From positions 1 to 46,161 of the forward strand of contig CAWDOY010000030.1 in NCBI GenBank assembly GCA_963803975.1: a stretch of 46,161 nucleotides of DNA. Reading direction: 5' to 3'. The stretch is from an uncultured delta proteobacterium (GTDB lineage: Bacteria; Desulfobacterota; WTBG01; CAIYCZ01). Each line of letters opens with the position of its first letter. Position 1 is the first letter of the stretch. Both the position numbers and the translations under genes were made by a program. The notes beneath the pieces are model-generated. The model searched no databases and had not been told where the DNA came from. It was given only the letters and a program-made list of their open reading frames with translations. Of the stretch, positions 1 through 46,161 are shown piece after piece.

Positions 1-256
1 CAAAGGTGCGGCTCGGCATGATAAAGACAAAGCCGGGTGTCATCGACCCTGCCGGTCATGCAATCCTTGATAATCCCGATTCATAAGATTTATTTTATAG
101 AGACTCGTTTTCGGGGAATGAATAAAGGGGACAACATTCCCCCTTATCCCCCTGCCCCCTAACCGCAACGAACAGGCCTGAAAAACCGCGCTGCCCCATT
201 CAAGAAAAGGGCCGGCCGGCTCTGCGTGTCTGTCAAGTCGGGTTTTCATAAAAATA

Positions 257-1300
257 TTAATCAATTTTGGGCAGCGGCGTGTCCTTGGTCGGCACCGGCA
301 GAATCGGGTATTCAACCCGGGGCTGCACGCCCGTGGTTGCTTTTAAAAAATCGGCGATCTTTTCAATCTCCTGCTGCGACAGCTTGATCCCCAGCTGCGC
401 CGCGCTCATGATGCCCACGGCCTCCTTCAGGCACCAGACCTTGCCTGAATGAAAATAGGGGGTCGTAAGTTCGATATTGCGAAGCGATGGAGACTTGAAT
501 ACATACTGATCAGACGTTGCGCCCGTGAGCTTGAAGCGGCCCGTATCGCCTGCGGTGATTTCCGCTTTGGGTTTTTCCATAACGCCGAAGGGGAAATAGC
601 CCGTGCCGCCCATATTGACCCCGCCATGGCAGGCAGCGCAGCCCTTGTTCATGAAAAGCTGCAGCCCGTCTTTCTCACGTGCGGTCAGGGCTTTTTCATC
701 TCCCGTCAGGAATTTGTCAAAGCGGGAGTCGGGCGTGAGCAGCGTTGCCTCGAACGCTTCGATGGCTTTGGCCATGGCGTCGAAGGTCACGGGATCTTTA
801 TCGGCGCTGAATGCTTTCCTGAATCTCTCAGCATACTCCGGCATGCTTTTCAGGGTCTTGACGACATTCTCGGGACTGTTGTTCATCTCAACGGATGCCT
901 GCACCGGCCCCTTGGCCTGCTGCATCAGGTCGGTGGCGCGGCCGTCCCAGAACTGGGCTATGTTGAATACCGAATTGAGTACGGTCGGAGAGTTTCGGCC
1001 GCCCTTTTGCCACTTGTGCCCTACGGAGGTCTCCTGAAAATCGGCGCCGCCAAGGCCCAGGTTATGGCAGGTATTGCAGCTGATAAGGCCGCTGCGCGAG
1101 AGGCGGGGCTCAAAATAGAGCATTTTGCCGAGTTCAACCTTTTCCGGCGTTACGGGATTGTGGTCGATCGCCGGGGAGGTTTGGGGAATCGGTTTGAACA
1201 GGGCCTGCGCCTGCTGCATGACCGGATCAGCCGCTACCGCAGGCAGGGCAATTAAGCAGAAAACAACAAAAAAAGATACGAGCAGCAATAATTTTTTCAT
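257..1300 (-). CDS. ccpA: Di-haem cytochrome c peroxidase (CcpA/MauG family), secreted
   Basis: Signal peptide MKKLLLLVSFF..AVAA; haem motifs CNTCH and CAACH; family motifs GKMLYFEPRLS, QFWDGRA, FKSPSLRNI, PYFHSG. Start placed at ATG 1300, behind AGGGAG. Confidence 0.93.
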   Translation of the reverse strand: MKKLLLLVSFFVVFCLIALPAVAADPVMQQAQALFKPIPQTSPAIDHNPVTPEKVELGKMLYFEPRLSRSGLISCNTCHNLGLGGADFQETSVGHKWQKGGRNSPTVLNSVFNIAQFWDGRATDLMQQAKGPVQASVEMNNSPENVVKTLKSMPEYAERFRKAFSADKDPVTFDAMAKAIEAFEATLLTPDSRFDKFLTGDEKALTAREKDGLQLFMNKGCAACHGGVNMGGTGYFPFGVMEKPKAEITAGDTGRFKLTGATSDQYVFKSPSLRNIELTTPYFHSGKVWCLKEAVGIMSAAQLGIKLSQQEIEKIADFLKATTGVQPRVEYPILPVPTKDTPLPKID

Positions 1301-1367
1301 GGCATTCTCCCTAAAATACAATACACTTCCCCTTCTTTAAAAACCAACTGCTTCATTATCGTTTCAT

Positions 1368-2381
1368 TCATGTCACACTCTTGCCAAGCACTACTTTCCC
1401 TTTGAAAAGCCTATATGCATAAATGGTATAGCCAATTACAAATGGCATGCCTACCAGGGCGATAATAAGCATAACCGTTAATGTCAACTGTGTTGATGAA
1501 GAATTGGCAAGGGTAAGACTCAGTGCCGGATCATTACTTGCCAGAACTAAATTAGGATAGTGAATAGCTCCAACAATGCCCCATAGTCCCGCAAATGACA
1601 CTGAGGACATGAAAAATGCCTGCCCATCTTTGCCTTTGTTTAAAGCTTGTCGTGTGAGAAACCAGGCAGCTACTACTATAAGGCCGGCAGCATACGCGAG
1701 CATATTGCCTGCTATGCCGCGCATAAAGATTAAAGCTAAAATAAAGCAGAGAATCAGCAGCACAATAAAAGCAACCCCTATGGTCCGTGCTATGTTCCGC
1801 GCATTGTTCTGAAGAGCGCCGGTTGTTTTCATGGCTGCATAGGTGCTGCCCTGCAATAATATGGCTGAAAGCCCTAAAAGACCAACCACTAAAGGAAAGG
1901 GGCGCAGCAGGGTAAAGAAATTGCCGGTAAATTCCATCTGCTCATTTAAGGGAATTCCTACCACAACATTTCCCAGCGCTACTCCATAGAGCAGAGACGG
2001 CAGGAAGCTTCCGATAACAAATGCCCAGTCCCAGAGCTTTTTTCTTTTTTCATCATAGCTCCGGAATTCCAAAGCTATTGCACGGAAAATGAGCGCAAAC
2101 AAAACAAGCATGAGCGCCAGATAAAATCCGCTGAACACCGTGGCATAGACATGGGGGAATGCCGCGAACAACGCGCCGCCGCCGGTGAGCAGCCAGACCT
2201 CGTTTCCATCCCAGAACGGACCGACAGCATTATACAACACTCTCTTATCCTCGTCTTTTTTAGCAAGAAACGGCACCAGAGAACCTACGCCCAGATCAAA
2301 GCCATCGAGAATTGAATAGCCAATCAGCAGGACGCCGATAAGTACGTACCATATATTCTGGAAGAATAGTAAAGCTTCCAT
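1368..2381 (-). CDS. cydB: Cytochrome bd ubiquinol oxidase subunit II
   Basis: LDGFDLGVG and GPFWDGNEVWL motifs; polytopic membrane protein; directly downstream of cydA. Confidence 0.96.
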   Translation of the reverse strand: MEALLFFQNIWYVLIGVLLIGYSILDGFDLGVGSLVPFLAKKDEDKRVLYNAVGPFWDGNEVWLLTGGGALFAAFPHVYATVFSGFYLALMLVLFALIFRAIALEFRSYDEKRKKLWDWAFVIGSFLPSLLYGVALGNVVVGIPLNEQMEFTGNFFTLLRPFPLVVGLLGLSAILLQGSTYAAMKTTGALQNNARNIARTIGVAFIVLLILCFILALIFMRGIAGNMLAYAAGLIVVAAWFLTRQALNKGKDGQAFFMSSVSFAGLWGIVGAIHYPNLVLASNDPALSLTLANSSSTQLTLTVMLIIALVGMPFVIGYTIYAYRLFKGKVVLGKSVT

Positions 2382-2431
2382 CGAACACCTCCTATGCAGA
2401 AATACATTATAATTTATTACGTAAAATATTC

Positions 2432-3758
2432 TTAGTAACCCGGAGCTGTTTTTTCAGCGGGCCCTTTTTTGACTATTTTCACTAATATCCTGATGAATAG
2501 TACAAACAGCAAGAGGTAAATGAGGCCAAACATAATCAAAGAAAATAATATCTGCCAGGCAGGAACTACAACCGAAGCGGCATCTGCGGTGCGTAAAACC
2601 CGGTACACAGCCCAGGGCTGCCTGCCAACTTCTGCTGCAATCCAGCCGAACTGATTGGCAAGATGGGGCAGCGGAATCGCAAAAAGCATTATTTTTAAAA
2701 ACCAGGGGGTGTCTCCGATCTTATTCTTAGCAAGTAACACAGCGCCGATAACGGTTATGGCGGCAAACAGCATTCCTAATGAAATCATTATATGATAGGA
2801 CACAAACGAGAGAAAAACCGGCGGCCATTCATCTGGCGGAAATTCATTGAGACCTTTTACCGTTGCATTGGGATCGAGGTACAGAAATAAACTCAGCATT
2901 TTGGGAACGCCAACATACAGATACGTTTTCTGCTTTTCAGCATCCGGGAACCCGAAGAGCGCCAGGGGAGCTCCTGCGGTAGTTTCAAAAAGTGCCTCGA
3001 ACGCAGCCAGCTTTTCAGGTTGGGTCTTTCCCACCTGTACGGAATGTGCGTGCCCAAGAAACAGCTCTGCTATGGAGGCGATGACTAAGATGATGACCGC
3101 AATTTTTAGCGCAGCTTTGGCATACGCTACATCGCGTTTTTTAAGGAGAAACCATGCGCTTATTCCTGCCACGAGAAACACGCCGGTAATCCATCCGGCA
3201 ACCATGGTATGGACATAGCGAATTATCGTAGAAGGGTTGAGTGCGGCAGCGAAAAAATCCTTTAAAACTGCTCGGCCGCCCTCAATGGCAAACCCGGCCG
3301 GTGTTTGCATCCAGGAGTTTGCAATAATAATCCACACCCCGGAAAGATGTGCGCCAAAGAATACTAAAAATGCAGAAGTCCAATACGCCCGTTTCGATAC
3401 CCGGTTCCTGCCGAAAATGAGAATCCCTATAAAGACCGATTCAAGGAAAAATGCAAACACGCCCTTCTGCCGCAAGGGGCGCACCGAAAATATCACCCAC
3501 CATGCGTGAATAGTTGGACCAGTTCGTGCCAAAGGAAAACTCCATGACAATGCCGGTTGCTGTTCCAATAACAAATACCAGCCCCAGGATCTTTACGAAA
3601 AAGTCAGTCAGCTTTTTATAGAGCTCCGCATTTTTTCTCACGTACAGGGTTTCAAAGATTAAGATAATAAGGGTAAGGCCAAAGGTGAGCGGTGGAAACA
3701 GGAAGTGAAACCCTACGGTGAAAGCAAACTGGATACGAGATAATAAAACAGCATCCAT
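2432..3758 (-). CDS. cydA: Cytochrome bd ubiquinol oxidase subunit I, one frameshift near 3470
   Basis: ORF 3441..3758 (LSRIQFAFTVGFHFLFPPL, GIVMEFSFGTNW) joins ORF 2432..3574 (FFLESVF, ANSWMQTP, QPEKLAAFE, GWIAAEVGRQPW). The join is repaired by removing one G from GAAGGGCGTG on the coding strand. Confidence 0.93.
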
Positions 3759-3853
3759 AGTTCATCCCTCCCTATTAGTTACATTACATATTACTGCTGC
3801 GCAATTCGGGTTCTTTTTATTGCTGAAAGGCAAGAAGGTCAACGTCGCTGGCA

Positions 3854-3882
3854 AGTATAGACCGGTGATTATTGTGTGTAAA
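3854..3882 (-). promoter_or_regulatory. Sigma70-type promoter for cydAB-ccp
   Basis: Minus strand TTTACA-17 bp-TATACT, ~95 bp upstream of the cydA start; the -35 lies at the end of repeat copy 1. Confidence 0.6.
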
Positions 3883-3970
3883 TAAAAATCTTGCCGCAAA
3901 TATGGGCAGGTTTATCGGGCAGAAAACTGCGATGTGATTAAACGGTTGTGGCGTGATGCACGGGCTGATA
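3873..3970. repeat. ~100-bp diverged direct repeat, copy 1 (copy 2 at 6128..6228)
   Basis: Shared blocks gccgcaa.at(a/g)tgggcagg, aaaac.gcgatg.gattaaa.ggttgtg.cgtga.gca.gggctgata, aligned by eye. Confidence 0.85.
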
Positions 3971-4233
3971 AGAAACCTTCTGAAGACACTCGATTCCGGA
4001 ACCAATTGATGAGCTATTAAGGAGTACATATCCCGCAGGGCATAGCCATCGTCAATTTCATTGATAGGTTATGGTTATTCTTGTTTTCGTGTCCTGTAAT
4101 TAACGTGCGTATTAGTAAGTGCTTCAAGCGGCGTAAAAGAGGCAGGATCGTCCGACAGTGAAACATGAAATGACATGAAAAGCAGGCTGCCGGTTTGTTT
4201 AGGACTACGCGTTAAACCTCCCTTCTCAATAGG

Positions 4234-4282
4234 TTGACAATCCTCGGAAAATAGTGCATTATAGGTCTGACCAGTCTGACCA
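4234..4282 (+). promoter_or_regulatory. TA promoter and probable operator
   Basis: TTGACA (4234)-17 bp-CATTAT (4257); tandem GTCTGACCA x2 (4265-4282), overlapping palindrome GGTCTGACC, just before the AGGAGG RBS. Confidence 0.6.
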
Positions 4283-4297
4283 TAAAAGGAGGGCATC

Positions 4298-4549
4298 ATG
4301 AACACATGGCAGCTCCAGGAGGCAAAGGCACGTTTGAGCGAGGTTATCAAGAAAGCAGCAAAAGAGGGGCCGCAGAGCATCACGGTCCATGGGGAGTCTA
4401 CCGCCGTGATAATCTCACAGGAGGAATACGAGCGGCTCAAGCATCCCCGTGGGAGCTTCGTCGAATTCATGCGTCAGTCGCCGCTGTACGGACTGGAACT
4501 TGGCCTGAAGCGTGAGCAATCATTCACGCGGGAGGCCGACGTCACATGA
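4298..4549 (+). CDS. Type II antitoxin, Phd/YefM family
   Basis: WQLQEAKARLSEVI...GPQSITVHG..AVIIS.EEYERL; stop overlaps the toxin start (ATGA). Confidence 0.93.
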   Translation: MNTWQLQEAKARLSEVIKKAAKEGPQSITVHGESTAVIISQEEYERLKHPRGSFVEFMRQSPLYGLELGLKREQSFTREADVT

Positions 4550-4956
4550 GTTACCTGCTCGATACCAATATTCTTTCCGAAACGGTCCGCCGGGCCCCGA
4601 ACAAATCCGTACTCGCGTGGCTCGACCGGATCCCCGGCGAGGCTCTTTTTGTGAGCGTCCTGACGCTTGGCGAGATCCGCAAGGGCATTGAGGCGATCAC
4701 GGACAAAAAACGGCGCGAGAAACTGCGCCTGTGGTTGGAACACGAGCTTCCTGTATGGTTCGAGGGCAGGGTGCTTCCCGTGGACCTTGCCGTCGCTGAC
4801 CGCTGGGGCCGCATCCTGGCGGAGGTTGGCCGTCCGGTGCCCACCATCGACAGTCTTCTCGCGGCAACAGCACTGCATCATGAGCTGCGGCTGGTTACCC
4901 GTAATGCCACGGATTTCGAGTATCCCGGCCTTGAAGTGATAAACCCGTTCGGGTAA
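4546..4956 (+). CDS. vapC: Type II toxin, VapC/PIN domain
   Basis: YLLDTNILSE, SVLTLGEI, DSLLAATA, LVTRNATDF PIN-domain motifs. Confidence 0.93.
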   Translation: MSYLLDTNILSETVRRAPNKSVLAWLDRIPGEALFVSVLTLGEIRKGIEAITDKKRREKLRLWLEHELPVWFEGRVLPVDLAVADRWGRILAEVGRPVPTIDSLLAATALHHELRLVTRNATDFEYPGLEVINPFG

Positions 4957-5008
4957 GTTTCGAGTGAGGCATTTTGGGGTCACCCATTACCCCTCCTTGA
5001 TTGTTTTT

Positions 5009-5315
5009 TTAAATATATGCTTCAAAAGGGTAATCCGGGTCGGCGCAGTCATATGAGGGGATTTGTTCGTCCGCATAATATTCTAACGGCGGAGGCTTTG
5101 TCTTTGGCGGCGGCCTTTTCCGTGTCACCCACAGACCGACATGCTGGAGTATTGCTTCGATCACTTCGGGCTGGTCTATGAAGCTGATTATCTTCATAGC
5201 TCCTTTACACTTGGTGCAGGTGAGCGGATCAACCTCATAGATTTTCTGAATCAGCCGGGCCGGTGAAATGTCTTTGGGCTCAATGATGCAGGGGATTTCG
5301 TTATTTTCGGCCGTG
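5009..5315 (-). pseudogene. C-terminal remnant of an IS91-family (rolling-circle) transposase
   Basis: Reading upstream of ORF 5009..5197 in frame gives EIPCIIEP..ARLIQKIYEVDPLTCTKCKGAMKIISFIDQPEVIEAILQHVGLW..KRPPP, resembling the IS91-family C-terminus; no catalytic N-terminal part present. Confidence 0.75.
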
Positions 5316-5432
5316 CCTATGCCGACATGGCCCAGCCCGATGAAGGACGCGCGTGGCTTGAAAAGGCTTCAGCCCTTGAAAAAGCCGGGAAAGAGTGAAG
5401 CCGCCCTGTTGAGACAGGTCCTGAGCAGTATT

Positions 5433-5981
5433 TTATTTCCCGCAGATACAACGCACCAGCGCTGCGGCAAGCCCGTAAACAAACAGACAGCTGGCGGCGC
5501 CCATGGTTATCCATTTCAGGCAGGTCGTCACAGCCATGACCCAGGCCGCGCCATCCATTCTCTCAGGATAAGCAGACAGTATCACTATGGATAGTATATT
5601 TTCAGCCCAGTCAAGCAGCCCCGGCAGCAGGGCTACAGAGCTCAGCCGCGCGGCCTTTTCGCCATGGGCATACCTGAGCGCCAGGTTGATAACAACAAGA
5701 TAGAAAAAAGAGTAGACGAAAGGCCATGCAAAATCATAAATCAGCAGGGCCCTTATATACGCGCTACGGCCTTCCGTTCCATAGGCTTTGGCCATTTCAT
5801 ACACAGTGTCCGGCTTCGGGAAAAAGCTGAGTCCCGGACTTCCCGCCTCACGGGTATAGATTTCCACGACCTCTTTTTGTCGGGGCAGAACAACAGCAAT
5901 GAAAGAAACAAACAGCACAAAGGTGATAATGAGTGCCGGGATTGTTGATAGTCTGCCAAGAAGCTTATTAATTGCGAGCAT
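5433..5981 (-). CDS. Hypothetical membrane protein (~4 TM helices)
   Basis: Hydrophobic segments; AYGTEGRSAY, DFAWPFVY, DWAEN. Start moved to ATG 5981 because the longer ORF runs through the repeat and promoter. Confidence 0.7.
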   Translation of the reverse strand: MLAINKLLGRLSTIPALIITFVLFVSFIAVVLPRQKEVVEIYTREAGSPGLSFFPKPDTVYEMAKAYGTEGRSAYIRALLIYDFAWPFVYSFFYLVVINLALRYAHGEKAARLSSVALLPGLLDWAENILSIVILSAYPERMDGAAWVMAVTTCLKWITMGAASCLFVYGLAAALVRCICGK

Positions 5982-6108
5982 GATGTATTCTAAAGCCTCA
6001 AGAACGATCGCAGCCCGCGCGGCAGTATGCCGCCGTTGCGGTAGTAGTCGATTTCGATGGGGCGAATATAATTCATAGGAACTCGTTTTCGGATGAAGGA
6101 AGTATAGG

Positions 6109-6137
6109 ACTATAGGACTGGCGCGAGTGTGTGTCAA
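6109..6137 (-). promoter_or_regulatory. Sigma70-type promoter at the end of repeat copy 2
   Basis: Minus strand TTGACA-17 bp-TATAGT. Confidence 0.65.
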
Positions 6138-6228
6138 TAAATAATCCGCCGCAAGATGTGGGCAGGGGTTATTCGGACAAAAAACAGCGATGCGATTAAA
6201 AGGTTGTGACGTGACGCAAGGGCTGATA
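6128..6228. repeat. ~100-bp diverged direct repeat, copy 2
   Basis: Aligns with 3873..3970. Confidence 0.85.
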
Positions 6229-6619
6229 GGGGGCGTTATGTCAACAGGAACGGCTGTTTCCGGTGGCGCAGGGGCAGGGCGCAGGCGGAAGTTTACGGGT
6301 TCCCACGGGTATAGCTGTTGCGGGAGGCATGGCAACATCCACGTTGCTCACGCTGTTTTATTGTGCCGGTAGCCTGCAGCCTGATTGATGATTTCATAGA
6401 ACTGCTGAAGCACTGGAGGCGATAGGGTTTGGCCAGGAGTACTGAAAAACGCCCGCCCCCGAAAAAATAATTACAGCCGCGATAAAAATTCTTGACATTA
6501 GTTTTAATTTGAATTATTAGTACAATCTAACTATTAAAAAATCTAACTATCCTGATTTTACTGCTAACGCAAAATTTATCGTTTCAGTTATTCCTACCGC
6601 ACGAGCAGGTTTTATATAT

Positions 6620-7087
6620 ATGGAAAGCAGTGCCGTGAGACAGCTCAACAGAAATGACATTTTGGATCGGATACTGAATTCATATAATGCCATTTCAAAA
6701 AGCATCAATCCTGCAAACCTGTATAAAATTGAGCTCACTTCTTCACAAATAAAAGTGCTGGCGACGTTCACCGAGCGGGAATGCTACACCATGACCGAGC
6801 TGAGCCAGATACTTTCTGTAACGCTGCCCACCATGACGGCAATGATTGACCGGCTTATCCAGAGCGGCCTGGTTAATCGTGAGCGTGATGAGCGTGACCG
6901 CAGGGTGGTGCTGGTGCGCCTCACCGGCGAAGGGAAAAAAGTGATCAACAACCTCATGGAAGTAAGAAAGCAGGAGATTGAAAAAGTTCTCAGCATGCTT
7001 GATCACAAAGAGGTTGATATTTTTTTGGGTTCAATTGAGAGCGTGGCGCAGCTTCTGACAAAGGCCCGGACCCAGGTGGAAGAATAG
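6620..7087 (+). CDS. MarR-family transcriptional regulator
   Basis: LTSSQIKVL..TMTELSQILSVTLPTMTAMIDRL..GLV.R...DRRVVLVRLT.EG winged-HTH signature. Confidence 0.95.
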   Translation: MESSAVRQLNRNDILDRILNSYNAISKSINPANLYKIELTSSQIKVLATFTERECYTMTELSQILSVTLPTMTAMIDRLIQSGLVNRERDERDRRVVLVRLTGEGKKVINNLMEVRKQEIEKVLSMLDHKEVDIFLGSIESVAQLLTKARTQVEE

Positions 7088-7131
7088 AACCACTGCAGAA
7101 CATTAACACACAATTATTAATAGGAGAGCAT

Positions 7132-8622
7132 ATGGGCGCAGGGGAATTCTCGAAAGAATCGTTACTGAAAGATTTAAGCAGCATGGTGGCCGGTGAACGG
7201 GTTTTCAGTGATACTGAGACCCTGAAAAAATATGCTCAGGACACAAGCCGCGCTCCTTCGCGGATGCCGGATGTGGTGGTGAAGGTAACATCTACTGCCG
7301 AGATACAGAAGGTGGTTAAGTATGCAAACGAGAAGAGTATTCCGATAACTCCCCGGAGCTCGGCAGTGGGTTTCTATGGCGCAGGCATTCCCCAGGAGGG
7401 CGGCATCATAGTTGATATGACGCTGATGAAGAGAATCATGCGCGTGGATACCCGGAATAAATGGGTGTTGATCGAGCCGGGCGTCACCTACGGAGAGCTG
7501 CAGAAGGAGCTTGCAAAGCACGGCATGCGCGCTTTAAATCCGCTCCTGCCGCACCAGGATAAATCAGTCATAACCAGCACCCTGGAGCGGGAGCCGAAGC
7601 TGACCCCCAAGCACCATCTGGATGAGACCATTCTCACCATGGAGCTGGTACTGCCCACCGGCGAGCTGTTCCGCACGGGTGCCATGGCGGTTCCTGCCTC
7701 TGCCCCTGAAAAAGTGCCGGACGAGGTGCATTCCGACCTGTGCAACTCCATGGGCCCGGGCATTGACTGGTACCGGCTGATCCCCGGAAGCCTTGGTACC
7801 TATGGCATTGTGACCGCCATGAATATGAAGATTGCGTATCTTCCGGTAAAACAGAAAATAGTCTTTTTTGGTTTCAAACAGCTTGAGGATGCAATTGAGG
7901 CCTTCTATAAAATTGAACGCAAACAGATCGGTGATGAATGTTTCCTGCTCAACAACTCCTACCTGGCAGCAATTCTTGCGTCTTCTCCAGAGGACATTGG
8001 CCGGATCCGCTCAGTGCTTCCGCCGTATGTCCTGACGCTGAACGTAACCGCCGGAGAGTGGTTGCCGGAAGAGAAGATGGACTATCAGATGGAAGCACTT
8101 GATGAAATTTCAAGGACCTATCTGCTCAAGCCCATGGAGAGCCTGCCGGGGGTTCAGGAAGCAGAAAAGACCATTACAGAACATCTTTACCAGTCCTGGA
8201 ACAATGGTGGCTCCTACTGGAAATTCCGGGCGCTGGGCGCTTCTCAGGAAATTTTCTTTTTAACCCCCTTGAGCAGAGCTCCTGAGTTTCTTGCCATAGT
8301 AAAGGACGTTGCCCGTACATATGACTACCCGGTCAACCAGATTGGCGTTTATCTGCAGCCCAAGCAGTGGGGCAAGGCCTTTCAGATGGAAGTGAGCCTT
8401 CCCTATAATCCTGAAGACATCCTTGCGCAGCAGACCGCAGATAAGATGTACGACGAAGCAAGCAGGGAGCTCATTAATAAAGGCGCTTTTTTCTATCGCA
8501 TTTACGGCGCCTGGGCAGACATGGTCTATTCCCGGACCGGCAATCTGCATGCAACATTAAAGAAAATCAAAAAGATACTTGATCCTAACCAGATCCTGAA
8601 TCCGGGTAAACTGGGATTCTAA
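7132..8622 (+). CDS. FAD-binding oxidoreductase (GlcD/VAO-like)
   Basis: PDVVVKV...PITPRSS, IEPGVTY, MELVLPTGELFRTG, C-terminal KKILDPNQILNPGKL. Confidence 0.9.
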   Translation: MGAGEFSKESLLKDLSSMVAGERVFSDTETLKKYAQDTSRAPSRMPDVVVKVTSTAEIQKVVKYANEKSIPITPRSSAVGFYGAGIPQEGGIIVDMTLMKRIMRVDTRNKWVLIEPGVTYGELQKELAKHGMRALNPLLPHQDKSVITSTLEREPKLTPKHHLDETILTMELVLPTGELFRTGAMAVPASAPEKVPDEVHSDLCNSMGPGIDWYRLIPGSLGTYGIVTAMNMKIAYLPVKQKIVFFGFKQLEDAIEAFYKIERKQIGDECFLLNNSYLAAILASSPEDIGRIRSVLPPYVLTLNVTAGEWLPEEKMDYQMEALDEISRTYLLKPMESLPGVQEAEKTITEHLYQSWNNGGSYWKFRALGASQEIFFLTPLSRAPEFLAIVKDVARTYDYPVNQIGVYLQPKQWGKAFQMEVSLPYNPEDILAQQTADKMYDEASRELINKGAFFYRIYGAWADMVYSRTGNLHATLKKIKKILDPNQILNPGKLGF

Positions 8623-8716
8623 AAACAAATAATTTTCTTCTCATGCTTCCCGTAATATGGTATATAAAAAATAAGTATACTCATATTTTTTAACTTACAG
8701 TAAGGAGGAAGAAACA

Positions 8717-10015
8717 ATGGCATTAGAAAAAATCGAGTACGATGCGGGACATTGCCAGCGCTGTTCGACCTGCAAATGGTCCCACATATGGGAGATCAAG
8801 AGCCACCGGTTTTCCCGGAACTGCCCGTCGCTCTGGTACGGCGTGTTTGATGCGTACGCTGCCCAGGGAAAAAACGACATCGCGACCGGGCTGCTGAAAG
8901 GTGAACTCGACTGGAACACCTCCCGGGAAAAGCTTCTGGAAATTATTTATCGCTGCCCCCTGTGCGCAGCCTGTGACATCAACTGCAAACGCATTATGGA
9001 TCTTGATATCATTGGCGTGCTTGATGCTCTGCGGGAAGAGGCTTGCGAGAAGGGCCACGGACCGCTGCCCCAGCACAAGGAGTTTATCCAGAGCATTACG
9101 AACTACGACAACGTCTGGAAACAGCCGCGCACCCGCCGGGCAAACTGGGCCAAGAAGCTCAATATAAAAGACCTGTCCAAGAAGGGCGAGAAGGCAGACG
9201 TGCTGTATTATGTCGGCTGCACCTATGCCTACAAGCCGGGGATGGAGTCAGTGCCTCAGGGCACAGCCCGGATTATGAAGAAAGCAGGGGTTGATTTCGG
9301 CATTCTGGGAGCCAAGGAAGTGTGCTGCGGCGGTATTGCTGACAACGTGGGAGATAAAAAGAGCTTTGCCGAGATTGCAGACAAGAACCTGAAGATGTTT
9401 GAAGAAGTTGGTGCCAAGACCATCGTAACCAACTGCCCGGGCTGCTTTATGACCTTTTCAGAAAAGTATGCTCACCATCTGAAGAAAGACACCAAAGACC
9501 TTCCCTATGTGGTCAAGCATTCCACCATGTATATTGATGAGCTCATCCAGCAGGGGAAGATCAAGTTTAAAAAGAATTTGAACATGAAGGTCACCTATCA
9601 TGATCCCTGCCATTTAGGCCGGCGCGGCGAGCCCTACAAGCACTGGGAAGGCAAGCGCGTGCAGTGGGGTCTGACGGAACCTCCGCGTGAATTGAACCGC
9701 GGGGTGAATGGTGTTTATGAACCTCCGCGCAATATTCTCAAGGCCATCCCCGGTGTTTCGCTGGTGGAGATGGAGCGGATTAAAGAGTATTCCTGGTGCT
9801 GCGGCAGCGGCGCAGGGTCAAAGTCAGCCTACCCGGATTTTGCCCTGGCAGTAGCCAAGGAACGCGTTGAAGAAGCTGAGACAACGGGTGCCAGCGCCAT
9901 TGTGTCGGCCTGCCCGTGGTGCGAAGCAAATTTGAGCGATGGCATCGATGCCAGCGGGTCAAAGATGAAGGTTATAGATATTCTGGATCTTATTGAACAG
10001 TCAGTGGAAGGCTAA
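8717..10015 (+). CDS. Fe-S oxidoreductase with two CCG domains (GlcF/HdrD-like)
   Basis: CQRCSTC, CPLCAACDINC, YYVGC, VCCGG, NCPGC, YHDPCHLGR, CCGSGAG, SACPWC. Confidence 0.92.
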   Translation: MALEKIEYDAGHCQRCSTCKWSHIWEIKSHRFSRNCPSLWYGVFDAYAAQGKNDIATGLLKGELDWNTSREKLLEIIYRCPLCAACDINCKRIMDLDIIGVLDALREEACEKGHGPLPQHKEFIQSITNYDNVWKQPRTRRANWAKKLNIKDLSKKGEKADVLYYVGCTYAYKPGMESVPQGTARIMKKAGVDFGILGAKEVCCGGIADNVGDKKSFAEIADKNLKMFEEVGAKTIVTNCPGCFMTFSEKYAHHLKKDTKDLPYVVKHSTMYIDELIQQGKIKFKKNLNMKVTYHDPCHLGRRGEPYKHWEGKRVQWGLTEPPRELNRGVNGVYEPPRNILKAIPGVSLVEMERIKEYSWCCGSGAGSKSAYPDFALAVAKERVEEAETTGASAIVSACPWCEANLSDGIDASGSKMKVIDILDLIEQSVEG

Positions 10016-10045
10016 TTCCCAAATTCTCTGATAAGGAGACGTGAC

Positions 10046-11704
10046 ATGGCATTTTCAGATATTGCCTTTAGAGCTCTGCAGGATGTGTTAGGCGAAGAAA
10101 ACGTTACCAATGATCCGGTTGTTTGTCAGGCTTATTCGCGGGTGCAGTGGCTGCCGCCCGGGGTACTGCAGAGGGAGCGCTGCGGTCTGGACATGCGTCC
10201 GGCATGCGTTGTTATGCCGGGTACAACCGAAGAAGTGCAGGCCATCATTAAGCTTGCCAACCGCTACCGGTTTCCCTTTATTCCCCGGGGCTCTGGATTT
10301 ACCTTCACTGCCTTTCCGACCCAGGCCGGGACCATAGTCATAGACCCCAAGCGGATGAACCGGATTATTGAGCTGAACGAGCAGGACATGTTTGCGGTCA
10401 TCGAGCCCTATGTCAGCTTTGTGGGGCTGCAGGCGGAAGCGATGAAAGCAGGCCTCACTATTCCGACGCCGCTGGCGGGCGCTCATGTCTCCTGTCTTGC
10501 AAATTATTCCTGGCACGGAGCCTATGGCAATAGCTGGCTTACCGGCATCGGTGCGCAGAATCTGCTGGGGTTTGAGCTGGTGCTGCCAAACGGTGACGTG
10601 GTGCGCAGCGGTTCCATGGCATGCCCTGAAGCGGGGAATTTCTGGAATGACGGCCCGGGGCCTGATTTACGCGGGTTCTTAAGAGGAGGCATGTTCGGTC
10701 ATGCCGGCGGCATGGGAATGGTGACAAAAATTTCCTGCAAGCTGTGGCAGTGGCCGGGACCGGCTGTGTGGCCCACCAAGGGCAATGGCAACATGAAGAC
10801 CTCCTCAGGCTTCTCCCAGGATCAGTTCCGCTGGTACATGATCAAGTTCCCCGGCAAATATCCGGAAGAAGAGGAGAAGCAGCTGAAAAAAGCCGCTGAG
10901 CTCTTTTATGAAATGGGCAAGGCTGAAATTGCCTGTGTTGCCACCCATCTTGCCAAACAGTTCCTGTACACGTATTCCTCACAGACCAAGCAGGACCTGT
11001 TTGATAATATGCAAAAGAATGTTTTTCCGCACGGATTTGTGGTGGTAGGACTGCAGGCAAGCACGTCTCTCAGGCAGCTGGAATATGAGGAAAAGGTTCT
11101 CAATGAGCTGGTTGCCAAGGTGGGCGGGGTATTTGTGCAGGAGGATGAGCCGGCCTATCAGACCTGGATCGGGCGGGCTGCCAATGAGTGGCTGCGGTTC
11201 GGCAATGCCCAGCGGCTTGCCCGGCCGTCAGACAATTTCAGCATCGGCACGTCAAATGTTGATTCGATTGATATGATCGTATTTGACATAATGGAAGGGA
11301 ACAAGGTGGCACGGGACCTTCTTGAAGGGCCCAAGCATCTGGGTAAAGACTTTGTCCAGCCGCTGAGTGTTCACGGCGGATGGATCAGCCCCCAGGAATA
11401 CGGCTACTGGTGCCTCATGACCACTGACGTGTTCCCGGATCAGGCACCGGAACAGGCCAAGGAGGCTATTGAAATCATCGGCAATATCACCAGAAAGCAG
11501 ATTGAAAACAAGTCCTCTGCAGCGGTTATTCACCTGCTGGGACCGGCCTATGATATGCTCGGCCCGATGTTCGGCAACATTCATCTTATCATGAAGAAAT
11601 TTAAAAATGAGTTTGACCCCTACAACCTCTCCAACCCAGGGTTTGCAACGCGGCCGGATGTAGTTTCACCCGAAGAACTGCAAAAGATGGCCGGGGGTCA
11701 TTAA
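10046..11704 (+). CDS. Second FAD-binding oxidoreductase (GlcD/VAO-like)
   Basis: PACVVMPGTTEEVQ, PRGSG, ELVLPNGDVVRSGS, GPGPDLRG, FDPYNLSNP. Confidence 0.9.
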   Translation: MAFSDIAFRALQDVLGEENVTNDPVVCQAYSRVQWLPPGVLQRERCGLDMRPACVVMPGTTEEVQAIIKLANRYRFPFIPRGSGFTFTAFPTQAGTIVIDPKRMNRIIELNEQDMFAVIEPYVSFVGLQAEAMKAGLTIPTPLAGAHVSCLANYSWHGAYGNSWLTGIGAQNLLGFELVLPNGDVVRSGSMACPEAGNFWNDGPGPDLRGFLRGGMFGHAGGMGMVTKISCKLWQWPGPAVWPTKGNGNMKTSSGFSQDQFRWYMIKFPGKYPEEEEKQLKKAAELFYEMGKAEIACVATHLAKQFLYTYSSQTKQDLFDNMQKNVFPHGFVVVGLQASTSLRQLEYEEKVLNELVAKVGGVFVQEDEPAYQTWIGRAANEWLRFGNAQRLARPSDNFSIGTSNVDSIDMIVFDIMEGNKVARDLLEGPKHLGKDFVQPLSVHGGWISPQEYGYWCLMTTDVFPDQAPEQAKEAIEIIGNITRKQIENKSSAAVIHLLGPAYDMLGPMFGNIHLIMKKFKNEFDPYNLSNPGFATRPDVVSPEELQKMAGGH

Positions 11705-11738
11705 TACCTTTCCGTTGCTATCGATTTAATTGTTTGCC

Positions 11739-11775
11739 AGCCCCCTTATACACTCTGTGTAAGGGGGCTCTTTTT
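11739..11775 (+). terminator. Intrinsic terminator
   Basis: AGCCCCCTTATACAC / GTGTAAGGGGGCT stem followed by a T-run. Confidence 0.8.
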
Positions 11776-11911
11776 ATAGATGAAACTCTGAGAGCCGGCA
11801 TAATATAGTTGACCTGGATAGCAAAAGTTAGGTATAAAAGTTCAGCTTTGTAAATATTCAATTTGTACGCATTGATTGTTGCGGGCTAAATTTTAAACAA
11901 GGAGGAACTAT

Positions 11912-13475
11912 ATGGTTGCGCAGGCTGAAGCAAAAAAAGACGTGAAAAAATTTGCAGGCATAGAAATCCCGCCGGATCTCACCAAGGGAAATTTTTTCTT
12001 TCTTTATTTCAACACATTGATCATGGGCATGATAATGGCAGTCCCTGCCGTTATTCAGCCGGCATTTCTGACTGATATTATTAAGATTGACCAGGCCTTC
12101 GCCGGCTCTATAAACGGCCTCTTACAGAATATGAGCCAGATTGCCACCCTTTTGTTTGTCGCAATGATCGGGGTGCTGTCAGACAAAGTCGGCAGAAAGA
12201 TACTGGCAGTTGCGGGATTTATCGTGGGCGCAGTGTTCTTCTATTTGATGAGCCAGTCAAACGGTATTGCTTCAGGGTTGAATATTCCCGCGGGGCTTGC
12301 TTCACCGATTTGCGCGGTGCTCAGCTTCTTTCCCAGCAGGGCTGCTGAGTTTGACGCTTTTTCACCCGGCCTGCTCATGACCTATATCACCCGTTTTATC
12401 ATCGGGGTCGGCACTCATCCTTGCGTATCCCCAGTTTATCACCATGGTGGCTGACTATACCTATGAGAAGGACCGCGGCAAGGGCATGGCAATGAATGGC
12501 ATCGCGATGGGCATTGCCTCGCTGCTGGTCTTCGGCGCGTTTGCTCCCATCATGAAAAAGTCAGGCGTTATAAGCCTCATATATATTATTTGCGTACTTG
12601 CTGTGATTGGGGCGGTAAGCACCTGGGTGTTTCTCAAAGACCGTATGCCTGAAGTGAAACAGAAGAAGACCGGGCTCAAGGAAATAATTCCGATAGTTAG
12701 AAAAAGCCTGCCGCTCAAGGCAAGTTACCTGTGTGCCCTGATAACAAGAGCCGATATTGTAGTGCTCAGCGCACTTCTCGTGACCTGGGGTGTTAAATAC
12801 GGCCAGCAGATTCAGATGGCTTCAAAAGATGCAACCATGAAGGCATCCATTCCCATGATCGTCATGGGTGTATTTTCACTCCTCGCATTTCCTGTAATCG
12901 GCATCTTGATTGACAAATGGGGCCGGGTACAGACGATTATTTTAGCCCTTTTTGCCGGGGGCATAGGAATGGTGGTTCTTGCTGTGTGCCCGAACCCGTT
13001 CAGCGGACTGGTGTACGTGGGGGTTATTCTTGCCGCATTTGGTTTTGCCGGCTCAATAGCCGGTGCTAATACTCTGGCAGCAGATGCTTCTCCTCCCGGC
13101 ATGATTGGCGGCATCTTCGGCGGACTTAACACCATGCAGCCCATCGGGGTTCTGTTCTTCCTGGGACTTGGCGGATATTTATTTGATGCGCTGGGAGCGG
13201 GCTGGGCATTTGCTCTAAAGGGTGCAGGAACCCTTATTCTTGCCATATGGGTTTTTATGGTTAAGGGTGACATAGCAGCCGCATCTGAAGAAGCAGCCGC
13301 AAGTATTACCTTCACCATGAAGTGGACTGATGGCGCGAAGAAGATGCTGGAAAAGGTGCCGACAGCATTCCGGCAGCCGGCGGTTGAGGGCACCGAGCAG
13401 TATGCAAAGGATCACAATAATGCCGAGGTTACTGAAGATGTCATGACCGCATTCAGAAAAGAGCTGGGGATGTAA
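11912..13475 (+). CDS. MFS transporter with C-terminal PCP_red-like domain, frameshift near 12413
   Basis: MFS motif A (GVLSDKVGRK; GILIDKWGR) split over ORFs 11912..12454 and 12444..13475; tail MKWTDGAKKMLEKVPTAFRQPAVEGTEQYAKDHNNAEVTEDVM. Confidence 0.85.
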
Positions 13476-13590
13476 TAAGAAAAGAAGACAGACGGTCAGA
13501 GAAATCAGACAACAGACTGTCAGAAGACAGACTACAGAAGTGTTCAGGTGCCTTATAAAGGGCAGAAACTCAAGGACGGGGAAATAGAAT

Positions 13591-14474
13591 ATGCTGCTTA
13601 TAGCCGGCTGTAACGGCCATGTTGGTAAAGAGATTGTCAGGAAATGCATCGCACGAAAAATCCCTGCGCGCTGTTTTGACATAAAACCGCTGGAATTGCC
13701 AGGCATTGATACATCGGCTCTTGAAATAGTGACCGGTGATATCACCAAGCTGGATGATGTGCGCAAAGCGGTCAAGGGTGTTGACGTGGTCATGGATGTC
13801 ATCGGCATGCGCGGGGAGACCAAAGTACTGACCCATGAGATGGTTGAGCATGGCGGCATGAAAAATATCATCCAGGCCGGAAAAGAAAGCCAGGTAAAGC
13901 ATATCTCTACACCAGTGTCATGGGCGTGGAGCCGAACTCGCCAGCCATGTCCCTTGCGGCCAAATGGAATACCGAACAGACGCTCATCAATTCCGGCATC
14001 ACCTACACCATCTTCAGGCCATCCGGTTATTTTGTAGATTTTGCCGAATACTTTGCCCCCAAGATAAAAAAGACCGGAGCGTTTACCATCGTTGGTGACG
14101 GCTCGACCAAACTCCAGCCCCTTGATCCCGTTGACCTGGCAGAGGCATTTCTCCAGTCCGTGGATAATGAAAAAGTAAAAAATAAAATTGTAAAGATTGC
14201 GGGGCCTGAGGTGTTTACCTTGGCAGGGATTATCGCGCTGGTTGGAACAGTGGTGGAGCGGGAGGCCAAAATAAAGAAGATGCCCTTCTGGCTGGCAAAC
14301 CTGATGTTTTCCGCGATTGCCCTGGTGACCGGCAAAAAAGGCGGCAAGGATTTTCTCTATCGCATGAGGCGGGACAGCGTGTGCACTGAAGCTGAGATGC
14401 GGGAGATTAGAGAAGCCTTCAAAATAGAGTTTAAGAAGCTTGAGCCATGGCTGAGAGAGCGCGTTAAAGGTTAG
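13591..14474 (+). CDS. NAD(P)-binding atypical SDR (NDUFA9/NmrA-like), frameshift near 13908
   Basis: LIAGCNGHVG Rossmann motif in 13591..14037; AKWNTE..SGITYTIFRPS..LQPLDPVDLAE..IAGPE in 13920..14474. Confidence 0.85.
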
Positions 14475-14716
14475 CTCTCATCCATCAGCGTTCAGGATTA
14501 TTTTTTAAATTTACGGCAAGTGCGAAGACCTCACCCTCGTTCATCTTAAAAATCAAAAAAGCCGTCCCAAAAAAACACTCGAGCTGAAATCACCATAATA
14601 TGCCTTCGGCAATTATACTGAATTCAGCTCAGTTCCCCCGTATAACTAATTGATGAGACGATGTTCCTAAATATTTTTAAAATATATTGCCAAAATAATT
14701 GATTGCAGAAATTACC

Positions 14717-16033
14717 ATGAATAAAAAAGGAATAAAAACGCTGTGGATGGAATTACCGGAGGGAGTAACTTCCTTTAACTTCTGGTCACTGGTACTCCTT
14801 GCCTTTCTGGTAAACGTTTCTTTACCGCTTTTTCATATAATACAACCGTTATGGCTTGAGAAAGTGATACTAATAGACCCCTCACAATACGGTCTTATTA
14901 ATTCGAATCTCCAGATTATAATGGAAATAGTACAGATTGTTTTCCTTGGTTATCTGGGAGTTATTTCAGACAGGATTGGCAGGAGACCGCTACTATGGTT
15001 TGGATTCCTTTTATTCGGGGTTTTCTTTTATCTGTACGGACAGTCTTCAACAATAGCGTCTCTCATAGGAGTTGAGCCGATTACTGTTGTGTACATGATG
15101 CGAGGGATAAACGCTTTTCTTTTTCTTTTGCTTTGGCCGCAGATAATAACTCTCATAGCTGATTACTCTTTTGTTCAAAACAGAGGGAGAGGAATGGGGG
15201 TTGTGAACTTTATTTCCATATTCGGTGCCTTTTTCTCACTTCTTTTTGTTTCCCAAATTCCAAAGCTAACTGGTATTACGAGTTTTTTCTATATAGGTCC
15301 GATAATAGGATTTTTAGGGTTTATTATTGCTTTTGCAGGGATAAGGGACAGAACTGGAATTGGCATAGGAGGGAAAAACAGACAGAGGGAAAAGAAGGAA
15401 TGGAAAAAAGTTTTTGCAGTTGCAAAAGAAAAACCCGGTCTCAGGGTTTGCCTTTTTACTGCTTTTGCTGCGAGGGCAGATCAGTCGATTCTCGGACTTT
15501 TTCTTATAACATGGGCAGTTAAAGTGGCAGCGGAGTTTTCCAAAACCCCTGAGCAGGCTACTGCAATGGCTCCCGCCATGATGGCGGTTAATGTGCTTGT
15601 TGCCTCATTATGTTCTCCTTTGTTCGGCTACCTTACTGACCGTTTAAGCCGTAAGATGATCCTCTGTTGCTCACTGTTTTTGAGCGGAATAGGTTATTTT
15701 TGGATGGGACTTCTTGAATCTCCATTTGATCCGCAGATCTATATAGTTATGGCGTTTATGGGTATGGGGGTTTCAGGAATAACAATAAGCGCACAGACCC
15801 TTACCGCGGATCTGGCTCCCAAAGATCTGAGAGGATCGGTGCTTGGGGCTTACAATACATCAGGAGCTGTAGGCATACTTTTTTTTGCTTTTGTTGGCGG
15901 ATATCTTTTTGATCACATAGGCTATGCCATGCCGTTCTTAATTAAAGGTATAGCTGATTTACTTGCGCTGTCATATGCAGTCTATAACTGGAAAAACATT
16001 ACCCACCATAATGAAAAAGTTGCTTCCGACTAA
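14717..16033 (+). CDS. MFS transporter, AT-rich
   Basis: GVISDRIGRR and GYLTDRLSRK; shares ADY...RG.GM, RAD and GGYLFD..G....F..KG with the MFS at 11912. Confidence 0.92.
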   Translation: MNKKGIKTLWMELPEGVTSFNFWSLVLLAFLVNVSLPLFHIIQPLWLEKVILIDPSQYGLINSNLQIIMEIVQIVFLGYLGVISDRIGRRPLLWFGFLLFGVFFYLYGQSSTIASLIGVEPITVVYMMRGINAFLFLLLWPQIITLIADYSFVQNRGRGMGVVNFISIFGAFFSLLFVSQIPKLTGITSFFYIGPIIGFLGFIIAFAGIRDRTGIGIGGKNRQREKKEWKKVFAVAKEKPGLRVCLFTAFAARADQSILGLFLITWAVKVAAEFSKTPEQATAMAPAMMAVNVLVASLCSPLFGYLTDRLSRKMILCCSLFLSGIGYFWMGLLESPFDPQIYIVMAFMGMGVSGITISAQTLTADLAPKDLRGSVLGAYNTSGAVGILFFAFVGGYLFDHIGYAMPFLIKGIADLLALSYAVYNWKNITHHNEKVASD

Positions 16034-16216
16034 TGTGACGAAACTCCCCAACGAAATACAGCGAAACAGGGTCAGGCCTTGCCTTACTCCCAAAGCCTCT
16101 GCTGTTGTGTTACTATAGCTGTGGCTGGGAATTCATGAAAGGCTAATTTTTCAAGGACATCCTGCAGACCTTACAAAAATAGAAATGGTACGCACTAAGC
16201 CTATTTGAAGGATAAA

Positions 16217-16890
16217 ATGAACCAAAATACCGCAGATAATCAAAAAGTTACTAAAAAGCTTTGGGGCTATCGCTGGACAATTTTGCTGGTTATCTGGCTG
16301 CTTTATATCATTAATTATTTTGACCGCATAAGTGTCCTTATCTTTCTTCCTTACATTCAGGAGGACCTTAATTTAAGCCCTGTGGAAGTCGGCTGGCTGG
16401 GTTCGATTTTCTTTTTCGGCTATGCGGTTGCACAACTGTCCTCGGGTTTTCTTGCGGATAAAATCGGGCCCAAAAAAACCATGAACATTGCTATCTGGGT
16501 TTTTACTACCGTAACGTTTCTGACTGGTTTTGTCAGAACATTCTGGCAGTTTATTTTCCTGCGTATCGGCTTGGCCGTTGGGGAAGGGCACCATTACGTA
16601 CCGGCCGTTCGGACAATTGCCAACTGGTTTCCCAAACACGAAAAAGGGCGGGCAAACGGATATTTCACCACGACCTGGGCTTTTGGCCCTGCCTTCATTC
16701 CGATCATTGTCACGTGGCTATCAGCAGATGTTTTTGGTGGCGCATGGCGCCCCATTTTTTTTGTGTTAGCAAGCACCCGGTCTACTTGGTGTGTATATTC
16801 TATCCAAATACATGGCTGACTCTCCTTATAGAATGTTGCAATGAGGAAAATGACAGCAGGAGGAGTATGATTTGATTACATCTTCGGTTG
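16217..16890 (+). pseudogene. Truncated MFS transporter (ACS-like), N-terminal half only
   Basis: YIINYFDR, GFLADKIGPK, ANWFPKHEKGRANG, WRPIFF; frameshifted continuation PGLLGVYILSKY..EYDLITSSVG, then an unrelated gene pair; no C-terminal half seen. Confidence 0.75.
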
Positions 16891-16893
16891 GAG

Positions 16894-17088
16894 ATGAAAT
16901 TGCAAAAAAATGTTTTTAAAATTGTGCCCATGAAATCGCCAGATGCTGAAGACGATTTTGTTAATTTGTCCCCATCGGAATGTTTGTCTTTGGTTTGGGA
17001 CTTAACAGAGGAAGTGTTTTCCCTATCAGGAGATTATGATGTTAAATCAAGATTACAAAGAGATGCTGTCAATATTATTAAAGAATAA
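16894..17088 (+). CDS. Small hypothetical protein overlapping the nucleotidyltransferase gene
   Basis: 64-aa ORF (LVWDLTEEVF...RLQRD) overlapping the next gene by ~50 nt. Confidence 0.6.
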   Translation: MKLQKNVFKIVPMKSPDAEDDFVNLSPSECLSLVWDLTEEVFSLSGDYDVKSRLQRDAVNIIKE

Positions 17089-17482
17089 GGTTGCGTTTCT
17101 TTTGGTCGGGGCATATGCAATGGCTGTACATGGATTCCCCCGGGCAACTGCTGATATGGATATTTTTGTTCGGGCTGATTCTCAGAATGCCCAAAAGTTA
17201 TATAAAGCGCTTGTTGAGTTTGGCGCACCAAAGGATCATATCAATGTTAAAGATTTGGAAAACCCTGGATTGATATTTCAGGTTGGTGTTGCGCCCCGTA
17301 GAATTGATATTATTAATAAGATTGACGGTGTCACTTTTGATGAGGCAGAAAAAGATAAAATTATTATTGATATCGACGGCCTCAAAGTGCCAATCATATC
17401 AAAACAAAATCTAATAATTAATAAACGGACGACCGGAAGAGAAAAAGACCGGCTTGATGCCGAGAAATTAGATAGACAATAA
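17036..17482 (+). CDS. Nucleotidyltransferase-fold protein (DUF6036-like)
   Basis: LLVGAYAMAVHGFPRATADMDI, RIDII..IDGVTF, LIINKRTTGREKDRLD. Confidence 0.85.
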   Translation: MMLNQDYKEMLSILLKNKVAFLLVGAYAMAVHGFPRATADMDIFVRADSQNAQKLYKALVEFGAPKDHINVKDLENPGLIFQVGVAPRRIDIINKIDGVTFDEAEKDKIIIDIDGLKVPIISKQNLIINKRTTGREKDRLDAEKLDRQ

Positions 17483-17488
17483 AACTTC

Positions 17489-17553
17489 TCATAACCAATT
17501 ATGTGAGAGGGACGGGGCACAAAGCTGACGTCTCCTCACCGTAACATTTATGG
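17489..17553 (+). mobile_element. Degenerate integron attC-like site
   Basis: TCATAAC 6 bp after the stop codon; GTGAGAGGGACG pairs with CGTCTCCTCAC leaving an extra base; right core reads TTTATGG instead of GTTRRRY. Confidence 0.55.
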
Positions 17554-17623
17554 CATGCTGCAGACGCCACTGTTCTATTATCAGTCTGTAGATAACTGTT
17601 ATTAAGCTGATTAGGAGGGTTGA

Positions 17624-18500
17624 ATGGACTGGGATAAAGACGCAGTAGAGATTGTTGAAGCAATACCGCTGCCGCCCATGATCGCGCATTTTGCGAAAAT
17701 GGATGCTGAGCGTCGGGCAAAGAAAAAAGGCGAGAAGCTGGTGACCGCGGAAACAGCGCGGGAGACCGAGCGCGGCTATGAGCAGGCGCTGGGCAGAGAA
17801 TCGGTCGAGCTGCTGCGCAGGATGGCGCGGGGCGAGGATGCGGGCCTGCCGGATGAATTTTTTGTTGAAGAGCCGGAAGAGCTCTACTCCATAGAGTTAT
17901 GCCCTGCCAAGTTCGGGGCAAGCACCATGGAAAAAAGAGAACAGATGCGCATGCTGTTAACGCCCCTTAGAAAAAAGCTCAAAGAGCTTGACATCACCGG
18001 GATCATCATGGACAAGGCCCGGACATCCATCATGTCCCATCACATGCTGCGCATCGGCCTCACTGGCTGTCCCAATGCCTGCTTTTCCCCCTATTTCCAG
18101 GATCTGGCAATACTGGGTGTTTACCATGTAGGGATAAAGGACACGGGCTGTGTGCAGTGCGGCAAATGCGTTACCTACTGTTCGGCACGGGCAATCAGCT
18201 TGAACGAGAAGGGGCCGGTTATTGATTATAAGACGGTGCATTAAATGCTCCGGCTGTGTTGAGCAGTGCGAAGAAGGGGTTTTTTATACTAAAGAAAAAG
18301 GCTACAAGGTGGCAATCGGCGGCGCCGGAACGCGGCATCCGCGGATCGCCCAGACCGTAGCAGAATATACTGACCTCGAAGGAGTTTTAAAAATTCTTGA
18401 AAAGGCAATAACCCTTCTCAGGGACACGCCGGTCGAGGGCAGGGTCATCTCTTTTCACGAGATTGTTGACCGGTACGGGATAGAGGCGTTCAGGATATAA
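17624..18500 (+). CDS. PCP_red-like + nitrite/sulfite-reductase-type Fe-S domain + 2x[4Fe-4S] protein, frameshift near 18237
   Basis: MDWDKDAVEIVEAIP..AERRAKKKG...VT; IGLTGCPNAC; CVQCGKCVTYC; CIKCSGCVEQC; GYKVAIGGAGTRHPRIA. Confidence 0.8.
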
Positions 18501-18502
18501 CG

Positions 18503-18660
18503 AGCAGGCTGTTGAAAAACACCCATCTGCTGCGTTGCGCTCGTCCCTCGTCATTGCGACGTACTGTGAAAGTACGCATCATTCCTCGTGATTTCGCGCG
18601 CCTTGCATCTGAATGTTTTTGACCAGCCTGTGAAAAACCACAAAAACCACTTTTTCAACA
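18503..18660 (+). mobile_element. MITE-like ~155-bp element, copy 1
   Basis: Ends AGCAGGCTGTTGAAAAA / TTTTTCAACA; near-identical in reverse complement to 37099..37253. Confidence 0.85.
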
Positions 18661-18732
18661 AGACATTCAGGGGGCGCATTACAGGCGTGTTTTGCCGCTG
18701 AAAAAAGAAAATGACCGGCACCATAATAATCC

Positions 18733-18762
18733 TTGCTATTGAGTATATTGCTATGTTATAAA
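18733..18762 (+). promoter_or_regulatory. Probable csp promoter
   Basis: TTGCTA-18 bp-TATAAA with TGn extended -10. Confidence 0.5.
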
Positions 18763-18992
18763 TATATCCAACTAACATAAGTACACTGTTGTTGAGCTTT
18801 TAATTCCCTGAACACCGGGACCTTTTTCTGAGTAATTGTGGTAAAGCAGTTGCAGTAGAAAACAAATCGCAACCATGGTGTTTCGCTCAGACCGTGGCTG
18901 CGATTTTTCATTTCAGGGCATACAACACAGGCTGTACACATTCAGGATCCGCCAAAGGCGGAGATTTAAAACAAGAATGAAAGGAAATTTTT

Positions 18993-19193
18993 ATGGAAAA
19001 TGGAACAGTAAAATGGTTTAACGAGGCAAAAGGATTTGGTTTTATTGAACGTTCAAGCGGGGAGGACGTTTTTGTCCACTACTCAGCAATTGAAGGTAAC
19101 GGTCACAAAAGCCTTAACGAGGGTGACAGCGTTACCTTTGAAGTTCAGAAAGGGCCAAAAGGTCTTCAGGCTGTAAACGTCACGAAGGCTTAG
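18993..19193 (+). CDS. cspA: Cold-shock protein
   Basis: [35 protein letters not shown]. Confidence 0.97.
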
Positions 19194-19206
19194 TTACATA
19201 AAGACT

Positions 19207-19248
19207 ACACAAATCCCAATCTGCTGAGCGACAGATTGGGATTTGTGT
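19207..19248 (+). terminator. 17-bp stem hairpin after csp
   Basis: ACACAAATCCCAATCTG / CAGATTGGGATTTGTGT perfect inverted repeat. Confidence 0.75.
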
Positions 19249-19551
19249 CTCTTACAATAATCACGAAGTGACCGATTGCATGCTGCGCAAGCCCCGCTTT
19301 TTAAACGGGGGAAAGAGGCATGTATGGAAAATAGAGCGGTTTATGCTTCGGCTCATACGCATGAAGCATGGATATAGTAAATCAACACAACCCGCACATT
19401 CGACGCACTTCACATTGAACTCCGGTAAGCCCCAGCCCGCTCAGGCGGGGAACTTCACCATATAAAACACCCCAGGAAAAATTAACTGTATAGAATAGGG
19501 ATACAATGAGAAAGTGAGATTTTTCATGGTACATACGAAAGGCAAAGATAT

Positions 19552-20736
19552 ATGAATTCTCAAGCCCTGCAGCTCAGCACCGCAATGGTTGGGCTCTTAG
19601 GCAGGCATCAGATTACTACGGCAACACCAGTACAACAAGAAATAATACCGGCTATATTTGGGGGACAGGACGTCATTGCTCAGTCCGAAACCGGGTCCGG
19701 TAAAACCTTAAGCTTTGCGATTCCGCTCATTGAGCGGATCAAGCGGCGCGATGGGCTGAAAGCACTCGTGATTGTGCCGACACGCGAGCTGGCGATCCAG
19801 ATAGCAACCGAGTTTGTTAAATTTTCACAGGGCAATCATCTGGGCATACTGCCTGTTTACGGCGGGGTATCCATTAATGAGCAGATCCGGAAGCTCGACC
19901 GCACCAATATTATTGTCGGAACCCCCGGGCGGCTTATCGATCTATTGATGCGCGGCGCTTTGTCTCTGGACACGCTTGATTATGTAGTTATAGATGAAGC
20001 GGACCGGATGCTTGATATGGGGTTTATTCAGGATATTGAAAAGATTATACGGCGTGCCCCACGGGAGCGCCAGACGCTGCTTTTCAGCGCAACGATTTCA
20101 GAGGACATTGTGCGCCTGGGGCAGAAGTATCTGCGCGCCCCGAAGCGCGTGCAGCTGGCGTCAAAGTTAAAGCCCGATTTCCTGCGCCAGGCCTATTACC
20201 AGACCAGTGCTGATAAAAAGCTGGAACTCCTGGTCCACCTTCTGCAACGGGAGCGGGACCTGTCCCTGGTGTTCTGCAACCGCAAGCACAAGACTGAGGC
20301 AGTAGCCAAACAGCTCAGCCGCAGCGGTATTAAGGCTCGCTGCCTGAATGGCGGCATGACGCAGCAACAGCGCGAGCGCGTGACCGCTGATTTTCGCTAT
20401 AAAACATTTAACGTGCTGGTCGCAACCGATGTTGCTGCACGCGGCTTGCATATTGATGATATTTCCCATGTATATAATTATGATATTCCCCGGGATATCG
20501 AATCATACACCCACCGGGTGGGGCGCACCGCGCGCGCCGGTAACCGTGGCAAGGCAATATCCCTGGTTGACCATGGTGAGGATAAACGATTTTTCAAGCA
20601 GATCCTTTCCGCGTATCGCGGCGCTATTGAAATGAAAACGGTTCATGACGGTGAACATGCCAGCCCCGTTAAAATATCAAAAGCAGCACATCAGCCGCAG
20701 AAAAAAACTGTATCTGTCAAAACGTTTGTGCTATAA
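19552..20736 (+). CDS. DEAD-box RNA helicase
   Basis: SETGSGKT, PTRELA, GTPGR, DEAD, SAT, TDVAARG, HRVGRTAR. Confidence 0.97.
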   Translation: MNSQALQLSTAMVGLLGRHQITTATPVQQEIIPAIFGGQDVIAQSETGSGKTLSFAIPLIERIKRRDGLKALVIVPTRELAIQIATEFVKFSQGNHLGILPVYGGVSINEQIRKLDRTNIIVGTPGRLIDLLMRGALSLDTLDYVVIDEADRMLDMGFIQDIEKIIRRAPRERQTLLFSATISEDIVRLGQKYLRAPKRVQLASKLKPDFLRQAYYQTSADKKLELLVHLLQRERDLSLVFCNRKHKTEAVAKQLSRSGIKARCLNGGMTQQQRERVTADFRYKTFNVLVATDVAARGLHIDDISHVYNYDIPRDIESYTHRVGRTARAGNRGKAISLVDHGEDKRFFKQILSAYRGAIEMKTVHDGEHASPVKISKAAHQPQKKTVSVKTFVL

Positions 20737-20745
20737 ACAATCAGC

Positions 20746-20781
20746 CTTCATGCTCCGGCACCTGGTGCCGGAGGCATGAAG
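20746..20781 (+). terminator. GC-rich hairpin after the helicase
   Basis: CTTCATGCTCCGGCACC / GGTGCCGGAGGCATGAAG; no T-tail. Confidence 0.5.
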
Positions 20782-20905
20782 CACACAATAATCCGCACAC
20801 TGCTGTTACTCTCACAAGTAATGGTGCGTTTGCCGGCGAAGAACAATAAGAACCTGCTGCCAGCTTCACCAGCTGATGCAGTGGCAGCAAGGCAAGGAGA
20901 GACAT

Positions 20906-22857
20906 TTGAAAAAATTACTTTTGACAACAGTGTGCGGGCCCTTTGGAGTAAATACAGACGACTGTACCGAGCATGTAATGCCTGAGCTTTTCCATGCCCA
21001 GGTTACACGGTCCCAGGGAATTTTCAGCATTCAGGTCAACCTATGTATCATACGGGCTGGAATATATTGCCAAGAACATAAAAACGCCCACGACCGTCCT
21101 CCAGTATCCCACCATGAAGCAGTTTATCAGTGAGGTAAAAAAAGGCTATGATTATGTCGGGATCAGCTTTGTTATTGCAACGTTTGAAAAGGTTAAAAAA
21201 ATGGTCAGGGCAGTGCGGGAAGCTGCTCCCCAGGCAAAAATAGTTTTGGGCGGATACGGGACCGTGCTTCCTGAGTGCGAAGCATACGGTGACTATATCT
21301 GTCGTGAAGAAGGCGTGGCGTTTATGCAGCGGCTTCTGCAGGAAACACCCGATGATATACCGCCGAGCCATGTGGTGTATGCTACCTCGGGAAAAATACT
21401 GGGGTTCCCGGCCATGAAGGGCGCAGTGGTGCTGGCAGGGCTCGGCTGTCCGCACGGGTGTGAATTCTGCGCCACATCGCATTACCACGGCAGGAAGCAC
21501 ATTCCTCTGCTCAAGACCGGTGAGGACATCTACCGGGAAATCAGGCGGGTGCACAAGACCCTGGGCAGTACCAAGCTTCCGATTGGTATTATCGAGGAAG
21601 ATTTCCTTATGCAGAAGCAGCGGGCGCAGGAGTATCTTGATTGTGTTCTGCAGGACCAGGGAGAACCCATACATATCTCCTGCTTTGCCAGCGCCTACTC
21701 CATATCCCAGTGGGACCCCGAGGACCTGGTCAGGATGGGGATTCAATCAATATGGGTGGGGGTGGAATCAAAAGAGGCGCCCTATGCTAAATTAAAAGGG
21801 TTTGATGTAAAAAAGATTTTTGATACCCTCCATGCGCATGGTATCAACACCCTGGCCTCGCTTATCCTGGGCCATGACTTTCATACCGAGGAAAAGGTGT
21901 GGCAGGATTTTGAATACCTCATGTCAATGCGGCCGACGCTGAGCCAGTTCCTTATCCTCGGCCCGACCTGCAACACCCCGCTGTTTGAACGGCTGCAAAA
22001 AGAGGGGCGGCTCCTGGATGTCCCCTATCGTCACTACGACGGTTTTCACCTTATGTTTCAGCACCCCAACATCAGCAAGGAGAAGATGGAGGAGCTGATA
22101 CTTGCTGTCTATGAAGAAGAGTTCAAGCGGCTCGGGCCTTCGGCAGTGCGCTTTGTGGAACGGCAGCTGCAGGGCTATGTCCGGTTCAAGGATTCGTCTG
22201 ATACGCTCCTCAGGAAGCGGGCAGAGCAGTTCCGGCAGGGCTGTCTTGAAGCGCTGCCGCTGTTTTCTACTGCGGTCCGCTATGCTCCGACACCAAGAGG
22301 TGGCAGAAAAGGTACGGGAGCTGCAGCAGGCAGTAATCCAGCAGGTAGGCACCGGCGACTTTATGAATAAGCTAAAGACCATGATAGTACCGGCACTGGC
22401 TTTTGTGGCACAACTCCGAATCAGGTCTGGTGACTATCACCAGCCTACCCTGGGCAGAACCGAGTACCGGATGTCGAAACACGCCCTTATCCCCGGCGTT
22501 CTGCAGGGAAAGGGTGTCTTGAAAATAGATTTGCGGCCCCGGGCTGCAGAACATCAGCCGCTGGTCCTGGACCTGCACGGTGTTTTTGACCGGACAACAG
22601 CAGCCAAATTACGGAAACGGATTGAGAGCTATCTGGAAAAGAACCGGGGCATTCTGGCGATTAACTTCAGCGGGCTGACCAGCATCGAGCGGGAAGCTTT
22701 GCTCAGGTTCTTTAAAAAGCTGCGGGCGTATAATGAACGAATCAAGCTGGTGCGCATCGACAGTCTGAAGACCGAGTGGAGCGATATTGTCAATTATGCA
22801 AAAAGTTATTTTGAGGTTTTAAGCGCTGAAGAGGTTCTGGCCATCGGTGTTGCATAA
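20906..22857 (+). CDS. B12-binding-like radical SAM protein with C-terminal STAS-like domain, frameshifts near 21030 and 22297
   Basis: TTG start behind AAGGAG; YDYVGISF..KIVLGGYG; GCPHGCEFC; WVGVES; tail LVLDLHGVFD...AINFSGLTSIE. Confidence 0.82.
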
Positions 22858-22878
22858 CGCAACAGCTTATTGGAAGAA

Positions 22879-22940
22879 TTTCCGTCAGCGCTGACGGAAA
22901 AAATAAAAGCCATGATAAAAATATTATATCATGGCTTTTG
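22879..22940. terminator. Two hairpins between convergent genes
   Basis: Perfect 22-bp palindrome TTTCCGTCAGCGCTGACGGAAA, then AAAAGCCATGATA / TATCATGGCTTTT. Confidence 0.7.
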
Positions 22941-22964
22941 TGCATGCAGGAAGGTGCTTAGCTC

Positions 22965-23366
22965 TTACGTATACTTTTGAACAACTTTCAGCAGCTCATC
23001 AAAATTAACCGGCTTGGTGAGGAAATCTTCAACGCCGGGCAGAAAGCTTTCTTCCATATCAAGGGAAAAGCGCGAGTTGGTCACCTGATTGATGGCGGTG
23101 AGCATTATAATCGGGATATTCTTATAGTCTCTATACTTGGATGTGGGCCGGTTGCTTCGTATCTGGTTGGCAACCTCAAACCCTTCCGTATCACTGTCCA
23201 TCATGATATCAAGGATAATGAGATCAGGCTTTTCCTCTGCCAGTTTTTTCAGGCACTGTGACCCGTTGTATGCTTCTGCTATATCATAGCCCTTGCTTTT
23301 GAGGACATGTGCCAGGCTGTTGACCTGATCCTGATCATCATCGACGATTAAGATTTTTTTGGCCAT
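22965..23366 (-). CDS. Single-domain response regulator (receiver)
   Basis: KILIVDDD, PDLIILDIMM, IPIIMLTA, FLTKP. Confidence 0.93.
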   Translation of the reverse strand: MAKKILIVDDDQDQVNSLAHVLKSKGYDIAEAYNGSQCLKKLAEEKPDLIILDIMMDSDTEGFEVANQIRSNRPTSKYRDYKNIPIIMLTAINQVTNSRFSLDMEESFLPGVEDFLTKPVNFDELLKVVQKYT

Positions 23367-23519
23367 CTAAACGCTCCGCGTTAAACTCTAATGACTAAAT
23401 ATTCCAATTTCTAAACAAATCAAAACGAATTTCAAAGCTATCTTAGATTTCTATGTAAGAATTGTCAGGGCTTACGGGTTTGGTGCTTAGCTATGTAACA
23501 CGGTCTAATTTTACCAGTA

Positions 23520-24053
23520 CTATTTGTCATCAAGTAGTTTATATACAACGTTTCTCTCTTCCCAGGCTTTTTTCCGCTCGTACATGTCAATGGGGAATTC
23601 CATCTGCTTCAGCTCCACCGGGGCGGACTTTTTATCAACCAGGCCAAGAGCCAGTGCCACGCCGTAAATTATGGCTTCAGGCCGGGGCGGGCAGCCGGGA
23701 ACGAAATAATTAACCGGCACCGCTTTCTCTGCGCCGCCGAGTACATTGTAGCAGTCAAACCACATATTGCCGCCGATGGTGCAGGAGCCGATGCCGAAAA
23801 CAAGTTTCGGCTCAGGCATTGCCGCGTACGCGCGCTTGACCAGGGGCAGTGTCGGCCGGGTAACGGCGCCGGAAATAAGCATCACATCGCCGTGCCGGGG
23901 CGAGGTAACCAGCTTTATGCCGAAGCGCTCGACATCATAGAAGGGCGTGAGCACGTTCAAAATTTCAATGTCGCAGCCGTTACACGCGCCGGAATTGCAA
24001 TGGTATACCCACAGGGATTTGGGAAACATTTTTTTAGCGAGGTTTGATAACAT
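23520..24053 (-). CDS. Group 4 [NiFe]-hydrogenase small subunit (HycG/EchC/NuoB-like)
   Basis: ACNGCDIE, SPRHGD, GSC, PGCPPRPEAI. Confidence 0.93.
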   Translation of the reverse strand: MLSNLAKKMFPKSLWVYHCNSGACNGCDIEILNVLTPFYDVERFGIKLVTSPRHGDVMLISGAVTRPTLPLVKRAYAAMPEPKLVFGIGSCTIGGNMWFDCYNVLGGAEKAVPVNYFVPGCPPRPEAIIYGVALALGLVDKKSAPVELKQMEFPIDMYERKKAWEERNVVYKLLDDK

Positions 24054-24065
24054 CTGCTACTCTCC

Positions 24066-24602
24066 TCATTTCTCAGGGCGTTTGTGTTTTTCAGTCTTTT
24101 CCAGCAGTGCCGTGTCAAGGTGCTCCGTGCTGACGGGAATAAAGGCGCGCATTTCCAGGTTGTCGTAGCGGTACCCTTTCATGCTCATTCTGTCTATGGC
24201 ATTGGTTGTTTCATGCTCATAGCACCTGCCGCAGCGCTTGCAGGTGGCCATAAACAGCTCCATGCTCTGGGTGATGTCGCGCTTGTTCTCGGTTGCAAGC
24301 TCGAAATTATCGGTCATGGTGATGGCATCCTCGGGGCAGACATCAGCGCATCTGCCGCAGTAGGTGCAGCGCCCTCCATCGTAGAGCATCAGCCGTATTT
24401 CCTGGCAGATATCGCGCACCATGATGGTGCGTGCCGGACAGTGGACTGCACAGCCGCCGCAGCCGATGCACTTGTGATGATCCCAGGAGGGCTGGCCCCG
24501 GAAATCGGGCGGTACGGGATGCGGCTCGAATGGATACTTCAAGGTTACCACGCCAGGCGTTAATGCCATCATGACCTGCTTGATTTTACTTGTCAGCCAC
24601 AC
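24066..24602 (-). CDS. 2x[4Fe-4S] subunit (HycF/NuoI-like) with extra CxxC
   Basis: TLKYPFE..FRG.P; CIGCGGCAVHCP; CTYCGRCADVCP; CKRC. Confidence 0.92.
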   Translation of the reverse strand: MWLTSKIKQVMMALTPGVVTLKYPFEPHPVPPDFRGQPSWDHHKCIGCGGCAVHCPARTIMVRDICQEIRLMLYDGGRCTYCGRCADVCPEDAITMTDNFELATENKRDITQSMELFMATCKRCGRCYEHETTNAIDRMSMKGYRYDNLEMRAFIPVSTEHLDTALLEKTEKHKRPEK

Positions 24603-24654
24603 AATGATTCTCCTTAAAGTTAAATCCTGAACAGTCTCTTTAGAATTGTAGCGC

Positions 24655-26328
24655 TCAGTATCTTTTTAACGACAGCGTTTCCAGTTCGGACCTGGAAAGC
24701 ACTGTTACGCCGCCATTCTTTATATCAACAACCTGAACCCGCTCGGTACAGGAAAAGCACGGGTCAATGCTGCCGATAATAATGGGCGCGTCGGCCAGTT
24801 CATTGTTCAGGAGCATGAGCGGCACGCCCTGCAGGTTTGGGTACGTCGGAGCCCGCACCCTCCAGCGCTCAGGACGGTTATCCTCTCCGGTTATCATATA
24901 ATGCACCACTTCACCGCGCGGCGCTTCGACGCCGGCTATGGAATGCTTGAGGGGCGCGACGGGCTCATTGAGTTCGGTGAGAATGGGGCCGTCGTCAGGC
25001 ATCTTATCAAGCGCCTGGCGGATAATATTTATTGCTTCAAAGGTCTCAAGCACCCGCACCAGGACTGTTCCCCAGACATCGCAGGTATCAACCACGGGAA
25101 CGCTGAACTTCATATCATCATAGGCTGCATAGGGATGGTCGCGCCGCGCGTCAATATCTACGCCGCGCGCCCGGGCCACCGGCCCCACCAGGCTCCATTT
25201 GATGGTATCTTCTTTTGTGATATAGCCCACATTTTTAGTTCTTTTGTGGATGGAGGTGTCGCCGATAATGGCATTCTTGATGACCACCAGCTCCTCTTCA
25301 ATCTTTTTCATGACATTGAGGATGTCCTGACTGATTTCCGGGGTGATGTCCCGGCGCACGCCGCCGACCACAATCATGCCGTAGGTTTTGCGGTTTCCGG
25401 TCATCCGTTCGCCCAGCCACATTACCGGCTCTCTGACGCGCCAGGAGTGCATGAAGATGGTGTTGTAGCCGATCAGATGGCCTGCCACACCGAGCCAGAG
25501 CAGGTGGGAGTGGACGCGCTCTATTTCAAGCATGATGGTCCTGATGTATTCCGCCCTGCGGGATATCTTGATGTTGCCCGCAGTTTCAACTGACTGTGCG
25601 TATGAAGTGGCATGCACTGAGCCGCAGATGCCGCAGATGCGTTCCGCCACAAAGGGTATCTCATTGTAGGTAAGCTGGGTCTGGCACAGCTTTTCAATGC
25701 CGCGATGAATCATGAAGCCGCGATAATCACAGCCTTTAATAGTTTCGCCGTCGACAAAAAGGGCAAAATGGGCTGGCTCGTGGAGGGTTGGATGGTACGG
25801 CCCCACCGGCACCACCGTGCACCCGTCAGGGCATTCATCAAGCTGGTAGGCAACACCTTCTGCAGAGGGCGGCTGAATGTTCCAGGGCACTGTTTTCCGC
25901 AGCGGATACAGCCCCTCAGGCCAGTCATCTGAGAGTATCAGGCGCTTTGGCTTGGGATGGCCGGTAAACTTCATGCCCAGATGATCCGCAAACTCCCGCT
26001 CGGACCACCCGGCGTTGGGAATATCAGGAGTTATTGAGTCCATCTCCGGGTTGCCTTCCGGAACAGAGGTTCTCACGCCGCAATAGACATTGTCCCGGTC
26101 AAAGCCGAACGCATGTACCATGCCGAGCGTTTTATCCCGTTCTATATTATCGTAGCCGGTGCTGACCAGATATCTGCCGCCGAGTGCGATCAGCTCATTG
26201 CAGATATCACGCACCTTTTCCTTTTTTATGTCAAAGAAAAGCTGGGTCGCGCAGGTCTGATCAACACCAATGAGCGCATCCTTGAACTTGTTTGAAATCC
26301 GGTTTTTTATCTCTTCAATTTGTGGCAT
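24655..26328 (-). CDS. Group 4 [NiFe]-hydrogenase large subunit (HycE-like NuoC-D fusion)
   Basis: WSERE..GHPKPKRL..DWP; HRGIEK; L1 ERICGICG; L2 DPCFSCTER plus a C-terminal extension. Confidence 0.96.
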   Translation of the reverse strand: MPQIEEIKNRISNKFKDALIGVDQTCATQLFFDIKKEKVRDICNELIALGGRYLVSTGYDNIERDKTLGMVHAFGFDRDNVYCGVRTSVPEGNPEMDSITPDIPNAGWSEREFADHLGMKFTGHPKPKRLILSDDWPEGLYPLRKTVPWNIQPPSAEGVAYQLDECPDGCTVVPVGPYHPTLHEPAHFALFVDGETIKGCDYRGFMIHRGIEKLCQTQLTYNEIPFVAERICGICGSVHATSYAQSVETAGNIKISRRAEYIRTIMLEIERVHSHLLWLGVAGHLIGYNTIFMHSWRVREPVMWLGERMTGNRKTYGMIVVGGVRRDITPEISQDILNVMKKIEEELVVIKNAIIGDTSIHKRTKNVGYITKEDTIKWSLVGPVARARGVDIDARRDHPYAAYDDMKFSVPVVDTCDVWGTVLVRVLETFEAINIIRQALDKMPDDGPILTELNEPVAPLKHSIAGVEAPRGEVVHYMITGEDNRPERWRVRAPTYPNLQGVPLMLLNNELADAPIIIGSIDPCFSCTERVQVVDIKNGGVTVLSRSELETLSLKRY

Positions 26329-26428
26329 ATAAAAACCTCATTAAGGATAGACAAGCAGAATACAGAAAACAGACAACAGATGCATATGCCATCCATTGGC
26401 CTGGCTTTTGTCATCTTACATCTTGCAG

Positions 26429-26935
26429 TTACTGTTTATATACATATTCCTTATTATTGCTGCTTATAATTTCAACAATAATATCCTTTAGCAGATCGGC
26501 ACTCTGTTTCACGTCCTCTGAAAGACCCTGTCCAAAGTCGGTATCTCCTGCTTCAACTCCCAGCAAATAGGTTTTTTTTCCGCTTTCCTCAAGAATTTTT
26601 CCGCACAGGGTTAAGGAGAGCTGGTGTGTCGAATAGCCATTGAGCGCCTCACCGCAGTTAGTAAGCCGGCCAAAGATTATGGATCCGGGAGAGGTGGTGG
26701 ACTTAACCGCGTCGATGATCAGGACGTTTTCGCAGTCAAGCTCGGCAATTTTAAATACATAGCTTTCAATAATATCTTCCACATTCAAGAGCAGCACCTG
26801 GTCGGAACTCACTTTGCTTTGCAGTTCGTCAACCAGGTAGAGCCCGACCGCGTCATCCTTGCGCAGATAGTTCCCCATCCCCACGATGCAGGTCTTTTCC
26901 TTCACCACACCCATGATATCGGTGACCAGGCTCAT
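26429..26935 (-). CDS. hycI: Hydrogenase maturation protease (HycI-like)
   Basis: GMGNYLRKDDAVG, IIDAV, STHQLSL. Confidence 0.9.
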   Translation of the reverse strand: MSLVTDIMGVVKEKTCIVGMGNYLRKDDAVGLYLVDELQSKVSSDQVLLLNVEDIIESYVFKIAELDCENVLIIDAVKSTTSPGSIIFGRLTNCGEALNGYSTHQLSLTLCGKILEESGKKTYLLGVEAGDTDFGQGLSEDVKQSADLLKDIIVEIISSNNKEYVYKQ

Positions 26936-27771
26936 CAGATCTGCTCTCCGAGGGTTTTAATCTGCCGGAAGGTGTACACCGGGCCATCAGTGCAGACCAG
27001 GGTTCTGCCGATGGCGCAGTGCTGGCACTTGCCCACGCCGCACTTCATGTGCCGCTCAAGGGTTGAGATGATGCAGTCATCCCGCAGGCCGCGCTTCAGC
27101 AGCTCGCCAATCACCGTATTGAACATGACCGGCGGCCCGCACACAAAGGCCACGGTATTTTCCACGGGCAGATTTGCCTTGTCAAACAGGGTGTGGACAA
27201 AGCCGACTTCTCCGGTCCATCCGGGAGTGCCCACATCAACCGTGATATAGGTCTCAAAGCCGGGAAACGACTGCCACTCTTTCAGGTTTTCCTTGTACAT
27301 CAGGTCATCGGGCGTGCGCGCCCCGTGCAGCACCAGCACCCTGCCGAATTCCTTTTTATGCTGCAGGACGTGGACTATGGAAGACCGCAGCGGAATCAGG
27401 CCGATGCCGCCCGCGACATAGATAATATTTTTCCCCTTGATCTCTTCAAACGGAAACCCGTTGCCAAACGGCCCCCGGATCCCCACCTTGTCGCCGGCTT
27501 TCAGCTCGTGCAGGGCATTGGTGACTGATCCCACTTTTCTTACCGTGAGATGGAAGCGGTCATTCTCCGGGCTGGGAGGCAGCGAAACAGCAAACTCTCC
27601 GGCCCCGAATATGGTACACATAATGAACTGACCGGACTTTATCTTGAAGTTCTTATCCAGTTCCTTATTATCCAGGGACATATAGAATGTTTTTACGTCC
27701 CGAATCTCGTCCCTTATATCTTCAATGGTTGCCGTCTCGGGGATGGTTACTATTTTTGTACCGTTATTCAT
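26935..27771 (-). CDS. FAD/NAD(P)-binding [2Fe-2S] subunit (AsrB / sulfhydrogenase gamma-like)
   Basis: GQF, RGPFGNGF, VAGGIGLIPLRS, VCGPPVM, ERHMKCGVGKCQHC..VCTDGPV. Confidence 0.92.
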   Translation of the reverse strand: MNNGTKIVTIPETATIEDIRDEIRDVKTFYMSLDNKELDKNFKIKSGQFIMCTIFGAGEFAVSLPPSPENDRFHLTVRKVGSVTNALHELKAGDKVGIRGPFGNGFPFEEIKGKNIIYVAGGIGLIPLRSSIVHVLQHKKEFGRVLVLHGARTPDDLMYKENLKEWQSFPGFETYITVDVGTPGWTGEVGFVHTLFDKANLPVENTVAFVCGPPVMFNTVIGELLKRGLRDDCIISTLERHMKCGVGKCQHCAIGRTLVCTDGPVYTFRQIKTLGEQI

Positions 27772-28835
27772 AGCTGGTCCCTACTTGTGGTTTCGCGTCG
27801 TATGTATTTGACAACGTTGGGCATGCCGATATCACCGGGGCACACCCAGTCGCAGCGGCCGCAGCCGACACAGCCCGGCCGCAGATATTTTTTACTCTGG
27901 GAATAGGAAAGCTTGCAGAAAAAGCGCTTGTTGCGCCGGTCTTCAACGGGTTTGCGCGGGTTGTGGCCGCCGGCCATGCGGGAGTAGCCCTCGTAGGAAC
28001 AGGAGTCCCAGGTGCGCAGGCGGTCGCAGGAACAGTCTCCCGTAGCAGTATCGACCACATTAAAGCACGAGCATGAAGGGCAGACAAAGGAGCAGGCGCC
28101 GCACTCAAAGCACTGGTCACCGACATATTCCCACACTTCTTCCTTGGCAAAGCCGGTTGTGATGCGGTTCATTACCCGCGATACCCAGGCCTTGGATTCA
28201 GTGGAAAATGACTCAAAGAGTGTTATTGATTTATCAACCAGGCGGTTTTTTTCCGCGAGATCCTTATCGGCTGCTTTCCCGAGCTGCAGTTTTTCACAGA
28301 GCGCTTTTCCTTTGGCGCTTCCCGCTTCAATCAGGAAGTTGTCGCCGATGTCGGTCAGATTAAGGTCATAGCCTTCCTCAGCCGCAGGGCCGCTGTCAGT
28401 GCAGACACAGAAACAGTATTTAAACGGTGCCACGCAGGTGTTGGTGACAATGAACATTTTTTTACGGAGGCTGCGGTAGACTTCATCGACAAACTCCTGG
28501 CCGAGAAAGAACCGGTCAAGGCACTGCAGGCCGGTTAAATCACAGGAGCGCAGGCCGAACAGGGCCTTGGGGGTCTCCTTGAAATCCGGTTTCATCTCAA
28601 CCGGTGCATTCCCGCCGGCGTAGCGGTAGGAGAGTATGCGATCAGCCTGGGGAAACACGATATGTTTAGGCGGGGCAGCAGGTATCGGTGCGGAAAGGTT
28701 GATCTCGCTTACATCGTCAACCTTTTCAAAGAAGGTCTGCCCTGATCCCGGTTCTATTACCGGGCCATATACCTGATACTCGGTGCTCAACGCTTTTGCA
28801 ATCTGCAGGATGTCATTTTTTTTAATGAGATACAT
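27768..28835 (-). CDS. [4Fe-4S] subunit (AsrA / sulfhydrogenase beta-like)
   Basis: FGLRSCD, C...CFC, CFECGACSFVCPSCSCF, RTWDSC, CVGCGRCDWVCP; GTGA/ATGA-type overlap with the next gene. Confidence 0.92.
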   Translation of the reverse strand: MYLIKKNDILQIAKALSTEYQVYGPVIEPGSGQTFFEKVDDVSEINLSAPIPAAPPKHIVFPQADRILSYRYAGGNAPVEMKPDFKETPKALFGLRSCDLTGLQCLDRFFLGQEFVDEVYRSLRKKMFIVTNTCVAPFKYCFCVCTDSGPAAEEGYDLNLTDIGDNFLIEAGSAKGKALCEKLQLGKAADKDLAEKNRLVDKSITLFESFSTESKAWVSRVMNRITTGFAKEEVWEYVGDQCFECGACSFVCPSCSCFNVVDTATGDCSCDRLRTWDSCSYEGYSRMAGGHNPRKPVEDRRNKRFFCKLSYSQSKKYLRPGCVGCGRCDWVCPGDIGMPNVVKYIRRETTSRDQL

Positions 28836-28837
28836 GG

Positions 28838-30847
28838 CTATACCTTCTCAATTCTTATGGGGATGGTTGCGTCCTCACCCTGTTTTAAAATCTCCGGGTG
28901 CCCGGTCAGCGCCTTGGCGATGATATCCCGGGCAAAGTACGGTACATAGGCAGCATGCGACTTCACGTCATCTGATATTTTAACCGCCAGCAGCATCTCG
29001 CCGTAGGGCGACACCACTTTCACCTGCCACTGGTTTCTGACCTGCAGGGCTTTGGCAGTATCAGGTCCAATTTCCACATAGCCCTCGGGGTAATCAAGCA
29101 GGGTTGCGTTATATTCTCTCATGGGGATAAAGGTTTTTCTCATCAGATTGTTCTGATGCCAGAAATCCTGGGCTTTGCCTATCATGAGCAGATACGGAAA
29201 GTCTTTTCCCGCAGCGGGCCCAGCAAACGCGCCGGATACTTTTGCAAAACTGATGGAGGAGCCGGCGGCTTTAATGTCCAGGCGCCGCGTACCGTCAGGA
29301 TTTTTTTCATCACAGGGCCACTGCACCCCGCCGAAGGTCGCGGCCAGTTTTTTATGGGAAAGCTTCGCGTACGTCGGGGTCAGCCGGGCAATCTCATCCA
29401 TTACCTCTGCCGGCCCTGCATAGCTCCACTTTGCCCCGGCTTTTTCTGCTATGCGGCTAAAAAGCTTCCATCCCGGTAGCACATTGTGCTGAGGCTCAAG
29501 TTTCTTTGGTGACAGCTGGACGCGGCGGTCGGTGTTGGTGAAGGTGCCGTCCTCTGCAATATAGCGGGCAACGGGAAGCACCATATGGGCATAATCCATG
29601 AATTTATTCTTGTAGGTGCTGATGTAGGCTATGAAATCAACCTTCTGCAGCGCCGCGGCATCGCGTATCAGGCCCTCGTCGTGATCAATCACTACCAGCG
29701 CCTTCAACTGCCCCGGCGATTCTGCCAGCAGCTCTGATACTGATCTGCCCGGCGTGATGTTGAGCTCAACGCCCCAGGCAGCGTTGAATTTTTTAACTGC
29801 AGCCTGATCCGAGAGCGACTGAAAACCGCTGAGCAGGTCCGGAGCGCACCCCATGTCATAGCCGCCCTGAAGGTTATTGATGCCGGTAATCGGGTTGACG
29901 CCGCAGCCCTCTTTGCCGATTTTACCGGTCATGGCAAAGAGGTTGAAAATATAGCTGATGGTGTCCTCATCAAGGCCTGATATGCCTGAGGAGAAAAATG
30001 CCATTGCGGTTTTTGCCTGAGAAAGAGCTTTTGCCACCTGCTTGAACTCTTCGATGCTGATTCCGGTCTTGGCCGTGATCTCCTGCTCGGAGAGCTGTGC
30101 CAGGGAGGCGGAAAATTCCTCAAACCCTTTGGTGCTGCTGCGGACAAAGTCTGAATCGATGAGTCCGTCCTGGACGACGCATTTGGCAATTCCTGCCACC
30201 GCCAGTTTCAGCGCGCCGGGTGTTATCTGCAGGAAGCTGTTGCTGAGCTTTGCAATCTGGGTGCGCCTGCTGTCAATGGTTACTATTTTTGCTCCTGCCT
30301 GGGCTGCCAGGTGAATCTCGCTGCCGACAATGGGGTTCTGTTTGGTGATGTCGCTTCCTGCAACCAGCAGGAACTCTGCCTTGCAGATTTCTTCCAGTGA
30401 TCCGGTCATGCCTGCCATGCCGGTTCCCCGGGACAGGACATTGAGGCATCCTCTATGGCCGGCATCAGAGGAAAGGCTTACGTTATTGGTTTTAAAGACA
30501 GCCCGGGCCAGCTTCATCAGCAGAAACTGCTCTTCGTTGGTGGACCGGGGTGAGGCAAGAAACCCGACGGCAGCCGGCGGGAGGGCTTTTAATGTATCAA
30601 CCAGCAGTGCTATTGCTTCTTCATAGGAAGCATCAGCAAACTGGCCGTTCTTTTTTATCAGGGGGCGGTTGATGGTCTGGGCGGTATTGAGCAGCTCGTG
30701 TATGTTCCAGCCTCTGACGCACAGCCTTCCCTTGCTCACCGGATGGTTCTGCGAAGGAAAGACGCGTTCGACCGCAGTGCCGGTAACTTGCATAAAGTGA
30801 CCACAGCCGGTTCCACAAAACGTACAAACGCCAGGTTGTTGCTTCAT
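28838..30847 (-). CDS. FdhF-like molybdopterin-oxidoreductase-family protein lacking FDH catalytic residues
   Basis: CTFCGTGC..LCVRG, STNEE.FL..KLAR, GTFTNTDRRVQ, QWPC; active-site loop reads NNVSLSSDAGH; ITGINNLQG replaces LRGQNNVQG. Confidence 0.88.
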   Translation of the reverse strand: MKQQPGVCTFCGTGCGHFMQVTGTAVERVFPSQNHPVSKGRLCVRGWNIHELLNTAQTINRPLIKKNGQFADASYEEAIALLVDTLKALPPAAVGFLASPRSTNEEQFLLMKLARAVFKTNNVSLSSDAGHRGCLNVLSRGTGMAGMTGSLEEICKAEFLLVAGSDITKQNPIVGSEIHLAAQAGAKIVTIDSRRTQIAKLSNSFLQITPGALKLAVAGIAKCVVQDGLIDSDFVRSSTKGFEEFSASLAQLSEQEITAKTGISIEEFKQVAKALSQAKTAMAFFSSGISGLDEDTISYIFNLFAMTGKIGKEGCGVNPITGINNLQGGYDMGCAPDLLSGFQSLSDQAAVKKFNAAWGVELNITPGRSVSELLAESPGQLKALVVIDHDEGLIRDAAALQKVDFIAYISTYKNKFMDYAHMVLPVARYIAEDGTFTNTDRRVQLSPKKLEPQHNVLPGWKLFSRIAEKAGAKWSYAGPAEVMDEIARLTPTYAKLSHKKLAATFGGVQWPCDEKNPDGTRRLDIKAAGSSISFAKVSGAFAGPAAGKDFPYLLMIGKAQDFWHQNNLMRKTFIPMREYNATLLDYPEGYVEIGPDTAKALQVRNQWQVKVVSPYGEMLLAVKISDDVKSHAAYVPYFARDIIAKALTGHPEILKQGEDATIPIRIEKV

Positions 30848-30892
30848 AGTGTAACTCCAGAATTTAAAATTACCCGTACGGTGTCGCTCTTT

Positions 30893-31819
30893 TTAGTATC
30901 CCCATACGGCCAGAATAAGAGCGCCGATTGACACGATAAACATGCCCGCAAAGTAGCGGATAGCCTGATCGATGCGGTAGCGCGGATGAATTGATGCAAC
31001 CAGCGTGATGATGAGAACCAGGACCAGGACTTTAACAAGAAAAATAATCACACTCACGGGGTAAAACAAGGTATTGCCCCACGGGACAAAGAGCGCTATG
31101 AAGATGCCGCTGTAGACCATCAGTTTTGCCATCTGCAGGTACTTGAACAGCGCAAGCTTTGGTCCCGAGTACTCAAGCAGCGGTCCTTCCATAATTTCGG
31201 TCTCAGCTTCGGTAATATCAAAGGGCAGCCGCCCCACAAAACCCTGCAATGAAAACAGCATCACCCCCAGCATGATGAGCCCGGACAGCGGCAGGCTATG
31301 GCCGTACACTGCGCCGTTCAGCACCGCGTCCAGCCTGAGCGAGCCGGCATTTATAGAGCTGATAACAAGGGCAACCGCCAGCAGCGGCTCCAGGGTCATC
31401 ATGGCCATCATTTCCCGGCTCATCCCGACCAGGGAGTAGAGGGAACCGGCAGCAAGCCCGGCAAACAGCGTTGCAATGCCGCACAGGGTCAGAAGATAAA
31501 TGAGCAGTATGCTGTCGCCGGCAGCGTTCATGGGAACGCTCGATCCCATGGGCACCAGGGTTGCGACGGTCAGAATAGATGCCAAAGAAAGATAGGCGGC
31601 AAAGCGCTGCATGCCGGCATTTTCGCCTACTTCAATATCTTCCTTGCCGAGCAGTTTCAGCAGGTCAAAGTAGGGCTGCAGCACCGGCGGCCCTTTCCGC
31701 GACTGCACCTGAGCGGTAATCTTGCGCAATAGACCTTCAAAAAACGGCGCTCCCAGGAGTACCAGCGCCACATTGAATGTTCCGTATATGATCATCAAGC
31801 CTGCTTTTGGTTCCATCAT
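30893..31819 (-). CDS. HycD/NuoH-like membrane subunit
   Basis: RKITAQVQSRKGPP.LQPYFDLLKL..KE; RLPFDITEAETEIMEGPLLEYSG; PRYRIDQ. Confidence 0.94.
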   Translation of the reverse strand: MMEPKAGLMIIYGTFNVALVLLGAPFFEGLLRKITAQVQSRKGPPVLQPYFDLLKLLGKEDIEVGENAGMQRFAAYLSLASILTVATLVPMGSSVPMNAAGDSILLIYLLTLCGIATLFAGLAAGSLYSLVGMSREMMAMMTLEPLLAVALVISSINAGSLRLDAVLNGAVYGHSLPLSGLIMLGVMLFSLQGFVGRLPFDITEAETEIMEGPLLEYSGPKLALFKYLQMAKLMVYSGIFIALFVPWGNTLFYPVSVIIFLVKVLVLVLIITLVASIHPRYRIDQAIRYFAGMFIVSIGALILAVWGY

Positions 31820-31873
31820 GTATATCCCTTTTTTATAAATACGCTGATCTCTAAAATCTATTCCCGCATACCT

Positions 31874-33776
31874 CTACATATGCGGTTTTGGTTTTCCACC
31901 AACCCAGCGAATATACCGCTTCACCCCGGCATACAGATGATGCGCGCCGTAGCGGTGCTGCTCCGCATCCTGCGCATAGCCGCACAACCAGGGCTCATCT
32001 GCCCTCTTCCTGGAACCGCCAAGCCGGGTAATAATGAATGCGATAATGAGCATGATGCCCAGGACCATGATGAGCACCAGCGGATCAAACAGGGCACTGC
32101 CGTCAGCGCTGGCAATTCCGGCAAGGCCATCAAGCCGGGCAAGCGGCATTTTTGCAAGACTCGCTCCCAATCCCTGCTGGCTTCCGTGCAGGGCCTGCGC
32201 TATGAGCTGATAGGCACCGATGGGGATAATGCCAAACACCAGGCACAGGGCTGCAAGTATCAGCTGGGGAATCTGCATCATCCAGCCCACTTCCAAAAGC
32301 GGCTTGCGCGCAGCTTTCTCAGCCACGAGGGAACTTGTTCTTGACAGGAAGCTCACGCCAAAAAATTTCATAAACGAAGCAAGGGTTATGGCGCTGGTCA
32401 GAATGGCAAACACGGCACATATTCCCAGATACTTGGCAACGCTTGAGCCAAGTATGGTTGAAACATAGATGCTCCATTTGCTGGCGAACCCGTTAAACAG
32501 CGGCACTCCGGCAATAGAAAAGGATGCAATTAAGGTCATAATGGCGGTCACCGGCATAAACTTGATAAGGCCGCCCATCTTGTTGAGATCCTGGGTATCA
32601 GTAGCATACAGCATGGACCCGGCATTGAAGAACAACAGGCTTTTAAAGGTGCCATGGTTGATAGTGTGAAACAAAGCGCCATAGAAGCCGATTGCTGCAA
32701 GCCCGAGCACGGTTTCGTTTTGCAGGCCCGGGCGAATCAGGGCCACGCAGGCACCGAGTCCGAGGAGAATGTATCCCACCTGTCCGATGCTGTGAAAGGC
32801 AAGAAGACGTTTGGATTGTTCCTGTTTGAGTGCTTGCAGGGTACCAATGAAGAGGGTAATCGTCCCCAGAGCAGCTATAAGCAGCCCCCATCCAGCGCTT
32901 GGATAGGATTCTATGGCCTGCTCCGGCACCAGCCACAGAAATGAGCGCATCAGCCCGTACACGCCGGTTTTAATCATAACTCCTGACAGGAGCGCGCTTA
33001 CCGGTGAGGGTGCTGCGGGATGGGCGGCAGGAAGCCACATCTGTCCGAACGGCCACATACCGGCCTTGATGCCAAAGCCAATTAAATAGAGAAGAAAAGC
33101 AACTATCACCACTCCGCTGCCGCTCTGCAGCAAGCCCGGCAGTCCATGACTGATAGCTTCAAAGTCATATTTCGTGAGGGTCTCAGACCCTACGGTTGAC
33201 CGGTCCCTGGGCGAGCAGTGCCGAAGCAGCCATGATCAGGACACAGGCGATCTGCATCATGAGCAGGTATTTATTTGCCGCCCGGACATTTTCCCGCTTT
33301 TTGTATTCATAGCGAACCAGCGCATAGGAGGTAAGTGTCATGAGCTGCCAGAAAATGAAAAAGAAGAGCATCATGTCGCTTACGCATACAATCCCGTACA
33401 TGCCGGCTACAAAAAGGAGAAAGTACGGATAGTATCTCGCAACGCCGTAATCTTTATAATGCTCCATGTAGCTGATGGAAAAGAAGGCGGAAAGAACCGC
33501 GATGGTTGCTATAAGCCCGATAAATATGGCGCTCAAGCCATCGATGTAGATGCGCAGGGAGGAGCCCAGCTGCGGCAATTCCATGATGGTTATTGCTTCT
33601 CCCGGCCCTGACAGAAGCACGGTGCCTGCAGCGGTGATGGCAAGGAAACTGGATAGCGCTGTGGCCAGAAAGCAGAGCCACCCTGCTACAGCTTTGTTTT
33701 TTGATAACAGCAGCGTTACTATTGCGCCGCCTGCACACACTACAAGAGCGTAGATTATTGCATAGGCTGGAGTCAT
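31874..33776 (-). CDS. HycC/HyfB-like antiporter-type membrane subunit, frameshift near 33190
   Basis: N-part (IDGLSAIF, FFIFWQLMTLTSY) plus C-part (KAGMWP..WLPAAHPAAPSPVSALLSGVMIKTG, KRLLAFHS, HTINHGTFKSLLF, GVPLFNGFASKW). Confidence 0.9.
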
Positions 33777-33935
33777 CGTATGTGGTTCCTCACAATGTGG
33801 TGTTGGTTATGAGCTGAAACAGGTTGTTGCAATTTAATTAAGCACGGTGGACTGTTTAGGCTGTTTAGGTAATGTCTTGGAATTAATTATGCAAAATCTA
33901 AATAAGCAAGAATTGTAATTTTAGAAATAAATTTT

Positions 33936-33951
33936 TGCAAAAATTGCGCCA
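33936..33951 (-). promoter_or_regulatory. Sigma54 (-24/-12) promoter of the hydrogenase operon
   Basis: Minus strand TGGCGCAATTTTTGCA (GG-N10-GC), 160 bp upstream of the first start codon. Confidence 0.7.
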
Positions 33952-34383
33952 TCAGCCGATATACAATAAATACCGGGACCATTACGAGCGCTGCCGCGAA
34001 GCGCTAACACCTCCGGGTTTTAATTCAACTAACTGAATAAACATGCTTATTTCATATTGCTTTGATTCGTTTGGCGGGTTAATAATGAAGTCGATTGTGC
34101 AGGGTCAGGGATACGTTCATTGGTGGTAAATCGCCTTTGAGCGCTATCTGCAGGCTATATACTATTGACAAAATGACATGGTGCTCAGCAGGAAAAACTC
34201 TGAAAAGCAATTGGTTTAAAAATTAAACTATTTGATTTTACTTATATTTAATTTTTTAATTGGTGCCTGTCAAAATGACAGCTATCATTACATCATTATG
34301 AACGTATAAAACGTGAAATTTTAAAATAAAAGGCAGATGCTGAAATTTAAAATTCAGCCCCGGAAGGAGAATATAAGCCATAC

Positions 34384-35544
34384 ATGGAAACGCTTCGCAT
34401 TTTAGTGGTCGAGGATGAATATGGTATGCGCCTGGCAATTGCCCGGGCTTTGCGGGATTACACGATCCATCTTCCCGAGATAGAAGGAAAAATTGGATTT
34501 ACTATCGAGCAGGTTGAGGTTGCAGAAGAGGCGCTCACTATCATTAACGACAAGCCGCCGGATATTATCCTGCTGGATTATAAACTGCCCGGCATGAGCG
34601 GCCTTGACCTGCTTACCCAGGTATCAGCAAAGCAGCTTGACCTGCTGGCTATCATGATCACGGCGTATGCATCTATCGAGACTGCTGTTACGGCCACCAA
34701 ACAGGGCGCCTTTGATTTCCTTGCCAAGCCGTTTACGCCCATGGAATTAAAAGAAACTATTTATAAGGCCGTAAAACATCTGGTTCTGATGAGACAGGCC
34801 CATAAACTGACGGAAGAAAAGCGCAAGGTTCGTTTTCAGTTTATTTCAGTGCTGGCGCATGAGATGAAGGCCCCGCTGGCAGCACTCGACGGGTACTTGA
34901 ACATTCTTCGAGAGCGTGCAGCAGGAGACAGTCAGGAAGTATATGATCATATGCTTGACCGGTGCCTGACGCGCATCCAGGGCATGCGCAAGATGATTAT
35001 AGATCTGCTTGATTTGACGCGCATTGAGTCAGGAGAGCGGAAACGCGATGTAAGCGAAGTTGACGTGCGGGAAATCGTTCATACCGCAATTGATACGGCG
35101 ACCCCTGAAGCACAGGAGCGGTCCATTAGCATTAGCTTCCCTGAAAATGGACCCGTGCTCATGCAGGCCGATCGCAGCGAGCTGGAGATTGTTTTTAATA
35201 ATCTCATAACCAATGCGGTGAAGTACAACCGGGACGGCGGGCGGGTCGATGTTGAACTGCATGCCGACGGCGGTCAGGTCAGCATTGTGGTGACTGATAC
35301 CGGTATCGGCATGAGCACGGAAGAAGCAGCGCGGCTGTTCAGCGATTTTGTGCGCATCAAAAATGAAAAGACCAGAAACATTCTGGGCAGCGGGCTGGGA
35401 TTGTCTACCGTAAAGAAGATAGCGCTGCTGTATGGCGGTGAGGTAAGCGTAGAGAGCGAGCCTGATAAGGGAAGCAGGTTTACCGTCACGCTGAATCAGG
35501 ATGCAGCGGTTAGCGCATCAGCCCCCGAACCGGCTAATCAGTGA
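34384..35544 (+). CDS. Hybrid receiver-histidine kinase (REC-HisKA-HATPase)
   Basis: ILVVEDE, LLDYKLP, FLAKP; LAHEMKAPL; NLITNAVKY, DTGIGM, GSGLGL, GSRF. Confidence 0.95.
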   Translation: METLRILVVEDEYGMRLAIARALRDYTIHLPEIEGKIGFTIEQVEVAEEALTIINDKPPDIILLDYKLPGMSGLDLLTQVSAKQLDLLAIMITAYASIETAVTATKQGAFDFLAKPFTPMELKETIYKAVKHLVLMRQAHKLTEEKRKVRFQFISVLAHEMKAPLAALDGYLNILRERAAGDSQEVYDHMLDRCLTRIQGMRKMIIDLLDLTRIESGERKRDVSEVDVREIVHTAIDTATPEAQERSISISFPENGPVLMQADRSELEIVFNNLITNAVKYNRDGGRVDVELHADGGQVSIVVTDTGIGMSTEEAARLFSDFVRIKNEKTRNILGSGLGLSTVKKIALLYGGEVSVESEPDKGSRFTVTLNQDAAVSASAPEPANQ

Positions 35545-35571
35545 GCAGGGGCTGCGCGCGGTCGCCCAACC

Positions 35572-36336
35572 TTACGGCTTGCAGGTTTTACACACCTCAA
35601 GCTCTGCGCGCGGTATATTAAATTTTTCAGCTATATAATCTATCTGCACCTGCGGCATAAACGGCTTGCCGCAGGTTTTGCATTCAGCCATGCGGAAGGT
35701 CTGTTTCCAGTTGTGCATGATCCGCTGACTTCCCATGGCATAGCCTCCGCCCGGGGAATGATACTGCGCATTCTGCACATCTTCCATGGTAATGATGCCG
35801 GTAGGACAGATGTACACACATGAGCCGCAGCCGATGCACTGTTTGGCGGGGTCAAAAAAAGGCGGCGCAACTTCCCGGCTAACCCCGCGGCTGGCAAATC
35901 CTATGGCCTCCACCCCCACCACTTCCCGACACACGCGCACACACTGGCCGCAGAGAATGCAGAAGTTATTGCCGGTTTTAAAGCGCGGTTCCTGTATATC
36001 ATATTCCTGCGCAAGCTCTTTGACGATTTTTACATTCGGGCACCGGGCAAGCAGAAGCTCAAGCACCAGCTTTCTCACCGCGCGAACCCGATCACTCGTG
36101 GTCCGCACTGCCATGCCGCTGTCAGCCGGATAATTGCAGGACGTGACGATGCGGGTCCTGTTTCCCCGTTGCACTTCAACAACACAGAGCCGGCACGCGC
36201 CATAGGGCTGCAGTGCTTCATGGTGGCACAGGGTTGGTATATCAATATCCATTTCCCGGGCAATTTGTAATACGGTTGTGCCTGGCCGGGCCTCTGCCTC
36301 TTTTCCGTCAATCGTGAAGGTCATCTTTTTATCCAT
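35572..36336 (-). CDS. NuoG/HoxU N-terminal-like Fe-S protein
   Basis: IPTLCHH..GACRLCVVE..TSC [2Fe-2S]; CILCGQCVRVC; CIGCGSCVYICP; C-terminal CKTC...CKTC. Confidence 0.9.
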   Translation of the reverse strand: MDKKMTFTIDGKEAEARPGTTVLQIAREMDIDIPTLCHHEALQPYGACRLCVVEVQRGNRTRIVTSCNYPADSGMAVRTTSDRVRAVRKLVLELLLARCPNVKIVKELAQEYDIQEPRFKTGNNFCILCGQCVRVCREVVGVEAIGFASRGVSREVAPPFFDPAKQCIGCGSCVYICPTGIITMEDVQNAQYHSPGGGYAMGSQRIMHNWKQTFRMAECKTCGKPFMPQVQIDYIAEKFNIPRAELEVCKTCKP

Positions 36337-36524
36337 TAGTTTATTTGCTTTGCAGCATAGAAGATTACAAAACCCATTTCGTTTGCTTGTTATGGTATAA
36401 TTAAAAATGCTATATCTGTCAATTTTAATTTAGTATGCAGTTTGGGTGTATCTATACGGAACGGGTTTATTCGCGAAACACATAACGGGATAAAAGATGC
36501 TGCGATGCAGGGCCGGGAGGTGCT

Positions 36525-36553
36525 TTTACAGGACATTCCTCAAAATTTATAGT
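36525..36553 (+). promoter_or_regulatory. Sigma70-type promoter upstream of the structured RNA candidate
   Basis: TTTACA-17 bp-TATAGT. Confidence 0.6.
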
Positions 36554-36559
36554 ATTATT

Positions 36560-36712
36560 CATTGCGAGAGCGCATGGGGGTTAGGGGCTCGTGACCAGTC
36601 CACCCTCCGCAGTGTTATAAAGCAAACGTATTAGTGATTGCTAAGTATACATCTGAACCTATTCACCTTTTTCCTGGAGCAACTGGCACGGTGCTACCTA
36701 CCCTAGCCGCAC
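36560..36712 (+). ncRNA. Candidate structured RNA, family unknown
   Basis: 36570-36608 pairs with 36676-36710 in a long bulged stem; inner AT-rich hairpin 36610-36655; begins just after the promoter. Confidence 0.45.
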
Positions 36713-36880
36713 GAAGCGTACACAGAAGTCAGGCAGAAGGAGAGTGACTTAGTGATTCAGTGTTCATGTCCGTAAGGCCAAAAGGCTAAGAGGTCAAAAG
36801 ATTAACCTCTTCACCGTTTTACCTGTTCACCCTTTTCTGTGGCCATGAATTCGTTTTAGTCTAAAACAGAAGGGAGTAAC

Positions 36881-37099
36881 ATGCATCCTATGAAACAACG
36901 CAAAACGCAGAGCAGCTTTCAGGAACTGGAAGCTGCGGAACTTTTTTGTCAGAAATGCAGTCAGGCGGTGCCGGTCAGAAAAAAGCTGCTGCTGGCACTT
37001 CCCGATGGTGATAAATATGACTACCTCTGCATTTACTGCGGAAGCTCAGTAGGGACAAAAACCGTCACCAATCAGGCGACCCCGCGGGTTATTATCTGA
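36881..37099 (+). CDS. Small Zn-ribbon-like protein
   Basis: GGGAG RBS; CQKC...PVRKKLLLALPDGDKYDYLCIYCG. Confidence 0.75.
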   Translation: MHPMKQRKTQSSFQELEAAELFCQKCSQAVPVRKKLLLALPDGDKYDYLCIYCGSSVGTKTVTNQATPRVII

Positions 37100-37253
37100 C
37101 AGGTTGTTGAAAAAGCAGTTTTCTCCCAGGCTGATCAAAAACATCCGGATGCAAGGCGCGCGAAATCAAGAGGAATGAGGCGTACGTTACCGTACGTCGC
37201 AATGACGAAGGATGAGCGCAACGAAGCAGATGGGTGTTTTTCAACAGCCTGCT
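37099..37253 (-). mobile_element. MITE-like element, copy 2
   Basis: Terminal inverted repeats CAGGTTGTTGAAAAA / TTTTTCAACAGCCTG; matches 18503..18660. Confidence 0.85.
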
Positions 37254-37379
37254 ATACATGAAACTGCCCGGAGGCGCACTAACACAAGGATTCAATTGAC
37301 ATTGCCGCTGATACCTGTTACTAAAATTTTTTAATCTGATTCAGTATTTATAGCAAAGATAGCAAAGGAGAACGGTAAC

Positions 37380-38340
37380 GTGAAGATTCTTATCACGGGC
37401 GGAGCCGGCTTTATTGGTTCGCACCTTGCAGAAGCGCTGTTGGCATGCGGCGAAGAGGTTTTTATAATTGATGACCTTTCTACCGGGAGCATTGATAATA
37501 TTATTCACTTGAAGGACAATCCACGCTTCCACTACACCATAGACACCATTAAAGAATCAGCCGCTGATGGCGGAGCTGGTAGACCGGTGTGATCTCATTT
37601 TCCACCTGGCAGCTGCCGTCGGGGTAAAGCTGATCGTTGAATCGCCGGTTAATACTATTGAAACCAATATTTACGGCACCGAGGTTGTGCTGCAGCTGGC
37701 AAATAAAAAGAAGAAAAAGGTTATTATTACGTCCACCTCGGAAGTCTATGGAAAAAGCGACGCCATACCGTTTCAGGAAGATGCCGATATGGTGCTGGGG
37801 CCTACCACCAAGGGGCGCTGGAGTTATGCCTGCTCCAAAGCGATTGATGAATTTCTGGCCCTGGCCTATTATAAAGAAAAGAAGCTGCCGGTGGTGATTG
37901 TGCGCCTGTTTAACACGGTTGGCCCGCGCCAGACCGGCCGCTATGGCATGGTTGTTCCCACCTTTGTGCAGCAGGCGCTCCTGAATCACCCCATAACCAT
38001 TTATGGTGATGGCAGGCAGAGCCGCAGCTTCAGCCATGTACGTGATGTGGTGCGCGGCCTTACGGGGCTCTCCCGGCATCCCGATGCCGTTGGTCAGGTC
38101 TTTAATATTGGCAACAATAAAGAGATAAGCATTGAAGCGCTGGCGCAGCTCATAAAGAAAAAGACCGGCAGCTCGTCTGAATTTATTTATATCCCCTATG
38201 ACCAGGCGTATGAGGAAGGTTTCGAAGATATGCCGCGCCGCGTTCCTGATATCACCAAAATCAACCGCCTGATCGGTTTTCAGCCTGAAGTGGGGATCGA
38301 CGAGATCATCGATTCGGTCATTGACTATTATAAGCAATGA
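37380..38340 (+). CDS. NAD-dependent nucleotide-sugar epimerase/dehydratase, frameshift near 37555
   Basis: [52 protein letters not shown]. Confidence 0.9.
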
Positions 38341-40106
38341 ACTACCTTGCCTTTTTTTTCCTTTCCCTGCTGCTCTCAGCAGCGCTTACCCCGCTGGTTA
38401 AATTGCTCGCTGTCAAGGCCGGTTATGTGGTTCAGCCGCGGACAGACCGATGGCATAAAAAGCCGACGCCGCTGCTCGGGGGCATTGCCATGTTTCTGGC
38501 GTTTGCCGTCTGTTACCTGCTTGCGTTTGGCTTGCAAGGTCAGACCCTGCCGATTTTCATAGGCGGTTTTCTTATTTTCCTTCTGGGGCTCCTTGATGAT
38601 CTGCGACGGCTTCCCCCGCAGGTGAAGCTTATCGGGCAGATCACGGTTGCCGCATTGCTGGTGAGTCTCGGGGTGGTGATCAAGATCATCCCCTATCCGG
38701 CGATTGCCATTCCCGTTACCTTTCTCTGGATTGTAGGGCTCACCAACTCGTTCAATCTGCTGGATAATATGGACGGGCTTTCTGCCGGCACGGCAGCTAT
38801 CTGCGCGCTGTCGCTGTTTATCTTTTCCTGGTCAACCGGCGATATGCCGGTAGCGCTGGTTTCAATAGTTCTGGCAGGCTCCTGCATAGGGTTTCTCTTC
38901 TACAACTTCAATCCGGCCACCATTTTTATGGGCGACTGCGGCAGCATGTTTTTAGGCTGCACGCTCGCTGCAACCGCCATTGCCGGCACCGCGCAGCACG
39001 CTTCCGGGCTGTTTGCGGCGGTGTTTATACCGCTGTTCATTCTGGGGATCCCCATTTTTGATACGGTCTTTGTCACGTTTTTTCGCAAGCTGCGCGGGCA
39101 GCCGATTTCCCAGGGCGGCAAAGACCATATCTCCCATCGCCTGGTGACCATGGGGCTGAGCGAGCGCCGGGCGGTCCTCATTCTCTACAGCATCTCTGCG
39201 CTGTTTGGACTGGGGGCGCTCTTTTACAACCGGATTAATCCCCTGGCGCTGGCCGTCTGTTTTATTCTGGCTTTCATCGGGCTTTTTTATTTCGGGGTCT
39301 TCCTCGGTCAGTCTGATTTAAAATTCAAGCAGAAGCCTTCAGCCGCCGCATACCGGAGCGCATTAAGCTCCCTGCTGCCCGGCATGCAGAAGTTTATTGA
39401 GCTGTTTATTGATCTTATCCTTATTGTCAGTGCCTATTTTTCTTCCTATCTTATCCGCTATGAGGGGGTCATGACCAGGACGCACATGGCTCAGTTTGTA
39501 GAGACCCTGCCCATTGTTATAGTGGTTAAGATAATCGTATTTGCCTATTTCGGCCTCTACCAGACCATCTGGAAGCATGTGGGAGTGCGGGATTTTATAA
39601 ATATTCTCAAGGGTGTTGTTGTCAGTTCCATCATCATCATGACGGCGATTCTCATGTATGCTCGGTTTCAATACTTTTCCCGCGCGGTGTTTGTTGTTGA
39701 TGCTCTGCTGGCGCTGTTTCTCATCAGCGGGGCCCGTTTTTCTCTCAGGATTTTAAAAGAGTACCTGGGGAGTCTTCCTTCCACCAGCAGGAAAGTTTTA
39801 ATTGCCGGTGCCGGTGATGGCGGGGAACTCGCCTTGCGGGAGATCAGGAATAACCCCGCACTCAAGTATCACATTGTGGGCTTTATTGATGATGACCCTT
39901 TTAAAAGAAACCGGCGGATACATGGTGTTTCGGTCCTCGGAGGGGTCGAGGAGATAGCGCGGATCTCGAAGCAGACCGGGGCGGAAGAGGTTATTATTGC
40001 CATGCGCTCTGCCTCAGAGGAGACGCTGAAACGCATTGCAGAGCTGTGTGAACGCTCTTCTCTTGCCTGGGAGACATTTTTTCCCAATGAAAAGATGATG
40101 CATTAA
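38337..40106 (+). CDS. WecA/TagO-like polyprenyl-phosphate HexNAc-1-P transferase fused to a 4-TM + Rossmann-like module
   Basis: TPLLGG, GLLDD, NSFNLLDNMDGL, NFNPATIFMGDCGS, DHISHRL; then FGLYQTIW, VLIAGAGDGG, VGFIDDD. Confidence 0.9.
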   Translation: MNYLAFFFLSLLLSAALTPLVKLLAVKAGYVVQPRTDRWHKKPTPLLGGIAMFLAFAVCYLLAFGLQGQTLPIFIGGFLIFLLGLLDDLRRLPPQVKLIGQITVAALLVSLGVVIKIIPYPAIAIPVTFLWIVGLTNSFNLLDNMDGLSAGTAAICALSLFIFSWSTGDMPVALVSIVLAGSCIGFLFYNFNPATIFMGDCGSMFLGCTLAATAIAGTAQHASGLFAAVFIPLFILGIPIFDTVFVTFFRKLRGQPISQGGKDHISHRLVTMGLSERRAVLILYSISALFGLGALFYNRINPLALAVCFILAFIGLFYFGVFLGQSDLKFKQKPSAAAYRSALSSLLPGMQKFIELFIDLILIVSAYFSSYLIRYEGVMTRTHMAQFVETLPIVIVVKIIVFAYFGLYQTIWKHVGVRDFINILKGVVVSSIIIMTAILMYARFQYFSRAVFVVDALLALFLISGARFSLRILKEYLGSLPSTSRKVLIAGAGDGGELALREIRNNPALKYHIVGFIDDDPFKRNRRIHGVSVLGGVEEIARISKQTGAEEVIIAMRSASEETLKRIAELCERSSLAWETFFPNEKMMH

Positions 40107-40185
40107 AGTTTTGCAAAACATTAATGCAGGCTGTACCCTGCACAAAAATGTCCGGCTCTGAGACGGTGTCATAATCTGAATTCTG

Positions 40186-40342
40186 GTAGCCGCAAGCTTC
40201 AGCTTGCGTTTGTTGGCACATGTAATTTCAATACATTGCGCAGCCTGAAGGCTTTGGCTGCAGCCCCATTTTTATATTGTGACACACTCTCATCCGAGCT
40301 GCATCACTTTCAAAAAGTTTGCAGGCTAAACCCTGCGGCGGC
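40186..40342. repeat. GTAG-type REP-like palindromes, three units
   Basis: GTAGCCGCAAGCTTCAGCTTGCGT (40186-40209); degenerate reverse units at 40238-40261 and 40321-40342. Confidence 0.6.
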
Positions 40343-41044
40343 AAAATTATTGCATAACTCCATGAACCCCTATTGCTTGAAGTACATTCTGTGGTCAATA
40401 AACAATTAAAGTAACCGTGCATACAGGGCGAAACATACAGACTGCGGCACAAATAAGCTTGCAATAAAAAAGAAAAAATGCTTTAAAACCTTGTAACCAT
40501 ACCTTCCCAACGGTGTTTAACTGTATAAAATTACCGCACATGGTGTATTATTTTAATTACCTCAGGTTAAACAGAGGGTTGCAGCAGCACAAAAAAGATA
40601 AGAGATTTCAAGAGAAAACAAAATTCTTACAGTGGGGTATAAAATTTGCAAACTTATGCAACAATTTTTAACGGGATAGTAAAAAAATTACTTGACAAGT
40701 AATGAAATTCTTATGTATTTAAGGTAGCGGAAAAAAATATACATAGATTTTTGCGGCAAAAAAGAGTGTTTTATTAATTGAAAACCTTAAACAAAACTAT
40801 AAACAAAACTTAAAAATCAGGAGGGTGAGACAAAACAAAAAAACTAGGGTGACGGACTTATTAGAAAACTTTGAAAAAAGAAGAGATAATAATAAGATAA
40901 AATTTAAAGAGAGGGAGGTGATGCAGTAAAAGGTATTTTCCTAACAACCTCTCCATGAAGGAGAGTAAAAATAAACAGGAAAGTCTTTTAATTGTCAGTA
41001 ATATTTTTTCAAGTTTTAACTGTTAACCAAATCGAAAGGAGTGA

Positions 41045-44000
41045 ATGATGAAAAAATTATTAACCTTATGTGCAGCGGTGCTGATGGCTTTTGCCGTTAC
41101 CGGTTCAGCCATGGCAGCCGATGCAGTAACCGTGTACATAGAGCCGGCAAGCGCCACTTACACATTGTACCAGCCCACCCCGATTCATGCGCGGGTGGTA
41201 TTCCTGGATGCGACAGGCGCGCTCGCCACCACGTTTGGCGGCGCCCAGATCGGTGACTCAGTGCTGGAGTTGAAGTCAGCAAATTTTAACACGCGCCATA
41301 ACCTTCACACCTAATTCACCGGTCAACATCAATAATGACGGCTATCAGGCATTTGATATTGACTATGATGAAGCCGCCATTACCGAGCCCGGTGATGATG
41401 TTATCACCGTGACTCTGAAAAAGGGCACAAACGACCATCAGCGTCACGATGCCGATCAAGGTGCTTGCCCCTGTGGCAAATACCTATGTAACCAGAACCG
41501 GTCTTGCCAGCGCCGCTGATGCCCGAAGTTCTGGAAGCAATTCCCGGTCCGCAGAACAACGCTGGTGCAATCATCAGCGCCGGCAGTGCAGTTGAACGTA
41601 ACGGTCATGGCTGCTTATGCACATGGACATTGATCCTGCTGATGGTACGTATGACGACTACATTTTCACTGACAATGTGCCGGCAGGTGCAGAGACGGTG
41701 AATATCAGCGGTGCAGTTGCAGTACAGTTACCATTGCCCAGAGCAGCGCCACCCTGGAAAACGGTATCGCAACCGTTTCCGCTGACTGCATCAGGACCTG
41801 AAGATACCTGACATCCTTGAAACAGCGCCAGCTGCCGCAGCTCAGGCAACGGCCATGGATAATCTGCTCAACCCTGCTATTGGCGTAGTGTCAACCTGGA
41901 GTACCATCCGGATCCATGACCAGGGAAGTGGGAAATTACAATAATGTTGGTATAGTTGATGCCACTGCTGACCAGGTTGAGATCAACCCGAATACAGCAA
42001 CCGTGGGATTTGCATTCCAGGATGCTACATTTGCCTCTGATATGTCAGCCCATAAGCCGGCACCGGTTAAGTTGGTGACCATCGTCGGTCTGCCGATGAA
42101 TGACCCGGCTGGAGTTACAGCGGATATTTACGGGGCAGGTGACGCTAACCTGTCTGCTTCTGATGCATATAACCTGCTGCTTGACCCCAAGTCAAAACCC
42201 AACACCTTTATGGTCAATGGTAGCTCCTGGACCAAACATTTATGGCGCCATTGTGGGCTATGACCAGTTCAACAACCCCGCACCATTTTTAACAGCTGGC
42301 GCACAGTTTAGTTTGAATGATGTTGTCGGACCTATTCTAGGTGGTTTAGTTTCAGGTGGGCCTTTTGGAGTTCCAGCTGCGAGTGCAATGTAATTGGACC
42401 TGCACTGCCGTATTTAGCCTTTATACCGTTCCGCTTTAGTGCAACCACCAACAGCGTGTACATTGATCCGGCTGCAACTGTTGTACCGCCTGCTACCACC
42501 TTTGCGAACGTGGATACAGCTGCAGAGGGTGTAACCTTTGATGCTCAGGATAAGGTTGCCACGGTGAACTTTGGTGGTGTAGGTGTCAACCCCATCATTG
42601 ACATTACTGCCGGTGATGATGATATCGCCTTACAGGTAGTTGCAGAGGCAGCACTTGGTGATTCATTTACCCTGCGTGCAAAGACCAGGCTCGGCAAGAC
42701 CGTGCTGATCAATGTGCCTGATTCAACAACCGGCAAAGAGACCCTGAACATCCCGCGCGATGGCACTACCCTCAATGCTGAGGAAGATATTGTGTTCTTC
42801 ACCAGGGTGAAGAGAGTCAGATGGCCCGATCTTCCTGATTTTTGAAGGAAGAACTGCTCCCAAGACCATTACCAATATAGTAGTACCGGTTGGTAATGCT
42901 GATGCCATCGCAGATCCCGGTATCCGGCCTGCTGACCCGGGTGATTTTCCGCCCAGTGCTGTCATTGTCACACTGAACACAGTAAAGGCTGTTGTTGACA
43001 CCGAGCACAGCGAGATAAAGATTTTCAATGCAGATTTATTCCCGCCAGTACCAACGGTGATCATTCTTGATGCGTTTGGGAACTCCTATCTGCCTGGTTA
43101 TCTTCTTGCAGGACCGCCTCCTCCCATTGATTATGATCCGGTCACCCTGGAAGATGCAGATGCGACGTTCGCAGTGGTGAAAGCAGACGGCACCACGCCG
43201 TATCCCGGCGCAGATGCCGAGGCTGACGGCAACAATATTATCCTGAGCCTTGATCTGGCCAGTGTAACGGCAGATAACGGCGATCCGATACTGAAGATAA
43301 CCGCAGGCGCAGCCAGCGCACAGATCACCTACAAGGTGCGTGCTCTGGTAGCAGACCTCGCTGAAGAATCGTTTCGTCCCGGTGTTCGGCATTGAAGATA
43401 CACCGATAGTGCTTAACTTTGCCGATCAGAACGGCATATTCATTGTTCCGAACGTGGGCAGTGCGTTTGATGTGGATCTCGAAGCGACTGACGGCACCAC
43501 CTCAATGGCGTAGAGTTTACCCTGACCTTGTCTGACATCAATCCGAGAGAAGAATTCACCGCAGCAGTGTAACGAAGACGATGCCGACAAGATCATGACG
43601 ATCTCAGCCGACGGCGGCGATGCAGATGCAGGCGCAACCACGCTGACGCTGGATTTCAACGCCGACTTTGAGAAACCGGTGATCGGCGCATTGACAGCAA
43701 GCGATTGCGCCATCAGCATCGCAATAACCGACAACAAGGCAGTGAACCTGGCAGGCTCCATCGTAGTGGTGAAGAACGGCGCCACGGGCGAAGACGTAAC
43801 GTCAACGCTTAAGCGCACGGACGTCTAACGACGGGACGGTTGCCGGCTCCATTGACTTCAAGGAAGTACCGGTGGGTTCCTATGTGCTTGAAATTGTAGC
43901 CAAGGACAAGGCCAACAACGAAACCGCACTGACCACCCGTACCTCAGCAGTAACCGTCTGCAGCGGCGTGGGTCCAAGCTGTGTAAGCGTAGACCCGACG

Positions 44001-44837
44001 TTTGGCGTTAAGGACACAACCCTTGATGTCGTGATCAAAGCAGAGCGCTCAACCTTTGGCCCGACCTCAGTGGTGGCCTTCAGCTGCACCGGCATCACGG
44101 TGAACAGCGCAACCGCCAACAGCGCAACGGAAATCACCGCCAACATCACGATCGCAGCTGATGCAACTGATGCAACCTGCGATGTGACGGTAACCACCGG
44201 CGCAGAGATCGTGGTGTGTACTGGCGGGTTTGCAATCAAGACCGAGCTGCCCGGATGTGCCAGCGTGAGCCCGGCATCAGTGGATGCAGGGTTTACCGGT
44301 GATGTGACGATTACGCTGACAGGCGTTGATGCCAGCGCAATAGACAACCTGGCAGTGTAGCTTTGGCTGCAGCGGCGTGACGGTAAACAGCGCAACCGCC
44401 AACAGCGCAACCACGGTTGTTGCGAACATCACAGTAACCGAAGCAGCAGCCGGCGGAACCTGCAGTGTGACGGTGACCGGTGGAGCAACCGGCTCGACGG
44501 CCATCATCTGTGCCGATGCGTTCACGGTAGTGCCGAAGCCGCCGTGCACGATCACGGTAAGCCCAAGCACAGTGCAGACCGGTATCATCTTTGGCCGTCG
44601 GCACACCATTACGGTCACGGCCTCGGTGCGGGCTGCACGTTTGACGCGACCACGACCGTGACATTCGACGGCAACGTGACACTCGTCGGCGACCCCGTAA
44701 TATCGGGCAACACGATCACAGCAGAGATACGGACCAATCCGGTTATCCTGTTTGGCAAAGGCACAAACACCCTGACGGTAACGACCGGTACTGAAACGGC
44801 GACCGCAACACTCACCGTGACAGGTCTGTTCTTCTAA
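41045..44837 (+). CDS. Large secreted S-layer-like protein with Ig-like C-terminal repeats, broken by many frameshifts
   Basis: GAAAGGAG RBS; signal peptide ending AMA-A; successive Ala/Thr/Val/Asp-rich ORF fragments; repeated TVNSATANSAT domains; ends TLTVTGLFF before a terminator. Confidence 0.7.
44081..44480 (+). repeat. Intragenic domain duplication
   Basis: ACGGT(G/A)AACAGCGCAACCGCCAACAGCGCAAC at ~44097 and ~44380; both encode C.G.TVNSATANSAT...ANIT....A...TC.VTVT.G. Confidence 0.85.
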
Positions 44838-44889
44838 TAGCTAAAGAAAATGTACCCTGGGGGCAGATGACCCGGGGGAATAAATAGAG

Positions 44890-44928
44890 AACGGGGTTTG
44901 CAGATAACACTGCAGGCCCCGTTTTTTT
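44890..44928 (+). terminator. Intrinsic terminator
   Basis: ACGGGGTTTGCAG / CTGCAGGCCCCGT followed by T7. Confidence 0.85.
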
Positions 44929-44936
44929 ATTGTTTT

Positions 44937-44992
44937 GTAGGCGCAAACTTTAGTTTGCGTATAAGAAACGCAGGCATAAAGCCTACGGCTAC
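44937..44992. repeat. Inverted REP-like doublet
   Basis: GTAGGCGCAAACTTTAGTTTGCGT, 7 bp, ACGCAGGCATAAAGCCTACGGCTAC. Confidence 0.7.
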
Positions 44993-45706
44993 AAGGCTGA
45001 GGCTACACAGAATTTTACCATCCATAAAAAAGTCAGCTAACTGTACCCCTGTTATTACGAGCATCTGACCCCGGCGCTGCGCTTCGGGGTTGTTCATGAA
45101 AGAAACAAGTCTCGGGAGACCCCTCTTACATCCCCCCTTGGCCCATCGGCCGTGAGCTCAGGGCCGAACGGCAAGGGGGGAAACAGGGGGGTGTCATTGC
45201 ATGCATGAACCACCTGCACAATGTTTTTGAATTGTGCATGAACGGAAGTTTCTTAGGAGAGAGTTCAGCAATACATAGAAAAGGCGAAACCTTTTAATCA
45301 CTGGCAGGTTAGAAAAATATGGCAAACAAATATAACTTTGTATTGCAGCGGCACTCTTCCATGTGCGCTCCCCGCGACATAACGGCTTTTGCAATATCCT
45401 GCTGGTATTTGTCATAGCGAACTAAGTGCAACAATCTTTTGCCCCGGATGCGGCCTGAAAAATAATAACGAATAATTATATGGTTACAACTTATTGTGTG
45501 CATTATTTATATTTTATCAGATTATGTTATATTTTTTACTTTACTGTTTTAAAATTAATATGCTATAGGGATTCAAGTACATACTATTTTAAGAAGTCAT
45601 AACCGCTAACCTTCTTTATACTGTTTCCTCTAAGGAGACTTGATTATATAAAAAGAGGTGGAAACGAATTTAGACTGAATAATGTGTGAATGAGAAGGAG
45701 AAAACC

Positions 45707-46161
45707 ATGAGTAAAAGACTATTACTTCTATGTGCAGCGGTGCTGATGATGTCTGCCTTCACCGGCGCAGCCATGGCAGCCGATGCAGTGACGGTGTATG
45801 TTGAGCCGGCGAGCAAAGATGTAGTGCTGTATCAGGGCGGCCCGATACAGGCACGGGCAGTATTTCTGGATGCAGCAGGCCAGGTTGCCACTACGTACGG
45901 CGGCGCCCAGATCGGGGACTCAGTCCTGGAGCTGAAGTCAGCAAACTATGCACCTGCTGTTACTTTTGACCCCGCTTCGCCAGTGAACATCGACAACAGC
46001 GGAGTCCAGGAATTTACCATCACCTACAATCCTGCAGCCATTACTGAACTCGGTGATGACATTATCACCGCAACCCTGAAGAAGGGCTCCACCAGCATCA
46101 GCAACGTTATTCCGGTGAAGCTGCTGGCACCCCAGGCAAATGGCTACTTTGTCAGAACCGG
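45707..46161 (+). CDS. Paralogous secreted S-layer-like protein, 5' part only (runs off the window; absent from the ORF track)
   Basis: AAGGAG RBS; open to the end: MSKRLLLLCAAVLMMSAFTGAAMAADAVTVYVEPAS...GGAQIGDSVLELKSAN...LKKG...RT, collinear with the 41045 protein. Confidence 0.88.
   Translation, partial: MSKRLLLLCAAVLMMSAFTGAAMAADAVTVYVEPASKDVVLYQGGPIQARAVFLDAAGQVATTYGGAQIGDSVLELKSANYAPAVTFDPASPVNIDNSGVQEFTITYNPAAITELGDDIITATLKKGSTSISNVIPVKLLAPQANGYFVRT

Follow-up and report, generated by a model that had tools for sequence, protein, structure and literature searches.

The window, a 46,161-nucleotide stretch of DNA from an uncultured delta proteobacterium, carries on its minus strand an operon (23520-33776) for what appears to be a membrane-anchored group 4 [NiFe]-hydrogenase. 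In our preferred reading, for which we see about even chances, this enzyme re-oxidises NADH to H2, reversibly, through a three-protein input module that derives from a formate dehydrogenase (FDH) and has a dead formate site, likely without canonical antiporter-type ion pumping. NADH rather than formate is the likely source of H2 because an AsrA/AsrB pair is joined to an FDH look-alike that lacks metal-binding and catalytic residues.

Operon organisation and conservation

Nine co-oriented genes make up the operon, in the order given by the initial annotation. They encode a single HycC/HyfB-like antiporter-like membrane subunit (31874-33776), a HycD/NuoH-like membrane anchor (30893-31819, PF00146), an FdhF-like protein without a Mo ligand (28838-30847, PF00384/PF04879/PF01568), an AsrA-like or sulfhydrogenase-beta-like Fe-S protein (27768-28835, PF17179), an AsrB-like or sulfhydrogenase-gamma-like FAD-[2Fe-2S] pyridine-nucleotide subunit (26935-27771, PF00175/PF10418), a HycI-type hydrogenase maturation protease (26429-26935, PF01750), a HycE-like large subunit with NuoC and NuoD fused (24655-26328, PF00346/PF00329/PF00374), a HycF/NuoI-like 2x[4Fe-4S] subunit (24066-24602), and a HycG/NuoB-like small subunit (23520-24053, PF01058). 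The four genes from FdhF-like to protease abut or overlap as described earlier, with a 2-nt gap, a 4-nt overlap, and a 1-nt overlap, respectively. While the nine genes are real, the earlier list had missed a tenth on the same strand, directly after hycG, for a single-domain response-regulator receiver (22965-23366), which is found in 25/28 complete loci and keeps D53, T90, and K118 in 22/22 sequences. It had also missed that one extra base at ~33196 splits hycC/hyfB into two open reading frames (33183-33776 and 31874-33133). As this base is missing from a 98.9%-identical contig (L016), where the subunit has 633 aa, and from contigs of runs X1, X2, and X18, we regard the break as an assembly error and reject a hycC pseudogene.

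A comparison of related loci, proposed earlier as a check, showed that the gene set is conserved: 28 of 63 such loci hold the full set of nine, and the other 35 end at contig ends with a content consistent with it. The FdhF-AsrA-AsrB-protease block was rearranged in none of the loci. This conservation of gene content excludes a chance origin, and the operon is real and conserved across phyla, in uncultured anaerobes. The FdhF-like gene is present in 66/95 genomes of one spirochaete order. The homologs whose sources are named come from MAG-type entries, with no cultured carrier among those names. In close relatives, RNA-library contigs from two studies span these genes; this hints only weakly at expression, as contigs give neither level nor strand. 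These contigs leave 33984-34254 without cover, which is likewise a weak hint only. Promoter and terminator scans were uninformative, with 15 matches against 10.5±3.1 in shuffles and 21 against 12.2±3.3, nearly all of them within genes.

The hydrogenase core has the broad features of group 4, namely PF00346 with PF00374, four Ni-binding Cys, and HycD and HyfB-like membrane genes. Both Ni-binding motifs are intact, as first noted: L1 (C232-G-I-C235) and L2 (C524-F-S-C527) are kept in 28/28 distinct HycE sequences, along with E184, R471, and a C-terminal tail beyond L2 in the window's protein. Among solved chains, the large subunit matches HycE best (E 1e-121) and MbhL less well (5e-75), and HycG has the cluster ligands C24/C27/C91/C121. 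HydDB tabulates nine group 4 subgroups and defines none of them by a link to NAD(P)H.

The proposed electron-input module

The FdhF-like protein is supported as a catalytically dead version of its family. It scores 443 bits against TIGR01591 (cut-off 666), and Gly130 (codon 30458-30460) sits where Sec140 belongs, with Thr321 at Arg333 and Arg45 at Lys44. Among 120 close homologs, the Sec/Cys Mo ligand is missing in every one (Gly in 117, Ala in 2, Ser in 1), as is Arg333, while His131 is retained in 116. The [4Fe-4S] ligands C8/C11/C15/C43 are present, and the cluster Cys are kept in 110/110 homologs with an intact N-terminus, so the inactive FdhF of the initial annotation was borne out. Further changes (GEDP402-405 to DHDE, QD428-429 to IS, D478 to G, N662 to K, and K679 to A) fall at FdhF positions that we take to be bis-MGD contacts. 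In a sister clade, whose single complete locus (L080) carries the same nine genes, the Mo ligand is also missing in 120/120 sequences, with Tyr, Phe, or His at the site and the His mostly lost too. Formate input encoded in trans is conceivable because live Sec-FDHs occur elsewhere in 4/5 carrier genomes checked and in the window's genome, and moaC is found in 62/66 carriers (82/95 genomes of the order). Of the five carriers, only G412 gave no further hit to the FdhF family at E<=1e-30. Loss of Mo-cofactor synthesis was considered as a test of the dead FDH and proved uninformative, given the same moaC distribution.

AsrA and AsrB are, by sequence, homologs of sulfhydrogenase beta and gamma: in the PDB they match best the beta (E 8e-43) and gamma (E 2e-53) subunits of P. 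furiosus SH1, and 42 or more of 46 AsrA sequences keep 17 Cys. The pyridine-nucleotide site of AsrB is complete, with the GGIG loop and CGPP in 41/41 sequences and G-x-R in 40/41. Asp179 is present in 41/41 with no Arg after it, where NADPH-using SH1 gamma has Thr-Arg, and the acidic loop resembles that of NADH-using NqrF, unlike SH1 gamma. We assume that Asp179 is the exact positional equivalent of cb5r D239. According to table entries in PMC5817062 (cb5r D239T, FNR S223D), an acidic residue selects NADH in the family of AsrB. The cofactor loop of AsrB thus looks NADH-type rather than NADPH-type.

No HycB is encoded in the operon, as noted before: AsrA gave a best blastp E of 0.28 against E. 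coli HycB, and the largest intergenic gap in the 28 complete loci is 174 bp, too short to encode HycB or further membrane subunits. HycF offers a candidate substitute for the bridge that HycB forms, as its four extra invariant Cys (C66, C121, C124, and C127, kept in 119/119) may form a third metal or Fe-S site. The C-terminal half of HycF is family-specific, with invariant Cys and Arg residues. The putative site is without structural support because AF2 leaves most of residues 120-154 under pLDDT 50, and a Foldseek search with the HycF model returned HycF/NuoI chains only. A complex prediction of the FdhF-like protein with AsrA 190-350 and HycF 14-178 gave scores of 0.01 and 0.00 against a mark of 0.32, and we base nothing on it.

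In the preferred NADH-linked reading, NADH would bind AsrB (FAD, [2Fe-2S]), and electrons would pass to the AsrA clusters, possibly to the FdhF-like cluster and the extra HycF Cys site, and then from HycF through HycG to the NiFe centre in HycE. The inactive FdhF would persist because AsrA needs it as a folding partner and because it stands in for HycB as the adaptor to HycF. HycD and HycC would anchor the enzyme and deliver protons, and the receiver may regulate either the complex itself or its expression. The module most likely arrived as a ready-made FDH-AsrA-AsrB unit. Intact clusters of this kind were found at 12 loci (L081, L111-L121) where the 8-20 kb retrieved contains no hydrogenase gene, and these are the likely donor; some of them encode live FDHs that are nearest to the dead clades in a FastTree phylogeny, although this tree has no root and may group long branches artificially.

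Ion coupling and alternative electron donors

Ion pumping by this group 4 enzyme is doubtful. The antiporter-like subunit has Gln144 (codon 33345-33347) in place of the TMH5 Glu in 32/32 sequences, aligned with E. coli HycC E135, HyfB E142, and HyfD/HyfF E143, and this position is Glu in 5/5 solved subunits shown and in 5/5 covering paralogs of the window's own genome. The TMH5 Glu-TMH7 Lys pair of NuoL/M/N, MrpA/D, and MbhH is therefore broken, with Lys237 still present. The axial Lys/His residues of ion-pumping antiporter-like subunits on TMH8, TMH11, and TMH12 are all there: H252/K269 (TMH8), H370/H374/K378 (TMH11), and K433 (TMH12) are, like K237 (TMH7), each kept in at least 30 of 31 sequences. 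The TMH5 Glu has been called strictly conserved (PMC9474812), and earlier work, as cited in a passage of PMC4938563, found that NuoL E144Q lowers pumping. However, its loss is not decisive, because the equivalent E113Q in MrpA left Na+ extrusion intact in one study (PMC4938563) and HycC E135A did not lower the H2 output of E. coli formate hydrogenlyase (FHL; PMC9474812). The initial proposal of a minimal ion-translocating H2:NAD(P)+ oxidoreductase thus survives as a minimal group 4 enzyme with an AsrAB pyridine-nucleotide module, while "ion-translocating" is weakened because the sole antiporter-like subunit carries this Gln throughout. The invariant loss also provides a natural variant for asking whether, and by what means, the minimal hydrogenases of group 4 are coupled to ion transport.

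By our calculations, uncoupled H2 formation from NADH is feasible only below about 2-66 Pa H2, a low ceiling that fits fermenters depending on H2 consumers. An NADH sink is plausible because the window's genome (98% complete) gave no match to Rnf or to an [FeFe]-hydrogenase. These results also bear on a possible but on the whole unlikely alternative, a fully ion-coupled H2:NAD+ oxidoreductase, complex-I-like without quinone, in which an influx of H+ or Na+ powers H2 formation from NADH at high H2 by reverse electron transport, or H2 oxidation with NAD+ pumps an ion. One H+ inflow would lift the ceiling to 0.8-73 kPa, and the absence of an Rnf match is consistent with such a role, as are the kept TMH7 Lys, unlike in E. 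coli HycC, the other membrane Lys and His, and the HycD acidic residues (E136, E144, D201, E204, E206, E208, E211, and E216, in 29/29). In addition, a separate soluble group 3b-type hydrogenase cluster on contig C39 of the same genome could perform uncoupled NAD(P)H/H2 exchange, so a second uncoupled enzyme looks redundant. Weighing against full coupling are the Gln144 substitution, the presence of only one antiporter-like subunit with no Mrp module, an FHL structure with no clear path to the P-side (PMC9474812), and the mere 18 kJ/mol that H2 oxidation with NAD+ yields at standard state. Rather unlikely as a whole is a broader proposal, that of an uncharacterised class of respiratory enzyme, an eight-subunit NADH:H+ oxidoreductase. 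It would have arisen separately from complex I when a complete FDH-AsrA-AsrB enzyme was joined to a Hyc-type hydrogenase and its formate site was inactivated; a new HycF Fe-S site would replace HycB, a Glu-less single antiporter subunit would allow the pmf to drive electrons from NADH uphill to H2, and the enzyme would be switched by a receiver of its own. If this is true, anaerobes that lack Rnf would have a direct route of reverse electron transport, and nature would have tested whether coupling needs the TMH5 Glu.

We consider it improbable that the true donor is ferredoxin, alone or in confurcation with NADH, docking at the FdhF-like or AsrA clusters with AsrB as a side branch. Reduced ferredoxin makes ion pumping thermodynamically easy, which counts in favour of this donor. 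HydDB groups 4d/4e/4g-4i are ferredoxin-linked, and the authors of the Hun study proposed ferredoxin input via HunABC (10.1101/536078). However, the pyridine-nucleotide site of AsrB is complete, and the operon encodes no bifurcating flavoprotein type (HydB/NuoF, HdrA, Nfn, or Etf). It is very improbable that the FdhF-like protein still binds pterin without a protein ligand, or acts on another substrate, which would make the enzyme a variant substrate hydrogenlyase. Arsenite oxidase does bind its pterin cofactor without a protein ligand. The whole FdhF fold is also kept in the model (pLDDT 88.5, TM 0.87-0.90 to FDH/NapA), as are His131 and, in most carriers, moaC, but the presumed bis-MGD contacts are altered as well, and the sister clade has changed both the ligand site and the His. 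Two co-transcribed but separate enzymes linked by a soluble carrier only, one a soluble diaphorase of dead FdhF, AsrA, and AsrB and the other an Ech-like hydrogenase that lacks HycB, are the least likely arrangement, since the occurrence of the three-gene module alone with a live FDH is set against the protease gene always attached to the module block, the position of the module between the membrane and hydrogenase genes in the window, and a HycF C-terminal half that looks like a dedicated partner surface.

Comparison with known systems

Close to the present operon stands E. coli FHL-1 (FdhF-HycBCDEFG, group 4a; PDB 7z0s/7z0t; PMC9474812), with which it shares HycC/D/E/F/G and HycI at 22-46% identity, a NuoC+D-fused large subunit (41.8% identity to HycE), a minimal two-subunit membrane arm, and an FdhF-fold subunit. 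In contrast to FHL-1, FdhF is dead here (Gly130, Thr321; Cys/Sec in 0/120), the four-cluster linker HycB is absent, and AsrA/AsrB are added. HycF of FHL-1 has a CxxC-x34-CPxC mononuclear site, whereas ours has C66 plus CxxCxxC and no second CPxC, and the TMH5/7/12 residues of the antiporter-like subunit are Gln/Lys/Lys rather than the Glu/Leu/Glu of HycC.

As the initial annotation suspected, similar clusters have already been catalogued, in computational studies and with more subunits, and our literature searches found no biochemistry. The "enigmatic" group 4 cluster of Saganbacteria RX5A/RX6A (PMC6349859) likewise combines a one-cluster unclassifiable molybdopterin protein with asrA/asrB-like genes, and its authors proposed a nuoE/nuoF-like role for AsrAB (Suppl. 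Note 5). It was read as Mbh-type and adds a CooF-like protein, a pair of Mrp antiporters, and another two membrane subunits; there is space for none of these extras in our 28 complete loci. The Hun supercomplex of Atribacteria and others (10.1101/536078) joins AsrA/B-like HunAB, without AsrC, to a group 4 hydrogenase, and some copies carry a 4Fe-4S molybdopterin-domain protein. Hun has 16 subunits including HunC, an Mnh/Mrp module, a group 4g core with L2 CYCC, and proposed ferredoxin input, whereas the present operon has eight structural subunits, L2 CFSC in 28/28, and nine genes plus a receiver, with no HunC or Mnh/Mrp. A cultured counterpart was considered in the Fhl of S. fumaroxidans; the portion of PMC5947623 consulted gives no subunit detail, and we claim no link.

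For the input module, the solved structures that match AsrA and AsrB best are the beta- and gamma-like subunits of P. furiosus group 3b SH1 (PDB 9nez/9nf0), but here the core is group 4 and membrane-bound, the group 3b alpha/delta subunits are absent from the operon, and the AsrB loop looks NADH- rather than NADPH-type. In contrast to AsrABC, the siroheme subunit AsrC is absent from the operon, as annotated (best genome-wide match 59.9 bits, cut-off 324), and dsrA had no match in the window's own genome. The suggestion that AsrAB and a dead FdhF play the role of NuoEFG in complex I holds in outline, as the N-module also combines pyridine-nucleotide input with a dead FDH-fold domain with one cluster (N7; PMC9474812). 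However, the operon encodes neither NuoE/NuoF homologs nor the N-terminal Fe-S domain of NuoG, and the acceptor would be H+ at the NiFe site; the resemblance is an analogy that reflects independent recruitment. Should NADH input be confirmed, no smaller machine linking NADH to a membrane hydrogenase would be known, and a dead FDH fold would for a second time, independently, act as a scaffold in the complex I superfamily. Annotation sources name the FdhF-like protein "formate dehydrogenase", and because of this label formate metabolism would be mis-assigned in the lineage.

Gene content, order, and distribution of the operon

ORF listing and family scans placed nine co-oriented genes on the minus strand at 23520-33776, in the order given by the initial annotation: HycC/HyfB-like, HycD, FdhF-like, AsrA-like, AsrB-like, a HycI-type protease, HycE, HycF, and HycG. 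The FdhF-like, AsrA, AsrB, and protease genes abut or overlap as described there, with a 2-nt separation followed by overlaps of 4 and 1 nt. One extra base near 33196 splits the first gene (HycC/HyfB-like), and an intact 633-aa version is present in L016, a related locus whose contig is 98.9% identical. This base is missing from contigs of sequencing runs X1, X2, and X18, and an extra base in an epimerase gene (~37550) is missing from four runs, these three among them; we therefore regard both as assembly errors. Because the epimerase break is absent from four runs, single-base errors are likely genome-wide in this assembly (4.25 Mb, 98% complete), of which the window is contig C30. Other genes that seem frameshifted are the epimerase (37335-38340), a radical SAM gene (20994-22857), an MFS transporter (11912-13475), and a large surface protein (41020-44834). 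The operon itself is real, intact, and conserved.

We tallied 63 loci, comprising four of the five first fetched (the ordinary FDH locus L005 was omitted), a second set of 57, L080, and L082, some of which are near-copies and not independent events. All nine genes were found in 28, and the remaining 35 are truncated but consistent. The complete loci share the nine genes in two orders: three have the window's order, and 25 have FdhF-AsrA-AsrB-protease-HycC-E-D-F-G, the FdhF-AsrA-AsrB-protease block being kept in both. Their widest intergenic gap is 174 bp. The orthologous gene is present in all four genomes of the window's family, in 0 of 37 other relatives at that level, and in 2 of the 301 genomes that were sampled within the phylum. 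In the spirochaete order to which locus L004 belongs, where the gene alone was scored, 66 of 95 genomes have it, in one copy each. Among the source names of homologs are Spirochaetota, Aminicenantes/Acidobacteriota, Oligoflexia, and Ca. Saccharicenans. In close relatives, the operon genes are covered by contigs from the RNA libraries of two studies, a weak hint of expression there.

Hydrogenase core and membrane arm

The reading that we favor, to which we give about an even chance, is an NADH/H2 oxidoreductase anchored in the membrane, in which a dead FDH serves as adaptor and ion pumping is doubtful. The best solved-chain match of HycE is E. coli HycE (E 1e-121; 41.8% identity), and C232/C235/C524/C527, E184, and R471 are kept in all 28 distinct sequences from related loci; the Ni-binding motifs are indeed intact. 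The four cluster ligands of HycG are kept in 24/24, and hypD is present in the genome. In HycE/HycI maturation, a tail after the L2 motif and a protease go with a matured NiFe enzyme; HycE carries such a tail and the operon a maturation protease gene, so a matured NiFe enzyme is expected.

Ion translocation, inferred initially, fared less well. The operon holds a single antiporter-like subunit, whose TMH5 position is Gln in 32/32 distinct sequences from both FdhF-like clades (see below). This position is Glu in E. coli HycC/HyfB/HyfD/HyfF, in five solved subunits with displayed alignments, and in 5/5 own-genome paralogs whose alignment spans it. PMC9474812 terms this Glu strictly conserved; the same study found H2 output not lowered by HycC E135A and saw no clear P-side path in E. 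coli formate hydrogenlyase (FHL). PMC4938563 quotes a low pumping activity of NuoL E144Q from earlier work and itself found that MrpA E113Q still extruded Na+. The Lys/His residues of TMH7, 8, 11, and 12 and the acidic residues of HycD are nevertheless conserved, and taken together these points make pumping less likely than first assumed, and doubtful. A fully ion-coupled enzyme, which these kept residues would suit and the Gln would not, is possible but rather unlikely. Thermodynamic calculation shows that uncoupled NADH to H2 turnover stops at 2-66 Pa H2, that one inflowing H+ would lift this limit to 0.8-73 kPa, and that H2 to NAD+ yields 18 kJ/mol at standard state.

Input module and the dead FdhF-like subunit

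AsrA and AsrB match the beta and gamma subunits of P. furiosus soluble hydrogenase I (SH1) best, bearing out an AsrAB-like module, and AsrA weakly matches a methanogen FDH beta chain (9t1s_M, E 3.5e-4). AsrC is absent from the operon as had been noted, and none scored over the cut-off anywhere in the genome. AsrB retains its GGIG, G-x-R, CGPP, and [2Fe-2S] motifs, and Asp179 is found in 41/41 sequences; the cofactor loop at this site is Thr-Arg in SH1 gamma and Ser-Asp in NADH-using NqrF. As table rows in PMC5817062 record that acid/hydroxyl swaps change the cofactor in this family, we infer NADH for AsrB. Beside these AsrB features, an enzyme fed by ferredoxin seems improbable.

The FdhF-like protein (669 aa) has a full FdhF fold (predicted structure pLDDT 88.5; TM 0.87-0.90 to FDH and NapA structures). 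Aligned with E. coli FdhF, Sec140 is replaced by Gly, Arg333 by Thr, and Lys44 by Arg, with further changes at GEDP402-405, QD428-429, D478, N662, and K679, which we take to be cofactor contacts. Of 428 homologs with E<=1e-100, the best 120 have Gly (117), Ala (2), or Ser (1) at the Mo-ligand site and never Cys or Sec, and none keeps the Arg333 equivalent, supporting a dead FDH. The His141 equivalent is kept in 116/120, and the cluster Cys are present in all 110 of these homologs with an intact N-terminus. A cofactor-bearing subunit is very unlikely. In a sister clade to these mostly Gly-bearing homologs (~32% identity), the site is Tyr in 96, Phe in 14, and His in 10 of the best 120 matches; source names include Omnitrophica, Verrucomicrobiota, Acidobacteriia, and Chitinivibrionales. 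This clade sits in the same nine-gene operon at L080, its one complete locus examined, while L079 ends at a contig edge. Domain IV (28838-29200) carries a short insertion (~residues 574-587) that hardly varies within the Gly clade and is missing from the live FDH of L111; it is a candidate partner-binding surface. Within the set P0126-P0269, many more FdhF/NuoG-like proteins lack a Cys/Sec ligand, including P0131, a 1405-aa tandem NuoG-like protein, and dead FDH folds appear common.

In twelve same-phylum loci (L081, L111-L121), AsrA and AsrB are encoded together with a catalytically intact FDH whose ligand is Cys or Sec and which may represent an NAD-linked type; no hydrogenase gene was found in the DNA fetched for these loci. 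They show two gene orders, some followed by kinases and a receiver of the type found after hycG. In an unrooted FastTree of 73 rows, without an AU test, the two dead clades are supported at 100 each and 99 jointly, and the closest live FDHs are of this FDH-AsrA-AsrB type. On the simplest reading of these sequences, an NAD-linked FDH would have been grafted on ready-made, after which its formate site decayed. Two separate enzymes, as the hydrogenase-free loci might suggest, is the least probable reading.

In E. coli FHL, HycB passes electrons to HycF, and FdhF contacts HycF, which has a mononuclear CxxC-x34-CPxC site (PMC9474812). The operon's HycF differs in lacking the second Cys pair, and its C66, C121, C124, and C127 are invariant in 119/119 sequences. 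The CxxCxxC motif and distal Cys could bind a further cluster, narrowing the gap left by HycB; the predicted structure is unreliable at C121-C127.

Related clusters and genome context

Similar clusters are already in print, as the initial annotation had allowed. In Saganbacteria, PMC6349859 reports a group 4 hydrogenase that comes with asrA, asrB, cooF, two Mrp antiporters, and a molybdopterin protein that could not be classified; its authors propose a nuoE/F-like role. A complex of 16 subunits is named Hun in bioRxiv 10.1101/536078, and Table S5 of that preprint may list carriers of this cluster. None of the group 4 classes in the HydDB table is NAD(P)H-linked (PMC5037454). In the literature searched, which takes in only a minority of subscription journals, we found no biochemical study, as anticipated, and no account of the minimal form. 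The operon belongs to none of FHL, Hun, AsrABC, or group 3b, although it partly resembles each.

The genome also encodes a complex-I-like cluster (contig C14), a second, Ech-like group 4 cluster, a group 3b-type hydrogenase, Hdr clusters, Sec-FDH genes, and tRNA-Sec; Rnf, [FeFe]-hydrogenase, and DsrA had no matches in it. On contig C48, the Ech-like operon (L074, 40000-58000) retains the TMH5 Glu in its antiporter subunit, and the gene immediately after it encodes an aldehyde:ferredoxin oxidoreductase. A Flx-Hdr-like cluster on the same contig (L075, 84000-100000) has HdrB/HdrA-like genes with AsrA/AsrB-like ones after them, together with a gene for an aldehyde:ferredoxin oxidoreductase.

A single-domain receiver directly follows hycG in 25 of the 28 complete loci, with phosphorylation residues intact in 22/22. 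The group 3b genes, too, are followed by a paralog of this receiver (48% identity), so it may regulate redox enzymes in general. Upstream of the operon (34384-36336) lie a receiver/His-kinase hybrid (plus strand) and an orphan HoxU/NuoG-N-terminal-like Fe-S gene (minus strand), an arrangement also seen in L003, L016, L017, and L020; the Fe-S gene has at least six further paralogs in the genome. Cytochrome bd oxidase subunits and a di-haem cytochrome c peroxidase (257-3574) suggest oxygen exposure of this anaerobe. At ~37095-37256, summed contig depth is 258-1770 in four runs versus ~10 for the flanks, with numerous loose contig ends at 37249-37256; this multi-copy element resembles a short repeat or mobile element.
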